Source: a virus (taxonomy: Duplodnaviria; Caudoviricetes). Taken from it: a stretch of 64,000 nucleotides of DNA. Made by a program: the position numbers and the translations under genes. Within the stretch, counting starts at the first letter, position 1, and each line of letters starts with the position of its first letter. Positions 1 to 64,000 of this stretch are shown here, piece after piece. The notes below the pieces were generated by a model. It did no database searches, was not told where the DNA came from, and saw only the letters and a program-made list of their open reading frames with translations. Location of the stretch: the IMG/VR virus record IMGVR_UViG_3300043468_001158; one strand, written 5' to 3'.

Positions 1-2514
1 TTCAGGTGGAGCACTTTTGCCGATTGCAGTAATAGTTGGAGTTGTTGTGATGAAAGTAGTATCATTGATATTATGAGTAATGATTTCACCAGTCTGGTCA
101 ACTAAAATGCGGCTTGTCAAATTATTGTATTGACTAACTATTCTGTCTAATGGTTGATTGACCCATTCAGTTCCATTCCAAAGTAAAGATTGATTTGCAG
201 TTGGAGTAGTGATAGTTACATCAAGTAAATCATCTAAGTACTGAATACTAGAAGGAATTGACAGAGTAGCATTAACCCATTGACTTCCGTTATACTGAAG
301 TACTTGAGTATTTGATGGAGATGTTAAAGTAACATCAGATAGTTCATTAAGATTAGTAGCTCCAACATTATCAACAATGTTTGACGCAGATGTCACACGA
401 CCTTTAGCATCAACGGTAACGGAGTTATAAGTACCTGGTGTCACACCAGAATTTGCAAGAGTGGTCGTAATAGTTCCTGTTCCTGTTCCAGTAACATCAC
501 CTGTCAATGTAGTTGCTGTTGAAGTAGGCACATTAGTTGCAGCTGTCACACGACCTTTAGCATCAACAGTCACTGAGTTATAAGTACCAGCTACAACACC
601 AGTATGACTTAGCGCGGTTGAAATGATACCACGACCACTTGCAAGAACATCACCAGTTAATGTAGTGTCGTTATCGTAATCAACATTAGATGCACCAACT
701 ATTCGACCTTCTGCATTGACAGTAAAGTTATTCCATGTTCCAGGTGTTACACCTGTTGGAGTAAGTGAAGTATTGATGAGATTTGAACCACTTCCAGTAA
801 TTACTCCGGTCAAGGTAACAGTTGTCAAGTAAGGCTCATTTGTTCCGTTTGTCACACGACCTTTAGCATCTACGGTTACGTTGTTATAAGTACCTTGAGT
901 AACTCCAGTGTTACTTAGCGTTGTTGCAATAGTTGCACTACCACTTCCAGTAACATCGCCTGTCAGTGTTGAAGAGAGGTCAATCACATCAAAAGTTGCA
1001 GCTGTCACACGACCTTTAGCATCTACAGTCACTCGGTTATAGTTACCTGGTGCTACTCCAGTGTTACTTAGTTGAAAAACGACATCACCTGGATTGGTAA
1101 TAGTTCCTAATCCATAATTAGTTCCTAAGAAGTCGGAACCGAAGTTCAATAACTTTGTATTCCATGCAGTAACGTCAAGAGACGCGCCATTGACAAAATC
1201 TACAAGAAGAGGTGCAACATTTTGGTCTGGGACGAATGAACCACTAATGACACGACCTTTAGCATCAACAGTCACTGAGTTATAAGTACCCGGTGTTGTA
1301 ACATTAGTAAGAGTAACAGGTATTGAAGTTGAACCACTTCCGGTTGCATCACCGCTAAGAGTAATCACTTCATTATGAAGCAAGTAAGGCTCAACTGTGC
1401 CTGAAGTAGTTCTACCTTTAGCATCTACAGTAACATTGTTATAAGTACCTGGGGTAACACCGGAATTTGCAAGAGTGGTGTTGATTGCAGATGAAGATAA
1501 TCCAGCACCTGATACATCACCCGCTAAAGTAATACCGACAACTGCTTGTATCTGTCCAATACCACCTCTCCATTGAATATCAACAAAGATTGAAGTTTTG
1601 TCATAGACATAACCAACAACATACTTATCTTGTAATGAAGGTTCTACTAATGAAAGTTCCCCATTTACGCCAATGTAAAGAGGATGATTGACTTGAGATG
1701 GAGCAAAGTTCCACTGTTCATTTCGAACAAGACCGTTAGCAACAACATTACCGATTTGACCAGGGAAGTATTCATTGGTCATAATACCGTTAATGATTTC
1801 TTCCGGTCTATTGCTTGATGCAAGTTTGACTTTGCCAGGAATTTCATATGTTACGAAAGAAAATGCAGGGATGAACTCGACAGCTTCGCCAAATAGTTGC
1901 ATTGCTTCAATCTTAAGATTTTCACCTGAAGTATGAGAAGCGATTAAGTTGCTTTCAGATGTAATGAATGTGCCATCGCTATCACGCACAGGTTGGGCTG
2001 AAGACCCTAAAATGATGCTACCTGCTTTACATGCAACATTCAATCCTGCTTGAGAACCACGAGGTGACGGGATGACTATTGCGTTATTTGAGTATGTTCC
2101 CGCAAAAAGACGAAGCTTTGGTATCCACTTAGCCCCACTCCAAACTTTCATTTGGTTGATGTTAGTATCATACCAGTGTTGGTCGTTTTGCGGAGATGCT
2201 GGTTCATTAGGACCAGCATATGGAGAAACTGAAGTAAAGCCACGAGATAAGGTTGCATTGAGAAGTGAAATGTCCCAGTAAAGATACTGGGTTTCACCAT
2301 GAGCCGCCATAGGGCCCCAAGCATGAGTGACAGTTCTTGGTTCAGTTACAAGATAGTCAGCATTGACACCATGAGCAATAGCAAAGATAAGAGTATCTTC
2401 ATCACATACTAAGTCAATGAATTCGTCATTAGAACCAGACTTACGTAAGAAAGTTGCAGTACCAGATGTATCGATTTGATGACGTATGATGCCATGTCTA
2501 AAAGTTAGTTCCAT
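1..2514 (-). CDS. Tail fibre protein, partial (runs off the left edge; absent from the ORF track)
   Basis: ATG at 2514 (MELTFRHGIIRHQIDTSG...). The parts I translated are open, including the N-terminus and about 7 copies of a repeat like LTGDVTGSG-x-IxTTLxNSGVTPGTYNxVTVDAKGRVT between ~390 and ~1530, typical of phage fibre shafts. TAAATA late promoter at 2560-2565. Confidence 0.8.
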   Translation of the reverse strand, partial: MELTFRHGIIRHQIDTSGTATFLRKSGSNDEFIDLVCDEDTLIFAIAHGVNADYLVTEPRTVTHAWGPMAAHGETQYLYWDISLLNATLSRGFTSVSPYAGPNEPASPQNDQHWYDTNINQMKVWSGAKWIPKLRLFAGTYSNNAIVIPSPRGSQAGLNVACKAGSIILGSSAQPVRDSDGTFITSESNLIASHTSGENLKIEAMQLFGEAVEFIPAFSFVTYEIPGKVKLASSNRPEEIINGIMTNEYFPGQIGNVVANGLVRNEQWNFAPSQVNHPLYIGVNGELSLVEPSLQDKYVVGYVYDKTSIFVDIQWRGGIGQIQAVVGITLAGDVSGAGLSSSAINTTLANSGVTPGTYNNVTVDAKGRTTSGTVEPYLLHNEVITLSGDATGSGSTSIPVTLTNVTTPGTYNSVTVDAKGRVISGSFVPDQNVAPLLVDFVNGASLDVTAWNTKLLNFGSDFLGTNYGLGTITNPGDVVFQLSNTGVAPGNYNRVTVDAKGRVTAATFDVIDLSSTLTGDVTGSGSATIATTLSNTGVTQGTYNNVTVDAKGRVTNGTNEPYLTTVTLTGVITGSGSNLINTSLTPTGVTPGTWNNFTVNAEGRIVGASNVDYDNDTTLTGDVLASGRGIISTALSHTGVVAGTYNSVTVDAKGRVTAATNVPTSTATTLTGDVTGTGTGTITTTLANSGVTPGTYNSVTVDAKGRVTSASNIVDNVGATNLNELSDVTLTSPSNTQVLQYNGSQWVNATLSIPSSIQYLDDLLDVTITTPTANQSLLWNGTEWVNQPLDRIVSQYNNLTSRILVDQTGEIITHNINDTTFITTTPTITAIGKSAPPE

Positions 2515-2579
2515 AATGATGAATACCTGTATCGTAATGTATGTAAAGAGTGATACAGGTATTTATCTAAACTAGGCTT

Positions 2580-3170
2580 CTATGAAACACTAATCGTTAA
2601 AGTATAACGAAGTCTTAAGTTACGATTTTGAGTTTTTGCAATTGGATGAAAGACAATGTGTGTTAGTAAGTACGGATGATTGACATCATCACTTTCTGCG
2701 AATAAGCCAAGTTCATCAAATTCGAACGCATATCCACCAGGTTCGTTGATATTACCAGCACCATCCGCATCAGTAAGCCATTGGCCACTACCCGGTTCAT
2801 CGGGTGCAATCGTAAAGATGACTTCAACTAATGAAGTTACATCAGTCGTAGAAGCCATAGCAGTTACTGAATTACCGGCTGCATCAGCAAATTCTGAATA
2901 GGTTTCATTGTATAGTTTTGCAGTAGTGCCAATAGTATTCGGAATGTTGAAGTGTAATGCTCCAGTGCTATCAACATAGCTTCCACCATTACCAACTGCT
3001 ACTTTCCAAATGTGACTTTTGTTCTGGTTAGCAAGTCCTCTTGCAATGATATAGGCCATGTTCTCTGGATGAACTGCATTACAATCATCTAAGAAGATTT
3101 CACCAGTATTGGTATCTTCGATAATAACTCGTGAAGCAAACTTAACAGCTGCTTTATCTTGTGTTTGCAT
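2580..3170 (-). CDS. Virion structural protein (baseplate/tail-associated)
   Basis: 196-aa ORF in the tail operon with its own TAAATA (3204-3209). C-terminus FDELGLF...LLTHIVFHPIAKTQNRNLRLRYTLTI resembles baseplate/fibre-attachment proteins. Confidence 0.6.
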   Translation of the reverse strand: MQTQDKAAVKFASRVIIEDTNTGEIFLDDCNAVHPENMAYIIARGLANQNKSHIWKVAVGNGGSYVDSTGALHFNIPNTIGTTAKLYNETYSEFADAAGNSVTAMASTTDVTSLVEVIFTIAPDEPGSGQWLTDADGAGNINEPGGYAFEFDELGLFAESDDVNHPYLLTHIVFHPIAKTQNRNLRLRYTLTISVS

Positions 3171-3206
3171 AGTATGTATAACTCCGTGTGTAAATGTTTG
3201 TTGTAT

Positions 3207-6200
3207 TTAGTAAGATACTAATTGCAAGGGTTGAGGTCTATGAATGGTAATTGCTTTATACGATGGCTGTCCAGGAATACTACTTGTAGTATAATCCAGA
3301 CCTTCTTGTAATAAGTATCCTCTAACTCCAATTCCAGGAACTGACGGCGCATTAGTATAAAGTTCAATAACATTAGTCGCATCTTCTAACTGAAGTAACA
3401 ATTCTGCAACAGGATGTTCTATTCTAGTGTCAGTGTAAGTATCATGTAATTGTAATAAGATGTCTAATACTCTAATATTAGATGGGTCTGGTAAATCTTC
3501 ATCATATCCACCAAGTAAGTATGGAAGACCAGTTTCTAAATTGATTGCAAAATCAACCATATCATATCCATACATATCATATCCATGATAAGCAAGTATT
3601 TCATAATCAGACCTTGCATCTAACGAGAAGTCATCAAATTTTGTATCTGCCCAGTTATCACCATCATCAGTTCCGGGAACTCCGGTATCCGGTAAATTGA
3701 CGTTGATTGACTCTACCTCAATGTTAAGCATTTCAAGTTGCTCATACATCTTCACACGTACTAAGTCATTGTATTCATCAGCTTGTTCTACACGAATAGT
3801 TAGTTCAGTGTTTAGCTTCAAGTAATTAGAAGCAAAATGTGGAGTAACATCAAGCACTTGTCTAAAGACGTTATCAACTGGGTCAGCCATCCAAGTAATC
3901 GTTCCAACTTTGTTATGCTTTGCTTCTGATTGATAAGCAACATTACTTAAGAAGACATCATAGATGTAAGCTCGGTCCGGAATGTTTGGCGACTGCTTAT
4001 GTGGCTTATTAGGAAACGCACCGTCATTTGCTGTTCCGTAACCTGTAGTGTCATAAGGTTCAAACTCAAAGATAGCATCATATGGTCCGTTACCTTGAGG
4101 GTCAACATTGATTTCGTTGAAGCTATTGAAGATAACTTGACCATTTTGAATAAGTGTTGTTGCAGGACTTGTATAGTTCAGTGGAGTAAGTGTATGTCCA
4201 AAGACGTCATACCCAAGTCTAAGGATATGTCCATCATATCCTTTGCCAACATTATAGTCATCCGATGCGACAAGATATGTTGGGATAAGTTCTGAATAGC
4301 TTCCAAGTTCAGGATGATTAGTTCTAAGTTCTAATGTCAAGTTATCTTCACGATAAGTATTGACACGTAATGTATTGATTGGACCTACTTGATGTGGAAG
4401 AAGTAAGACATCTTGCGAATGACACATTTTGAACTTATTAGCAATAATGCTAATAGAGAACTCAAAGTCACTTGCATATGATCCAGGTTCAATTGTAAAG
4501 TTGAACATATTACTTCTTTCGGCGCCACGTTCAGCACATTCGGCAAATACTACTTCATACGGGTCACTACCTCCTACAATGGCTGATTGAAGTTGTCCTC
4601 TTGAACTTGAATAGACTAAGAACTGGTCGTACTCATCTATAAGAGGGCATTGGTCAATTTCTGGATGAAACTTCAAGTCTAATCGTTCATCATCTGCATC
4701 AAGTCGTGGAGGTTCATTGAAAGTAATGACATTACCATTTGAAAGAGTTATAGCTCCAGCACCTGTAAGAGCAACTCCTTGTAAAGTATTCCCTTCATGA
4801 ACTTGATACTTCGGTAAGTCAAGTTGAAAACCTATCTTCCCATTCCAGTAATATTGTCCAACCACTGCAGGTTTAGTATAACCTGTGACTGAACCATGTA
4901 CTAAGTAGTTAGGTCTTTCAGCAAGTATCTCAAAGTGAAAAGTATCTCCGTCAAGTAAGTCTAATGCTGCTATACTTCTTTCAGTATAACCTAGCATATA
5001 GTTACGAGGATCTTCAAGCATCTTGGATATATCAAAGACTTCTGATGAACTGACAAGTCTGAACCTTACCAAACCATTATCATACTCATGTCCAAGGAAT
5101 GCATTAGGATGCTCACCTGTTACTGAACCATCTACATAGAAGCACTTTTCGGATGCACTGAACGTAAGCTGAATAACTTCTGTCACTGCATTTGAGTATG
5201 CTTGTCCAAGAGGCAATAACTTGAGTGTTTCGCGACCTGGGTGGAATTCAGTGATGGTTCCAAAGTATGGAACATTAGTTAGACCATTATCATATGGGTT
5301 ATAGATTGGTGAGCTATAGTCATCAGTATCATATCCAAAGGCAAAGTATGCATAATCTCCTACATGCAATTGTCTTATAGAAGAAGTAATCGTAAACTCA
5401 AATAAGTCATCAGTTCCATTATTGATAGTGAAAGATGAACCTGTTCCACTAAAAGGTGGTTGATTGGTTGCTAAGTCGGTAATCAAATAAGTATCAGGTA
5501 ATGATACAAGCTCTATCTTATAACGATGACGTAAGTAGTCAAATTCAGGTAAAGTAATGTCAAACCCGTTCGGGTCAAGGGGATTAGGGATATCTTTTAG
5601 TGCTCGTATTTGAACAAGTGGTAATCCAACATATTCATGAACTAATTGACGGTAAGAAATCGGATTGACTTTGATAAGTGTCCAGATTTCTTCCGGTGCA
5701 TTAGGATGAATAGTAAAGCCTTCTTCTCGAAGTTCAATGTATGCTTCTAATCCACTTCCACCAGTAATATCGAATGAGATATGTTCATTCTCAAACCTAT
5801 CAATCACATGACTAAACACGATTGGGGTCAAGTCATCATGAACGGGTTCATTAAGTCGAATATGACCCGGTGTGATTGATGTAAAGCCGGTGTTTAGACC
5901 ATCGACTAATACTGATGACGGGTCATGAGCAATATAGAAGTCTTGTTGTTCAATAGTAGGAGTAACAACAATTGAGCCAGTCGTTACAAGTTTTGCATAT
6001 CCTAATAGTCCTTCATTTCTGCTAGTTACTTTATATGAATTGTTATATCCGTAAGATACATAGCCTTTATAAGCTGACGGGAAAGTCAACGTCATTGCAA
6101 CTGGAGATACAACAAAGTCAGGAGAATAGTCTTGAACATAAGAACCTATACCGTCATCGACATATATTGCAAAGAATGACAAGTCCGTTCCACTAAAGTT

Positions 6201-7319
6201 TCCAGGAATAGTCCAAGTAGTTGCAAGAGTTGATTGAGTAAATCCAAATGGCAAATTAGGTAAAAAGACTTTACCAACTTGTGGCATGCTAAACTGAAGT
6301 TCTACAGTATCTGCATCAAGAACTTTAGTTTCAACTGGAATAAGATACTCATAAGTAGATGGAGCAACTTCAATTAGTGGTTGAGCAAATACATTTAGAC
6401 TATTATGGTTATGAGTAATAGTCCAGGTTGTTGATGGTACTGATTGAACAAATACTTGGTCAGGAATAGTTTCATATACCACTACTTTACCAGTATGTGG
6501 CACCCCTAAAGTAATTTCAATAGTATTGTTATCAATAACAACAACTTGCATTGCAAGAATAGCTTCATATACTCCAGGAATATTCGATTCAATGTATGCT
6601 TGCCACATAATATTAGTTGAATCAAAGTTGTGATGAACCGTCCAAACATTCGATGCAATTGGAAAATCAAATTGAACAATAGGATTTCGTTCAATAGTCC
6701 ATTTATCAAATGATAATGAAGTATCTTTGAAGAAGATATTCGAAACATTGATTGGATTGAGCGGGTCTTTTTGAACGAGTAACAAACCTTCCCAAGTCTG
6801 AATTGGGGATTGAAAATCGCGATGAGGTTCTTGCCATTTACGAACAGCAGAACTAGGTTCATTCAGCTTGACAGACAACATACCCTTACTTACATAGTAG
6901 TCAAGTCCTTCAGCTAAACTTTCAGTTCCATTGACTATAACTGACTCGATACCTCTAGATGCTCGTAATTGATATGCGTTATCAATCCCGTAACTTGTTA
7001 GAAGATAGTTCGCTTTGCCAAAGTTTGAAGCTGTACTAAGAGTACTATCATAGTAATGTTGGTTAGACTCTAATGAATAACGCGGAAGATTGTAAGAAGG
7101 TGTCAAGAACCTACTACGTTGTCCATCATTGAAATACGACTTCTCCCATACTGAACTAAGTTCAATGTCAATGAATATGTTATCTTTGATATTGACATTG
7201 AACGAGTCATAGAAGTCATACTGCTCTATGATTTCACTGATTTTGCAATGATAAGGTTTAGTATCAAGAACGTAATCAACTAAACCCTGAACATATTGTG
7301 ATTTATTAGAAATAGACAT
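3207..7319 (-). CDS. Large virion structural protein (baseplate periphery, 1370 aa)
   Basis: Begins with a KPYHCKISEI motif; three WTxxHN-type beta repeats; acidic C-terminal (G/P)YD motifs; overlaps the 3059-aa gene by 14 nt. Confidence 0.6.
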   Translation of the reverse strand: MSISNKSQYVQGLVDYVLDTKPYHCKISEIIEQYDFYDSFNVNIKDNIFIDIELSSVWEKSYFNDGQRSRFLTPSYNLPRYSLESNQHYYDSTLSTASNFGKANYLLTSYGIDNAYQLRASRGIESVIVNGTESLAEGLDYYVSKGMLSVKLNEPSSAVRKWQEPHRDFQSPIQTWEGLLLVQKDPLNPINVSNIFFKDTSLSFDKWTIERNPIVQFDFPIASNVWTVHHNFDSTNIMWQAYIESNIPGVYEAILAMQVVVIDNNTIEITLGVPHTGKVVVYETIPDQVFVQSVPSTTWTITHNHNSLNVFAQPLIEVAPSTYEYLIPVETKVLDADTVELQFSMPQVGKVFLPNLPFGFTQSTLATTWTIPGNFSGTDLSFFAIYVDDGIGSYVQDYSPDFVVSPVAMTLTFPSAYKGYVSYGYNNSYKVTSRNEGLLGYAKLVTTGSIVVTPTIEQQDFYIAHDPSSVLVDGLNTGFTSITPGHIRLNEPVHDDLTPIVFSHVIDRFENEHISFDITGGSGLEAYIELREEGFTIHPNAPEEIWTLIKVNPISYRQLVHEYVGLPLVQIRALKDIPNPLDPNGFDITLPEFDYLRHRYKIELVSLPDTYLITDLATNQPPFSGTGSSFTINNGTDDLFEFTITSSIRQLHVGDYAYFAFGYDTDDYSSPIYNPYDNGLTNVPYFGTITEFHPGRETLKLLPLGQAYSNAVTEVIQLTFSASEKCFYVDGSVTGEHPNAFLGHEYDNGLVRFRLVSSSEVFDISKMLEDPRNYMLGYTERSIAALDLLDGDTFHFEILAERPNYLVHGSVTGYTKPAVVGQYYWNGKIGFQLDLPKYQVHEGNTLQGVALTGAGAITLSNGNVITFNEPPRLDADDERLDLKFHPEIDQCPLIDEYDQFLVYSSSRGQLQSAIVGGSDPYEVVFAECAERGAERSNMFNFTIEPGSYASDFEFSISIIANKFKMCHSQDVLLLPHQVGPINTLRVNTYREDNLTLELRTNHPELGSYSELIPTYLVASDDYNVGKGYDGHILRLGYDVFGHTLTPLNYTSPATTLIQNGQVIFNSFNEINVDPQGNGPYDAIFEFEPYDTTGYGTANDGAFPNKPHKQSPNIPDRAYIYDVFLSNVAYQSEAKHNKVGTITWMADPVDNVFRQVLDVTPHFASNYLKLNTELTIRVEQADEYNDLVRVKMYEQLEMLNIEVESINVNLPDTGVPGTDDGDNWADTKFDDFSLDARSDYEILAYHGYDMYGYDMVDFAINLETGLPYLLGGYDEDLPDPSNIRVLDILLQLHDTYTDTRIEHPVAELLLQLEDATNVIELYTNAPSVPGIGVRGYLLQEGLDYTTSSIPGQPSYKAITIHRPQPLQLVSY

Positions 7320-10300
7320 CTGCGTTGTTTACAATAGTTTCTGGAGTAACGGTGATGATGCTATGAACTGAAAGTCTTGAAGTTTTGAAGATGTCAGTGA
7401 ACTCATAGTTATTGGCAAGTGCATCATTTAGCACCTCAAAGAATAGTTCGTTGATATGTTGTGGCAAAGCATGTCTCCAGATATAGTCTAAAACTTGACG
7501 AGTAGAAGCCGGTGTCACGAACCAAGTTGATGATTGTGATAGGTCTAACCCGTTGATAGTTGCTGTAGTATTTATCCCGTTTAGATAAACTGAAGTTTTA
7601 GGATTTAGAATGCTATTAGTTAGTGAAGCAATAATCAATGAACGGTCAGCTAATACTTGGTCATCTCTAAAACCATAACGAGTTCTTGTACCATGTCTTT
7701 CATCATATAAGACTTTGTTCAATGCAGGTATTGCTTGACCTGCCAGGTTAGTACCGGCAGCAGAGTCAACAAGTTTGTTCCAAAGTGTAAGAGGTATCTT
7801 CATATCTTGTTGAGGTCTAATCAATGTCCATTCAGTATGAGAGTTCTTCAAATCAAGGTCTTGTGGGTTATCACGTAAGCTAAAGTCACGCGTAAAGCGA
7901 AGCTTATACGTATTATCCTTATTAACCATCATGTTCAATCCAGCAATCGTAATACCATGATAAGCGCCATCAAACAACTCTTGGAAAGTTAAGTAAGTAG
8001 AAGGTCCTTCACGAAGTAATTGAGCAGATTGCTGACAAGTCAATTGCTTATTACCTACAGGCACTGTCTTATCTTTTACCCAAAAGTAATAAGTATCGCC
8101 AGTGATATTACCAGAACTATCACGTGAAGGACGTATAACATATTGATAGTCTGACTTATATTGAGTTTGGATACTTGGGTCATCAGATACATCAGGGTCA
8201 AAAGCAAGTTCATCAGAAGTTGGTTCATAAGCAGACATAATAGCAACTACTTCATGTCCATGTGGAATAGCTTGAGTAGTTGAAATCAAAGTCCCGTTAG
8301 TTGAATAGAATGTACGAGGTTGGCTAATGCCATTCAAGTATAGACGTAATGTATTGTCCGCTATTCGGTTAGAAGAAGTAACTTGCAAGTCTAATGTATT
8401 ACCACTTCCAAACTTACGAATGACTTCTTGTTGCAATAATATCCAATCACCCCAAACAGGATTGAACTTTTCAACTGTGGTCCCGTCATTCAATACGAGT
8501 GGCTCTTTTTCATATGCAACAATTTCGTCAATCACTTGTCTTACCGAAGGCACTTCAACATAATCGCCATACACTGGAGTCCAACTATTATGTGGGTATT
8601 TGAGGTCGTTATCAAGTATCTCTTGGGTTGGAACATTGTAACCAATCCAACCGTATTCGTCAAGTACAGTAGAAGTGCTATTCTCGATGCCAATAGAACC
8701 AGTAGATGCATCATACCCAATGACAACCATAGCACCAATAGTGCCAAGTTCATCTATGACTTGTTGAGCATCTACTCCACTAGCAAAGTAATCAGGATGT
8801 ACATTCACATTGATAGTAATATGTCCAAGATTGAAGCTAAAAGTTTCTACAAGAGGTTGAATTGCTAAAGCAACCGAAGTCAAGGTATCAATAGCAAGTG
8901 ATGATACGACTAATGATGAACCCGACGGTGTCGCTTGTATTAGTTTCAAGTAATAGGTATCATTAGTTGTATTAAGTTCTCCAGTTACTGAATATGTGCC
9001 AACTGAAGCAGTTGGGTTTTTCACAAAAGTGACTTCACTAAATGCATTGATGCCGGTCACTGTCAATTTGTTATCATATGACACTGGCAAATTGATAGGT
9101 AACACATTGTCCAAAATCGAATGAGGGAACTGAATAAGTACTGTCACTGGAGCAACTTCTTTGATTTCCAAGTTGAACAGTCCAACATCAGGAGATAAGA
9201 CTTGTTGAAGGGCAACACTTATCTCAGCACCTGTCATAGTAGCGACAGCAGTTGTTGCTATCATCTTGATACCTAATTGAACGAAGTCAATTTCATAAGA
9301 CCCGCCAACTTGACCACTATAGTCGTATAGTGGTTGGGTAACAGATAGAGACCCACCTGATGCTTGTTCAATAGCACGAATGTAATAAGTTGAACCAACT
9401 TGACTCCATTCAAATTCAATATGACCAATTGCTGCACCTTTGTAGTTCTTGTTATCAGACCAAACAAACTGAATAACATCGAAGTAATTCCCGTCACCAG
9501 CACTTACGTGCATATCACCAGAATGATAACCATCACTTAATGTAAACGCGATTGGTCCGTTAAGTATTGCTTCACCATAAGGTTTGCCACCTAAGAACCC
9601 GCTAAAATGCATACCTGGCACTAACCCGTATTGTGCAAAGCGACCTTTCTCTAACGAGACAAACGTTTCGCCAACACCTGGGCTATTCAATGTCAAACGA
9701 GTTGTTCCTGCTTTGAACAATTGAACATCTTGTGCTTCAGGTGGAGTTGGAACATATGACCATGCAATAGGTCTTGCTTCCCAAGTTCTTGTTCTTTTGT
9801 ATGATTGCTTACGAGCAGCTTTACCAGTTTTCTTATCTTCAAGTGCAACGTCTGCTGACAATTGGTCGATTGCAGAACGAGCATCATATTCACTTGGAGC
9901 TATTGAAGACTTAACCCATTCGTAGACATTGATTGACGAGTATTCAGCCATGCTACCCCAACGGCCAAGTCTTTCTTCAAAAGTTGGAAAGATTTGCTTG
10001 TCATGGTAAGGCACATATTCAAGTAGTGTTTTGTCCCACCAAGTTCTTCCTACCTCTCTGTCACCCCATGATTTTTGAGGGTCAAAGTTAGGGTTCTTAA
10101 CAGTCAAAGTTGAATAGTTGTAGAATGCAGGGTCTTTTTCCGATACAACATTGATGACTTCCATTGCAATAGCAGTATGATTATCAAATGCTGGATGCCA
10201 AGTAGTAATGTCTTCAATCAAAGCTCTATCAACATAGTCAAACAGTTTGATTGGTGAGAACTTTGGTTTAGCTGGAACTTGAAGTTCAAACTCATAAGTT

Positions 10301-13300
10301 CCTAAAGTATCACATGAAATGACTGATTGAGTATGGAATGTTACATTAGCAGTTGGAGCCGGTTTGCTCACAATAGTATATGCATCAGCTTTTGGAAGAG
10401 CAATCATTTCACCAATAGTAGTAACCTCTAAACGATGAGTTCTTAACTCAGGTTCAAACTTCAATGACGTATTCAAGTCGCTCAGTGTGTACCAACGGTT
10501 TTCGTCAGTAGGCAAGATTGAAATGTAAGTTAACGGAGCTTGAACGACTAAGCTATCAGGTTGTTCAAAGAATAGCCTAGTATGTTTAAGAGTGCAATCA
10601 TTTGCATTCAACTTAAGTTCAGGATAAGTTGGAGTTCTTGCATCACCATACTCTGCTACTTTATAAGCCCAAAACTCATCAAGTTTTGCATGTTCAAATT
10701 TGACAGAGTTCAAGAATGCATCAATGCTGTACTGAGTGCCTTTTGCATTGACCATTGCTCTCCAGAAATTAAACTCTGAACGTTCGTTTGTTCTAAGTAA
10801 ATCAAAGTATCCTTTCTTACTAAAGCCTAATAACGAAAGAGCATGTTTAGTTGTATCATCGTTATCATATACTTTATCTGCATTGTAATAATGACCTACA
10901 TCATCGATGCTGCCTGCCAAGTTCTTCTTGAAGTCATGTCTATCATTCAGGAAGAACCCACCAAAAGTTGGTCTAAAAGTATGATTTCTTCTAGCTTTAG
11001 CATCAATCAATAGTTTCTCAACTGATAAGTTCAAGAATGGGTCATAGAACAAACCTTCTGGAAATGGTGAAGAAGTAATGTAGTTCTCAAATAAGATAAG
11101 ATGTTCATACTCGTCAATAGTTATATGAGACCCGAATATTGGAACATAGCCCGTGATTTCAGTATGGTCATCAAAACGAATGACCGTTGAACCATGTGGC
11201 TGAATGATGTCTCCAGTTACATCATAGATGAACTGTGAAGTTAGAATGTCATCAAAGCGACGTTGAACAAAAGAAGCTGGCAAACCTCTATTTGTAAACA
11301 ACCAAAACTTTTCCATGAATGGATTGACACCAAAACCTTTACCTGGAACTGTTCCTTTATACAACCCATCAATGAAGCGCTCTATTTCAAGTTGCCAATT
11401 CTCAAGTCTTCCGGAGATAGGGTCTTGAGCCGGATTATCACCTTGACCAAAGGCAAAGCCTTGGTCTTCAGTATACATTGCATAAGCATGTAAGAAATTG
11501 ACTACGTTTTGAATACCTGTGATATTGATTGGCAAATTAATTGATACTATACTTGTTACTTCTAAATAGTTTCTCCATTCATCGACTGAATGAGCTTTAG
11601 AAAAAGCATTGAAAGTTTCAAATGTTCCACTTGTATTTAGAGTATAAGTATCTATTTGTGGATGACGAGAGAAATAGTTCTCTATTCTAAACTTCCAATT
11701 AGAACCTTGATTTGGACCGGGTTTATATATATTATTTCCATTTGAATCTTGACCTAACCAAATCTTGTCTAATCCAATTTCAATTACTTGAACACGAAGT
11801 GCTTGAAGCCAAAGGTTCTTAGCAAGAGTGCTCTTATTCATGAATAGTCGATATGACGGGTCAGGAATATTGCGATAAGCATCATTTGATAAACGAAGAT
11901 TACCTTGTTCAATTAAAGTTCCTGAACGATATGCAAGTTGAGTTTTCCAATTTCTTAGTAACTGAACATTCTTAGAGACTGATGAATCCATTGCATTATA
12001 CGCTAAGAATTGTGTATAAAGTTGATTTAGTCCTTTATATGTAACTTTAGTTGCAGGAACAAAATTTGATGTTCCAGTTCCATTAGTAAGAAGAGTAACT
12101 TCAAACTTATCTCCTATAATCAATGGTCTCCCATTCTCAACTACCTCAAAGTTGAATGCAATATCAGCACCATTAGTAAAAGACGTTCCTTTATGTAAAA
12201 TGATAATAGTTTCATCTTTAGTTGCAAGAATAAGCTGAAGGTCTAATTGTTGATAAACTACTTCTAATGTAAAGTTTCTTGTGCCTCCAACTGATACATT
12301 GCTAAACACAATTTCAGGAATTCCTAATAAAGTATTACTTGTATGAACAGGTTCTCCATGTAACGAGAACTTATAATGGGTTAGTAAATCACCTGTCATT
12401 CTGTCTAATTCAAGTTCATTTGAAGCAAATGTTTGGAAACCCCAATTAGTTTCAAGAAACTTAACAGGATTTATCTTATAACTTGAACGTGCTTGTGAAT
12501 ATGCAAAGGCAATAGAATGTCGCCAAATAAGTTCAACAGGACCTTCATCTCCAAACAAGTAAGAGTCACGAACTCCTAACGGTTCAGCTGTCAAAAGAGC
12601 ATAAGAGCTTATCGGTGAAGAAAGAGAGACATAAGGTGGCAATAAAGTATCAGTATTAGGATTAACACAAAGTTTGATACCAGGATATAATGCTTGAACA
12701 TCAGTCCATAATGATGGATTCCATATTCTACACTCGTTGATAATAAAAGCATCAACATCAATAGTCAATGGAACTGAAGTTACTATCCAGAAAGACCCAG
12801 CATAAGGACCTTTATCAATCATAAAGAAGTCATATAAAGAAATATCACCTGAAGTATCATATCCAGCAACACGAGATAAAGTCAATCCATTCCAAACATA
12901 TAATCCGTTCTCAGAAGCATCTGTTTGAGATGTCAATAGAACAGTATCACCATTACCTAAACCAAAAGATGAAATACTAAGAGGCGGTACAATTGTCAAT
13001 AAATCAATGTTAGTAGTTGATACAATGCTTACACTTTGTTTTAAAATTCCTTGTGCTAATAATGATAATGGATAATCTGCTTCATATGCCCATTTACCTG
13101 GAATCGATGAAGGTTGTGCAAGTATAGCTTCTGCATAAGTGTCATGTCCAAAGAACTTCCAAGGTGTTGCATCAGGACGAGTAAGACCTGGAGCAATTCC
13201 AGCGAATGTCGCAAAATAAGCTTCATATAGTTTATGCCATCTTGCAATAGATGGTAGGGTTCCAACTGTTGCCAAATGATAGTTCCATGAAAACGGGTCA

Positions 13301-16300
13301 TTGATGTTATACACAGAACCTAATGGGTCATACGAGTTTTGAATAGCAAACTTAGCTAATTCATATTGCAAATTGTAAGGGTCTTGATAGACTGGGTTAG
13401 AAATATCCCATCTAAGAGTATTAACAGAAGAACCTAAAGTAGAAGCATCATAGAGTTTTTGTTCTGCTTTTAGAACTAATGCATTCACTATATCTTGGAT
13501 ATTGACAACAACCCAATTCAGCGGAGTTGAAGTAATATCCCATACTAAAGTTGTTGCATTGTAAAGTCTAAGTTCATTCGTAATTCGATTATACCAAGAC
13601 TTACCACTTGGGTTCAACACACCAGATACATCAGGTGCAACTTCACCTTCATAATCAACTGAAAGATACTTAAGCTCTGTACCATTATACCATAATTGAC
13701 CTCTATAAGGTTGAGTTGGCATCGAGACCGAAACTGTTCCTCGCGTAATAGTTCCATCATATCGTAATACTTCAGCTAAAGCAATGTTATGCGACAATGT
13801 TGAGTCTGCTGTAAAGATTGGAGATTGGTGTCCATCATGATGAATGGTAACATGTGCATCAAGTTCAAAGTCATATACTTGTAATGGTTGAACTGCATTC
13901 ATCATTCCCATCATTGGTAAAGTGATTGGCCAATATGTAATAGGCGCAGTTGTTGAACTGAACGCACCAACTGCAGCACCTTTTAGAGCATAATCTGCTT
14001 CATACATACTAAACAAGTTATCAAGACTTCCGTCAGCTGACATACCTAGTGCTTCGGGTAAAGAAGTCAAAATGTATTCAGGAATAGAGTTTAGTGCATT
14101 TCCATATTGAAGTTCTGCAAAATCTAACAACGAAATCGGAGTCAAATCTTGTTGGTTCAATAATGAGAAGAATAAGTTATGAGCTCCATTCAATGTTTTG
14201 ATTTTGCCACCAAAACCTGGGTTAGCATTTTGCAATAATCGATAGTTATTAGAACCAAATGAACTTCCAAAGAATTCAGGTTGATTTGCTATAGTGTTGA
14301 TAAAGTGATTAGACAAATCGCCAAATAGAATTTCAGAACGGTTTTCACGTTCAGGGTTCATCATCAATTGGGGAGGCGTAAGCCAGCATCCTGGATGATT
14401 GACATCATTGTAGATTGTACCTGTTTTTGGCATGCCATCTGCATCACTTATTGCATAACGAGGTTCTTCGTACGATGATGCAACACGGAATATCATATTA
14501 TCGCTTTGGGCACTAGTAAATGTTACTGAAGATGGAACAGGTGCATCAAAGTTGAATGCGATGAAATCACTATGATAAGTTGAACCGATTATCGCATTAG
14601 GTAATTGACCCGCTTTTGAACCTCTTACTTCATATGTTGTTGGGTTCTTATAGGTTAGTGTCCAAGTTTCGTTATTTGTATAGATAGAAGCTTCGATACC
14701 AGAGATGACAATGAATACCTCACTCTGGCTATATGTTCCATTAGCTTTTGGATGAATGAAGAACGAGATGTCCCCTGATGAACTTGTATAAGGAGTTCCT
14801 GCTACTGCATCGGGTGTCTGAATACCTGCTCTTGAACCTGTGACAGTAAAAGTAATCCCATCACTTTGTGGAACAATAGTCCATGTTTGACTATCAAGAA
14901 TTGGATTGATTTCAAGCGAAGTTAGATTGCCCGTACCACTTCTATCAATGATGGCTTCATTTACATAAGGTTCAACCGGTTGTTCTGATGAACGCCAAAT
15001 GGTTCTGATAACGCCATCCTGTTTGAATGCAAGCATTCTTCCATCGCTATCAGGGGTTTTGAGTCCTTGAGCAAAGTAAAAGTTACCCGTCTTATCTGCT
15101 TTGACACGACGTTGAAGCACAGCATCAAAATCTTCATTAGGGTCTTCGACATAGTAAAAGATTGAAGAAGTCCATGGAGCTTTAGTTCCATCAAGAGGCC
15201 AATATAAGTTGAACAGCGGAGGCTGATTGAACCTTGACTTGACTTGACCTGGAACAAGTTCAAGACCTTCATCATACTCAATGATTGGTCTTGTTGCGCG
15301 TTGAACTTCACCACTAGGATTTAGTCCAAATAGATGTAAATCTTTGCCATGAACCCAATAGTTAGAAGTTTGCCAATCAGAAAGTGGTTCTAGGTTAGCA
15401 TCCTCAGTATAAGTTTCTGCGTCTAAAGATTTGAACATCTTGCCATGATTAGTCGTTCCACTCTTTACATATACTTCTATTCCATTATTAGAGTAAGAAC
15501 CTTCTGTATCATATGTGCGAACCCAATTACCAGCAGAGACTAAGTAGATACCATTCTCACTTGATACCGCTTGGTTCTTGACTAATACTCTCATACCTTC
15601 AGTAAGAGTTACTCCATCTATAGAAGTAAAGGATAAAGTTCCTCTTGTTCCTGATAAGACTCCTGTTCCAATTCCGGTAAAACTTATTTGCGCAGGTAAA
15701 GTTGAAAGATGTTCAACTTGAATAGTAAACATATCTCCACTAACAAAAGGATTAGTTCCAACTTCAATAGTGAAAGCTAAAGGTTTAGAACCGCCTCCGC
15801 CTACATAAGTATAAGTTGAACCGCTAAAAGATATTGACTCAGGAATTGCATCAATAGAACCAACAATAGTAAATGACGTCGGTCCAGTAAAAGTTATAGT
15901 CCAAACTTGATTGAGTTTACCTGTTCCATTTAGAGCTTCAAGCGGGTTAGTTGTTGCTAATAAGACTGGAAGTTTCTGTTTACTTGATAGAGAAGGTTTA
16001 GCAATAGTATAGTATTCAGGTTTCTTTAGAGGGTTCCAACTAATATTTTCATAAGGTAAAGAAGATTGAACCCAAAAGTAACTTGAGTAATTTGCAAACT
16101 TGTCAATGTCAGTAGGTGGTGCAAAATTGAAAGCTTTTGATGACATCCAAGAACTTACTGTTGATAAGTCAATTCCAGAGATTTCTGCTTTGTTCAATAA
16201 GTCCGCAAATGACAGGAAATATTCTTCAGTTCCAACTTTAGTAGCTATCATTGGAACAAATTGGTTGAAAGCACGTTCAATACTTGATTGTGTTACCCAA

Positions 16301-16485
16301 GGTCGGGTTTCTTTAGCGTTCGGAAAATATCTGCCGATTAGTCCGTATAGTTTGACAGACTCTTCGTGTGTCAAACTTTTGTCAAACAAATCTGATAAGA
16401 GAGCGGTATTGACTGGGTTCTTGATGCTATTTGGAAGTAATGAAGTTAGACTTCTAAACGGTTTTGAGTAATCAGATGTTGACAT
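7306..16485 (-). CDS. Very large baseplate wedge/structural protein (3059 aa)
   Basis: Uninterrupted ORF directly downstream of gp6, with late promoter CATAAATAG (TAAATA at 16527-16532). Two RVLVKNQ/VLLTSQ-x-ENG(I/L)Y fibre-like modules. The gp7-like role is inferred from position. Confidence 0.6.
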   Translation of the reverse strand: MSTSDYSKPFRSLTSLLPNSIKNPVNTALLSDLFDKSLTHEESVKLYGLIGRYFPNAKETRPWVTQSSIERAFNQFVPMIATKVGTEEYFLSFADLLNKAEISGIDLSTVSSWMSSKAFNFAPPTDIDKFANYSSYFWVQSSLPYENISWNPLKKPEYYTIAKPSLSSKQKLPVLLATTNPLEALNGTGKLNQVWTITFTGPTSFTIVGSIDAIPESISFSGSTYTYVGGGGSKPLAFTIEVGTNPFVSGDMFTIQVEHLSTLPAQISFTGIGTGVLSGTRGTLSFTSIDGVTLTEGMRVLVKNQAVSSENGIYLVSAGNWVRTYDTEGSYSNNGIEVYVKSGTTNHGKMFKSLDAETYTEDANLEPLSDWQTSNYWVHGKDLHLFGLNPSGEVQRATRPIIEYDEGLELVPGQVKSRFNQPPLFNLYWPLDGTKAPWTSSIFYYVEDPNEDFDAVLQRRVKADKTGNFYFAQGLKTPDSDGRMLAFKQDGVIRTIWRSSEQPVEPYVNEAIIDRSGTGNLTSLEINPILDSQTWTIVPQSDGITFTVTGSRAGIQTPDAVAGTPYTSSSGDISFFIHPKANGTYSQSEVFIVISGIEASIYTNNETWTLTYKNPTTYEVRGSKAGQLPNAIIGSTYHSDFIAFNFDAPVPSSVTFTSAQSDNMIFRVASSYEEPRYAISDADGMPKTGTIYNDVNHPGCWLTPPQLMMNPERENRSEILFGDLSNHFINTIANQPEFFGSSFGSNNYRLLQNANPGFGGKIKTLNGAHNLFFSLLNQQDLTPISLLDFAELQYGNALNSIPEYILTSLPEALGMSADGSLDNLFSMYEADYALKGAAVGAFSSTTAPITYWPITLPMMGMMNAVQPLQVYDFELDAHVTIHHDGHQSPIFTADSTLSHNIALAEVLRYDGTITRGTVSVSMPTQPYRGQLWYNGTELKYLSVDYEGEVAPDVSGVLNPSGKSWYNRITNELRLYNATTLVWDITSTPLNWVVVNIQDIVNALVLKAEQKLYDASTLGSSVNTLRWDISNPVYQDPYNLQYELAKFAIQNSYDPLGSVYNINDPFSWNYHLATVGTLPSIARWHKLYEAYFATFAGIAPGLTRPDATPWKFFGHDTYAEAILAQPSSIPGKWAYEADYPLSLLAQGILKQSVSIVSTTNIDLLTIVPPLSISSFGLGNGDTVLLTSQTDASENGLYVWNGLTLSRVAGYDTSGDISLYDFFMIDKGPYAGSFWIVTSVPLTIDVDAFIINECRIWNPSLWTDVQALYPGIKLCVNPNTDTLLPPYVSLSSPISSYALLTAEPLGVRDSYLFGDEGPVELIWRHSIAFAYSQARSSYKINPVKFLETNWGFQTFASNELELDRMTGDLLTHYKFSLHGEPVHTSNTLLGIPEIVFSNVSVGGTRNFTLEVVYQQLDLQLILATKDETIIILHKGTSFTNGADIAFNFEVVENGRPLIIGDKFEVTLLTNGTGTSNFVPATKVTYKGLNQLYTQFLAYNAMDSSVSKNVQLLRNWKTQLAYRSGTLIEQGNLRLSNDAYRNIPDPSYRLFMNKSTLAKNLWLQALRVQVIEIGLDKIWLGQDSNGNNIYKPGPNQGSNWKFRIENYFSRHPQIDTYTLNTSGTFETFNAFSKAHSVDEWRNYLEVTSIVSINLPINITGIQNVVNFLHAYAMYTEDQGFAFGQGDNPAQDPISGRLENWQLEIERFIDGLYKGTVPGKGFGVNPFMEKFWLFTNRGLPASFVQRRFDDILTSQFIYDVTGDIIQPHGSTVIRFDDHTEITGYVPIFGSHITIDEYEHLILFENYITSSPFPEGLFYDPFLNLSVEKLLIDAKARRNHTFRPTFGGFFLNDRHDFKKNLAGSIDDVGHYYNADKVYDNDDTTKHALSLLGFSKKGYFDLLRTNERSEFNFWRAMVNAKGTQYSIDAFLNSVKFEHAKLDEFWAYKVAEYGDARTPTYPELKLNANDCTLKHTRLFFEQPDSLVVQAPLTYISILPTDENRWYTLSDLNTSLKFEPELRTHRLEVTTIGEMIALPKADAYTIVSKPAPTANVTFHTQSVISCDTLGTYEFELQVPAKPKFSPIKLFDYVDRALIEDITTWHPAFDNHTAIAMEVINVVSEKDPAFYNYSTLTVKNPNFDPQKSWGDREVGRTWWDKTLLEYVPYHDKQIFPTFEERLGRWGSMAEYSSINVYEWVKSSIAPSEYDARSAIDQLSADVALEDKKTGKAARKQSYKRTRTWEARPIAWSYVPTPPEAQDVQLFKAGTTRLTLNSPGVGETFVSLEKGRFAQYGLVPGMHFSGFLGGKPYGEAILNGPIAFTLSDGYHSGDMHVSAGDGNYFDVIQFVWSDNKNYKGAAIGHIEFEWSQVGSTYYIRAIEQASGGSLSVTQPLYDYSGQVGGSYEIDFVQLGIKMIATTAVATMTGAEISVALQQVLSPDVGLFNLEIKEVAPVTVLIQFPHSILDNVLPINLPVSYDNKLTVTGINAFSEVTFVKNPTASVGTYSVTGELNTTNDTYYLKLIQATPSGSSLVVSSLAIDTLTSVALAIQPLVETFSFNLGHITINVNVHPDYFASGVDAQQVIDELGTIGAMVVIGYDASTGSIGIENSTSTVLDEYGWIGYNVPTQEILDNDLKYPHNSWTPVYGDYVEVPSVRQVIDEIVAYEKEPLVLNDGTTVEKFNPVWGDWILLQQEVIRKFGSGNTLDLQVTSSNRIADNTLRLYLNGISQPRTFYSTNGTLISTTQAIPHGHEVVAIMSAYEPTSDELAFDPDVSDDPSIQTQYKSDYQYVIRPSRDSSGNITGDTYYFWVKDKTVPVGNKQLTCQQSAQLLREGPSTYLTFQELFDGAYHGITIAGLNMMVNKDNTYKLRFTRDFSLRDNPQDLDLKNSHTEWTLIRPQQDMKIPLTLWNKLVDSAAGTNLAGQAIPALNKVLYDERHGTRTRYGFRDDQVLADRSLIIASLTNSILNPKTSVYLNGINTTATINGLDLSQSSTWFVTPASTRQVLDYIWRHALPQHINELFFEVLNDALANNYEFTDIFKTSRLSVHSIITVTPETIVNNADVYF

Positions 16486-16552
16486 ATAAGGTTCTTCTTC
16501 TCTCGTATAAAAGGATGTATATCAACTATTTATGTACTTTAGCAAACTGTGA

Positions 16553-16791
16553 AAAAACTGACAGACTATATAATTGATTTCACCTGTGTCTAAGCAGTTG
16601 ATTTTATTACTCGAAAAACTGACAGACTAAGGGTATATATTATATTCAGTTGTCTCTCCCTCTTCTTCATTTTCATATCATTTTCTCTTTTACTTCTGGT
16701 TTGTCTTTTTCTAAGTAGTTGATTTTATTACTAAAAATATTTATCATTATCTTCGTAACTTATTGATTTATATACTAGTTTTCAAACACAT
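16553..16791. repeat. Copy 1 of a ~240-bp dispersed inverted repeat (non-coding, three IHF-consensus sites)
   Basis: 16598-16791 is the reverse complement of 53904-54097 with 1 mismatch in 194 bp. 16553-16581 matches 54114-54142 exactly. Internal direct repeat AAAAACTGACAGACTA at 16553 and 16614. Confidence 0.95.
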
Positions 16792-16829
16792 TATTTTTAC
16801 CGACCGATATGGCAGTACTTTTTAAGCAA

Positions 16830-16864
16830 AAAAGACGAAATGCTTAAAAAACATTTCGTCTTTT
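16830..16864. terminator. Intrinsic terminator hairpin (probably bidirectional) after gp6
   Basis: AAAAGACGAAATG-9 nt-CATTTCGTCTTTT: perfect 13-bp stem with A/T tracts on both sides. Confidence 0.8.
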
Positions 16865-16897
16865 ATATTTCTGCTAAAAGTTTGACAAGTAATGTCT

Positions 16898-19800
16898 TTA
16901 CAATCCACCTTGTCTAAGAACTGATGCATTCAATTCAGCAACAAGTTCAATGTCACTTAGCTGAGCACATGATTGAAGTATTTCATCAAGTCCTGAACTT
17001 ACAGTAAATAAAGAACCAAATGAATTCACTGCATAAATTGGAACAAGAACTACAGATGCAATTTCAGTTGGAAGTCTTTGGTGTATCAATGAGAACAATT
17101 CGGTTGCATAGAAAGTTTCGCCAAAGTCCCAGTTCTCAATTCCAAAGTAAGAGTTGATAACGGCAAGAACTTCAATCTTTAACTTCTCATCGGATAATGT
17201 TGATGTAATGGCTTTAACAACTTTGAATTTTGCACGGAACTGAGGTTCAGCTAATGCGCCAAACAGTAACTTAATCTTGCCAGGATGCAAGACCACAGTA
17301 TCCGATAACATTTTGTTATCAAGCAAGTCTGCAAATTGATTACGTAATTCAAGAGGTGTTGGTGGTGTCGGCAATACTAAAGTTCGTCCTTGTACATAGT
17401 TACTAATCGAGTTATAATAACCTTGAGTAAGAACGTAAGTATCATGAATGTTAGACACTGACGGGTCAATCAAGTTTTCGTATGGCGTAAAGTGTTGCCA
17501 CATAAAGTCAAGTGTCGTTCTTTTTAGAGTTCTTCCATAATAAACACCACCAATTTTTGCATTACTAACAAAACTTCCAGGAGCAAAGTAAGTTGTGGGG
17601 TCAAATGTTATATTAGCTGCATTTATTTCTGTTCCTGGAACTCTGATGCCTGAACTATCAAGTTGAAAGTATTCATAGTAATTACTTTCATTAGAAGCTG
17701 CTTCTGAAAACTCAGCAAATTGAAGAACACTATCCGGCAAAGTATTACCTGAAGTATCAATGTTTAACATATCCGATGGAATAACTTCAAGAGCATGCAA
17801 ATTGACTATACCATTACTATCAACTATTGGTCCAACTACATCATAGTTTTCATTATGTCCAAGTGGTCTTCCGTCAGGTTTCAAATTAGAACGCAATACT
17901 CGTATAGTATCATATACTCGATTTTTTGTTTGCGAGTCAATAATTTGAACTCCGGCATTATACCAAAACTTAGTATTCTGACTTGATACTTGTAACTTCA
18001 GTTCACGGAAATTGACAGTGAAACTGGTTGGCAATTGAGTTATAGGATTGAGAGTTGCTTTGACCCATATTAGCCATGAATTAGGATTTCTTACTCCAGG
18101 TGATATGTATAAAGTCGGGTCATAAGGAAGGACGTTTGGGTTGACTGTATTTCCCGAAGTAAGGTCAATACCATCAATCAATTCCCAACGACCGAGTAAG
18201 TTCAGTGTTGACACATTACTTGATGCTAGTGTAAATGCATATGGTCCCGGACCAACATCAGCTACTAAGTCAAGCGAATAACTTATCTTGATTGCATCAC
18301 CTGGCATTACTTGATAACTTGCAGTTGATAATTGTGATAAGGTAAAATCAATAGTATCAGAAGTAAAAGGTAAGTTCATCTCACCTGTGCCAATATACCC
18401 ACGAAGATTTGAACTAACATGAAGTAATGAACCGTTAGCAGCAACTTCAATCGTAATAACTTCTGCACCATATGTTAATGCATCAACTAAAATACGAGAA
18501 GTTAGTTGTCCAGTAAAGGTCAAGTCAGTCCCAACAATAGGAGTATGACGATTGAACGCAAGACCGAACTGAGATTGCCATGCAACTGATTGAAGACCTG
18601 AACCAACATCTCCAGGGATGTAAGGGTTTATACCGTCAATAGTTCGAGCAACAGTGTTTAGCCATATCTTCCCGTCATCCTCTGGATGTAACCCTGGGTC
18701 TTGTATACGTGCATATGAAATACCACTTATCGTTACAAAGTCAAGAGGTTCTCCATACCAATGTTGGTCAATTGCACCCTGTATCAATGTCTTTTCTTGA
18801 AGTGCACTTCGTTGACCAGTAGAATTCCAGTAGAGTTGTCTATTATCTTCAATGAATTGACGTCGTGTCAAACTTACCATGCCTGATGTAAGTGGGTCAG
18901 TTGAAGAAATATGTGCAAGCGTATTGATGATACCTGTAGATGATAGAAGAGGTTCAATGATTTCATCAATCAATCCTCGACTTGAAGTACTTGTTCCAGT
19001 TGAAAGAGAATTGATACCAAGTGCTAAGTCAATTGTCAAATCGTCGCCAAATAGTTTGATGTTTTGATATTGACCAGAAGCATCGTTCCATTCAATGTAT
19101 TTTGGTTGCCCTGCAAAAGTTCTATTCACTGAAGTCAATCTAAGAATAGATTGGTCTTTCAACATATAAGTATTGTAATCTTGAGCATTCACCATTCTAT
19201 TTTGAGCATAGTATGTTGAAGGTGCAGATTGACGAATATGTTCAATACTTTCTGAAGCAGCAGAGTTTTGAATAGTTGATGTAAGCGAGAATGTCATACC
19301 ACATGTTTCTGCCATACCTGTTGTAGGAGAAACATATTGAAACGCAAGTGGCTGATTGATAAGTCTATTTGTTGGAATGACGATACTTCTATTAGCTGAT
19401 TGACGCATCCAAAAGAAGAAGCGACCTACAGGAATATCTGAGAAGTCGCCATCGCCAAACATCAATTTAATTGCATCATTCTCTAAAGTTTCTACTTCAA
19501 ACTTTTTACGATTTTTGATGATATTGAATGATAAGTTTTGGTCCGCTAAAGTTTCTACTTCTTCCCAAATTTCTTCGATTGCTCCAGAAGAACTAACTCG
19601 TGTAACCCATACATCTGTATCATTGACATTGATTGGAGCTAATGATAACGCTCTATTCGGAATTGCTTCATTCATAACATATTCCAAACGGGTCAAGACA
19701 CCTTGCTTAGCATACATCAAAAAGCCAGTATAATCAGAACCATCACCAAGCCCATCATTTGAATAGATAACTGAAAGTTGTGAATTGACATCTGGAGTCT

Positions 19801-20467
19801 TTTCATACGGTCCATTTGAGTCTAACAAAACTGGCACAAGTTCCATTGGGAATGTTTCGATTCCAGTATCAACATTGAACGAGAAGATACCATTAGGAAT
19901 AGTATTCAAAGAATTGTTGAATGTATAGAGCTGCATTGATACATCGCCAATCTGTTGAAGACTTGCAAACTGTCCAAAGCTACCGGTCAAACATCTATTC
20001 ATGACTAAGAAGAAACGTTCTTTCCAAAGTGGAGAATTAGGGTCATTCCAAATGATGTTCAGCCCCGCTAAGTTGACGCCTTGGGAATCGATTACTCGTT
20101 CAGTAGTAGAGATTGAAGTAATCTTGACTAAACCACGAGCCGGGATATTGCGAGAAGGTGCATACGATATTAGTTTCGCTAACTTTAGAATTGATTGCTT
20201 TCTTTGCGCTGTACTAATAAAGTTTTCATGCGATAACATATCAACTCGATAAGCTAATTGTTCTGCAACATATGCAAAGCTTTCAATTAAAGTAATTAGC
20301 TCAGAACTTTCAATAAAGTCGTTGAAACTTTCTGGAAAGTAAATGCGAATATAATCAATGATACTTAGTTTAATTGTGCTATAATCATACGCTGCAAAAT
20401 TGATTTGCGAAAACGCTTGATATATCTTAGTCCAGCTTTCAGCTTGATAAAGGTTTTTGATTGACAT
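16898..20467 (-). CDS. gp6: Baseplate wedge protein, T4 gp6-like (1189 aa)
   Basis: N-terminal YDYSTIKLSIIDYIRIYFPESFNDFIESSE...AYRVDMLSHENFISTAQRKQSILKLAKLISY and central ESIEHIRQSAPSTYYAQNRMVNAQDY are gp6/baseplate-J signatures. TAAATA at 20510-20515. Confidence 0.85.
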   Translation of the reverse strand: MSIKNLYQAESWTKIYQAFSQINFAAYDYSTIKLSIIDYIRIYFPESFNDFIESSELITLIESFAYVAEQLAYRVDMLSHENFISTAQRKQSILKLAKLISYAPSRNIPARGLVKITSISTTERVIDSQGVNLAGLNIIWNDPNSPLWKERFFLVMNRCLTGSFGQFASLQQIGDVSMQLYTFNNSLNTIPNGIFSFNVDTGIETFPMELVPVLLDSNGPYEKTPDVNSQLSVIYSNDGLGDGSDYTGFLMYAKQGVLTRLEYVMNEAIPNRALSLAPINVNDTDVWVTRVSSSGAIEEIWEEVETLADQNLSFNIIKNRKKFEVETLENDAIKLMFGDGDFSDIPVGRFFFWMRQSANRSIVIPTNRLINQPLAFQYVSPTTGMAETCGMTFSLTSTIQNSAASESIEHIRQSAPSTYYAQNRMVNAQDYNTYMLKDQSILRLTSVNRTFAGQPKYIEWNDASGQYQNIKLFGDDLTIDLALGINSLSTGTSTSSRGLIDEIIEPLLSSTGIINTLAHISSTDPLTSGMVSLTRRQFIEDNRQLYWNSTGQRSALQEKTLIQGAIDQHWYGEPLDFVTISGISYARIQDPGLHPEDDGKIWLNTVARTIDGINPYIPGDVGSGLQSVAWQSQFGLAFNRHTPIVGTDLTFTGQLTSRILVDALTYGAEVITIEVAANGSLLHVSSNLRGYIGTGEMNLPFTSDTIDFTLSQLSTASYQVMPGDAIKISYSLDLVADVGPGPYAFTLASSNVSTLNLLGRWELIDGIDLTSGNTVNPNVLPYDPTLYISPGVRNPNSWLIWVKATLNPITQLPTSFTVNFRELKLQVSSQNTKFWYNAGVQIIDSQTKNRVYDTIRVLRSNLKPDGRPLGHNENYDVVGPIVDSNGIVNLHALEVIPSDMLNIDTSGNTLPDSVLQFAEFSEAASNESNYYEYFQLDSSGIRVPGTEINAANITFDPTTYFAPGSFVSNAKIGGVYYGRTLKRTTLDFMWQHFTPYENLIDPSVSNIHDTYVLTQGYYNSISNYVQGRTLVLPTPPTPLELRNQFADLLDNKMLSDTVVLHPGKIKLLFGALAEPQFRAKFKVVKAITSTLSDEKLKIEVLAVINSYFGIENWDFGETFYATELFSLIHQRLPTEIASVVLVPIYAVNSFGSLFTVSSGLDEILQSCAQLSDIELVAELNASVLRQGGL

Positions 20468-20537
20468 GTTAGTTAGATATTCCGTGTCGGCGAATGAAAT
20501 GCGATATTGTATTTATTAGGAATAGCATAAGATAATC

Positions 20538-20915
20538 CTATGCACTGGTTTTGACTTCTATTTTTAGCATATCTTGAACTCCAAACTCAAGATAGAAAAC
20601 ATCGACTAAACCGAGGATAACATTATTATCAGTTAATGAAACTACTTGCATATCAACCAATCTTACACGCGGGTCATATTCTATTACGTAACGAAGGTCA
20701 TCTTCTATGATCTTACGAGTATTCTCATCATTTGGTTCAAACGTAAGTAAAGGAATACGAGTTCCAAACGTGGGCATCATTACTCTATCACCTTTAGCAG
20801 TAAAGATGTGGTTGTATAAGTCTTGCTTGACTACTTCAAAGTTAGAGATACCAAACTGTTTAGAGCTCATCCACTTATTAGAAGAGAAGCCATGATACAA
20901 AGTTTTGAATGCCAT
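20538..20915 (-). CDS. gp25: Baseplate wedge subunit gp25 (GPW/gp25 family)
   Basis: VVKQDLYNHIFTAKGDRVMMPTFGTRIPLLTFEP...YDPRV motif. Confidence 0.9.
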   Translation of the reverse strand: MAFKTLYHGFSSNKWMSSKQFGISNFEVVKQDLYNHIFTAKGDRVMMPTFGTRIPLLTFEPNDENTRKIIEDDLRYVIEYDPRVRLVDMQVVSLTDNNVILGLVDVFYLEFGVQDMLKIEVKTSA

Positions 20916-20922
20916 TTACTTA

Positions 20923-22161
20923 TTATCCTTTATAATGCGAATTGCGATTTTTGTTTGCGGGTCTAACGAAAGGTTCATGCGATGGAACAATAGATGCACC
21001 CGATGCTTCTTGTGCACATTCACCTGCTGCAGCGGGTCCACCTGGTAAGATACGTTCGTCTTTGTCAGCATCGGTTGGCGTTGTTTCTACTGCCGCAGTA
21101 ATCTTACTTCCTTGCATAGCAAATAAACCCAAACTTTTGATATCAACTGTGTCACCAGTCAAACGGGTTTTTGTACCAACTAAGTCTAATGTACATCCTG
21201 TCGCAGCAAGAGTTGCTCCGGCTTTAATATGTACATTCCCACCCTGAACCCTAGTATCTGCTTCGCTTTTGATGTTGATACCAGTCTTTGCTTCAAGATT
21301 AATGTTACGACCTGCCGCTAAGTTAATGTCTTCTTCTGCTCGCACTGAGATAGACTTTGCCCCATACATATGAATGTGTCCGTCTTCATCAAGTTCTACC
21401 CAAGTATTACCTGAAGCAGTTGATATGTAGATACGTTCGTTAGTATCGTCAAGAATGATTTGATTGCCTTCACAAGTCTTGACTCTTATTCGACAGTTAT
21501 CAGCAGTGTCGTTCATTGTGATGACATGATGACCTGGAGTTACCCAACAATAAGTTTGCGGGTCAAGATACTCAGTTGGGTCAGCCGCTGCCGGTGCATA
21601 TCCTTCATTCCCGTCTGGGTGAAGTTTTGGTTGGGCAACTTGTCGTTCACTTACCCCACGAGTTTGAGCGATTGGATTACTTACGTCTCCATTGAAAGCT
21701 GCACGTAAGTTAGAGTAAGCAGGTTCCAGAGGGTCATACGAGTCGGTAAACGGGCCAACTGTTGTTTCATCAGGTTTCTTATTTCTTCCAGAAGGTAGTC
21801 CTCTATTTCGATGTAAGTCATACGCCGCAGCAAAGAAGAACCTTCGATTAGGATTACCATTCAGAAGAAAGACTAACACTTGAGAATTGAGTTTAGGTAA
21901 GCAATAGAAACCATAAGGTACAGGTCCTTTAGGTGCTTTTCTATTTCGACCAGCTGGGAAGTCATTAGTAACTCCACCAAAAGGTGCTGCATATTCTGCC
22001 CAAGGTAATTGGCTAATATTATAAGACTCACCATCTAAAGCTGGACACCATACTTTCATTCTTCCCATTTGATTTGGGTCGTCCGTATCCATCACGAAAC
22101 CATTAGTGATAAATGGAAAATGATTTTGATATCGATTTAGGATTGATTTATTAGTTTGCAT
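20923..22161 (-). CDS. gp5: Baseplate central spike, gp5/VgrG-like (OB fold plus beta-helix)
   Basis: GFVMDTDDPNQMGRMKVWCPAL OB-fold motif, followed by GHHVITMND/GNQIILDD/GNTWVELD beta-helix repeats. No lysozyme domain visible. Confidence 0.8.
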   Translation of the reverse strand: MQTNKSILNRYQNHFPFITNGFVMDTDDPNQMGRMKVWCPALDGESYNISQLPWAEYAAPFGGVTNDFPAGRNRKAPKGPVPYGFYCLPKLNSQVLVFLLNGNPNRRFFFAAAYDLHRNRGLPSGRNKKPDETTVGPFTDSYDPLEPAYSNLRAAFNGDVSNPIAQTRGVSERQVAQPKLHPDGNEGYAPAAADPTEYLDPQTYCWVTPGHHVITMNDTADNCRIRVKTCEGNQIILDDTNERIYISTASGNTWVELDEDGHIHMYGAKSISVRAEEDINLAAGRNINLEAKTGINIKSEADTRVQGGNVHIKAGATLAATGCTLDLVGTKTRLTGDTVDIKSLGLFAMQGSKITAAVETTPTDADKDERILPGGPAAAGECAQEASGASIVPSHEPFVRPANKNRNSHYKG

Positions 22162-24217
22162 TATTCACACCTTCTTGTGCCTTTAGCGTACTTATTGCAC
22201 CATAATTATGTTGCATTATTAGTATAAGTTCTTGCGTAAAATCACTTCCGCTAAAAGTATGAACAACTGATTGTATCATATACCAATCATCATAAAATAG
22301 TTTGACTTTGTATTCATCTACATTACCTTCTTGGTTGAATGGATAATCTCGTGGTCCATATACATTCACTTTAGCGAATTGGGTTTCTCCTAAAAACTTC
22401 TTATCAATCATTTGACGTTCAACAAACTTACGATGTTCAAGATGAGCTTGAACAATACTTCCATTTCCAGTTGCAGCGGTTTCATTCTTAGGGTCGTATT
22501 CCCATTTAGATAATTTGTCAATATAAGATGCATCGCCATTTTCAATATAGTCTTTGACCGAAGTAGTAATTTTTGGAACAGGAGCAATTGCTTCAACTAC
22601 GAAGTTAGAAAATAAGTTAGGGTTTCCTCGAATTTTGACACTTGTTGTTCCCATTGCAAAATGCATATCTGCCAAAGTTTGATGAAATGCTTGCGCATTT
22701 TTAAATACTTCTTTTGCTAATGGATTATTCGTAGGTGCAACATCTGCCTGATTAGAACGTTGAGTAGTTGTTTTTGGCGGTAGATACATAGGCTGATTTT
22801 TACCAGGATTCCCAACGAATGTTTTCTTATCAACTTCAGGAGAAAGTTTATCTTTCTTCTTTTGAGATTGGCTTGTAATATCTTTTCCTGTTTCATAAGG
22901 CGCACCTGATGATGTTTCAAGTCCTACAAATAAATTATCTATTTTGATGTTGAAGTCTAATACGTCAGGATTATGTCCTGAATAAAGATAGTCAAATTCA
23001 ATTGAACCGTCAGGATTTTTTGCATCTCGTTCCGGTCCGGTTCTTGTGCCTTCACTTACTTTCTTTTGGTCGGCATCTGGGTTTGGCATCTTATACTGTA
23101 TTACATCAAAATGTATAACCATTTCTTCTTCATTTGAAGAAACTGATTGATTGATTTTGAATTTAGTTATTTCATCAACCTTTGATATTTGACTAGCCAT
23201 ACCTGTAACTTCAGGACACAATTTCAGTAAGTTTTCTAAGATTTGTTTGACGTCATTAGAAATTTGAGATGAATATACTCCGCTATTTGCCTTATTATCT
23301 TCCATCGATTTTTGAACTTTAGCATACTCTTCTTCAGCCGCCGCTTTTGAACCGTCTCCATAAAAGATGGTTTCTGGAGTTCTATCATTAGTAGCACATA
23401 CTGTAAGATAGAACCAATTAGGTGGAATAGTAATCATATAACGAATGATGCGACCTTTTCTTTCAGTCTTATCTTTCTTTTCGACGGGTTGTCCAGCTTC
23501 ATCACGAGGTTTACTAACAGGATTAGCTTTTAGATACCATTCACGTGCAGCAACATTTAGTTGGTTTTCAATTGCTTGAACAGCCGTTCCAAGTAACGAG
23601 TTTTCGAACTTGACAGAAAGAACTTTTGGTATTTCTGACATTTGCGGCATTTGGCCGATACCCATAGTCTGAGCACAAAAGCCCATATCATAAACAGCAC
23701 CACGAGTTGTGTATTCTGATAAAGTAAACTCTCCACCCATTATCATAGGAATACCAACCGTTGACACATGTTCAGTTGTTCCAGTATCAGTATGTCCAAT
23801 GAAGGTGATATGTAAACAAAAGACTAATCCACTCCCATCCGTTTTTAGCTTATCAAAAGTAAGGTATCTAAAGTAATTGAAGAACCCAACACCGGATGGG
23901 TCAACAACTTGAATATGAATAAGCCCTTCATTAGTAAGGGTTTGTCCAGCATATTCACCTGAAGCATTCACGAGAGTAGTAAAGGTCACATTAGCAATTG
24001 AGAACTCTGATGTCTTTCTTGAGTCAACAAGTAGATAAACACCTCCACCTATATCATCTCCTAGCTTCTTCCCTGTAACATTTGCTAGGAACCCTACCCC
24101 ATCTGGTTTGCTAGGTGCTAGATATGGTTGAAATGCTTCTGAATTACTCGCAACGGTCATAATGTAATGGATACTATGTGACCTATACTTGTCTAATGGA
24201 TTTGCTGGGATGCTCAT
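22151..24217 (-). CDS. Baseplate hub protein (gp27-like, by position)
   Basis: 688 aa between the gp53-like and gp5-like genes. C-terminal VKIRGNP...YMIQSVVHTFSGSDFTQEL resembles gp27/late-control-D hubs. Confidence 0.6.
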   Translation of the reverse strand: MSIPANPLDKYRSHSIHYIMTVASNSEAFQPYLAPSKPDGVGFLANVTGKKLGDDIGGGVYLLVDSRKTSEFSIANVTFTTLVNASGEYAGQTLTNEGLIHIQVVDPSGVGFFNYFRYLTFDKLKTDGSGLVFCLHITFIGHTDTGTTEHVSTVGIPMIMGGEFTLSEYTTRGAVYDMGFCAQTMGIGQMPQMSEIPKVLSVKFENSLLGTAVQAIENQLNVAAREWYLKANPVSKPRDEAGQPVEKKDKTERKGRIIRYMITIPPNWFYLTVCATNDRTPETIFYGDGSKAAAEEEYAKVQKSMEDNKANSGVYSSQISNDVKQILENLLKLCPEVTGMASQISKVDEITKFKINQSVSSNEEEMVIHFDVIQYKMPNPDADQKKVSEGTRTGPERDAKNPDGSIEFDYLYSGHNPDVLDFNIKIDNLFVGLETSSGAPYETGKDITSQSQKKKDKLSPEVDKKTFVGNPGKNQPMYLPPKTTTQRSNQADVAPTNNPLAKEVFKNAQAFHQTLADMHFAMGTTSVKIRGNPNLFSNFVVEAIAPVPKITTSVKDYIENGDASYIDKLSKWEYDPKNETAATGNGSIVQAHLEHRKFVERQMIDKKFLGETQFAKVNVYGPRDYPFNQEGNVDEYKVKLFYDDWYMIQSVVHTFSGSDFTQELILIMQHNYGAISTLKAQEGVNNAN

Positions 24218-24222
24218 ATGTA

Positions 24223-24597
24223 TTATAGGACTAATGGAGGGAGGATAGCTTCGCTACTTCTAGCACTATCTATTCCTCCAACTTTTTGGGTCAATAAGAG
24301 TTGAACTCGTTCGTTTGATGGTATCGTTAGCACACGACCGATGAAAGCTTCTTCATACGGGTCTAATAAGTAGTTGTATTGAGCAATGACCCACCATAAC
24401 CCCGGGTCATTGTAGAACCCATAAGCTACTTTGTCTAATCTTCCAGCAGTCGTTTCATTGATAGTATAGAGAACATCACTTGCTTCATCCACTGGGAAAT
24501 TGAAACGACCCCACCATTCTAAACCAATAGGACCGACTTCAGTTAGACCACCTTGAACAAATCGTGATAATTTTTGTTGAACACTTGATGTTGTCAT
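24223..24597 (-). CDS. gp53: Baseplate wedge protein gp53-like (LysM-like)
   Basis: GRLDKVAYGFYNDPGLWWVIAQYN motif. Confidence 0.75.
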   Translation of the reverse strand: MTTSSVQQKLSRFVQGGLTEVGPIGLEWWGRFNFPVDEASDVLYTINETTAGRLDKVAYGFYNDPGLWWVIAQYNYLLDPYEEAFIGRVLTIPSNERVQLLLTQKVGGIDSARSSEAILPPLVL

Positions 24598-26030
24598 TAA
24601 TTACTTTGACCTCTACTGAAAGCCTTAGGAATAGTTTTTTCTGCTGTTGCTGAGTCTATGACTGAGTCTACAAAATCTTTACCTTCATAAAATCCTAAAG
24701 TGCTAACTGCTTTTTTCAAAGTCGAGGTTGAACTATTCTTTTCTATGATTGCTTTTGCTTTTTGTTCTAATTGTTCTTTACCCCAAGAGCCGAGTGATGT
24801 CGTTGCTTCAGACTTAGCAGTCGACGCATTTGTAGCTGCTGGTGAAGTCGGTGTAACACCTGAAGAATTAGCTGGTGTTGGTGCCGCATCAATTCCTTTT
24901 GGAGTTTCTGCAGGTTTAGCAGTTGGTTCTCCAGCTGAAGGAGTTGCTCTCGAACCATCATAAGCACCTTTCATATCACCTTTCTTGTAAGCACTTAAAC
25001 TAAATCCACTATATTCTCGTGGCGACCAAGCTTCTTTCAATGATATGCTTACGTTCATAATAACAGGAAATGCTTGACCATCTGATGTATGTAAGTAATC
25101 AACATCATTAGGCCAATCAATGTTTAGCTGTGTCAAAACGACTGAAATGTTTCCAATGTTCTTACTGCCATACGCATTCAGTTCTAATAAGTCAGGTGGT
25201 GCTCCTAACATATTCCTATTCTCTGCTTCAGTTCCATAACCATAATATGGCATCAACCAGCTTCGTAATACATTGAGCACTCGTTGGTTTTCAGTTGCTT
25301 CAGAAATGTTTCGTGAAATTAGTTTGATTGAACCAATAGACCAACCTCTCGCTGCAGTATGATTATACTTCAACATCGAACCAGGATGATGAGCAGGTGT
25401 CACATCATCATACATTGCACCACGTTCTTCAGAAATAGTTGGAGTCACATTGAAATAGACAATCTCACCACTTGTAATAGACTTTAGCTCAACTCCTTGA
25501 CGTTTAGGACCACCTGCGTCTGAAGCAATTCCGCTACTCAATAAGGCTGAAGTCACATCAGTCGAACCGATAATCTTATCCACAAAACCAGGTTTCAAAC
25601 TATCAAAATTGAGTGAGTCTCCAATTCCCTTGATAGCATTCTCAGTTACCGATGAAAAGTTTCCGTTAGTCAATGATTTGAACGATTGAGGTATCATATT
25701 GTTTAAAGCATCGCTACTTCCTAATGCACCAGAAATCATATGCCCTGGAGTATTAGAATCGCCTGAAAAGAAGTCACCGATGTTGTCCATCATTTTAGAT
25801 GCACCCCATTTGATTTGACTTGCAACTTCACCAAGCTTTTCGAAAGGCTGTGTCAAGTCAGACATGCTCGGTAATGAAGGCAGGTCACTTTTTATTGCAT
25901 CCCACGTAGAACCGGTGCCGTTATTTGCCGCATGCCAAGCCCTTGCTTGTTCAATAGTATATGCCTGACCATTAGGTCTATTGATTTGACTAGTCGGATA
26001 GATTGGTGGAAAAGAAGCATCCCAAGTCAT
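24597..26030 (-). CDS. Baseplate-tail tube initiator (gp48/gp54-like)
   Basis: VYFNVTPTISEERGAMY...MLKYNHTAARGWSI and VVLTQLNIDWPND...PVIMNVSISLKE resemble tube-initiator folds; Ser/Thr/Ala-rich C-terminal tail. Confidence 0.6.
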   Translation of the reverse strand: MTWDASFPPIYPTSQINRPNGQAYTIEQARAWHAANNGTGSTWDAIKSDLPSLPSMSDLTQPFEKLGEVASQIKWGASKMMDNIGDFFSGDSNTPGHMISGALGSSDALNNMIPQSFKSLTNGNFSSVTENAIKGIGDSLNFDSLKPGFVDKIIGSTDVTSALLSSGIASDAGGPKRQGVELKSITSGEIVYFNVTPTISEERGAMYDDVTPAHHPGSMLKYNHTAARGWSIGSIKLISRNISEATENQRVLNVLRSWLMPYYGYGTEAENRNMLGAPPDLLELNAYGSKNIGNISVVLTQLNIDWPNDVDYLHTSDGQAFPVIMNVSISLKEAWSPREYSGFSLSAYKKGDMKGAYDGSRATPSAGEPTAKPAETPKGIDAAPTPANSSGVTPTSPAATNASTAKSEATTSLGSWGKEQLEQKAKAIIEKNSSTSTLKKAVSTLGFYEGKDFVDSVIDSATAEKTIPKAFSRGQSN

Positions 26031-26033
26031 AAC

Positions 26034-26765
26034 TTATTCCCCTTCGTTATCGTCAGTAAACCCAAATGACTTTTGAAGTTTCTTGAACATTAATCGTGCA
26101 AGTGTCTTATTATGTTCTAAACCAACAATAGTTGCAAATTCGTCTTCATACCCAAGCTCTACCGCTCGACGTGCAACTGAACCACTTATCTCGTCATCAT
26201 TCAAGTTCCCTGACGTATGTAGTTTTTCCATTGCTCTATCTAAAGCGGATTGCTTATCAGCTTTCTTGGTCTCAACCGCATCGTCCGTTCTATCAAGCCC
26301 TGGAATGATGATATGTTCAATAGGCTTATCATCTTCAGTCTTGAAGCCTTTGTCTAACATATCTTTATAACCCTTAGCCCTGTCAGAACCCGCACCAATT
26401 GCAATCGGTTCGAACCCTGCATCACGAATAGCACCAAGTGCAAAGAACGCACTTTTAGAAGTCAAGAACTCTACACCGTTAGCCTTACCTGATGCTTGCA
26501 TATAAGTAATACGTTCATCAGCGGTAAGGGGGTTTTTCTTCTTATCTAAAGATGACTTCTCGCCAGCAATCACAACAACTACAGGTTTAGCTTCAATGTC
26601 TAAATGAGGGTTCTTACGAATGAACTCTTTCATTTTGTTGATTACTTTATAGTGGCCTTGAGTGGGCGGATTTAGTCTGCCTATCATAAACGCCACTCTT
26701 TTATTCTGCATTGGTGGCAAAGCTTCAAATAGGAATTCTTCTTCTGTTTCGTTTAGTAATGACAT
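26034..26765 (-). CDS. Cytidylyltransferase-like (HIGH-superfamily) nucleotidyltransferase
   Basis: GRLNPPTQGHYKVI (HIGH-like), KKKNPLTADER, AGSDR and ISGSVARRA motifs as in the T4-like phage cytidylyltransferase family. Late promoter at 26800-26805. Confidence 0.8.
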   Translation of the reverse strand: MSLLNETEEEFLFEALPPMQNKRVAFMIGRLNPPTQGHYKVINKMKEFIRKNPHLDIEAKPVVVVIAGEKSSLDKKKNPLTADERITYMQASGKANGVEFLTSKSAFFALGAIRDAGFEPIAIGAGSDRAKGYKDMLDKGFKTEDDKPIEHIIIPGLDRTDDAVETKKADKQSALDRAMEKLHTSGNLNDDEISGSVARRAVELGYEDEFATIVGLEHNKTLARLMFKKLQKSFGFTDDNEGE

Positions 26766-26910
26766 ATTGTTAATTCACACTTATTTTGGAGTATAGAACT
26801 ATTTATCATTCAACAAAGAATGAAAAAATTACACAAAATATCAAAATAGTGATATAATTGATTAGTGGTCATTTATAACAGCACTAACCTTACAAGGGAG
26901 TTCCAATCAA

Positions 26911-27474
26911 ATGACCAAATCAATTTTAATTTTTGAACCTAATTCTAACGATACACCTTTAGAAGAACCAACAGCTTTAGAACCTCAGATAGAACAAAAA
27001 ACAAAGAAAGAAAAACCACCTAAACCTCCAAAATTCAAACGTCCAAAGGCAACTTCTACTGAAGGGCATTATGTAACCAATGCCGTCTTATTGCCTGAAA
27101 TGCTCCGTGCTAAAGCTCTCGGCCGAGTAACACCCGAACTCGCCGAAATGTTTTTGAAGATTGCTACTCGTTATTCAATGAGTAAGAATTATGCTCATCT
27201 ATCATCTATTCGTGATGATATGATTTCCAATGCAGTTCTCAATCTACTTCAAAACGGTCTCAAATTCAACCCTGAAAAATCTAGTAATCCATTCAGTTAT
27301 ACTACGCAATGTTGTTATCATAGTTTCTTAATGGTTATTGCAGAAGAAAAGAAACAACGCGAAATTCGAGATACATTACTTTTAGATAATGGAGTAAATG
27401 CATCGCTTGGACATATGGAAAAAGAACACGATAGTTATCGCGAAAAACATGCGGAGTTCTTTGATAATGAGTAA
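26911..27474 (+). CDS. gp55: Late-transcription sigma factor, T4 gp55-like
   Basis: HYVTNAVLL...RDDMISNAV...KFNPEKSSNPFSYTTQCCYHSFL...EKKQREIR; directly upstream of gp47/gp46 as in T4-like phages. Confidence 0.9.
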   Translation: MTKSILIFEPNSNDTPLEEPTALEPQIEQKTKKEKPPKPPKFKRPKATSTEGHYVTNAVLLPEMLRAKALGRVTPELAEMFLKIATRYSMSKNYAHLSSIRDDMISNAVLNLLQNGLKFNPEKSSNPFSYTTQCCYHSFLMVIAEEKKQREIRDTLLLDNGVNASLGHMEKEHDSYREKHAEFFDNE

Positions 27475-28552
27475 TGATATTGCTTTCATTGACATTTGTA
27501 CAGAATACGGTATTCATATTTCATCAATCAGTAAAATTGCAATGTTTACTGATATTCATTGGGGAAATCATCATAATTCAGTTCAACATAATATAGATTG
27601 TGCAACTTATATTGAATGGTTTATAAAACAAGTTGCAAAGAATGATGTTGATTGTATCTTCTTTCTTGGAGATTGGTTTGAACATCGTGGTGCAATCAAT
27701 AGTTTGACTGCACACTATTCAATTAACGCTCTTAGACGATTAAACTCGTTAGGTATTCCAATATTAATGTTAGTAGGGAATCATGATTTATATCATAGAC
27801 ATAATCGAGAAATCCATTCAGCGGAAACTTTCAAAGAATTGAACAATGTTCATATTATCGATGCTCCGGCTAAACTTAATGATATGTTATTATTGCCTTA
27901 TCTTTTCAAAGATGAATATCCATTAGTTGCACCACAAGTTAATAAATCTAAATATGTCTTTGGTCATTTTGAGTTTAGAAACTTTTATTTGACTGGTACT
28001 AATGCAAGAGCCGAACATGGATATCATCATAAATTATTTGATGGTCCAACTCATATCTTCTCTGGTCATTATCATAAAAGACAAGCAACTGATAATGTTA
28101 TCTACATAGGTAATCCGTTCGGCACTTCATATGCAGATGCTGGCGATTATGAACGAGGTTGTTGTATCTTAAATGTTAGTACAGCTGAAGTATCTTTTAT
28201 TGATTATGAAGCAGGTCCAACTTATCTAAAAACTGAGTTAAGCTCGTTACTTGATGAATTAGTAAAACCTAAGAATAAAGCACGAGTTAGATGTTTATTA
28301 GATGTGGAAGTAACTTACTCTGAAGCTCAAGCACTAAAGCAAGAGTTTATGGAGTTATACGACTTACGTGAGTTAATACTTGAAGAAAATGTCAAAGAAC
28401 AACAAGCGGCTCTTGAAGAAAGTATTGCTGAGCTTGAAGAATTAGACTTAAGTTCTTTAGATGAAACTGTTATGAAACTTATTGAAACTGGGGTTCAAGC
28501 AACATCAACTATTAACCCTACCACATTAGTATCAATCTACAAACTATTATAG
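27467..28552 (+). CDS. gp47: Recombination endonuclease subunit gp47 (Mre11/SbcD-like)
   Basis: TDIHWG, FLGDWFEHR, VGNHD, GHFE and FSGHYH metallophosphoesterase motifs. Start re-called to ATG 27467, overlapping the gp55 stop. Confidence 0.9.
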   Translation: MSNDIAFIDICTEYGIHISSISKIAMFTDIHWGNHHNSVQHNIDCATYIEWFIKQVAKNDVDCIFFLGDWFEHRGAINSLTAHYSINALRRLNSLGIPILMLVGNHDLYHRHNREIHSAETFKELNNVHIIDAPAKLNDMLLLPYLFKDEYPLVAPQVNKSKYVFGHFEFRNFYLTGTNARAEHGYHHKLFDGPTHIFSGHYHKRQATDNVIYIGNPFGTSYADAGDYERGCCILNVSTAEVSFIDYEAGPTYLKTELSSLLDELVKPKNKARVRCLLDVEVTYSEAQALKQEFMELYDLRELILEENVKEQQAALEESIAELEELDLSSLDETVMKLIETGVQATSTINPTTLVSIYKLL

Positions 28553-28556
28553 AATT

Positions 28557-30308
28557 ATGCAAAGATTAAAAGCAATAAGATTACGTTTTAGAAACTTCAT
28601 GTCATTTGGTAACCAATGGACTGAAATCAATTTTGAAGACTCTACTTCTACTTTCATTTACGGAGAAAACATAGATACTAATACTAGAAATGGTGCTGGT
28701 AAAACTTCAATTCTAAATGCTATTGTATATGCCGTCTATAATCGAGCTTTTGATAATATCACCTTACCTCGACTAATCAATATCACTAATGCGGCAAAGA
28801 ATACTTTGATGGAAGTTGAGTATCTTTTTTCTAAAGGTTCTGACATATATGAAATCAAACGTAAGCGAGGTGAATCTCACGGTGTAACTTTAGAAGAAAA
28901 TGGAATTGATATTACTCCAGATAGTATTAACGAAACTGATGCATTGATAGAACGTATCTATGGTAGAAGTTATGAACTTTTTACTAGAGTAATTGTCTTT
29001 GCTGGTAATACTACGCCATTCCTTGATTTACCGGTTAGTTTGCAACGAGCTCATATTGAAGAACTATTCAACATTACAGTCTTAAGCGAAAAAGCTCAAA
29101 AGCTGAAGAAGGTTATTCAAACTAGTGAAAGTGATGCAAAGGTAGAAGAAGCCTTATTGAAAGAACGAGAAACTTCGTCAAAGCTGAAGCAGAAACGTTT
29201 AGCAGAGTTTGAACAAAAGGTCATTAGTTGGGAAGAACAGAAAGAAGCTAAGCTAATAAGTTATCGCAAGCAATTAGCTTCAGTAGAAGGCATTGACTTT
29301 ACTAATGAACGAGAACTATTTGAACGTAAGACAAAGTTGTCAGAAGAACAACAACGAACCTCTTCAACTAAGGCATCGCTAACACGAGCTAAAGAACGAC
29401 TTGATAAAGATATTGCAACACTCCTAAAACAGCAACAGCATTTGGAAGATGACAAGTGTCCGTATTGCTTACAGAACATGGCAGATGCAGCTTCTAAGCT
29501 ACATGACATTGAAGAGAAGCTGTTAGCTCTTGTTGCTTCTTTAGAAGAGCATGAAGAAAAACTAGCGACAGAAACGACTAAGCTAACTAACATCCAAGCT
29601 GAATTGAAAGAAGTCAACGAAAGTATGACATATGATAATCTTCCAGTGTTACTTGATACATTAGCAAACATGAATACCTTACAAGTTCAATTACGCGAAC
29701 TCGAACTAGCAGAAAATCCATACTTTGAAACATATGAACAAATGGAGTCAGAAGTAAATGAAAGTTCTATTAGCTATGAGAAACTAGATGAATTGAAAAG
29801 CACCATTGAACACCAACAGTTTCTTTTGAAACTTTTGACTGATAAGAATAGCTTCTTAAGACGTCGCATTATCAGTCGAACTATCCCGTTTCTAAATCTT
29901 AGAATGAATACTTATGCTAAGCAATTAGGATTACCACATGTCATACAGTTCAAAGATGATATGACTTGTATGGTGTCTCAGTATGGACGAGAACTTGATT
30001 TTGGTAACTTATCCGCTGGCGAAAAGAAACGTGTCAATCTTGCAATGTCATTAGCTTTTAGAGATGTCTTACATCATTTACATGCAAAAGATAACTTACT
30101 GTTTGTCGATGAAATTGATGCTTCGTTATGTGCATCCGGGGTTGAAAGTGTTGTTGCTTTACTAAACCAAAAGACAAAAGAAGATGAACTATCAACCTGG
30201 GTCATTATGCATCGTGAAGGTGTAGAAGATAAGTTTGATAGAAAGATGTTGGTCATAAAGGAGAATGGCTTTAGTACCGTTAGTTTGCAAAGCGAAGAGT
30301 GTAAATAG
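28557..30308 (+). CDS. gp46: Recombination ATPase gp46 (Rad50/SbcC-like)
   Basis: Walker A NGAGKT, coiled coil with CPYC zinc hook, signature LSAGEK, Walker B LFVDEID. Confidence 0.93.
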   Translation: MQRLKAIRLRFRNFMSFGNQWTEINFEDSTSTFIYGENIDTNTRNGAGKTSILNAIVYAVYNRAFDNITLPRLINITNAAKNTLMEVEYLFSKGSDIYEIKRKRGESHGVTLEENGIDITPDSINETDALIERIYGRSYELFTRVIVFAGNTTPFLDLPVSLQRAHIEELFNITVLSEKAQKLKKVIQTSESDAKVEEALLKERETSSKLKQKRLAEFEQKVISWEEQKEAKLISYRKQLASVEGIDFTNERELFERKTKLSEEQQRTSSTKASLTRAKERLDKDIATLLKQQQHLEDDKCPYCLQNMADAASKLHDIEEKLLALVASLEEHEEKLATETTKLTNIQAELKEVNESMTYDNLPVLLDTLANMNTLQVQLRELELAENPYFETYEQMESEVNESSISYEKLDELKSTIEHQQFLLKLLTDKNSFLRRRIISRTIPFLNLRMNTYAKQLGLPHVIQFKDDMTCMVSQYGRELDFGNLSAGEKKRVNLAMSLAFRDVLHHLHAKDNLLFVDEIDASLCASGVESVVALLNQKTKEDELSTWVIMHREGVEDKFDRKMLVIKENGFSTVSLQSEECK

Positions 30309-30345
30309 TAATAACTTTCCACGAATACGTACAGGATTACTTTAC

Positions 30346-30942
30346 ATGAGCATATTACAAGAACTATTAGAACTTCGCCGTCAATCACTAACTGAAGAAG
30401 GCGAACAAGAACAACAGCAAGAAGGTGGGGATAAAGAGGATGCACCTAAAGATGAACATAAAAGCATGAAAGACCATCTTCAAGATATGTTCAAAGAAGC
30501 TGATGGTAATGGCAGTCTTCAACCTTATGTAAAGAATGAAACTTTACAAGCTAAGGAAGCAAATGTTGGAGAAGAAATCCATCAAAACTTTCCTGGTGTT
30601 CCGTCAAAGAACATTGTGACAAAAGAAGGTGACTTAGTTGTTCGTGATAGCGAAAATCCAAATGCAATGAAAGTTGTTCCAAAACACGAGTTTGAAGTTG
30701 AATACGAAATCGAAAAAAGCGATAGCAAACCAGATGCAGAAGGCTATACATCATATCGTTCAAAAGGGCAAATCTTAGCATTTCAATATAACGAACATGA
30801 ACCTCTTAGACTGCAAGATGAACATGGACATACCATTCACGTAAAGTTCGGTGACTATCTCGGCTATCCAACCGATGATGCTTCAACTCTAATCCAACTT
30901 GATAAGACTCATTTTGAACAAAACTATCGATTAGCGGACTAA
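30346..30942 (+). CDS. Late protein with two PGDYG-like modules; possible head protein
   Basis: Start re-called to MSILQELLELR (ATG 30346) after TAAATA at 30302-30307. Two repeats (KEGDLVVRD...FEVEYE; KFGDYLG...FEQNY). Confidence 0.5.
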   Translation: MSILQELLELRRQSLTEEGEQEQQQEGGDKEDAPKDEHKSMKDHLQDMFKEADGNGSLQPYVKNETLQAKEANVGEEIHQNFPGVPSKNIVTKEGDLVVRDSENPNAMKVVPKHEFEVEYEIEKSDSKPDAEGYTSYRSKGQILAFQYNEHEPLRLQDEHGHTIHVKFGDYLGYPTDDASTLIQLDKTHFEQNYRLAD

Positions 30943-30943
30943 T

Positions 30944-31483
30944 ATGCAAACAGAAACTATAACAATACCTATAAAGAAGAAGCGAATAAATTCCAAAAGT
31001 AAAGGTTCTTCAAATGAACTGAAGCTCTCAAAACTTTTAGCAGAACATTTGGCACCCCTTAAATTCGTAAGAACACAACAATCTGGTGCAATTACTGGCG
31101 GAAAGAACTTTGGGTTTAGAGGACATATGTTCTCTAAGCAAACACTTGAACATTATGTTGGTGATGTAGTGCCAAGTAATGAAGAAGAAGCAGGAGTAAA
31201 GTTTCGATTTGTGATTGAGACTAAAGCATACAAAACTCCTGATAGCTTTGAGTCCCTCTTTGTCGGAAAGCATAGTGTGTATGGTTGGCTTGATGAAGTT
31301 GATGTTGATAAAGTCAAGGTCAATAAAGAAGGAATTGTGATTATGAAATGGAACAACACCCCTTACTATGCCGCAGTAAGACCTCACATTGAACTCCCAT
31401 GCAAACATATGACTTTACCATCTGGCGATAAAGTCTGTCATTTGTTAGAGCTTCTAAAACATAACTCTTTTTGGATATTGTGA
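30944..31483 (+). CDS. Holliday-junction resolvase-like PD-(D/E)XK nuclease
   Basis: INSKSKGSSNELKL...RTQQSGA...GDV...VIETKAY motif set. Confidence 0.75.
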   Translation: MQTETITIPIKKKRINSKSKGSSNELKLSKLLAEHLAPLKFVRTQQSGAITGGKNFGFRGHMFSKQTLEHYVGDVVPSNEEEAGVKFRFVIETKAYKTPDSFESLFVGKHSVYGWLDEVDVDKVKVNKEGIVIMKWNNTPYYAAVRPHIELPCKHMTLPSGDKVCHLLELLKHNSFWIL

Positions 31484-31522
31484 TATAATATAACTTCAAT
31501 AATACTTTTAGGAAATACCCAT

Positions 31523-31807
31523 ATGAACTTAAAAACTGCAAAAGCATTAAGAAAAGCTGCTCGTGTTATGGCTGCTTCTAGTGGCATTGTCTTAGACAGA
31601 CAATTGGTTGAAAACGAAAGCCGTCGCAAGTATCACTTTGAACTATTGAAAGATATTGATGGTGGTCCAATTGTTGATAGCGAAACAGGTCGTCCAAAAT
31701 ACAATGCAACGTTTGTTGCTTATGGGCAAATGACCAACGAACCTGCTTCAGTTCGCGGCACTTACCGTTCGTTAAAACGTTCTTTCAAAAACACTCCTAA
31801 TCGCTAA
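31523..31807 (+). CDS. Hypothetical basic protein (94 aa)
   Basis: ORF with GGAA RBS; no recognisable motif. Confidence 0.6.
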   Translation: MNLKTAKALRKAARVMAASSGIVLDRQLVENESRRKYHFELLKDIDGGPIVDSETGRPKYNATFVAYGQMTNEPASVRGTYRSLKRSFKNTPNR

Positions 31808-32028
31808 TACACAGGGTTGTGTTTCTTAGCTTCCTGCTCTAATCTTTTATTGATAAAGTCGGAAGCAATGTCACGTTCACCCGCTGTCATTTGCAAAGTT
31901 GTATGATAATCCCATGCACCACGAGAATACCAAGATAGTTCTAAACAACTTTGAATGATTGATTTTATCTCTGCTCCGAGCTGGTCAATTAGTGCTTGAA
32001 TTCGTGCTAATTCACCTGAACGGAGCAT
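31804..32028 (-). CDS. Baseplate hub assembly protein, gp51-like
   Basis: 74 aa; LELSWYSRGAWDYHTTLQMTAGER; follows the gp26-like gene. Confidence 0.55.
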   Translation of the reverse strand: MLRSGELARIQALIDQLGAEIKSIIQSCLELSWYSRGAWDYHTTLQMTAGERDIASDFINKRLEQEAKKHNPVY

Positions 32029-32813
32029 TAGGAGAAAAAACTTATAGGGTTCAATGGAAGTTCAACATCAAATTTTTCACCACAATCACGACATACTAAA
32101 GTAGATGTCAAATCTAATCCCCAATTATTGATATCATCAAGATATCCTGCTATTCGGTCAATATGATTTGCTCCAGCAGATCTAATCCATTCGCTAATCA
32201 AATTTCTATCTTCAATTCCGTCAATACTCTGAATAACACTCATTAGGTTCATAAAGATATTGTTTTGAATATCCTCAACTGAGAGTTTTTCTTTGCCTTC
32301 GTTTGCTTGTAACACTTCAATAATTTTGTCATATCTAGCAGGTTGAAGTTTTACTATTTGTCCATTTTCTAATCTAACCACAAACTGATTTTCTAGAATA
32401 GTTGAGTCAAGATACTTTATTGTTGATAATACTTGTTCTAAATCAATAGTATATGTATGTTGTCTTCCGTTTTCGCAACGATGATTGGCAGTAATTTCAT
32501 AACTTGGTCCATAAGTCACTAATCTCAAGAATAGCATAATAGCATCAACATCTTTACCAAATAGTTCAGTTGGTTTTATAATTCCTTGAATACAATTTGA
32601 GAATACTGGGTCTAATGCTTTACCGGTAAATAACATATCAGGATTCTTGAGAACTACTTCATCAAATGCATTCATTGGCTGAATATGTAATTCTCCAGCA
32701 GTAATACTACTATCTAATTCCCCGTTCGAATATAGAAGACCTCTAGAAGGTAATTGAAGAACTCGGCCTGGAAGTTTTAATTTAGCGAGAAGTGGATTGT
32801 GTTCATTTAACAT
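32028..32813 (-). CDS. Baseplate hub assembly chaperone, gp26-like
   Basis: LQLPSRGLLY...IQPMNAFDEVVLKNPD...DVDAIMLFLRLVTYG, two Cys pairs (CENG; CRDCGE). Perfect TATAAATA late promoter on the minus strand near 32867. Confidence 0.7.
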   Translation of the reverse strand: MLNEHNPLLAKLKLPGRVLQLPSRGLLYSNGELDSSITAGELHIQPMNAFDEVVLKNPDMLFTGKALDPVFSNCIQGIIKPTELFGKDVDAIMLFLRLVTYGPSYEITANHRCENGRQHTYTIDLEQVLSTIKYLDSTILENQFVVRLENGQIVKLQPARYDKIIEVLQANEGKEKLSVEDIQNNIFMNLMSVIQSIDGIEDRNLISEWIRSAGANHIDRIAGYLDDINNWGLDLTSTLVCRDCGEKFDVELPLNPISFFS

Positions 32814-32935
32814 GATGTAAGAAACCTTATAATATAGAGTTATGATTATACAATAAATACTAAAACTATTTATACTTTGTAAATACCCACCATATACCCA
32901 ACATCACTGCAAAGCAAGAGAGAGAAATACAAATT

Positions 32936-35900
32936 ATGGCAAGAGCAGTTTCTGAAGCACAATTACGAGAAGAAACATACCAAATTCTTCTAAAGATAGA
33001 AAGAGCACTTAGTAATGGTAGTGCTTCAGTTGGTTCGGGTGGTGATAGAGGAAGTGACCGACGAGGAGCAGGAAGTGGGACTAACGATAGCGGAAGTAAT
33101 ACTCAAAGTGATGCTGCTCAACGACGTCGTGAAGCCCTACAGAACCGCACTACACAAGAGTTAGAACAAACTCTTGATAGTTTGATAAACTCTATTGAAG
33201 ACTTAAAGAATAGCGTTGAAGGACATGAAGAAAGGTTATCAGATGATAGAAGACAACTTCTTGCTGACCAACGCGAAGAAGCTCAAATAGCACGTGAAAT
33301 CATTCTTGAAGCTAGACGTGGGGAAATAGAACAATCAGAAATTATCCAAAATAGTTCGAGAAGATTAGGTCGAGCTTTATCAAGTTTGACCGAACCTGTT
33401 CGTGCAAACTGGAATGCTTTTGAAGACTATAACTTGAGCATGAACAAATCCATTTCCGCTCAGTCTTCAATGTTAGCTGGAATGGTCGAAGGTTCAAGTC
33501 TTCAAAATGCGGCATATGATAAGTATATTACTAAGCTACTTGATGCAAGTGATACACTATCAAGCTTTACTAATTTAGGTCGAGAGTTGTCTTCGGTTCA
33601 AGATTTGTCTGAAGCAATTGATGAACTGAATAAAGATGGTAAAGTATTTGAAGCATTACTGAAAGAGCACGGAAATCAAACATCGGAATACATTGAAAGT
33701 CTATACGAGCTTGAACAAGCTACTGGTAATTTAACAGACCATCAACGAGAGATTCTGGAAATTGCAAGAAAAACTAATATGATGGATGAACATGGACGAG
33801 TTCAAAATGTTCAGGCTATTCGAAATCATACAAATCAAATCAAAGCTGATATGATAAAAATGCAAGAGATTGCAGTCAAGCATATGACTATTGCTAAAAT
33901 GACACAATCGTTCCATGATAAGTTTGGAAAATACGCTAGCGCATTATTTGGAGGCAAAGGCCCATTTGGGTTATTTGCTTTAGGTGTTATGATGCTTGGC
34001 GATAGCATTGTCAAAGTCTATGACCAGTTTACTAAAGCTGCTGATATTGGTATGCTTGGCGCAAATGATTACTTAGGAAGTTTTGCAAGACTCAAAGAAG
34101 CACAAGTTCAGTTAGGTATTAGTTTTGAAGAAACTGCTAAAATCTTCCAAGAGAACCGAAGAATGGCTTATAGCGTTGGTGATAATGTTGGTGATTTTGC
34201 AGATGCCTTAGATGAAGGTCAAAAGAGTTTGATTTTGTTAGGCATGGGTAATGAAGATGCTGCTAAGACTGCGGTTGATTTTGCAAAGAATGCAACTAAA
34301 GCAGGTATTGACATCACAAGTAATGATAAAGTAAGAAAGGCTATGAAGACTCAAACGGAAGCATATGGCCGATTGAAAGTATTGACAGGTGCTTCAGCTT
34401 CAGAGTTCAAAGCTCTTAATGATGAGCTTTTTGACGCTCAATCTGTTCAAGAGCAATTGAATGGTATAGGTCGAGACGAGCGAGAAGTAAGAATGAATGC
34501 GATGTTCAAATTACGTGAAGACTTCGTCAAGTTAGGACTTTCAGCTCAATCCGCTAATAAAGCACTTATCTCTATTCAGGATTTAGGCAAAGAAAAGTTA
34601 GCAGACAGATTTACCCAAGCAGCAAAGTTCCAACAATTAGCAGGTGTTCTTGGAATGAAGAATGCAGCTCAACTTGGTCAAATAGTTCGTAAAGGTGATA
34701 GAGCTACAGCTGATGAGAAGAAAGAACTAATGGAAGCTGCGGTTGAAATGCAAAAACGCGCTGATGTTAGAAGACGCGGAAGTTATGGCGATGAGAACAT
34801 TATCCAGTCTTTAGTTGGTGGTTTATCAGGACCGTTACTTGCTATGATGGAACAAGGACGAGAAGCTTCTAAAACAACCGATGCTTTAGGCAAGTTTGCT
34901 GAGAAAGCTTTTGGTCGTCAAACCGTTGATGGAGATATCAAGATACCGCCTTGGGCAGCAACATTGATTGACATTGGACATAGTATTGAGACTGTTATCA
35001 CTGACCCGATTGTAAAAGCTATTGGTGGAATTGCTCTTGCTGCTGGTGGCTTGCTTCTGCTTTTTAGAGCCGGAGGTTCAGTTATTGAAACTTTCAGAAG
35101 CATGAAAAATTCGTTGTTCAATATTGACAAGAACACTGGTAGTATGTCATCATCGACAGGTGATGATAGTAGTGGTGGAACCGCACAAGAAAGAGCTGAA
35201 CGACGTAGAAGAGAAGAAAGTCAAAGAAGAAGACGAGGTGGGGTTAGAAATAGAACGACACCTGCAAGACCAAGAGCTGGAAATGTTAGCCGATTAGCTG
35301 GGGCGTTGAAGCCAACAGGTTTTGGAGTTGGTGCATTAGCTTCAGGTTTAGCGGCTAATGCTATTATTGACAATCAAACTAACCCGGAAACTGGCGAAGT
35401 ATCAACTGGCGGAAAATTGGCTGCAATGGCATCAGGCGCGATGTCCGGTGCATCATTGGGAATGCTATCTGGTAACCCGTTAGTCGGTTTAGCAGGTGGA
35501 GTGATTGGCGCAGGTGTTGGTTTATATGGTGCATCGGGAGGAGGAGAAGGTTCAAGTGATGCGTCTCCAACATCTGGTATATCAAGTTCATATCCGGTAG
35601 GAACGAATCCCCCATCAATCTATAGTCCACAACCATCTGCGTCAACAGCTTCTAGAGTAACCCCAATAGGTGGTTCAACTGCTGGAACATCAAGTTCAAG
35701 TAGTTCAAACGAAGCTGATGCTCCAGTTATTAGGCTGTCAAAAGATACTATCGCTAAACTTGGTAATTATCTAACAACTTTGAATGACACACAAACTAAG
35801 TCACTAAATATAGAACAAGACCAGCTTGATATGCTTGCCGCATTAGTGACAGCAAGTGATGAAGCTTATAAGAATGCAAAAAGTCTCAAACCAATTCCAG

Positions 35901-35950
35901 GTCATTCATCATTATTTGGCAGAGGTGGTCGTTATGAATATATCAACTAA
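32936..35950 (+). CDS. Tape-measure-like protein (1004 aa)
   Basis: Long helical/coiled-coil protein with Gly-rich hydrophobic segments; divergent from the gp26-like gene and upstream of the portal; TAAATA at 32880-32885. Confidence 0.6.
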   Translation: MARAVSEAQLREETYQILLKIERALSNGSASVGSGGDRGSDRRGAGSGTNDSGSNTQSDAAQRRREALQNRTTQELEQTLDSLINSIEDLKNSVEGHEERLSDDRRQLLADQREEAQIAREIILEARRGEIEQSEIIQNSSRRLGRALSSLTEPVRANWNAFEDYNLSMNKSISAQSSMLAGMVEGSSLQNAAYDKYITKLLDASDTLSSFTNLGRELSSVQDLSEAIDELNKDGKVFEALLKEHGNQTSEYIESLYELEQATGNLTDHQREILEIARKTNMMDEHGRVQNVQAIRNHTNQIKADMIKMQEIAVKHMTIAKMTQSFHDKFGKYASALFGGKGPFGLFALGVMMLGDSIVKVYDQFTKAADIGMLGANDYLGSFARLKEAQVQLGISFEETAKIFQENRRMAYSVGDNVGDFADALDEGQKSLILLGMGNEDAAKTAVDFAKNATKAGIDITSNDKVRKAMKTQTEAYGRLKVLTGASASEFKALNDELFDAQSVQEQLNGIGRDEREVRMNAMFKLREDFVKLGLSAQSANKALISIQDLGKEKLADRFTQAAKFQQLAGVLGMKNAAQLGQIVRKGDRATADEKKELMEAAVEMQKRADVRRRGSYGDENIIQSLVGGLSGPLLAMMEQGREASKTTDALGKFAEKAFGRQTVDGDIKIPPWAATLIDIGHSIETVITDPIVKAIGGIALAAGGLLLLFRAGGSVIETFRSMKNSLFNIDKNTGSMSSSTGDDSSGGTAQERAERRRREESQRRRRGGVRNRTTPARPRAGNVSRLAGALKPTGFGVGALASGLAANAIIDNQTNPETGEVSTGGKLAAMASGAMSGASLGMLSGNPLVGLAGGVIGAGVGLYGASGGGEGSSDASPTSGISSSYPVGTNPPSIYSPQPSASTASRVTPIGGSTAGTSSSSSSNEADAPVIRLSKDTIAKLGNYLTTLNDTQTKSLNIEQDQLDMLAALVTASDEAYKNAKSLKPIPGHSSLFGRGGRYEYIN

Positions 35951-35963
35951 TACGGAATACTAA

Positions 35964-37688
35964 ATGGCAACTTTACAAAGTTACTTCAGAATAATCACTC
36001 CAGTATCGAGTCAGAAGCAATATACTCAATTGCATGCTGACTCGACTAATATGAATGGACCTAACGGGTTCTCAAACGCTGCATCGTCTGTTGCTTTTCT
36101 AACTCAAGTAATGAAAGGCGCTGGAACTCGTATGCAACGATACATTCAGTATGATAGCATGGATAATGATATTGACATCTCTCGTGCTCTTGATATTATC
36201 GCTGAAGAAATATCAAATGACGACGAAACCACCAATCTTCCATTCGAAATAGAGTATCAAACTGAAGATGACCAGGAAGTATCGGAAAATACCGTTACTA
36301 CTATTCGTGCGGCTCTTAGACAATGGTCTCGCGTTCAAGACTTTAGCAATCGCATCTTCCGCATTGGTCGCATTATGTCAAAGTATGGCGACTGCTTCTT
36401 CAAGAAGTCGGCTGATACTAAAAAGTGGGAATACCTTGACCCATCTAAAGTATTGGGTATCTATCTTGACGAAAATGGTGACCGAGTTGCATACCAACTA
36501 AAAGGCGATGGTGGTGGAATGGTTGGATATGCAGGTAAGGTGACTGATGTAGAGGTCGTACCTGCTGCAGGGATTATCCACTTTACCCTGTCTGATGACA
36601 TGGGTGAAAGTGCTCCATTCGGCGAAAGTGTTCTTCAACCAATCTTTAGAACCTTCAAACAGCTTTCAATGTTAGAAGACTCTGTCATCATCTACCGTCT
36701 TGTTAGGGCACCTGAACGTCGAGTCTTCTATGTTGACGTTGGTAATATGCCTCAACAACGTGTTAAGCAATATCTTGAGAACATCAAGAATGAGATACGT
36801 CAAAAGAGAATGCCTAACACAACCAACAATCAAGACGTCATCGACGGAACTTATAATCCTAACAGTATCTCTGAAGACTATTACTTTCCAGTGACTGCCT
36901 CAGGTCGTTCTTCTCGTGTAGAAGTATTGCCAGGTGGCGAAAACTTGGGTGAATTGAATGAGTTGAAATACTTCCGTGAAAAGCTTTACAAAGGCTTACG
37001 TGTTCCAACCTCTTACTTAGGTGGAGCAGATGCACAACCTCAACAATACAATGACGGTAAGTTAGGTGTTGCACTTCTTGACGAGTTACGATTTGCCAAC
37101 TACATCCGTCGATTACAGAACAAGATTGAATGTGTGATGGACGAACAGTTCAAACTCTATCTCAAAACGATTGGTATCAATGTCGAAGATTGGTTATTCC
37201 TTCTTAGATTACCTGAACCACAAAACTTTGGTATCTACCGTCAAAATGCTCTTGACTCAGACTTAATCAATGCATTCAAATCGATTGAAGATGTCAAACA
37301 GTTGTCAATGAGATGGAAACTAAAACGTTACTTAGGCTTAACTGAAGATGACTTGCAAATGAATGAGAAAATGCTCAAACAAGAACTTGAGATTGATGAA
37401 GATGCTAATGTTTCTGATTTACGTCAAATCTATGACCCAGTTCAAATGGAAGCTAGACAAGCCGCGAAAATCAAACCTAAACATATCGAGTCAGATGAAG
37501 CTCCGGCTGGTGGAGGCGGAGGCGGAGATGAGTTAGGTATGGACATGGGAGGAGGAAGCCCTCCTCCAGGTGATGATTTAGGTGGTGGTCTTGGTGGTGA
37601 TTTAGGTGGTGGTCTTGGTGGTGGAGCTGACGACATGGGACTTGGAGCACCAGGAGCCGGTGGTGGCATGGACAATTTAGGTCTATAA
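35964..37688 (+). CDS. gp20: Portal protein gp20
   Basis: LSMLEDSVIIYRLVRAPERRVFYVDVGNMP, EDYYFP, VEVLPGGENLGE, LRVPTSYL; Gly/Asp-rich C-terminal tail. Confidence 0.95.
   Translation: MATLQSYFRIITPVSSQKQYTQLHADSTNMNGPNGFSNAASSVAFLTQVMKGAGTRMQRYIQYDSMDNDIDISRALDIIAEEISNDDETTNLPFEIEYQTEDDQEVSENTVTTIRAALRQWSRVQDFSNRIFRIGRIMSKYGDCFFKKSADTKKWEYLDPSKVLGIYLDENGDRVAYQLKGDGGGMVGYAGKVTDVEVVPAAGIIHFTLSDDMGESAPFGESVLQPIFRTFKQLSMLEDSVIIYRLVRAPERRVFYVDVGNMPQQRVKQYLENIKNEIRQKRMPNTTNNQDVIDGTYNPNSISEDYYFPVTASGRSSRVEVLPGGENLGELNELKYFREKLYKGLRVPTSYLGGADAQPQQYNDGKLGVALLDELRFANYIRRLQNKIECVMDEQFKLYLKTIGINVEDWLFLLRLPEPQNFGIYRQNALDSDLINAFKSIEDVKQLSMRWKLKRYLGLTEDDLQMNEKMLKQELEIDEDANVSDLRQIYDPVQMEARQAAKIKPKHIESDEAPAGGGGGGDELGMDMGGGSPPPGDDLGGGLGGDLGGGLGGGADDMGLGAPGAGGGMDNLGL
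37575..37622 (+). repeat. 24-bp tandem duplication in the portal C-terminal tail
   Basis: GATTTAGGTGGTGGTCTTGGTGGT x2, encoding DLGGGLGG. Confidence 0.9.
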
Positions 37689-37753
37689 AAATCAAAGATT
37701 ATCCTAAATAGATAATCACTTAAAAATCTACAAATACATGGAGAGACAATATC

Positions 37754-38374
37754 ATGTCACAACAAATATTACTTACTGAAGACCTAACTCCTGATCAAGC
37801 TAACTTAATTGAAAGCATTGATGATGGCAAAAACTATTATCTTTCTGGCATTATGATGCAAGCAGGCGTTATCAATGGAAATGGCCGCGAGTATCAATTA
37901 GCAGAAATGTTGAAAGTTGTTGAAGAAAACTCTAAAAAGATTGCAAGCGGTCAGCTAATCATGGGTGAGCTGACCCACCCTAACAATATCGCTATCAACC
38001 TTGCCAACGTATCTCATGCTATTACTGAAATGAGAATGGATGGTTCAAACGTAGTTGGTAAAATGAAACTTTTGAATACTCCATCTGGTCAAATTGCAAA
38101 AGCGATTCTTGAAGGTGGTGTTAGACTTGGTGTTTCTTCTCGTGGTACAGGTTCAGTCGGTGCTGACGGTAAAGTATCTGGCTTTAGCTTTGTGACTGTT
38201 GATATCGTTGATAATCCTTCAGCTCCTGATGCTCGCCCTAACCTTGTTCGTGAAAGCTTAGAAAATCAAAAGATAGTAACCTTAGCTGAAATTGTGGTAG
38301 AAGACAAAAGTGCTCAAAAGCATTTAGAAAAAGAAATCAAAAAATTCTTACTATCAATAGTTACAAAAAAATAA
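37754..38374 (+). CDS. gp21: Prohead protease gp21
   Basis: NGNGREY, GELTHP, GVSSRGTGS, TVDIVDNPSAPDA. TAAATA at 37705-37710. Confidence 0.95.
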   Translation: MSQQILLTEDLTPDQANLIESIDDGKNYYLSGIMMQAGVINGNGREYQLAEMLKVVEENSKKIASGQLIMGELTHPNNIAINLANVSHAITEMRMDGSNVVGKMKLLNTPSGQIAKAILEGGVRLGVSSRGTGSVGADGKVSGFSFVTVDIVDNPSAPDARPNLVRESLENQKIVTLAEIVVEDKSAQKHLEKEIKKFLLSIVTKK

Positions 38375-38395
38375 AGAACCAGGGAGAAAATAAAA

Positions 38396-38872
38396 ATGAA
38401 ACCAGAAAAATCAATGAAAGAATTGTTTGAAATTGCTGGTATTAAAGATATTGATAAAGCTCTATCTTTGATTACCGAAGTTAATCTACGAGAAGTCGAC
38501 CTTACTACAAAACAAATTGCCGATAAAATAAGTGCAGCATTTGAAAAAGATTTTGGTTCGCTTAGAACCAGCGAAACTGAAAACCTGTCGAATAAAATGT
38601 ATAAGCTAATTGTAGATAAAGATTTTCTTGATGGAAAAACACCTGTTGCTAGATTTAGAATACCAGTTATTACAAAAGCAAATGATTTGCATAACATTCA
38701 CAATTCTTATGAAGCATTTAACAAAATACTAGATAAGTTCTACAATTCTTTACGTAATGAAGGATATCTTATAACTCAACCAAAAGGCGGGTATATTAAG
38801 GGTGATACTTGGGAAGGCAATGGAACAGTTGGAAATATCATGACATTTTTTGTAGCAGGAAAACCGGAGTAA
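38396..38872 (+). CDS. Paralog array member 1 (putative internal head protein)
   Basis: N-terminus MKPEKSMKELFEIAGIKDIDKALSLITE shared with 38879 and 41124. Confidence 0.65.
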   Translation: MKPEKSMKELFEIAGIKDIDKALSLITEVNLREVDLTTKQIADKISAAFEKDFGSLRTSETENLSNKMYKLIVDKDFLDGKTPVARFRIPVITKANDLHNIHNSYEAFNKILDKFYNSLRNEGYLITQPKGGYIKGDTWEGNGTVGNIMTFFVAGKPE

Positions 38873-38878
38873 GTCAAA

Positions 38879-39505
38879 ATGAAATCAGAAAAATCAATGA
38901 AAGAGCTGTTTGAGATTGCAGGTATTAAGGATATTGACTCAGCTCTGTCTTTGATTACTGAGGCATCAACTTCATCAGCAGGTTGGGCAGACTGGAATGA
39001 TACTTTACGAGATGCGTTACAGATAATACTTATTGGTAAAGAACTTACCCGAGTTACTTTATCTGACCCATCATCAGCAGTCATTATAAAAAATGTTGCA
39101 TTTAATTCTTTTCGTGACCCTGAGAAATTGTTAATCATTTATGATAAAACTATAGATTGGCATCCGCTAAGAGAGCATAAAGAATATCAACAAGGCATGC
39201 TCAAGAAGATAAAAAGCTTTTTACCAAAAGGTAGTAAAGTGGGTGGATATGAAAGTCAAAACTATCAATCACAAGGGATGATAGGCATTGATGGAGTAAA
39301 AATAAAAGCTCAATATCCTGGCAATTATGTTGGCGGTTTATTGTCTAATGTCAAAGATAAAGTTCCGGTTATAGTTGGAGCTAAAGCATCAGAACAATTA
39401 TTAGAGGCAGCAAAGATTGTCAATGACGCCATTAAGAATAACGTAAATGTCATTGCATGCCAACGAGAACTAATTGAAAAGAATTTAGACGAGTACGCAG
39501 AATAA
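38879..39505 (+). CDS. Paralog array member 2 (putative internal head protein)
   Basis: N-terminus as member 1; C-terminus ACQRELIEKNLDEYAE shared with members 3 and 4. Confidence 0.65.
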   Translation: MKSEKSMKELFEIAGIKDIDSALSLITEASTSSAGWADWNDTLRDALQIILIGKELTRVTLSDPSSAVIIKNVAFNSFRDPEKLLIIYDKTIDWHPLREHKEYQQGMLKKIKSFLPKGSKVGGYESQNYQSQGMIGIDGVKIKAQYPGNYVGGLLSNVKDKVPVIVGAKASEQLLEAAKIVNDAIKNNVNVIACQRELIEKNLDEYAE

Positions 39506-40098
39506 TGAAAATTAACGAACTATTTACTGAAGCAGCACCAACTAAGTTTAATAAAGACCTATACGTTTTAAATTATATAAAAGAAAAACTTATTGGAAAA
39601 ACATTAGTGATGCATAATGAAAACATGGCAGTACGTGATTCACGTAGTATGATGAAATTAGAAATAACTGATATTGATATATGGAAACGTGGATGGAATG
39701 ATTATCAGATTTATGTAAATGGACTTAAGAAGATGCCTATATGGCATAATCCAAGTAAGAAAGCGCTAATGCATCCCTATGGAGATAATTCTATAATTTC
39801 TCAAATTAAAGTACTTCTCGGAACTGATATGAGTTTTTCTGTTAGTTGGACTGAAAATGGGCAACAATCAAAAAACTCTTTAGGAGTTTTTATTGATATG
39901 TGGGAGTATGATAATAATTTTAAAGGGGGCTTATTGCATCATCTTAAATCTAAAAAACCAATTTTAGTTGGCCCAAATGCCAGTAGTGAATTAAGAATGT
40001 CGGCTGATATTATCAATTCTTGTATTCAAAAAAATACCGACATCGTTGCATGTCAACGAGCATTAATTGAAAGAGACTTAGACGAGTACGCAGAATAA
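39505..40098 (+). CDS. Paralog array member 3 (putative internal head protein)
   Basis: MKINELFTE start; C-terminal GGLL...ACQRALIERDLDEYAE. Confidence 0.65.
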   Translation: MKINELFTEAAPTKFNKDLYVLNYIKEKLIGKTLVMHNENMAVRDSRSMMKLEITDIDIWKRGWNDYQIYVNGLKKMPIWHNPSKKALMHPYGDNSIISQIKVLLGTDMSFSVSWTENGQQSKNSLGVFIDMWEYDNNFKGGLLHHLKSKKPILVGPNASSELRMSADIINSCIQKNTDIVACQRALIERDLDEYAE

Positions 40099-40700
40099 TG
40101 AAAATTAATGAACTGTTTGAAAAGGTAACTTTACAAGAAGCATCGTTAGGATTTGCTGAGCATAATGATATTCTATTGTTTTTTATTCAAAAGAAACTTG
40201 TCAAAAAACAATTGAAAACCAGTAAATCGCTAATCATTGATGAAGTAACCAAAATAGCTTCTCCTGATAGTAAAGAATATAACATTAGTTATACAATTCA
40301 AGGTGAAGAACCAGGTCCACGTAAACATCAAGTAGATTACAATGAAGATGCGGAAAATTTAGCAATTTCAAAAGAAAAACAATTATTTGGAAAATTAATT
40401 GAACCATTAATTGCTAACGGGACACAAGTTGAAGTTTTACGTCAATCACGAAATTTTGTTAAAGGCAATGGTTCTTTTGGCACAACAATACAGGTGCCAA
40501 TTCAATACGACAATAAGTTTGTTGGTGGTTTATTGCGTCATGTCAAAGAAGGAATCCCTGTTATCATTGATGAAAATGCAATACCTGCGTTAAAACAAGC
40601 AGCAAAAAAAATAAATGAATATGTTTTAAAAAATAACACAGACATTATTGCATGTCAACGAGAAATGATTGAGCGTGATTTAGACGAGTACGCAGAATAA
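40098..40700 (+). CDS. Paralog array member 4 (putative internal head protein)
   Basis: MKINELFE start; C-terminal GGLL...ACQREMIERDLDEYAE. Confidence 0.65.
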   Translation: MKINELFEKVTLQEASLGFAEHNDILLFFIQKKLVKKQLKTSKSLIIDEVTKIASPDSKEYNISYTIQGEEPGPRKHQVDYNEDAENLAISKEKQLFGKLIEPLIANGTQVEVLRQSRNFVKGNGSFGTTIQVPIQYDNKFVGGLLRHVKEGIPVIIDENAIPALKQAAKKINEYVLKNNTDIIACQREMIERDLDEYAE

Positions 40701-40741
40701 CAAAATTTAACCCCCGAACACTTCATACGGAGAATTATAAA

Positions 40742-41119
40742 ATGAAAGACTTTGAAAAACTAATGAAAATTGCTGGAATTACTAATATCAATGAAAATGC
40801 TTTCAGCCAAAGCATTTATAGTGATGAAAAAGATTTTGAAACTAAAGAAAAAGCAATCAAAGGAAAACTCTTTAATGATCTTAAATCAAAAGATGAAAAG
40901 AAAATTGCATATGACTTAATATCAGAAGCAGAGCTTCTTCTTGGTCAATTCAATATGATGGTAAACGATTTTGATAAGTATCTTGGTGTTCCTAAAACTG
41001 AAAGATTTTACCATGAAGTAGTACGTTTTGGTGAGGCACTTCAGGCTCATTGTAAAAAAATAACCGGGTTTGACGGCGTTCAATCCTTAAATTTACATGT
41101 ACATAGCTTAAAGGACTAA
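40742..41119 (+). CDS. Paralog array member 5 (putative internal head protein)
   Basis: MKDFEKLMKIAGITNINE start containing the IAGI motif. Confidence 0.6.
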   Translation: MKDFEKLMKIAGITNINENAFSQSIYSDEKDFETKEKAIKGKLFNDLKSKDEKKIAYDLISEAELLLGQFNMMVNDFDKYLGVPKTERFYHEVVRFGEALQAHCKKITGFDGVQSLNLHVHSLKD

Positions 41120-41123
41120 GATA

Positions 41124-41423
41124 GTGAAAACTCTTCAACAACTATTTGAAATTGCTGGCATCAAAGACATTGATAAAGCAATGGCAATTCTGAATGAAGA
41201 CGACTTTCACACAATACTTTACAAGATTGATAAATGGATGCCTAGTGATTTATCAATTCAAGATGAGTATGATGATTTAGTTAGTAAAAAACATAAATCT
41301 TCAGCTGATGTTGAAGATTTAGCAGCTTTATTGTATAGAGAAGCAGATGAAGAAGTATTAAAGAAATACGGTTTTAGTGGTAATTGGAAAGCTTTAGCTA
41401 ATTATATTATTACTAATAAATAA
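41124..41423 (+). CDS. Paralog array member 6 (putative internal head protein)
   Basis: GTG start; LQQLFEIAGIKDIDKAMAILNE. Confidence 0.6.
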   Translation: MKTLQQLFEIAGIKDIDKAMAILNEDDFHTILYKIDKWMPSDLSIQDEYDDLVSKKHKSSADVEDLAALLYREADEEVLKKYGFSGNWKALANYIITNK

Positions 41424-41471
41424 AATCTAATAATGTAAATAGATTTTTATAATAATTGTAGTAGGAGATTT

Positions 41472-42203
41472 ATGTATTCGTTTTATCTAATTTATAGAAC
41501 TATATGTATAGTGAATAATAAATTTTATATAGGAAAACATAAAACAAACAATCTTAACGATAATTATTTAGGTAGTGGAAAACTTCTAAAAACCGCTATT
41601 GCCAAATATGGCAGAAATAATTTTGTTAGAGAAATATTACATTTTTGTTCCTCAGAAGAAGAAATGAACGAGTTAGAGACAAAAATTGTAAATGCCGAAA
41701 TGATTATGCGAGAAGATACTTATAATATTGCTATTGGCGGACAAGGAGGGTTAGGTGTAGCTCAATGTATTTCTGACGAAAAACGAAAAGAAATGACTGA
41801 TAGAATGGCACAAACCAAATCGGGAAGGACAAAAGAAGATTTTGAGTATCTACAGCGAATTAGTAATAAACTGCTTGGTAAAAATAAATTTAATACAGAA
41901 CATCATAGAAAAAATTCAGAAAGAATGTCTAAAGAAAATAAAGAAAACTCTGAAAGATGTAGAACACATTCTGAATTTATGAAAATAAAAATGAAAGGAG
42001 CAAATAATCATAATGCAAAAAATTGGATATTAGAAAATCCAATCGGAGAAGTGATTGAGACCGGAGACATAACGCTCTTTTGTCAAGAACTTGATTTAGC
42101 ATATTCAATTTTTAGATATAAAGCTCAAGTTCAAAACACTCTTCCTGTAACTAGGGGTAAAAGTAAAGGATGGAAAGTCATTTCATCATATTCAAAAACG
42201 TAA
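41472..42203 (+). mobile_element. Free-standing GIY-YIG (Seg-like) homing endonuclease
   Basis: YLIYRTICIVNNKFYIGKH...YLGSG...E...YN GIY-YIG motifs plus NUMOD-like C-terminal region; TAAATA at 41436-41441. Confidence 0.88.
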
Positions 42204-42224
42204 TAAAACTTAGGAGATACACAT

Positions 42225-42404
42225 ATGTCAGAAACGAAAGATTCAATAAGAAACTTCATTCAAAGCTTAATTAAAGATAATACAACTCAAGCAGAAATGG
42301 ATTTACATCCAGTTTTTACCACTAAAATGAAAGAGATAGCCGGCATTCAATCAAAACCTTCAGGCGAAGATTCTATTTCTTCTGAAGAAGATAATGACGA
42401 GTAA
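42225..42404 (+). CDS. Small acidic prohead core protein (gp67-like), 59 aa; absent from the ORF track
   Basis: AGGAG RBS; translated MSETKDSIRNFIQSLIKDNTTQAEMDLHPVFTTKMKEIAGIQSKPSGEDSISSEEDNDE; directly before the scaffold gene. Confidence 0.65.
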   Translation: MSETKDSIRNFIQSLIKDNTTQAEMDLHPVFTTKMKEIAGIQSKPSGEDSISSEEDNDE

Positions 42405-42491
42405 AAATCAAATTTATAGGTAACTACTATAAATAAAGTTAGCACCCTTGAATTAGGGTTTTAGATAATCAATATATCTTTGGAGGTAAAT

Positions 42492-43412
42492 ATGGATGAA
42501 ATTTTACAAAAGTTGTTAGAAACAGACCTACTTAGCGAAGACACAAAAACCGAAATCTCAGAAGCATGGGCTGAAGCTGTTGAAGCTAAGCGTGCAGAAA
42601 TTAGAGAAGAAGTATCTTTGGAAGTTCGCGCAGAGTTAGCTGAACAATTTGTTGTTGCTCGTGAAGCATTAGTCGATAAGGTTGATGCATTTGTTACTGA
42701 ACAACTAAAACAATCATACATCGAATTGAAAAGCGATATCGAACGTTTTCGCGATTTGGAAGCTGAGTTCGCTGGTAAACTAGTTGAAGAAAAGAAAAGA
42801 TTAGCAGAAGAAGTTGAGTCTGAAATCGAGTCTTTAGTTGATAAATTGGATTCTTTCTTGGAAGTTAGACTTTCAGAAGAATTTGAAGAAATGAAAGAAG
42901 ATTTAGAAGTTGTAAAACAAAATGACTTCGGTAAACGTGTATTTGAAGCGTTCGTAACCGAATATTCAAAATCATATGTTGATGAAACTTCTATTCAATC
43001 ACAATTAAGTATTGCAGAAAGTAAATTGGCTGATGCTGAAAAACGTATGCAAGAAGTTGAAACTGAAAAAGCACAATTAGTTCGCGAAGCTAAAATGCAA
43101 GACGTGTTAAGACCACTTTCTGGTTCAAAACGTGAGCAAATGAGTTTTGTTTTACAAAACGTTGAAACTGAAAAATTAGAAGAAGCTTATGGTTACTTCA
43201 TCGGTCGTATTTTGAAAGAAGAAGCTGCTGCACCTAAATCATCCGCTACTGTCGCAAAAGACAAAGTTATTTCTGAAGACAAAGCTTTAGAAGACGCAGT
43301 CGTTCTTGCAACTGGTGATGATGAAACTAAACAGCCAATCATTTCTGAACAACAACAAAAATCTATTGCTGATTTAGCGTTCTTAAAAAGAATTGCCGGC
43401 ATAACATCTTAA
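42492..43412 (+). CDS. gp22: Prohead core scaffold protein gp22
   Basis: Acidic coiled-coil protein before the major capsid gene; GGAGGT RBS before ATG 42492; TATAAATA at 42428-42435; C-terminal LKRIAGI. Confidence 0.85.
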   Translation: MDEILQKLLETDLLSEDTKTEISEAWAEAVEAKRAEIREEVSLEVRAELAEQFVVAREALVDKVDAFVTEQLKQSYIELKSDIERFRDLEAEFAGKLVEEKKRLAEEVESEIESLVDKLDSFLEVRLSEEFEEMKEDLEVVKQNDFGKRVFEAFVTEYSKSYVDETSIQSQLSIAESKLADAEKRMQEVETEKAQLVREAKMQDVLRPLSGSKREQMSFVLQNVETEKLEEAYGYFIGRILKEEAAAPKSSATVAKDKVISEDKALEDAVVLATGDDETKQPIISEQQQKSIADLAFLKRIAGITS

Positions 43413-43450
43413 AAATAAAATCTTAATATATCTGAATAGGAGTTAACTAT

Positions 43451-44743
43451 ATGGAACTTTTTGAAAATTGGTCACAAACCAAAGAAGCTTTACTAACTGA
43501 ATTACCTGCTCATAAAAAAGCCTACATGGGCCGTATTATGGAAAACACTAAACAACAGTTGATGGAAACTGCTGCTGCTGGTGTTAACGCTGCAGGCGCA
43601 ATTGGTAATTTCCAAAAAATCATTATCCCAATGATTCGTCGTATTATCCCTGGCACTATCGCTACTGAACTTGTTGGTATCCAACCAATGTCAGGTCCAG
43701 TATCTTTAGCGTACTCATTACGTTTCCTTTTCTCTCAAAATACTGATGTTCCAACTGTTAGTTATGTTACTAATCCAGATGGAACTATTTCTGCTGTGAA
43801 CTTAACACCAGGTGCTGGTCCTGAAGACATCATCGGTGCTGGTTTAGTTGACCCAGTAACTGGTACTTATTTAGGTGCTACTGAAGTATTTGGTAACAAC
43901 AGCAAAACTAAACGTTGGTATTCTGGTGCAATCAATGCTGGTGGTATGGCTCTTGGTACTGCAGCTCTTACAGCTGACTTCGAAGCGTACGGCGGACGTC
44001 AATTGCAATTAGAAGTATTGAAACAAACTGTTACTGCTGGCTCACGTAAATTACAAGCTAAATGGACAGTTGAAGCGATGCAAGACCTTTCAGCACAACA
44101 TGGTTTAGACCTTGAAGCTGAAATCACTGCAGCTCTTTCTGCTGAAATCGTTTCTGAAATCGACAACGAAATCATCAATGACTTGATTGCTCTTGCTGGT
44201 ACTGTTGAAACTTTCGACATGAATGGTACTTTCACTGGTGTTCCTAACTATGTTGGTGACCGTCATGCAGTTCTTGGTACTTTAATCAATAAAGTTGCAA
44301 ACGAGATTGCTCGCAAAACTCGTCGTAATGCAGCTAACTGGATTGTTGTATCTCCAATCGTTGCTTCAGTATTACAATCTGCTGCAAAATCAGTATTTGC
44401 TCCAGCAGTAAGCGGTTCATTCGAAGGTCCTAACAACACCAAATTGATTGGTACTTTAAACGGTTCTATCAAAGTTTACACTTACATCTATCATGACACT
44501 GGTTCTGAGCCAATCTTGGTTGGTTACAAAGGTGGAAACGGCGAAATGGATACCGGTTATTTCTACTGCCCATACGTTCCACTTATGAGCTCAAACGTAT
44601 TGTTTGACCCTGCAACTTACAACCCACAAGTAAGCTTGATGACAAGATATGGAAAAGCTACATTTACCGATACTGCTACTTCGTTGGGCAATAGTGCCGA
44701 TTACTATGGTCGTGTGAATGTTGCAAATCTTTCATTCATCTAA
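43451..44743 (+). CDS. gp23: Major capsid protein gp23
   Basis: VGIQPMSGPVSLAYSLR, SRKLQAKWTVEAMQDLSAQHGLDLEAE, EIDNEII, FYCPYVPL, SLMTRYG. Confidence 0.97.
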   Translation: MELFENWSQTKEALLTELPAHKKAYMGRIMENTKQQLMETAAAGVNAAGAIGNFQKIIIPMIRRIIPGTIATELVGIQPMSGPVSLAYSLRFLFSQNTDVPTVSYVTNPDGTISAVNLTPGAGPEDIIGAGLVDPVTGTYLGATEVFGNNSKTKRWYSGAINAGGMALGTAALTADFEAYGGRQLQLEVLKQTVTAGSRKLQAKWTVEAMQDLSAQHGLDLEAEITAALSAEIVSEIDNEIINDLIALAGTVETFDMNGTFTGVPNYVGDRHAVLGTLINKVANEIARKTRRNAANWIVVSPIVASVLQSAAKSVFAPAVSGSFEGPNNTKLIGTLNGSIKVYTYIYHDTGSEPILVGYKGGNGEMDTGYFYCPYVPLMSSNVLFDPATYNPQVSLMTRYGKATFTDTATSLGNSADYYGRVNVANLSFI

Positions 44744-44765
44744 TAGAAATTAGAAATACGAAAGT

Positions 44766-44794
44766 AAAAAAACCCGCTTCATGGCGGGTTTTTT
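44766..44794. terminator. Intrinsic terminator after gp23 (bidirectional)
   Basis: AAAAAAACCCGC-TTCATG-GCGGGTTTTTT between convergent genes. Confidence 0.9.
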
Positions 44795-44798
44795 GTTA

Positions 44799-46346
44799 TT
44801 ACCCATCTGACAGTTCTAATTGATATTTTAGTTGTCCTGCATCCGAAATAGAATACCATCCTAGTGAGTCCCAATAATCTTTAGTGATAATATCATGTCC
44901 TAAATGAGCAGGTCTTCTAAATCCCCATCGATGTTTTCTTTCAGTAAAGTTAGTAAAGAATACGCCAATCTTAGTTTCACCTACTAATGAAAAGCCCAAG
45001 GTTTGATATACATTTTTATTATAATCAGTCCATCGCAAATCTGCCCAAGAAATAATTTTCTTTGTTGGATTATTTTTTATAAAACATGATAATAATTTCC
45101 CTGCACCACCAATAATCTGATAATCACTATGAGTTGCATAACGTAATAACTCCCACGTATTACCATCATCAATTTGGTTCATCATTATTCGAGGTCTGCA
45201 AAATGTCATTACTGCTACTAAATCAATACCAGTGAATAATCCAATTTGCACTTTAGATTTTGCTGAACCTTGAATATGATATTGATTTAGAAATAACGTA
45301 GCTTCATTTGATGAAATAATTTTAGCTTGTAATTTACGTGCAAAAAGTTTCGTTGAAACATTACAACCAATAATGTTGATGATTTTATTTTTTACTAAAT
45401 CTTTTTTTGACAACCATTCATCTTCAAAAATTTGAACTAATCTAATTCCACGTTCTTTACATAATTCATATTTTTTCCGATGCTTATACCTATCATAACC
45501 AGCTTTACTTGAATGCCAATATAAGCCATGATATTCGATAGCAATGTTTTTGCTTGGAATATAAATGTCAAGTTCTAAGTTATTCGGAAGAATACTTTTA
45601 TTATGTCTAACAATTTCAACATATTGAGACACAAAGTCAGCCAATTCTACTTCAGCTTTACTTTCTCCTTTTAGAGGAGGGAAGCAAGTATGACATAAAG
45701 TATTAGCAAATTGATGCTTTTTCAAAGTAACTAATGCAACATTCGAAACGTTATTACATGTACTGCATTTGATACTAAATCTAAAATTGCCTGATATGAA
45801 ATGTTCACTATTTTCTAAAACTTCACCCCATTCAATTTGAAGATTAGTTTCTAGTTTTTTAGCGGTTTCTTCTTTCCTTCGCTTAGCAATTTTTTCTAGG
45901 TGAGGTATTTGAAACTCCATTCTTTCATCAGAAAGTGGAGGTTTTGGATTGTTATGATAATATTCATTTAGCGCAATACTCAGTTTTTCACGATATTCAT
46001 CTGAACGTTCATGAGTTCTACCAGTATTGAAATGCTCTCCATTTTCTGCAGCTTCTTTAGATCGTTGTCCAATACCATTCTTTTGTTTATCAGAAACCCT
46101 ACCTTCTTGCCAAAGTTTTTTTGTAGTTTCAACAAGTTTAGCTTTAGTTTTAGTTTCTTCTGAATGACCTTTACCTTTTAGGGGATGATTGTCACCAGAC
46201 TTTTTTGCTTTTAGCTCTGGTGAATATCCAAATGGAGCATCATTTCCAAACTGTTCAAAGTATTCTTCTTTAGAAAAACCATGAGCTTTTAGATGTTGCT
46301 TATCAATTTTAGATAGCTTTCGGTTACATATTGGACATTCAATCAT
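44799..46346 (-). mobile_element. Hef-like homing endonuclease (Zn finger, NUMOD-like region, PD-(D/E)XK/DUF559-like domain)
   Basis: CPIC...HLKAHG; ELDIYIPSKNIAIEYHGLYWHS...IRLVQIFEDEW; C-terminal WELLRYAT...IISWADLRW. Confidence 0.8.
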
Positions 46347-46681
46347 AAAATCTGCTTTACTTTTACCGGTCGTACTTTCTTCAAATACTCTGCATAACGT
46401 TTTTCACTTTCTTCTTCGATTGCTAATTGTCTTTGGTTATACTCTTCAACTTTTTCATATGAAGTCAAAGTCTTTGCAAACACAATAGCTTCTTGATAGG
46501 TTCCTAACCATCGAGTCCAACAAAGTCCAGCATATGATACATCACCTTTAAGGTAATGATATTGTTCAATTGTAACCCAAGTCTTGAATAAACCAAAAAA
46601 CCAGTATTCAGTGTATTCGATTTGATAATATTTGCTTGCCAAGCCAAGGGATTTGATGCGAACTTCAAATGGTCTTTTCAT
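46343..46681 (-). CDS. Hypothetical protein (112 aa)
   Basis: ATGA-type overlaps on both sides; operon from the promoter at 46979-47007. Confidence 0.65.
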   Translation of the reverse strand: MKRPFEVRIKSLGLASKYYQIEYTEYWFFGLFKTWVTIEQYHYLKGDVSYAGLCWTRWLGTYQEAIVFAKTLTSYEKVEEYNQRQLAIEEESEKRYAEYLKKVRPVKVKQIL

Positions 46682-46947
46682 TTCACTAATGGCTCTTTTG
46701 AGTAAATCGATTCAAAGTATTTGTTGGTAAAGTACTTGTAAGCTTCATGGGAAATGTTTCGCATTGTCATAATAACACCGCCAGAATAATCGATGTTTGC
46801 TTCCCATTCTTGGGCTTTTTCTCGTAACAGACAATCACCAATTATACTACTTTTGTTGAATCGTTGGTCATCAGCAACAATTTCTTTCCAATCATCTTCT
46901 GTAAAGGATTCCAAAAATTTGGTCCAGGTCATCGGTTTGGTTGTCAT
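46678..46947 (-). CDS. Hypothetical protein (89 aa)
   Basis: GGGGAG RBS; directly downstream of a sigma70-type promoter. Confidence 0.7.
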   Translation of the reverse strand: MTTKPMTWTKFLESFTEDDWKEIVADDQRFNKSSIIGDCLLREKAQEWEANIDYSGGVIMTMRNISHEAYKYFTNKYFESIYSKEPLVK

Positions 46948-46978
46948 CGTAGTTCTCCCCTCTTTAGAATATGTAGCT

Positions 46979-47007
46979 ATTATAAAAGGAATAAAGTCAG
47001 ATGTAAA
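46979..47007 (-). promoter_or_regulatory. Early sigma70-type promoter TTTACA-N17-TATAAT
   Basis: Read directly on the minus strand; palindrome TGATAACTAGTTATCA at 47018-47033. Confidence 0.8.
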
Positions 47008-47023
47008 CGGTTAAAAGTGATAA

Positions 47024-47788
47024 CTAGTTATCAAAATCGACAATATGTTGATGGAGCTTCTTGAGGAACCGCTTCCAAATGCGTTGGTCAAGTCGTTCTT
47101 CTGAAGTGCCAAAGTGTGTCCAATACTTGGTGATAGATGTGCCAATGGTGTCTTGTTTGGAAGTCTCGTTCTTTAGGTTATCTATAGAGTGCAAAATTTT
47201 GTTCTTGTCATTGTCAAATCTATTCATTAGCATCTCTGCTGTATTGACAGCAAGTGCTTCAATTTCTGATGGGTTGCTAAGGTAAGGCTTTATCATCACT
47301 TCCCCTTGGTCATCATGATAGTTAGAACGTTTGATGCTCTTTTCTGTAGGAGTTCTTTGGTTTTGAACTGCATGGGTTAGTTCATGCAGTAGGATAGCAA
47401 TGGCAAGAGAAATGAACTTGTCTCGCTTAGCATCTCCAAAGTAGGTTGCTTTATTGACCAAATCGAATGGTATGTAAAACTCTAACCCACCATACCCGGC
47501 TGCGAAAGAACCAATACGTGCATGTCCGCTGTCGAAGTAAGCTTCTTTAGCCCCTTGGATGACAACAGTCTTTACACCAAACTCTTTTAGCTCTTGTGCA
47601 ATTTTAAGTTCAAGCTTTTTGATGGCTTGGATGCTTTCACTTATTTGTTCTAATGGTTTATAATGTTCATCAAAGATTTCAAGCTTACCGGAAAGCTTTT
47701 CAAGCTCTAAGCGGATGATTTTGTTCAACTTTGCTCGTATATCGGTAAGATTGATTTTTTCAGTTAGGAAGAGTTCGCGTACTTTCAT
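47024..47788 (-). CDS. Zincin-like metallopeptidase (HExxH), late-promoter gene
   Basis: ILLHELTHAVQ and YLSNPSEIEALA; MKVRELFLTE start; TAAATA at 47827-47832 (minus strand). Confidence 0.7.
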   Translation of the reverse strand: MKVRELFLTEKINLTDIRAKLNKIIRLELEKLSGKLEIFDEHYKPLEQISESIQAIKKLELKIAQELKEFGVKTVVIQGAKEAYFDSGHARIGSFAAGYGGLEFYIPFDLVNKATYFGDAKRDKFISLAIAILLHELTHAVQNQRTPTEKSIKRSNYHDDQGEVMIKPYLSNPSEIEALAVNTAEMLMNRFDNDKNKILHSIDNLKNETSKQDTIGTSITKYWTHFGTSEERLDQRIWKRFLKKLHQHIVDFDN

Positions 47789-47828
47789 TGTATGTCCAAA
47801 ATTGTGAAGTAGTTATCATTATTGTCTA

Positions 47829-47857
47829 TTTACATTTGCAACACTTCTGTATACAAT
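47829..47857 (+). promoter_or_regulatory. Early promoter TTTACA-N17-TACAAT overlapping a divergent late promoter
   Basis: The -35 box shares bases with the minus-strand TAAATA at 47827-47832. Confidence 0.75.
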
Positions 47858-48074
47858 GGTTCCATCAACTAAAGAGAGGAACCTAAAGATGTATAGCTTA
47901 ACATGTTTGAAAGATGCATTCCAATCTAATCCCAGTAACTTCAAAGTATTCAGTTTCAATGGTATGTTCATGACAACCATTCATGGCGAATGGGGAATGG
48001 CTGGAAACGAATACTACTTGAACCGTCAAATGATTTCTCGTAAAGAAATCAAAGCAATGTTGGCAGGAGCATAA
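47856..48074 (+). CDS. Hypothetical protein (true start probably MYSLTC)
   Basis: GAGGA RBS precedes the internal ATG; TAATG coupling to the next gene. Confidence 0.6.
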   Translation: MVPSTKERNLKMYSLTCLKDAFQSNPSNFKVFSFNGMFMTTIHGEWGMAGNEYYLNRQMISRKEIKAMLAGA

Positions 48075-48331
48075 TGAACTTATATTCAGACCTTATAGAT
48101 AAAGCAAAATACAACGTAAGATCATATGGGCATGGTGCATTTGGCGAACCTGAAGCTTATACTGATACATATGTCAATTCAGATAAGTTGATTGAATTGA
48201 CATATCAAGAGGTATTAGATATCCTTAATGAGCAAATAGCTCAAATACCTTTAGATGAAATCACTAGTGTTCGTCGAGGAGTTTTGCACTCTATTAGAGG
48301 AGAAATCCTTGAACGGTTGGAGTTGAAATGA
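48074..48331 (+). CDS. Hypothetical protein (85 aa)
   Basis: Coupled ORF with AGGAG RBS. Confidence 0.65.
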   Translation: MNLYSDLIDKAKYNVRSYGHGAFGEPEAYTDTYVNSDKLIELTYQEVLDILNEQIAQIPLDEITSVRRGVLHSIRGEILERLELK

Positions 48332-48567
48332 GCGTTTTAGCATATCAAAAAACAGAAAAAGAATCTCGTTTCGGATTTGATGCATTCGATGATGGGCGTG
48401 AAACTAATCACAAAATTGTCGCTCAAGATATGTCATTCATTGAAGTGTTTGACGAGCTTAATAGACAACTTGACGAGCTCAAAGAATGTACGTCAAGAGA
48501 TGCGTTGAAGGCCAAACAAATCTTATTACATGCTAAAGCTAACCTAATCAAAAACTTCAAACAGTAA
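48328..48567 (+). CDS. Hypothetical protein (79 aa)
   Basis: ATGA overlap; GGAG RBS. Confidence 0.65.
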   Translation: MSVLAYQKTEKESRFGFDAFDDGRETNHKIVAQDMSFIEVFDELNRQLDELKECTSRDALKAKQILLHAKANLIKNFKQ

Positions 48568-48728
48568 TGTGGTATCTTTATAGACGACATATGTATTCGA
48601 CTTCTATGTCGTCTGAATTGATTGGCAAGTATCGCTACAAGTGGGTAGCATTTCTTATTGCTTTTAGACGCATATCCAAATTTCATACGCTTACACTACG
48701 GTACCAAGACGATGACTACTCCTTCTGA
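48567..48728 (+). CDS. Small basic hypothetical protein (53 aa); absent from the ORF track
   Basis: TAATG-coupled; MWYLYRRHMYSTSMSSELIGKYRYKWVAFLIAFRR... Confidence 0.5.
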   Translation: MWYLYRRHMYSTSMSSELIGKYRYKWVAFLIAFRRISKFHTLTLRYQDDDYSF

Positions 48729-48915
48729 TATTGATGAAAATCGAAAAGCTCTTTTTGGCTGGATGATATTGAACAAGCTTGGTAATGATGCTGTTCATCA
48801 CGTGGAACGGGAACCATCAAAACTTCCCTTATGGAAAGAACGTGGTTATCAGTGTATCCCGGTCTATGTTACTCTCAAAGATGCTTTTGCAGTAGGTATG
48901 ACTTACAAGATTTGA
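48712..48915 (+). CDS. Hypothetical protein (67 aa)
   Basis: Start re-called to MTTPSDIDENRK. Confidence 0.55.
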   Translation: MTTPSDIDENRKALFGWMILNKLGNDAVHHVEREPSKLPLWKERGYQCIPVYVTLKDAFAVGMTYKI

Positions 48916-48938
48916 TAACTGGTTATCACAAATAGCCA

Positions 48939-48968
48939 TTTACACTTTTACATTTTGTATAGTATAAT
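48939..48968 (+). promoter_or_regulatory. Early promoter TTTACA-N18-TATAAT
   Basis: Followed by AGAC like sister promoters; palindrome TGATAACTGGTTATCA at 48913-48928. Confidence 0.7.
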
Positions 48969-49004
48969 AGACACATATTCAAACAGTATAGAGAGTAAGT
49001 CATC

Positions 49005-49352
49005 ATGATGAAAATTGTATATGATCCCAAAGAAGGTCAAGTTGTTAGTGATGCAAACATTGAAGATTTCTACAAAATGTATTGTCGGTATCTTAAGCAT
49101 AACCTGAAAATTGGGAAGACAATGAGAGTTCGAGTTGGTTCTGAACTTATTGTTCAACGCTTTCGTTTGGGTGTTGCTGAAGGTGATATCCCTGCATCTC
49201 AAATCGAGTTCTGGTTTGAAGGTAAGCAACTTGAAATGACTACATTCGGTAGCTACAACGGAATGCCTCCTAAAGGTTTCTGTGACTACTTGCAAACATA
49301 CATTATGAGAATGTCCAAAAAACGTAGAGCAAATTTAACGGTAGTTGAATGA
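49005..49352 (+). CDS. Hypothetical protein (115 aa)
   Basis: First gene after the promoter; GAGAG RBS. Confidence 0.65.
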   Translation: MMKIVYDPKEGQVVSDANIEDFYKMYCRYLKHNLKIGKTMRVRVGSELIVQRFRLGVAEGDIPASQIEFWFEGKQLEMTTFGSYNGMPPKGFCDYLQTYIMRMSKKRRANLTVVE

Positions 49353-49630
49353 ACATTACATACCACGATTTTGGATTCTTTGCTCCAATCACCCTTATTG
49401 CTGGTTGCATAATGTTGATATACATCTATCGTTATGCGCGAAAAGAATATTGTCGAAAGCGTCAAATGACATTAATGGACATTTTTGGACTTACTTCATG
49501 GTGCATCTTATCATTTTGCCCAATTCTTGGATTTTGTATTTGTATTGTAGCATCAATCAATTTGGGCATTGATAAACTAATCAATCTTTTTTCTAAACTT
49601 GAAGACATTGTTATTTTTCGGAAGAAGTAA
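49349..49630 (+). CDS. Small membrane protein (2 predicted TM segments)
   Basis: Hydrophobic stretches FFAPITLIAGCIMLIYIY and IFGLTSWCILSFCPILGFCICIV. Confidence 0.6.
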   Translation: MNITYHDFGFFAPITLIAGCIMLIYIYRYARKEYCRKRQMTLMDIFGLTSWCILSFCPILGFCICIVASINLGIDKLINLFSKLEDIVIFRKK

Positions 49631-49632
49631 GT

Positions 49633-49806
49633 ATGGCAAAACTTGACCCTAACAATTGTTGCATAATGTTTGATGAATGCTTATTCTGGGCTTTAGTCCA
49701 TGACATTATTGCACACCCGTTAATTGCACTAACATTGTATCAGTGGCAGCCAGCAATTGACTTCCATAACTGGACATCGCAAAAAGCATGGAAACGAAAG
49801 CTATAA
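49633..49806 (+). CDS. Small hypothetical protein (57 aa); absent from the ORF track
   Basis: MAKLDPNNCCIMFDECLFWALVHDIIAHPL...; fills the gap between neighbours. Confidence 0.55.
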   Translation: MAKLDPNNCCIMFDECLFWALVHDIIAHPLIALTLYQWQPAIDFHNWTSQKAWKRKL

Positions 49807-49888
49807 ATAGATATACGAGCTTATACTATTCGGTTCGTATACTTTATTGATTTTTACTTTTTACACACATTTTAGAGGTTTATACTTT

Positions 49889-50980
49889 ATGGATACTTTA
49901 GCACAACAATACAAAACTCACGTCCTTATCTCCTTAGACCATTCTGCGTCTATGCGTGGTATTGCCAAACAAGCAGCTCGCGATTACAATTCCCAAATTG
50001 CAACAATCAAACAAAATGCAATTGACCTATCGCAAAACGTAGTCGTATCATTAGTCAATTGTGGTTATGGTCGAACTCGTGAAGTTCGAACTGAATTCGT
50101 CAATGCATCAATCACTGGCCTTGCTTCCATTCCTGAACACAGTTATGAAACTGATGGTAGTGGTACTCCGCTTTACGACAGCGTCGGCGAGCTTATTGAC
50201 ATTGCAAAAAAATCTCCAGACTTTGCCGACCCAAACACTTCATTCTTGGTGTTGGTTGTAACTGATGGTGAAGAAAACAGCTCTTATAACTGGAGAGCAA
50301 CAACATTAGCGGCTGAAATCAAAGCACTTCAAAGCACTGACCGTTGGACCTTTGCTTTTAGAACTCCAAAAGGCTATGCACGTCAATTAGTCCGTGACCT
50401 TGGCTTATACGATGGCAATGTTCAAGAATGGGAAACTACTGCTCGTGGTATGGAACAATCAACAACCATTACGACTACTTCATTAGGTTCTTACTTTACT
50501 GCTCGTAGCGAAGGTAAGACTGCAACTCGTTCGTTTTACGCAGACTTGCATAATGTATCACTTGACGAAGTCAAAGCTCAATTGGTCGATATCTCATCTC
50601 AAGTCACTTCATGGTTGGTCCAAACTGAAGCTGAAGGTTCAAACATTCGTGAGTTCGTTGAACATAAGCTTGGCGACAAAATGTTGAAAGGTGGAGCATT
50701 CTACAAACTTGTTGGCGGCAAAAAGACTGCAGACAAAGTACAACAAACCAAGCTGATTATGATTCGAGACAAAAATACGAAAGTCATCTATTCTGGTCAA
50801 GCTGCTCGCGATATGTTGGGATTGCCAAAGTATGGTGATGCGAAACTTAGACCTGGCGATTTGGGCAAGTGGGAAGTATTCGTTCAATCTACATCAGTGA
50901 ATCGCAAACTGCCTGTCGGAACTGAAGTTCTTTACTGGCCTCAAGTTGGTGTTCACTTCAAAGAAGGGATTAGCGCATAA
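49889..50980 (+). CDS. von Willebrand factor A (MIDAS) domain protein
   Basis: LDHSASM (DxSxS), GTPLYD and VVTDGEENSS; perfect TATAAATA at 49802-49809; start re-called to ATG 49889 after GAGG. Confidence 0.85.
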   Translation: MDTLAQQYKTHVLISLDHSASMRGIAKQAARDYNSQIATIKQNAIDLSQNVVVSLVNCGYGRTREVRTEFVNASITGLASIPEHSYETDGSGTPLYDSVGELIDIAKKSPDFADPNTSFLVLVVTDGEENSSYNWRATTLAAEIKALQSTDRWTFAFRTPKGYARQLVRDLGLYDGNVQEWETTARGMEQSTTITTTSLGSYFTARSEGKTATRSFYADLHNVSLDEVKAQLVDISSQVTSWLVQTEAEGSNIREFVEHKLGDKMLKGGAFYKLVGGKKTADKVQQTKLIMIRDKNTKVIYSGQAARDMLGLPKYGDAKLRPGDLGKWEVFVQSTSVNRKLPVGTEVLYWPQVGVHFKEGISA

Positions 50981-51249
50981 TGAAACTTACAGCTCTTAAC
51001 GACTTATGCGATGCTATTCTAAATCACGCAAGATCATTTGACCGGGACGCTAATATGTGTGCTACAATGTATGCTCGGTCTGATAATCGTGATGATAAAG
51101 CATCATTCCAAATGTATGAGGCTAAAGCGGCAACAGTTCGTGAAGTTCATGTCTTAATGTGTCAGCACTTACATTATTTTGAATCGCTTTTGACTAAAGA
51201 CGAAATTGCTCAATTGAACAAAATCGAAGAGGACAAAAAAGCAAAATGA
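50980..51249 (+). CDS. Hypothetical protein (89 aa)
   Basis: TAATG-coupled ORF. Confidence 0.6.
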   Translation: MKLTALNDLCDAILNHARSFDRDANMCATMYARSDNRDDKASFQMYEAKAATVREVHVLMCQHLHYFESLLTKDEIAQLNKIEEDKKAK

Positions 51250-51881
51250 AATTAAGTGAAGTGTTTATAGATTGGTCAAAAATCGATATTGACCTTCAAG
51301 ATTTATCTGGGCGGTTAGGTATACGACCAATCTATAATGGCCATGTATTACGAGAAGAATATGTTTATCCTCCAGTGTGGGATGAATTTGTTCTAAACGA
51401 AATGGCTTTACCGGTAAAATGGGAACGAGCTACTGAAACAGGGCTGAATGGATTCTTTTCATCACAAGGTTTTGATTACGTTATTCATTTTGAACTTTTT
51501 CAATACAAAGTAAATGATACTTTATTAAAAGGGGTTAATGTTAGTTTTGAAGTAAAAGTAGATGGTGAATATACAACTAATCTAACTTCTGCTGGACAAC
51601 CCAATCAGGTAATAGGAACTATTCAAAACTCATTAGGTGAAAAGATTATTCATTTTGATGTTGATGTAGTATTATTTGTTGCTGTTGACAACATAGAACC
51701 TCGAATGCGACTCTATGGTAGAATGGCAGATAAATTTGCGAAAAAGTTTGGAAATGTGTATAGAGATATTATATTACCTAAAGGTAAAGCTATAGCAATT
51801 ATAGCTAGACATATACCAGAATTAAAGCAAAAAGAAATCTATCAATTAGTAATAGAGGCAGGTCAGGATAAAACTCTATGA
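51246..51881 (+). CDS. Hypothetical protein with MKLSEVF-type leader (possible head cargo)
   Basis: ATGA overlap, GAGGA RBS; leader contains VLREE and VLNE. Confidence 0.6.
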   Translation: MKLSEVFIDWSKIDIDLQDLSGRLGIRPIYNGHVLREEYVYPPVWDEFVLNEMALPVKWERATETGLNGFFSSQGFDYVIHFELFQYKVNDTLLKGVNVSFEVKVDGEYTTNLTSAGQPNQVIGTIQNSLGEKIIHFDVDVVLFVAVDNIEPRMRLYGRMADKFAKKFGNVYRDIILPKGKAIAIIARHIPELKQKEIYQLVIEAGQDKTL

Positions 51882-52294
51882 GTAGAACTCTTTCATGGGA
51901 CGTTAATAACGACGGAGATAAGGTTGAAGTTTTTGTGTATAACAATACGTTACACGTTCAAGAACCAACCTTACTTTCTATTTCAATTAGCGAAATCAAA
52001 CAAGCGGCTGATAGCAAAAAGTTCCAAAGAATGTCAAAAATCAATGAACATAGGAAGGATGTTATGCCATCAAACAAATCAAAAGCAAATTTGTCTATTA
52101 CCGTTACAGAAGCTAAAGCTTTTGCTGAATGGATTTTAGAACATGCAGAAACGTGTCCTTACATCAAAGACCATGAAGAAGTCTTTACTCAAATTCACTT
52201 CAAAACTTCTCATGAAAGTGGTATCGGTCCAACTCATATCGTCACATGTGATTGCGGTGAATCGATTGACATTACTGATGTAAGTTCTTGGTAA
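51878..52294 (+). CDS. Hypothetical protein (138 aa; C-terminal Cys/His cluster)
   Basis: ATGA overlap; CPY...H...HIVTCDCG. Confidence 0.6.
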   Translation: MSRTLSWDVNNDGDKVEVFVYNNTLHVQEPTLLSISISEIKQAADSKKFQRMSKINEHRKDVMPSNKSKANLSITVTEAKAFAEWILEHAETCPYIKDHEEVFTQIHFKTSHESGIGPTHIVTCDCGESIDITDVSSW

Positions 52295-52378
52295 TATAAG
52301 ATAAACTGATTACAAGTGTGGCATATACGATTAAATAGTTTATGCCACTAGTAATCATACAATAAGAAGGATAAAGAT

Positions 52379-52681
52379 ATGAACACTCTACAATTACCCA
52401 CACATCATGATGTAAATCTAAGCTTGGACTTCAATGATAATTGTATCATTATTCAATTAGAGCTAAATAGCCCAGAACGTTTTAGCTTTGAAGACGAATA
52501 CGATATCAATGTTATTGATAAGGTAAGCAAAGAGTCCGGAGTTCCTATAAGCCAAATCATTCTCAAAGGTTTGTTTTTAGAACTTCAGGAAATTGGTGTG
52601 ACAGTAAGTTATGAAAATGAACAGTACATCAAACAACAAGTTGAAATGTACTGTGACTATTGCACCTTAGGCGACTACTAA
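52379..52681 (+). CDS. Hypothetical acidic protein (100 aa)
   Basis: AAGGA RBS; TAAATA at 52332-52337. Confidence 0.6.
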   Translation: MNTLQLPTHHDVNLSLDFNDNCIIIQLELNSPERFSFEDEYDINVIDKVSKESGVPISQIILKGLFLELQEIGVTVSYENEQYIKQQVEMYCDYCTLGDY

Positions 52682-52687
52682 AAACTA

Positions 52688-52716
52688 TTTACAACTAGTA
52701 AAGTCTATGGTATAAT
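52688..52716 (+). promoter_or_regulatory. Early promoter TTTACA-N17-TATAAT
   Basis: Exact consensus followed by AGAC. Confidence 0.8.
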
Positions 52717-52764
52717 AGACCTGTAAGTAAAGTTTTATTTCAATCTTTTATACAGGAAAATACG

Positions 52765-53016
52765 ATGACTACTAAACCTGATTATTCTGACAATGCTTTC
52801 TTCTCAATGAAGTTTATTGCTTCATTGCAAAATGAAAAAGATTTGACAAAAGCAAAGGAACGTGCTTACGAAGAAGTTAAAGCTAAGTCAAACGCTCGCC
52901 CAAAAAATATTGCAAAAGCAAATGCTCAAATCGCTAACGCTAAAAACATCAAACAACTAATGCAAGGTTGTGTCAATTTTCAGTTAGCCCATGATGGATT
53001 AGGCGTTATCAAATAA
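52765..53016 (+). CDS. Hypothetical basic protein (83 aa)
   Basis: AGGA RBS; directly after the promoter. Confidence 0.7.
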   Translation: MTTKPDYSDNAFFSMKFIASLQNEKDLTKAKERAYEEVKAKSNARPKNIAKANAQIANAKNIKQLMQGCVNFQLAHDGLGVIK

Positions 53017-53024
53017 TCCCGCTC

Positions 53025-53762
53025 TTAATTAGAAAGGGATGTTTGTTCTTTTACTTGCATCCCTTTCAAAAATTCAATTCCTGTCTCATCTTTTATATCT
53101 TTCAGCTTTACCAATTTACGAGGTAATAAGCTAGAAGATATCTTTTCATTCGGTACAATAAAAGACCAACTCTCAGATGACTTAGGGTCAAAAATGACTT
53201 TATACATTGCACGTGGAACTGGTATTCTATTTGGTCCGATAGTCAATGTAGTTTTACTCAACACAGGTCCAGTGAAGATAATCACTTCGCCATGCGACTT
53301 AGCAGTATCTTTAGCAAACTTTTCTAATACCTTCCAAATTCCTCGATTGTTTGACGGCTTCTGAGGCATCATGTTTGACAACAAGAAACTATCAGTCATT
53401 CCTTCAAGGGTATGCATATCTCCAGTTGGTACCATATGACCTCTATCAAAACCTGAGTTAGTATAATCATATAGTTCAGCACGTTGTCCTTTTTCTAACT
53501 CTGGGTCTGCTTTGAATAAACTCATTCTTGGTTCAGTATCTCGAGCTTCAATTGCAGTTAGTTTTTCACCTGCCCACAATGTTATTTTTTTCTCAGTAGA
53601 ATAACCAAGTTCAAATTCAGACCTGCATAGTTTAGTAATTTGATATGATAGCTTCGGTTCCAATGTATCATCAAGTTCAGGACAAGCATTTACATTGGAT
53701 GCTACTAAAATGCTACTTAGAAGAAAAGATGTAGGAGTATAATGTTTGGCGAACCTAATCAT
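53025..53762 (-). CDS. DNA/RNA non-specific endonuclease (NucA/EndoG family) with signal peptide
   Basis: DRGHM active-site motif, FLLSNMMPQ, NNRGIW, VPRAMYKVI; start re-called to MIRFAKH... with signal-like LLSSILVASNVNA. Confidence 0.88.
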   Translation of the reverse strand: MIRFAKHYTPTSFLLSSILVASNVNACPELDDTLEPKLSYQITKLCRSEFELGYSTEKKITLWAGEKLTAIEARDTEPRMSLFKADPELEKGQRAELYDYTNSGFDRGHMVPTGDMHTLEGMTDSFLLSNMMPQKPSNNRGIWKVLEKFAKDTAKSHGEVIIFTGPVLSKTTLTIGPNRIPVPRAMYKVIFDPKSSESWSFIVPNEKISSSLLPRKLVKLKDIKDETGIEFLKGMQVKEQTSLSN

Positions 53763-53903
53763 ATGAACGAGAACCTTTGTTTGAAAGTGTTTGTATAAGT
53801 ATATTTTATCACTATTTATGACACCCATAAACATCAAAATATGATTTTCTTCAAAATCCTCATTTTTCTTCAAAAATTGCCGAGTGATTAGTCATGGAAA
53901 ATG

Positions 53904-54142
53904 ATGTGTTTGAAAACTAGTATATAAATCAATAAGTTACGAAGATAATGATAAATATTTTTAGTAATAAAATCAACTACTTAGAAAAAGACAAACCAGA
54001 AGTAAAAGAGAAAATGATATGAAAATGAAGAAGAGGGAGAGACAACTAAATATAATATATACCCTTAGTCTGTCAGTTTTTCGAGTAATAAAATCAATAA
54101 GTTACACCTAAGCGAAATCAATTATATAGTCTGTCAGTTTTT
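53904..54142. repeat. Copy 2 of the ~240-bp dispersed inverted repeat
   Basis: Reverse complement of 16553-16791; WATCAANNNNTTR at 53927, 53971 and 54092. Confidence 0.95.
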
Positions 54143-54169
54143 GAGAGTAAAGTCCATAAGTGATGTCCG

Positions 54170-54198
54170 TTTACATCAACACAGAACTTGTATATAAT
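54170..54198 (+). promoter_or_regulatory. Early promoter TTTACA-N17-TATAAT
   Basis: Exact consensus directly after the repeat. Confidence 0.8.
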
Positions 54199-54230
54199 TA
54201 ACATTTGTATGTAATAGTGGAATAAATATA

Positions 54231-54503
54231 ATGAATACGACTGATATTGCCAATCGTAAAAAAATGCTCAAAAGTTTTTTGAGTCATAATAAAGTTCAAG
54301 TGACATTTACCAAAGTCAACGGCGACACACGAATAATGAACTGCACCCTCAATGAAGACTTGATACCGGTGACATTAGACAAAAGTGTTTATGAACCAAA
54401 AAATAAAGCTGATAATCCTAATACGATTGCCGTATATGATTTAGATAAGAATGCATGGCGATCTTTTCGAATTGAAAATATCATAGAAACTAAACTATTA
54501 TAA
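54231..54503 (+). CDS. WYL_2/SH3-like beta-barrel protein
   Basis: VQVTFTKVNGDTRIMNCTL...VYDLDKNAWRSFRIENI. Confidence 0.75.
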   Translation: MNTTDIANRKKMLKSFLSHNKVQVTFTKVNGDTRIMNCTLNEDLIPVTLDKSVYEPKNKADNPNTIAVYDLDKNAWRSFRIENIIETKLL

Positions 54504-54520
54504 GGGGAGATAACATACAT

Positions 54521-54907
54521 ATGAAAAAACTATACATAGCACTATTACTTTTAGCAACATCAGCAGGTTGTTCAAACATCAAGTTTGACGGACTTCAATA
54601 TGATAGGTTTGTGACTATCTATGAAGTCGCTGTAGATTTGCAAACCAAATGTAGTGACCCGTCAGCAGTTCGTAAAGATACCCAAAGTATCAAGAACTAT
54701 GTTCATCATATGGCAACATATGCGGAATTCAGGTCAAACAGTCCAGAAATCCAACGTTCATCTAAAGCACTACTTTCAATGGTCCAAGAATTCAGTGATA
54801 AGTATGCTGAAGGTATGACACCTCCATCAGTACCATATTGCACAGAAAAACTCAAAAACATTGCAGACGGCTCACGTCTCATTGCCGCAACTTTAGGAGC
54901 TCAATAA
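54521..54907 (+). CDS. Lipoprotein (128 aa)
   Basis: MKKLYIALLLLATSAGC lipobox; GGGGAG RBS. Confidence 0.75.
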   Translation: MKKLYIALLLLATSAGCSNIKFDGLQYDRFVTIYEVAVDLQTKCSDPSAVRKDTQSIKNYVHHMATYAEFRSNSPEIQRSSKALLSMVQEFSDKYAEGMTPPSVPYCTEKLKNIADGSRLIAATLGAQ

Positions 54908-54908
54908 C

Positions 54909-55154
54909 ATGGAATTGAATGACTTTCTTTTATCACCTGTCCCAGTTGTTAAGGACTTAGCTGAAAGGTCTCAACGTATCATCAAGCTTCACGAAAACAA
55001 GGAAATCTCAACAGTTGAATACATTGAACTGTTGAATGACTTGACTGACTTGAAACATATCAATGAAGACATGGTCGATTTACAAGCTATCAAAGAGTTC
55101 TGGGATTTGCTCGAACTATTGAAAAACTTGAAATTCATGGCAACCCTAATCTGA
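54909..55154 (+). CDS. Hypothetical helical protein (81 aa) coupled to the lipoprotein gene
   Basis: AGGAG RBS; starts 1 nt after the upstream stop. Confidence 0.7.
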   Translation: MELNDFLLSPVPVVKDLAERSQRIIKLHENKEISTVEYIELLNDLTDLKHINEDMVDLQAIKEFWDLLELLKNLKFMATLI

Positions 55155-55186
55155 TAACCACTTCACATTTTCTATCACATCAACCG

Positions 55187-55215
55187 TTTACATTGTATGG
55201 TTGATGTGGTATGAT
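55187..55215 (+). promoter_or_regulatory. Early promoter TTTACA-N17-TATGAT inside a 10-bp inverted repeat
   Basis: CACATCAACC (55176-55185) pairs with GGTTGATGTG (55199-55208). Confidence 0.75.
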
Positions 55216-55252
55216 AGACCCATATTCAAACAAACGTTGAGGAGAGAGTATC

Positions 55253-55525
55253 ATGGGGATGGTATTAAGTAGAGAGAGTTTTTTGCATGTTTTGGCTCAA
55301 GATGCGTTATCACGTGGATTACCTGAAGCTGCTTTTTTGAATTTTGTTGATGGCAAAGTTCGTCAAGCAAAAGAAAAACGTGATACCTTTGACACCTTTT
55401 TCAAAGTTATTCAAGATTTGAAAAGTGAAATGAACCACTTACGAAATGCTGCGTATCAACAAGGCGATGATTTTTTTGTTATGATGTTTGACTCTAATCT
55501 AAAAATCCTAAATGCCATCGTATAA
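55253..55525 (+). CDS. Hypothetical protein (90 aa)
   Basis: GAGGAG RBS. Confidence 0.7.
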   Translation: MGMVLSRESFLHVLAQDALSRGLPEAAFLNFVDGKVRQAKEKRDTFDTFFKVIQDLKSEMNHLRNAAYQQGDDFFVMMFDSNLKILNAIV

Positions 55526-55558
55526 ATAGACTTTTTATCTCAATTAGGAAATGAAACA

Positions 55559-55957
55559 ATGAAACACAATACTTTACTTATTACTGCTATTGTAGCTGCT
55601 GTGACTACTTTATCTGGTTGTGCATCAGTGACAAACTATAGACCAGTAGTTGATACTTATGGCGACCCACGTGCAGCTTTCTTATCACAAGACTCTTATG
55701 AATGCGAACAATTGGCATCAGAAAACTCAGGTGCTGCTAAAGGTGCTGCAACTGACGGTTTAGCTGGTGCCTTACTTGGTGGTGCTGCCGGTGCCGTTGG
55801 TGGTGCATTCTTGGGCAATCCGGGCATGGGAGCAGCAGTAGGTGCATCAGCCGGTGCGTTAGGTGGTGTTGCTAAAGGTGCAATTGAAGGCGATGAAACT
55901 TACAAACGTATCTATCGCAACTGTATGCGTGGACGTGGACATCGCGTCTTAGACTAA
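55559..55957 (+). CDS. Glycine-zipper outer-membrane lipoprotein
   Basis: TTLSGC lipobox, GAxxGAxxG zipper, C-terminal CMRGRGH; TATAAATA at 55521-55528. Confidence 0.85.
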   Translation: MKHNTLLITAIVAAVTTLSGCASVTNYRPVVDTYGDPRAAFLSQDSYECEQLASENSGAAKGAATDGLAGALLGGAAGAVGGAFLGNPGMGAAVGASAGALGGVAKGAIEGDETYKRIYRNCMRGRGHRVLD

Positions 55958-55991
55958 TTTTACTCACGTAGTAATAACCTTTATAACAAAT

Positions 55992-56246
55992 ATGAAATCT
56001 GAAATAAACTTTGAAAAGTGCGATGTCAATTGGTTGGATACATCTCAATTGACATCGTCTCATGTCATTACAATTGGTGTTGATATTGGAACTATGTCAA
56101 AAGCCAAAGAGCATATGGAAGCTTATGCAGCAGCGGCAAAGAAAGCTTTTGAACCAGCACGAATTGTGGTCTATCCAAAAGGTTTAGCAGAGTTCAATGT
56201 TGAAGAAGTTGTAGCTTCTCTAGCGACATCTGAAACAGAACAGTAA
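55992..56246 (+). CDS. Hypothetical protein (84 aa)
   Basis: ORF in the plus-strand operon. Confidence 0.6.
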   Translation: MKSEINFEKCDVNWLDTSQLTSSHVITIGVDIGTMSKAKEHMEAYAAAAKKAFEPARIVVYPKGLAEFNVEEVVASLATSETEQ

Positions 56247-56249
56247 GTA

Positions 56250-56432
56250 ATGACTGCTACGTCAGAGCAATTAGGTATCGATGATGCTCAACGTCATCGA
56301 TATCAACTTCTGATAAAAGCAGAAATACTAACAGAGAATGGTGAATATCATCCAAGATGGTTTTCACAAGAAACAATAGAACGAGATAAACAACATAGAA
56401 ATCAAACTCAGAAGAGGAATAACGAAAGATGA
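56250..56432 (+). CDS. Hypothetical protein (60 aa)
   Basis: ATGA overlap with the next gene. Confidence 0.55.
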   Translation: MTATSEQLGIDDAQRHRYQLLIKAEILTENGEYHPRWFSQETIERDKQHRNQTQKRNNER

Positions 56433-56875
56433 CTTCATTACTACAACAAATCAAAGACCGTTCGCTTGAAGCTCGCAAGGCTAAAGCGCCTGAAGCAGTG
56501 TATCTAACAACTTTGTTAGGCGAAGCTTCTCGTCCTGGTAAAGACGATGGCAGTCGTGAAAGTACTGACGAAGAAGTACTGAAAGTTTTGACTAAGTTCA
56601 AGACCGGTGCTCTTGAAATGCTTGATGTCTTCGAACGAGTTGAAGATGTTAATAAGATTATCGTGACCGAACGCGAACTTGCAATCTTGGACAGTTATCT
56701 GCCAAAGCAAATGTCAAACATCGAGCTTGAAAACATCATTGCCAAGTTTGTCGTTGATGCAGATAAGACACCATCAATTGGTATGATTATGGCATACTTG
56801 AAGTCTAACTATGCTGGTCAGTATGATGGTAAAGCTGCTTCAGTATTTGCTAAGTCTGCGATTGAGGAACTGTAG
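56429..56875 (+). CDS. GatB/YqeY-domain protein
   Basis: LEARKAK...LTTLLGE...DEEV...ELAILDSYLPKQMS...GMIMAYLK...YDGK. Confidence 0.85.
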   Translation: MTSLLQQIKDRSLEARKAKAPEAVYLTTLLGEASRPGKDDGSRESTDEEVLKVLTKFKTGALEMLDVFERVEDVNKIIVTERELAILDSYLPKQMSNIELENIIAKFVVDADKTPSIGMIMAYLKSNYAGQYDGKAASVFAKSAIEEL

Positions 56876-56887
56876 GAAATGTAGGAA

Positions 56888-57088
56888 ATGAAAATCAATC
56901 TCCAATTATTTCTTATCGTACTTCTGTTGTTTAGCATTATGCCATTGCTAAAATACTTAGACATTTCTAGACAAACCTCAGAAAATGTGATACAATGCAT
57001 TGGAGATTACAGCTTTTCGCAAGACTTTCTGGATTTTTGGCGACCATATGAAGACGAAAATCCAGAACATATCAGATGTAATGACTGA
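56888..57088 (+). CDS. Small membrane-anchored protein (66 aa)
   Basis: N-terminal TM LFLIVLLLFSIMPLL; stop codon overlaps the 5-prime end of the tRNA-like RNA. Confidence 0.55.
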   Translation: MKINLQLFLIVLLLFSIMPLLKYLDISRQTSENVIQCIGDYSFSQDFLDFWRPYEDENPEHIRCND

Positions 57089-57207
57089 ATAGCTTAATCG
57101 GCAGAGCATCTCAGCTAGGGCAGGGGGTTAGGTTCGATTCCTAACAGATAAGTGGCGCCTGTAAGTCCGCATGAGGTAGGTAGTGGGTTCGAACCCCCTT
57201 TCAGTCA
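57083..57207 (+). ncRNA. tRNA-like RNA whose anticodon loop is replaced by a 58-nt domain with a second T-arm
   Basis: GACTGAA/TTCAGTC acceptor stem; D-arm GCTT-AATCGGCA-GAGC; stem TCTCA/TGAGG; T-loop TTCGAAC; insert contains GTTAGG-TTCGATT-CCTAAC; no encoded CCA. Confidence 0.8.
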
Positions 57208-57240
57208 ATCCTTTCATAACAACACACGAGGAATAGAGTA

Positions 57241-57417
57241 ATGATTACTGCTAACATACAAAGCAATCCTGATGCGCTAATAGCTGACTTAGTTGAGCTT
57301 GCACGCACTTATGGATGGTTTGGCGACTATTTGGAAGTCCGTGATTTCGTAGAATGGTCAATTGAACATTTGGGTAAAGATGCAGATAACTATGAGCTTG
57401 AACCTTATGAAGACTAA
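57241..57417 (+). CDS. Small acidic hypothetical protein (58 aa); absent from the ORF track
   Basis: GAGGA RBS; MITANIQSNPDALIADLVELARTYGWFGDY... Confidence 0.6.
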   Translation: MITANIQSNPDALIADLVELARTYGWFGDYLEVRDFVEWSIEHLGKDADNYELEPYED

Positions 57418-57418
57418 T

Positions 57419-57820
57419 ATGGAAGAAGAACGTTTTAGGTTCTCAACAATCGATGGTACTTTGAATGACAAGTGGTTGATGTTTGATTTGCCACGTGAAA
57501 AGACAAATCTTCCAATGGTATCACTTGCTCTAACTAAGAACTGTGTATCAGACGACAATGGTCCAAGAATTCGTATTGCTATTCATGATGGCGACATTGT
57601 TGATACTTCATCTGAACTAACATCATTCTTCTTTGGACATTCATATGTCAAAGGGCCATTTGATGTTATCATGACAAAACCACGATTTGAACTGGTTGAA
57701 GGTTTTATCAAGCTCAATCGTCAAGTTCTTTTGGATTTTTGGAATTGCAATATCAATGGTGCTCAATTGTTAGATGACATTGTTCCGTATAGTCATAGAT
57801 TGTATAGCAGCTGGCTATAA
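57419..57820 (+). CDS. Hypothetical protein (133 aa)
   Basis: Start re-called to MEEERFRF, 1 nt after the upstream stop. Confidence 0.6.
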   Translation: MEEERFRFSTIDGTLNDKWLMFDLPREKTNLPMVSLALTKNCVSDDNGPRIRIAIHDGDIVDTSSELTSFFFGHSYVKGPFDVIMTKPRFELVEGFIKLNRQVLLDFWNCNINGAQLLDDIVPYSHRLYSSWL

Positions 57821-57851
57821 ATACCTTTTAGATAATAAAGGAGAGTATATA

Positions 57852-58199
57852 ATGAAACGTTATCAATTAGGAGCATTGTTAGGAATAATCGGTTTTATGA
57901 CGAGCATGTCTATTCATGCTTATGATGGCGATTACTATTATGATACTCAACCGCCACGATATTATCAACAACCGTCTTCTGGTAGTATCACAATCCCACT
58001 TGGGAATACTTACAATTCTCCAAGCATTACATTTTCAGTTCCAACCTATGTTAGACCTCCTGTAGTGTATGAGCATCACTATTATGCACCTCCAGTAGTG
58101 TATCATCGTCCATACTACTATAGAGGATATACTTCTTACCGTAGCGGAGAACATAGACATCACCACGGTCATTATAATAGTCATCATTATGATGACTAA
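57852..58199 (+). CDS. Secreted Tyr/Pro/His-rich low-complexity protein
   Basis: Start re-called to MKRYQLGALLGIIGFMTSMSIHA (signal-like) after AAGGAG; TATAAATA at 57816-57823. Confidence 0.7.
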   Translation: MKRYQLGALLGIIGFMTSMSIHAYDGDYYYDTQPPRYYQQPSSGSITIPLGNTYNSPSITFSVPTYVRPPVVYEHHYYAPPVVYHRPYYYRGYTSYRSGEHRHHHGHYNSHHYDD

Positions 58200-58271
58200 G
58201 AAAGCATATATCATTGCTCTTCATGTCATTGTATTTGGATTGATTTTTTATATGCATTTGCTAATTAACCG

Positions 58272-58300
58272 TTTACATTCTGAAAAAACTAGTATACAAT
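58272..58300 (+). promoter_or_regulatory. Early promoter TTTACA-N17-TACAAT
   Basis: Preceded by AACCG like sister promoters. Confidence 0.75.
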
Positions 58301-58377
58301 GTCCTTCAGAATCAAGTGAAACTCGTGACATCCAAGTCACTACTTATCAACTATAACTACGAAGAGAGAGAACTATC

Positions 58378-58569
58378 ATGATGAAACGTATTCTTATTAG
58401 CCTTGCAATTATTTTCGCACTCATTGTTGGTCTTTATGTTTTCAATTACGAAAAAGCCATGAAAGACATGGAATTTAGACGTACTTGTGACAGCCAAAAT
58501 GGCTTCATCATTGCAGATGAAGTTGGTGGTAAATACTGCTTACGTCGCAATAATGAAATAAGTCAATAA
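58378..58569 (+). CDS. Small membrane-anchored protein (63 aa)
   Basis: N-terminal TM segment; periplasmic Cys pair. Confidence 0.65.
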   Translation: MMKRILISLAIIFALIVGLYVFNYEKAMKDMEFRRTCDSQNGFIIADEVGGKYCLRRNNEISQ

Positions 58570-58576
58570 CCTTTTC

Positions 58577-58653
58577 AGGCCGGAAGCTTAAGCGGTATAA
58601 GCAACTCCCTCATAAGGTGAAGACAGCGGGTTCGAATCCCTCCCGGCCTACCA
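58577..58653 (+). tRNA. tRNA with CAT anticodon (Met or Ile2)
   Basis: AGGCCGG/CCGGCCT acceptor stem, GCTT/AAGC D-stem, loop CTCATAA, T-loop TTCGAAT, encoded ACCA; anticodon stem has two mismatches. Confidence 0.8.
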
Positions 58654-58713
58654 TTTTCATACTATCTCCATAAATAGTGGTATAACCAAATACACTTATA
58701 TGGAGATAACGAT

Positions 58714-59007
58714 ATGAACACTCAAAAACCTGACACTACAGAAGAAATCACAAAACCTAATCAACTTGATACATTGGGTATTCTTGATGATGGCAAGATT
58801 GATATGCAGGACGCGAAGCGCATCATTCAAAGCAAGACAATCTGGGTAAATTTGTTAGCTTTTGTAGCATTCTTTTTACAGAGCAAGTACGGTTATGTCA
58901 TGGATGAAGGTATGCAAGCTCAAATCTTGACTATCATCAATATTGGTCTTCGTTATGTCACTTCTACTCCAATCGTATGGGGCGGACCAGAAAAAGCTGC
59001 AAAGTAG
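58714..59007 (+). CDS. Holin-like small membrane protein
   Basis: QSKTIWVNLLAFVAFF...ILTIINIGLRYVTSTPI (2 TM); CATAAATAG late promoter (TAAATA at 58671-58676); GGAG RBS. Confidence 0.6.
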   Translation: MNTQKPDTTEEITKPNQLDTLGILDDGKIDMQDAKRIIQSKTIWVNLLAFVAFFLQSKYGYVMDEGMQAQILTIINIGLRYVTSTPIVWGGPEKAAK

Positions 59008-59009
59008 TG

Positions 59010-59273
59010 ATGAACCGATACAATCAAGGCTTCTGGAAGTTTGGTCCTATGGAGCAATGCAAGGATGGCATTTGGGGTAAGTATGCAGACTTTTTGCGAG
59101 TTCTTCAATATGCAGTAAAAAGCAAGAACGAACAAATTGAAGAACTCACTGAAGAATTACGTATAGCTCAAATGAAAATCAAGAAGCTTGAATCTCGCTT
59201 ACAGTTTGTCGATAATGAACATCGTTCTTTTATTGACAAAATAATCAAACATCTTTTTCCAATGGCACAATAA
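59010..59273 (+). CDS. Hypothetical coiled-coil protein
   Basis: Start re-called to ATG 59010, just after the holin-like stop. Confidence 0.55.
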   Translation: MNRYNQGFWKFGPMEQCKDGIWGKYADFLRVLQYAVKSKNEQIEELTEELRIAQMKIKKLESRLQFVDNEHRSFIDKIIKHLFPMAQ

Positions 59274-59276
59274 CAT

Positions 59277-59453
59277 ATGAAAGCTCTACTTATCTTAATC
59301 ACAATCACGATGGTTCTTACTGCGTGTGGAACAACAAGTGTCTATCAAGATGATGGTTCAAAACAACCGTCTGGCTATCATCGCAATGAATACAGTCATC
59401 GTCATGGCAATGCACCACCTGTTCCTGACCAAAACCAACTTCCGCAAAAATAA
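59277..59453 (+). CDS. Small lipoprotein (58 aa); absent from the ORF track
   Basis: MKALLILITITMVLTAC lipobox. Confidence 0.65.
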   Translation: MKALLILITITMVLTACGTTSVYQDDGSKQPSGYHRNEYSHRHGNAPPVPDQNQLPQK

Positions 59454-59456
59454 CCG

Positions 59457-59485
59457 TTTACTTTAGTCCTTCTGCTTGTTATAAT
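59457..59485 (+). promoter_or_regulatory. Early promoter TTTACT-N17-TATAAT
   Basis: AACCG before and AGAC after; followed by a 10-bp hairpin. Confidence 0.75.
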
Positions 59486-59520
59486 AGACTCATAATCTTA
59501 AAACCTTATGAGTCTTTTAT

Positions 59521-59814
59521 ATGGCAGTTCAAATTCGTGGTACTCAACAACAGATAGTTTCTATCAATGTGTCTGAATCAGACCTGATTAGCGCAGTTCT
59601 TTCTTTAGTTGAAGACATCTATGTTCCACTTGAGTCCATTGAGGCTATCAATCCCGCTGGTTATATTGTTCAGACTGAATATGATATGCATAATCATGAC
59701 CCACGAAGTGTAGTCACTGATGTACTTGCAACTGAACAAGACAGGTATTATGTAGACTTTCGCGAAAAACTTCTTACACTAAGATATCATCTACGTAAGA
59801 AATCTGGTATATAA
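59521..59814 (+). CDS. Hypothetical protein (97 aa)
   Basis: First ORF after the promoter. Confidence 0.65.
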   Translation: MAVQIRGTQQQIVSINVSESDLISAVLSLVEDIYVPLESIEAINPAGYIVQTEYDMHNHDPRSVVTDVLATEQDRYYVDFREKLLTLRYHLRKKSGI

Positions 59815-59863
59815 TACAACTTTATCGTAATACTTATAAACATATCACAAGAGGTAAATCAAA

Positions 59864-60628
59864 ATGACAAAACTCCACGAAATCCTAGCTGTTGAAAAAA
59901 CTCGTAACACTGCAGTTGCAAAATTACTGGATGACACTAGCAACAAATTCCGTAAAGACCAGTTTTTTGCAGGTCATATCAAAACATTGAAAATGTTGGT
60001 TGATTCTCCGGAAAATGCTGCAATTGAAGAAGCTGCTCGTGACGAAAAAGCTTTGCCAACTACAGTCCCTGAAACTCTTGAATATGTGTTTGACTTCTGG
60101 GCAAAAGCCGAAGACATCACTTTTGCAAAAAATCGTACTAACCAAATTGCCAATGCTGACCTGTTGTTCCGTGGACAAGTATTAGTACCTAATGTACCGG
60201 TTGATGAATTGCTTGGTCTTGAAACTCGTCTGCAAACATTGCGTAATGTGATGGATACGGTTCCAACTTTGGATGCGTCTAAAGAATGGAAAGTAACTGA
60301 CAATGGTCGTAAAGGCGAGTTCGTAACGACAGGTGAAGAAGTCACCAGCAAAACTGAAAAGACAATGACTGCTGTGGTCTTGTATGAAGCAACTGACAAA
60401 CATCCAGCTCAAATTGAAAAAGTGACTGCCGATAAAGTTGTTGGAACATTCAAACGTCGTTTGATTTCTGGTGCTGCTACTTCCAAGCAAAAAGCAGATG
60501 CAATTGCAATTCTTGATGAATTGTTGGTTGAAACCAAACAAGCAAGACAGCGTGCAAACTCTGTTGAAGTCATCAACGAAAAAATCGGTAACACGATTGC
60601 AAACTTGATTTTGGATGTCTTCAAATAA
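59864..60628 (+). CDS. Conserved 254-aa helical protein (recalled as DUF7873-like), upstream of the tRNA-mimic RNA
   Basis: GAGGT RBS; MTKLHEILAVEK, NVPVDELLGLETRL, EATDKHPAQIEKV, FKRRLISGA and ARQRANSVEV match a family I recall from phages and actinobacteria (unverified). Confidence 0.65.
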   Translation: MTKLHEILAVEKTRNTAVAKLLDDTSNKFRKDQFFAGHIKTLKMLVDSPENAAIEEAARDEKALPTTVPETLEYVFDFWAKAEDITFAKNRTNQIANADLLFRGQVLVPNVPVDELLGLETRLQTLRNVMDTVPTLDASKEWKVTDNGRKGEFVTTGEEVTSKTEKTMTAVVLYEATDKHPAQIEKVTADKVVGTFKRRLISGAATSKQKADAIAILDELLVETKQARQRANSVEVINEKIGNTIANLILDVFK

Positions 60629-60632
60629 ACCG

Positions 60633-60661
60633 TTTACATTGACTAAAAAGCATGATAGAAT
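60633..60661 (+). promoter_or_regulatory. Early promoter TTTACA-N17-TAGAAT
   Basis: AACCG-prefixed; positioned to transcribe the leader hairpin, the 119-aa ORF and the downstream RNA. Confidence 0.75.
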
Positions 60662-60671
60662 AGATACAAAT

Positions 60672-60742
60672 AAAAGTTCAACCGGAGCTAATGGATTATC
60701 CCGTTAAGATACAAACCCATAAGCGTTTTTAGTTGTACTTTT
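60672..60742 (+). ncRNA. Structured leader hairpin sharing motifs with the 61690-61758 insertion
   Basis: AAAAGTTCAAC/GTTGTACTTTT outer stem; GCTAATGG/CCATAAGC inner stem; exact 13-mer AGCGTTTTTAGTT also at 61699-61711. Confidence 0.6.
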
Positions 60743-60776
60743 ACCAAATTGTGAAATAAAGTGGAGAGAAAATTCG

Positions 60777-61136
60777 ATGTACAGACCTGAAGGTATAGGC
60801 CAAGTTATTTGGAAGTTTGCAAAATCTTCTAAAGAAGTTACAATGGAAAATCTAAAAGAAGTCATATCAGAATATTCTGGTATTGTACCTGATATGCTTT
60901 CTGATTATTCTGTGTATGAAGTAGTATTTGAAACTGTTGGTCAAGCAATAGAAGCTGGAGTAATCAGAGCTCATATGTTTAGGGATTTTGCAAATGCAAT
61001 TGTTCCATCTCCATTTTTTAGAAATTATCAAGCAATAGAAGTTCTAACTGAATTGACTATGATTCAGTGTATGATAAATATGATTAGATATGTCCAGGTC
61101 ATAGACGGTGATACCATTTTGATTGACCTGGATTAG
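60777..61136 (+). CDS. Hypothetical protein (119 aa) between the RNA elements
   Basis: GGAG RBS; open frame. Confidence 0.65.
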   Translation: MYRPEGIGQVIWKFAKSSKEVTMENLKEVISEYSGIVPDMLSDYSVYEVVFETVGQAIEAGVIRAHMFRDFANAIVPSPFFRNYQAIEVLTELTMIQCMINMIRYVQVIDGDTILIDLD

Positions 61137-61180
61137 AAAACAAACGAGCCAAACTTATCTTTATTATTGTAGTAAATCGT

Positions 61181-61304
61181 TTTAGAATTGATGTGGTGGT
61201 TCGAGTCCATCCTTCCCCACAAAGTGTTTTATCAACATAGAATATTTTGTGGGGAAGTAGAAGAACAGGCATATTCTGCTCTTATGTGAGTATTCAGTTC
61301 TATT
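61181..61304 (+). ncRNA. Circularly permuted tRNA-like module 1
   Basis: T-arm GGTGG-TTCGAGT-CCATC (61195-61211); CTTCCCC (61212-61218) pairs with GGGGAAG (61251-61257) across a capping hairpin; TAGAATTGA pairs with TCAGTTCTA. Confidence 0.7.
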
Positions 61305-61393
61305 ACAAAGTTATCTTCTTCGTATCGCTCAGCATACGTGACTAGGAAGGCATCTTAACAATTGCAAATAGGCACAATCTTATCATTCTATTA

Positions 61394-61502
61394 TGATAAA
61401 CCGAAAGTCGTGGGTTCGAATCCCATTTCCACCTCCACTTGGTATTGAATAGCTCGTCAGTATCAAGTGGGGTGGAGTAACTCAGTGGTTAGAGTGTCGG
61501 TC
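61394..61502 (+). ncRNA. Circularly permuted tRNA-like module 2 (rejoined halves read as a tRNA with GAU anticodon)
   Basis: 3-prime half TGATAA-ACCGA-AAGTC-GTGGG-TTCGAAT-CCCAT-TTCCACC-T-CCA precedes 5-prime half GGTGGAG-TA-ACTC-AGTGGTTA-GAGT-G-TCGGT-C. Confidence 0.88.
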
Positions 61503-61657
61503 AAATATAACTCAAACTCATCGTCAAACATGTGGGTTATTTGCAAAAAGATGTAAGACAAAGGTTCTTGATGACTGGTGGTTAGACAGGTATGTTCTAA
61601 TCGCTAGTCATTCTATAAAAAAGTATTAGAATAAATAGTATTTTTCTATAGAATAAT

Positions 61658-61793
61658 GTGAATGATAGCTCAGTTGGTAGAGCAGCCGCCATCAAAATAG
61701 CGTTTTTAGTTTTTGTTCAATTCACGTTGAACCGTTGAAAATGATTATCCAAATCCAAGCAGCATGTCATAGGTTCGAATCCTATTCATTCAC
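61658..61793 (+). ncRNA. tRNA-like module 3 with a 69-nt insertion in the anticodon loop
   Basis: (G)TGAATGA/TCATTCA(C) acceptor stem; GCTC-AGTTGGTA-GAGC D-arm; GCCGC/GCAGC stem; ATAGG-TTCGAAT-CCTAT T-arm; 3-prime end TTCA rather than CCA; TAAATA at 61632-61637. Confidence 0.82.
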
Positions 61794-61807
61794 TTCAAAT
61801 TATACGT

Positions 61808-61893
61808 GGCATCGTGGGGGAATTAGGTATACCCAGCAGACTTAAAATCTGCCAGCTTCGGCTATCCCGGTTCAAGTCCGGGCGATGCTACCA
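61808..61893 (+). tRNA. tRNA-Leu(TAA)
   Basis: GGCATCG/CGATGCT acceptor stem, GCAGA-CTTAAAA-TCTGC anticodon arm, long variable arm, CCCGG-TTCAAGT-CCGGG T-arm, ACCA. Confidence 0.95.
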
Positions 61894-61917
61894 ATAAATG
61901 CGAATAAACTAATGAAT

Positions 61918-62397
61918 TTATTCAATACTAACAGCTGAAGAACCGGCTTTTTTCATGTTTTCTAACTCCATTTTTAATCGTTCTATTTCTAAAGCGTAAA
62001 GTTGTGTGCAATCAATTCTCGCAGGTTCTTCTCCAATAGGAATAACAATTCGAGCATAAACTCCAATGTCATTACCGGCGATATTATTAGAAGATTCTTG
62101 ATTAGAATAATAATTATTGATAACTTGTGGGTCTGAACTATTAGATGCATTAGTATTTTTTGTTCCGGTAATACCAAAATCTAATGTAGGGCCAATATGA
62201 GTTCCTTGATTACATGTTGTTCCATCACGTCCTCTAACAGAATCTCCACCAATTGAGTTTTGAGGAGTCATTGGCATCATTGGTGAGCCATAACCATTAT
62301 TTGAAACTATAAGTAATAGTATTATTGAGAAACTTTTGTGGTAACTATAGAGCATGTTCTTAACCTCATTGATTGAGAATCTTTTAGAACCGCACAA
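61918..62397 (-). CDS. Secreted protein with C-terminal coiled coil, third gene of the pilin-like cassette
   Basis: Signal-like IILLLIVSNNGYG (true start probably MLYSYHK); DSVRGRDGTTC...LDFGITG...IGVYARIVIPI...RIDCTQLYALEIERLKMEL. Confidence 0.65.
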   Translation of the reverse strand: MCGSKRFSINEVKNMLYSYHKSFSIILLLIVSNNGYGSPMMPMTPQNSIGGDSVRGRDGTTCNQGTHIGPTLDFGITGTKNTNASNSSDPQVINNYYSNQESSNNIAGNDIGVYARIVIPIGEEPARIDCTQLYALEIERLKMELENMKKAGSSAVSIE

Positions 62398-62687
62398 AGA
62401 TAATATTTTGAATTATCTTTTATGATAATATCAATTGGAATAATTCGTTCTTGCTCTTTACCTAAAACAAATTCAGAAATAATTTTGTCTTCATTTTTTT
62501 GTAAATCAATTACTTTTACAAATTCTATAGAAGCAGTTTCAAAGTGACCATAAATTTTAAATTGAATCGGAGTTTTAGTACCAATAACTCCGGTTGTAGT
62601 TATTTTGTTTGGAAAAACACTTACTGCAAATACTGATTGGATTGATATAAAAAAGGTAATAAATAAGTTTATTAGATGCTGTTTCAT
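62322..62687 (-). CDS. Small PapD-like/Ig-fold chaperone-like secreted protein
   Basis: Signal peptide then VSVFP; beta-strand pattern with FVLGKEQERII and a C-terminal Cys pair. Confidence 0.5.
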   Translation of the reverse strand: MKQHLINLFITFFISIQSVFAVSVFPNKITTTGVIGTKTPIQFKIYGHFETASIEFVKVIDLQKNEDKIISEFVLGKEQERIIPIDIIIKDNSKYYLCAVLKDSQSMRLRTCSIVTTKVSQ

Positions 62688-62786
62688 AATATGTCATTTA
62701 TAATTATAAATCCAGTAATAAGTTGAGAGAAGGACCTGGATTAAATCTTTTCGGGTTATAAATTCCCTATCCCCCAACTTATTATT

Positions 62787-63299
62787 TTACATTGTGCAAG
62801 ATACTGGTATTTTTAATTGATATGTTCCAGCAGGGAAAGCAGAACCATCTTGACGCGTAACATTAGCATTTACGGCAATGTTGTATGTTCCGCCATCAAA
62901 GAAGAATGTATTAGACGCAGCATCTGGTCCAAATTGACTTACAGCAACGCCAAATAAATCAGAACCATTACCATTTGCTGAAGTAGTTACAATCGCGTCA
63001 GATAAAACTCCATTAGGACCAATAATAATTGGCGCTCCTAATGGTAAAGAATATCCATTCACATTAGCACGTAAGCTTACTGAAGCTGGAGAACCACCTG
63101 AATTTTCAGAAGATAATTGAGTTTGGTCTGCTGAAGTAGTAATTGTTCCATCGACAAAAGTCATAAGATTACAAGATGGAGCTACAGTTCCATTAAATTT
63201 TAAGTCTCCTGATGTTGGTCCGACTGCTGCAGGTAAAATAGCTGCAGAAGCTGAAAAACTAATTAAAAGACTGAGTGGTAAAAGTAATATTCCTTTCAT
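62787..63299 (-). CDS. Fimbrial (pilin-like) subunit
   Basis: Signal peptide ending FSASA; LKFNGTVAPSC; C-terminal FPAGTYQLKIPVSC; TATAAATA on the minus strand at 63357-63364 and 63391-63398. Confidence 0.65.
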   Translation of the reverse strand: MKGILLLPLSLLISFSASAAILPAAVGPTSGDLKFNGTVAPSCNLMTFVDGTITTSADQTQLSSENSGGSPASVSLRANVNGYSLPLGAPIIIGPNGVLSDAIVTTSANGNGSDLFGVAVSQFGPDAASNTFFFDGGTYNIAVNANVTRQDGSAFPAGTYQLKIPVSCTM

Positions 63300-63440
63300 T
63301 TTTATTTCCTTTTAAGTTGTTGATAATAAACTCATCATAATAATCTCAGCAAATGCTATTTATATAAATTTGCATTAGGTCATTTCAGGTTATTTATATA
63401 AGTTGGAAGTGACCAGTCAAATTATAATTTGTATAAACTA

Positions 63441-64000
63441 TCAAAAGGAATAAACAAAGTTGGTCGCAATCATCCACCAATTTTCATACGCACCTGGGTC
63501 TGCATTATAGTTTTCAGGTAATGCCCATCTTCCACCTTGTATCTTATGTGCTTCAAGTCCAATCATCCAATTATCACGATGATAGTTCAAACCAAAATTG
63601 ATGTCACCAGTATGAATTGTCGTATAAGGTGGTGTTGGTAAATTTTTTAGTTGCTGAGAGTGGTAAAAATTATAATTTGCATATCCAGATACATGTTCTG
63701 TTATTTCATAACGAGCACTAAACGAATATCCACCTGACCATTGACCCGGTGAATCCCATTCATTGAAGAAGGTTTTGACACGAATATCTTCAGCAGACAA
63801 AGTCAAATCTCGCCACGTGTATTCCAAACTATTCACAAAGATGTTCAACTTCTGGTCTTGATTGACATCATTTGGAAAGATAATTGCCATAGTTTGACTA
63901 GTCTTATTTCCTAAATTGATACGTGCCCATGAGGATTTGAAAACCAGGTCATCATAAGTATATTTCAATGTGGCTAATCGGTAATCCCCAAAACTTGTAT
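63441..64000 (-). CDS. Outer-membrane beta-barrel (porin-like) protein, partial (start lies beyond the window)
   Basis: Frame stays open from 64000 through the track start at 63968; alternating aromatic strands; C-terminal MIATNFVYSF ending in Phe. Confidence 0.7.
   Translation of the reverse strand, partial: TSFGDYRLATLKYTYDDLVFKSSWARINLGNKTSQTMAIIFPNDVNQDQKLNIFVNSLEYTWRDLTLSAEDIRVKTFFNEWDSPGQWSGGYSFSARYEITEHVSGYANYNFYHSQQLKNLPTPPYTTIHTGDINFGLNYHRDNWMIGLEAHKIQGGRWALPENYNADPGAYENWWMIATNFVYSF

What the first reader, a model, noticed from the sequence alone, without database searches (positions are those of the whole stretch)
61918..63398. Phage-borne, late-promoter pilin/chaperone-like cassette with no usher in view
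Seen: three co-oriented secreted proteins (pilin-like with Cys pair and AGTY strand; small Ig-fold chaperone-like; Cys-containing coiled-coil protein) behind two perfect TATAAATA boxes, downstream of a porin gene. Established: chaperone-usher pili need an usher and their genes are not normally phage genes. Inference: a host-surface remodelling module (receptor masking, aggregation, superinfection exclusion) or a virion appendage.
Basis: partly seen in the sequence, partly recalled or inferred. Interest (0 to 1): 0.65.

Follow-up and report, generated by a model that had tools for sequence, protein, structure and literature searches.

The report
Usher-less pilin and half-chaperone cassette in phage
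A giant freshwater phage carries a late-expressed trio of exported proteins: a distant relative of archaic pilus subunits, the front half of a pilus chaperone, and an unknown partner. The same trio occurs in many phages and a few bacteria without the usual outer-membrane usher, and no paper in the library searched describes it.

Summary
Three co-oriented minus-strand genes, each with a Sec-type signal peptide, sit behind two exact TATAAATA boxes in a jumbo myophage. They are A (62787-63299), B (62322-62687) and C (61918-62355).

- **A:** a distant relative of SCPU (archaic Csu-type) pilins by profile-profile comparison (92%). Its conserved N-terminal strand is left unpacked in the AlphaFold model.
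- **B:** a single Ig-like domain that matches only the N-terminal domain of PapD-type chaperones (95%).
- **C:** has a Cys pair and a short C-terminal helix, and matches nothing known.

The trio is a portable unit. I found it in related jumbo phages, in three groups of cultured Vibrio phages, and in 9 of 401 sampled Pseudomonadota genomes. In the phages it usually lies near tail-fibre, holin or endolysin genes. No usher lies beside any bacterial trio examined, and three of five trio-carrying genomes have no usher match at all. The upstream porin-like gene is not a constant partner.

My best reading is an usher-independent, donor-strand-type envelope assembly made late in infection. Its biological role is unknown. 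Earlier notes from this scan describe the same cassette on other DNA. My literature searches found no paper on it.

The parts
63391..63398 (-). Distal TATAAATA box (T4-type late-promoter motif), 99 nt upstream of the A start
   Evidence: The identical box is present in L010.
63357..63364 (-). Proximal TATAAATA box, 65 nt upstream of the A start
   Evidence: A TATAAATA or AATAAATA box is seen by eye about 50-100 nt upstream of A in L001-L008.
62787..63299 (-). Gene A: exported SCPU-like (archaic pilin-like) beta-sandwich subunit, 170 aa. It has a conserved N-terminal strand (L.F.G.V...C) and Cys43/Cys168.
   Evidence: Family alignments. AF2: residues 43-170 at pLDDT about 87-91, residues 1-42 below 50. 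HHalign against SCPU: 92-93.5%. Weak Foldseek top hits to type 1 and class 5 pilins.
62322..62687 (-). Gene B: exported single Ig-like domain, 121 aa, related to the N-terminal domain of PapD-type pilus chaperones. It has no C-terminal domain.
   Evidence: AF2 pLDDT 84. Foldseek hits to PapD-like/ASH domains, Caf1M and SfaE. VIA-align: YadV Z 8.8, CfaA 8.6, SafB 8.6 within a generic Ig field. HHalign against PapD-type chaperones: 95.3% over chaperone columns 21-122 of 258.
61918..62355 (-). Gene C: exported 145-aa partner protein. It has two conserved motifs, a Cys pair, a low-complexity N/S/Q linker and a short C-terminal amphipathic helix. Its start overlaps the end of B by 34 nt.
   Evidence: phrog_37374 E 3.3e-7. 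No match in Pfam, NCBIfam or PDB. The B/C overlap of 34 or 53 nt is kept in the bacterial loci, by their coordinates.
63441..64000 (-). 3' part of a porin-like outer-membrane beta-barrel gene (runs off the window). It is a neighbour, not a constant part of the module.
   Evidence: PF13505 weak. The full 370-aa copy follows a 141-aa exported protein gene in L010, whose L001 counterpart is weakly PBP-like. The same operon is divergent from A in L001. It is absent from 86 kb of the L002 record and from the stretches examined around the trio in the Vibrio-phage and bacterial loci.

Best explanation
The three genes form a self-contained, usher-independent relative of archaic (Csu/SCPU-type) chaperone-usher pilus systems.

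**Inferred:**
- All three proteins are exported by Sec. This rests on signal-peptide-like N-termini read by eye, which vary in sequence but stay hydrophobic across homologues.
- B is a 'half chaperone' that keeps only the subunit-binding N-domain. It holds A in the periplasm by strand complementation.
- A links to further A copies, or to C, through its conserved N-terminal extension by donor-strand exchange.
- C stands in for the missing usher as nucleator, anchor or terminator. Its gene overlap with B suggests translational coupling.
- In the phage the cassette is transcribed from T4-type late promoters. It would therefore build an envelope-associated polymer or complex shortly before lysis, either in the periplasm or on the inner face of the outer membrane.
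- The likeliest uses are envelope or receptor shielding, or a lysis-associated role. The evidence does not settle which.
For: **Conserved unit.** A-B-C keeps the same order in L001, L003-L006 and L008. It is also present in:
- Vibrio phage Bennett gp148-150, followed within about 0.6 kb by T-holin and M15 endolysin genes;
- Vibrio phages 1.205.O and 264E42.1;
- 9 of 401 sampled Pseudomonadota genomes. A- and C-like ORFs were found in all eight fetched bacterial loci, and a B-like ORF was read in the six examined.

**Homology.**
- A-family versus SCPU pilins: HHalign 92% (P 6.5e-7, 125 columns).
- B-family versus PapD-type chaperones: 95.3% (P 2.3e-8, N-domain only).
- Benchmark: SCPU versus classical Fimbrial gives 95%.
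- Controls: cross-family 1.6-4.4%, reversed at most 2.7%, column-shuffled at most 0.4%.
- The A HMM also weakly picks up pilin ORFs next to real chaperones (E 6e-5 to 3e-4).

**Folds.** A is a beta-sandwich, and its most conserved segment (residues 20-42) is left unpacked. B is Ig-like, with CU chaperones among its hits. The mature N-terminus of B (AVS.FPNK in phage, LSPMR in bacteria and Vibrio phages) mirrors the 'VsP.R' first strand of archaic chaperones fetched here.

**No usher.** None was found in the L001 or L002 records or in 3 of 5 trio-carrying bacterial genomes, one of them a 4.1-Mb single-contig chromosome assembly. The two usher hits that exist lie 0.4-0.9 Mb from the trio.

**Late promoter.**
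Against: - No Pfam, NCBIfam or PDB sequence match for A, B or C at standard thresholds.
- Structure search for A is non-specific. The best VIA-align Z is 6.4, to PPC/GOLD-type sandwiches, and pilins reach only Z 4.5-4.7. The field of hits for B is generic Ig.
- After crude removal of the N-termini the HHalign scores fall to 44% (A) and 80% (B).
- Donor-strand exchange, A-B binding and any role of C are inferred.
- The phage records searched for ushers are only 28-32% complete.
- The biological role in infection is unknown.
Confidence: 0.6

Rival explanations
1. A lysis accessory. The trio acts with the holin and endolysin on the outer membrane or periplasm at the end of infection, for example in outer-membrane disruption or lysis timing, rather than building a fibre for its own sake.
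For: The trio sits beside lysis genes in independent phage lineages.
- It is divergent from an M15-like peptidase in L002, L003 and L005-L008.
- In Bennett it is followed by T-holin and M15 endolysin genes.
- In Vibrio phage 1.205.O it lies about 2 kb upstream of an annotated M15 peptidase flanked by TM-helix and lipoprotein genes.
- It has a late promoter.
Against: - The same trio stands alone among housekeeping genes in bacterial chromosomes, where a lytic device would be harmful.
- 1.205.O has its own TM-protein and lipoprotein pair after the endolysin, a possible spanin pair.
- The window cassette has no lipobox protein and no long coiled-coil membrane protein.
- The junction between tail-fibre and lysis genes is a common place for accessory genes, so position alone is weak evidence.
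Confidence: 0.15
2. Receptor masking or superinfection exclusion. The exported proteins cover or block the phage receptor on the infected cell and its debris, as T5 Llp does, and no polymer is needed.
For: In the Vibrio phages the trio directly follows large (818-967 aa) genes annotated as hypothetical proteins. Earlier scan notes call these fibre or receptor-binding genes. In L010 it lies about 3 kb downstream of a YadA-head-repeat fibre-like gene. All three proteins are exported.
Against: - There is no similarity to any known exclusion protein.
- Late rather than early expression is inferred.
- Conservation of the same trio across phages of very different hosts, and in bacteria, argues for a receptor-independent core activity.
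Confidence: 0.15
3. Unrelated secreted beta-sandwich proteins. The resemblance to pilins and chaperones is convergent or an artefact of signal peptides and beta-rich composition. A could then be a periplasmic binding or inhibitor protein such as a PliG-like lysozyme inhibitor.
For: - Pfam models do not match.
- VIA-align ranks generic sandwiches, including PliG (Z 5.4), above pilins for A.
- HHalign scores drop after N-terminal trimming.
Against: - Cross-family, reversed and shuffled HHalign controls stay at or below 4.4%, while both specific pairings exceed 90%. Even after trimming they beat the controls by more than 400-fold in probability.
- The two specific matches point to the two partners of one known pathway.
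- The genes are adjacent and syntenic across phages and bacteria.
Confidence: 0.08
4. A virion appendage: the proteins decorate the phage particle.
For: Late promoter. Position near fibre-like genes in L010.
Against: All three proteins carry N-terminal Sec-type signal peptides, whereas tailed-phage virions assemble in the cytoplasm. The trio also occurs in bacteria away from prophage genes.
Confidence: 0.02

Closest known systems
Archaic (sigma-type) chaperone-usher pili: Acinetobacter Csu (CsuA/B pilin, CsuC chaperone, CsuD usher) and Myxococcus protein U/Mcu; Pfam SCPU PF05229 with PapD_N PF00345
   Same: A aligns profile-to-profile with SCPU pilins over 125-150 columns, including the N-terminal strand plus Cys and the C-terminal 'aGtY...v.v' strand. 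B aligns with the chaperone N-domain, including the 'sP.R/K' first strand. All are Sec-exported and encoded side by side.
   Different: There is no usher. B lacks the second chaperone domain. The second Cys of A sits at the extreme C-terminus. A third conserved protein (C) has no counterpart. The Pfam models themselves do not score A or B.
FGL-type chaperone-usher polymers (Yersinia Caf1M-Caf1, Salmonella SafB-SafA)
   Same: A single-subunit system with an Ig-like chaperone. Caf1M, SafB and Caf1 appear among the structural hits.
   Different: FGL chaperones have two domains and need the usher Caf1A/SafC. The structural scores here do not stand out from generic Ig or sandwich hits.
Chaperone- and usher-free donor-strand polymers (archaeal cannulae, bioRxiv 10.1101/2024.12.30.630787)
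   Same: A precedent, going by its title and abstract, that donor-strand complementation can build filaments without a chaperone.
   Different: Archaeal, extracellular and calcium-driven. No sequence relation was tested, and there is no B- or C-like partner.
Phage accessory envelope proteins placed next to receptor-binding or lysis genes (T5 Llp, lambda Lom/Bor, spanins Rz/Rz1)
   Same: Exported proteins in the same genomic position, between fibre and lysis genes. These families are cited from my own knowledge, not from a tool result.
   Different: No sequence or architectural similarity. The window cassette has no lipobox and no long coiled-coil membrane protein.

Membership tests
Chaperone-usher pilus pathway (complete system) | Outer-membrane usher (PF00577) encoded with the subunit and chaperone | tested here: not met
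   No usher match in the L001 or L002 viral records. No ORF of 500 aa or more lies beside the trio in the bacterial loci. 3 of 5 trio-carrying genomes have no PF00577 match, and the other two hits lie 0.4-0.9 Mb away. The ORFs of 500 aa or more in the window that were scanned are structural or unmatched, with no usher; the 3059-aa ORF was not scanned.
Chaperone-usher pilus pathway (complete system) | Two-domain periplasmic chaperone (PapD_N plus PapD_C) | tested here: not met
   B is about 100 aa when mature and forms one Ig-like domain. HHalign covers only chaperone columns 21-122 of 258. Every homologue of B is 106-140 aa. Longer fused forms were not searched.
Chaperone-usher pilus pathway (complete system) | Subunit with an incomplete Ig fold, completed by a donor strand from an N-terminal extension | tested here: inconclusive
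   The most conserved part of A (residues 20-42, pattern L.F.G.V...C) is unpacked in the monomer model. It aligns with the N-terminal strand of SCPU pilins. No multimer model or coordinates were available to show a groove.
SCPU / spore coat protein U pilins (PF05229) | Significant match to the family model | tested here: not met
   hmmscan finds no hit for A (E up to 1) or for 59 superfamily members (E up to 0.01). G003, which carries five A-like genes, has no PF05229 match.
SCPU / spore coat protein U pilins (PF05229) | Remote homology by profile-profile comparison over most of the domain | tested here: met
   HHalign 92-93.5%, P 2e-7 to 6.5e-7, 125-150 columns. Controls are at or below 4.4%. 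The score is 44% after crude N-terminal trimming. The Atlas lists 2 of 30 nearest clusters with SCPU on 39% of members.
PapD-like chaperone N-domain (PF00345) | Significant match to the family model | tested here: not met
   No Pfam hit for B at E up to 1. G003 has no PF00345 match at E <= 1e-5.
PapD-like chaperone N-domain (PF00345) | Remote homology, and a basic residue in the first strand (PapD Arg8 equivalent) | tested here: met
   HHalign 95.3%, P 2.3e-8, 92 columns, falling to 80% after trimming. The motif P-x-(K/R) in the first strand of mature B is seen in the window family, the Vibrio phages and most bacterial copies (one has P-L-A-K). HHalign places it over the 'P-t-R' of the chaperone consensus. 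The identification with PapD Arg8 is from my own knowledge.
Classical fimbrial subunits (PF00419) and DUF4402 (PF14352) | Profile-profile similarity over the domain | tested here: inconclusive
   Fimbrial: 83.6%, but only 36 C-terminal columns. DUF4402: 4.7%, with only three template sequences.
Two-component spanins (Rz/Rz1 type) | Inner-membrane protein with a long periplasmic coiled coil, plus an outer-membrane lipoprotein with a lipobox Cys | tested here: not met
   By eye, none of A, B or C in the window has a lipobox. C has only about 2.5 heptads of helix after a non-helical, low-complexity region. No lipobox was seen among the ORFs listed inside C.

The most novel reading that the evidence does not exclude
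The trio is an undescribed three-component, usher-independent donor-strand assembly machine: an SCPU-like subunit, a half chaperone and a new Cys-pair/coiled-coil nucleator or anchor. Many unrelated phages would deploy it late in infection to build a polymer inside or under the outer membrane of the dying cell. That would be a new class of phage envelope device (exclusion, debris shielding or outer-membrane rupture) and a minimal ancestor or offshoot of chaperone-usher pili.
Probability: 0.4. Interest if true: 0.8.

Novelty: new variant of a known kind. Interest (0 to 1): 0.62.

Why it matters
Chaperone-usher pili are taught as needing a two-domain chaperone and an usher pore. A compact trio that keeps only the subunit and half of the chaperone, adds an unknown third protein and works without an usher would show a second, simpler way to handle donor-strand subunits.

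It also appears abundant in phages. The nearest Atlas clusters are 90-100% viral, one with 1,228 members, and tblastn with C matched 188 cultured phage records at E <= 1. So it is probably a widespread, unstudied part of how phages treat the host envelope late in infection. Cultured carriers exist (Vibrio phages Bennett, pVp-1, 1.205.O), so the question can be tested directly.

Tried and rejected
- **Direct family searches.** Pfam, NCBIfam and PHROGs gave nothing for A or B. C matched only an unnamed PHROG.
- **PDB sequence profiles.** Nothing for A, B or C.
- **DNA and protein searches in phages.** Megablast of the cassette and of 24 kb of the window found no match, and tblastn with A found none.
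- **Genome-contig scans.** The A1 scan confirmed no relative. Alignment A5 was too diverse to scan. A single distant member, P0125, then gave the bacterial locus L012.
- **Structure search for A.** Foldseek E values of about 0.01 and VIA-align Z of at most 6.4 do not discriminate pilins from other sandwiches.
- **C against known families.** C as a diverged chaperone C-domain, pilin or usher piece: HHalign against chaperone, SCPU and Fimbrial alignments gave 1.7-4.4%, and its HMM found nothing in the ORFs fetched around chaperone and SCPU genes.
- **Porin as a substitute usher.** Rejected as a general partner, because it is absent from most trio loci.
- **Porin and its 141-aa neighbour against the PDB.** Nothing.
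- **Spanin and virion-appendage readings.** Rejected as set out under the rival explanations.
- **Literature.** Four full-text searches found no description of a phage or usher-less SCPU/half-chaperone trio.

Full report
**What is in the window**

The window is phage DNA. PHROG models for portal, major head protein and baseplate wedge match strongly. The capsid protein is 60% identical to Ralstonia jumbo phage RsoM2USA and 55% to Xanthomonas phage XacN1. No record in the phage collection matches at DNA level, and no whole genome is held for this window.

Three ORFs lie on the minus strand at the reported place.
- A: 62787-63299, 170 aa.
- B: 62322-62687, 121 aa.
- C: the ORF list starts it at TTG 62397. 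A better start is ATG 62355, which has GAGG eight bases upstream. That gives 145 aa overlapping the end of B by 34 nt.

Each protein begins with a signal-peptide-like segment. These segments vary in sequence but stay hydrophobic across homologues. A has Cys43, Cys168 and the strand PAGTYQLKIPVSC. C has Cys48, Cys116, an N/S/Q-rich linker and about 2.5 heptads of amphipathic helix.

**The promoter motif**

Two exact TATAAATA boxes lie 65 and 99 nt upstream of A. The window holds seven copies, which is no more than chance (5.7 expected). Even so, every copy sits 36-99 nt upstream of a co-oriented ATG ORF of at least 115 aa, including the ORF just before the capsid gene. TATAAATA or AATAAATA is kept upstream of A in the related loci. 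Reading it as a T4-type late promoter is an inference from the T4 model. I did not look for gp55 or gp33 homologues.

**The trio is a portable unit**

Each of the three proteins has about 20 close clusters, all metagenomic or viral. The order A-B-C recurs in the loci fetched through A: L001, L003, L004, L005, L006 and L008.

L010 matches the window's A exactly over the 60 residues it holds, and it shows what lies beyond 64 kb. A 141-aa exported protein and a 370-aa porin-like protein lie directly upstream of A, preceded by small membrane proteins and fibre-like genes. The L001 counterpart of the 141-aa protein is weakly PBP-like. In L001 the same porin operon is divergent from A. In L002, L003 and L005-L008 the upstream neighbour is instead a divergent M15-like peptidase, with an HD-type protein beyond it in L002 and L005. 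The 86-kb L002 record holds no porin homologue. The porin is therefore a variable neighbour.

tblastn with C finds 188 cultured phage records at E <= 1, 182 of them Vibrio phages from at least three genome-size groups.
- In T5-like phage Bennett, gp148, gp149 and gp150 are A-, B- and C-like. They are followed by a small lipoprotein, a T-type holin, an M15 endolysin and an HD protein. The start of gp149 is called too late, which cuts off its signal peptide.
- In phage 1.205.O the B gene is not annotated at all.

A full HMMER scan with the A profile found 72 relatives, most of them full-length proteins of 150-170 aa. Two sit on contigs of 4.1 and 4.5 Mb. One, in a Rhizobiaceae MAG, is followed by B-like and C-like genes with the same 34-nt overlap, then by four more A-like paralogues.

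A broader C profile hit 9 of 401 sampled Pseudomonadota genomes. A- and C-like ORFs were found in all eight fetched bacterial loci. A B-like ORF was read in the six loci examined in detail. The orders are A-B-C, A-B-C-A' or B-C-A-x-A'. The neighbouring genes look like housekeeping genes by eye, and there is no usher-sized ORF.

**What the proteins are**

Pfam, NCBIfam and PDB sequence searches are silent.

- **Model of A.** AlphaFold models residues 43-170 as a confident beta-sandwich. It leaves residues 1-42 unpacked, including the most conserved stretch of the family. Foldseek's weak top hits are type 1 and class 5 pilins. VIA-align ranks generic sandwiches first (Z 6.4), with pilins at 4.5-4.7. 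Structure alone is therefore inconclusive for A.
- **Model of B.** B is a confident Ig-like domain. PapD-like/ASH domains, Caf1M, SfaE, YadV, CfaA and SafB are among its hits, within a crowded Ig field.

To test homology directly, I fetched real SCPU pilins, PapD-type chaperones, classical fimbrial subunits and DUF4402 proteins from sampled genomes. I then ran HHalign locally.

| Comparison | HHalign probability | Detail |
|---|---|---|
| A superfamily vs SCPU | 92% | P 6.5e-7, 125 columns |
| Close A family (A1) vs SCPU | 93.5% | 150 columns |
| B superfamily vs PapD-type chaperones | 95.3% | P 2.3e-8, 92 columns, N-domain only |
| SCPU vs Fimbrial (benchmark) | 95% | 155 columns |
| Cross-family controls | 1.6-4.4% | A vs PapD, B vs SCPU, C vs either, SCPU vs PapD |
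| Reversed templates | at most 2.7% | |
| Column-shuffled templates | at most 0.4% | 20 shuffles each |
| After crude N-terminal trimming | 44% (A), 80% (B) | controls 0.1% |

The A alignment pairs the N-terminal strand plus Cys, and the C-terminal 'aGtY' strand. The B alignment pairs 'sP.(K/R)' with the chaperones' 'Pt R' first strand. I conclude with moderate confidence that A is a divergent SCPU-type pilin relative and B a chaperone N-domain relative.

C resembles nothing tested.

**No usher**

PF00577 is absent from the L001 and L002 records, although these are only about 30% complete. It is also absent from three of five trio-carrying bacterial genomes. The other two have hits far from the trio.

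**How it probably works**

These points rest on tool results: synteny, remote homology, the predicted folds and the absence of an usher. Export is read from the N-terminal sequences by eye. The following steps are inferred:
- B caps A in the periplasm.
- A polymerises, or docks on C, through its N-terminal extension.
- C replaces the usher as nucleator or anchor. Its gene overlaps that of B, and it has a strand with alternating hydrophobic residues followed by a short coiled coil.
- The product stays in or under the outer membrane.

The phage role is open. The position next to fibre and lysis genes suggests debris or receptor shielding, or a lysis-linked function. The stand-alone bacterial copies argue for a generic assembly activity rather than a lytic one.

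**Novelty**

Four literature searches found no description of this system. Earlier notes from this scan describe the same usher-less cassette in marine T4-like, T5-like and estuarine phages and in bacteria. I reached the same reading before seeing them, and I add the profile-profile tests with controls. The cassette has therefore been found before by this scan on other DNA, but I found no published description of it.

**Limits**

No multimer or C model could be run. The HHalign P-values are pairwise.

Noticed in passing
window 61140-61893 (+): A cluster of tRNA-like RNAs between the cassette and the 119-aa gene. It holds a normal tRNA-Leu(UAA) at 61808-61893. It also holds a tRNA at 61659-61793 with a 68-nt insert in the anticodon loop (Rfam 45.3 bits), which ARAGORN misses. 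There is a YrlA-like permuted tRNA-like element at 61402-61499 and tmRNA-like fragments at 61195-61259. This was already reported by earlier finding e1-5377647.
   Followed up: partly
L010:5937-7475 (continuation beyond window 64000) and L001:7303-9315: A phage operon encodes a small membrane coiled-coil protein, an exported protein of 141-146 aa (the L001 copy weakly PBP-like, PF12849 E 0.011) and a porin-like beta-barrel of 368-370 aa. It is conserved at 48% identity between two jumbo phages but sits in a different orientation relative to the trio. It has no PDB or NCBIfam match.
   Followed up: partly
window 57816-58199 (+): A further TATAAATA box lies 36 nt before a small protein with a signal-peptide-like start. 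The protein is very rich in Tyr, Pro and His and ends in a His-rich tail. Its function is unknown.
   Followed up: no
window 44799-46346 (-): A 515-aa homing/HNH endonuclease-like gene (phrog_3339 E 9e-78) lies directly downstream of, and convergent with, the major head protein gene.
   Followed up: no
window 3207-16485 (-): Two very large ORFs of 1370 and 3059 aa. The 1370-aa ORF has no Pfam match, and the 3059-aa ORF was not scanned. They are presumably fibre or structural proteins.
   Followed up: no
L011:4621-5049 (Vibrio phage Bennett gp149) and L017:3624-4037 (Vibrio phage 1.205.O): Annotation errors in public records. Bennett gp149 (B-like) is annotated from an internal Met and so loses its signal peptide. 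The B-like gene of phage 1.205.O is not annotated at all.
   Followed up: yes
L012:11456-14138 (Rhizobiaceae MAG OZ223237.1): In this bacterial locus the trio is followed by four extra A-like paralogues of 179-196 aa. Two of them keep a 'VIFGG.VG...C' N-terminal motif. This suggests a multi-subunit version of the system.
   Followed up: partly
G149:C1:770946-771437: This trio-carrying alphaproteobacterium has one further SCPU-type match about 55 kb from the trio. It is not listed among the PF00345 matches and has no usher match.
   Followed up: no
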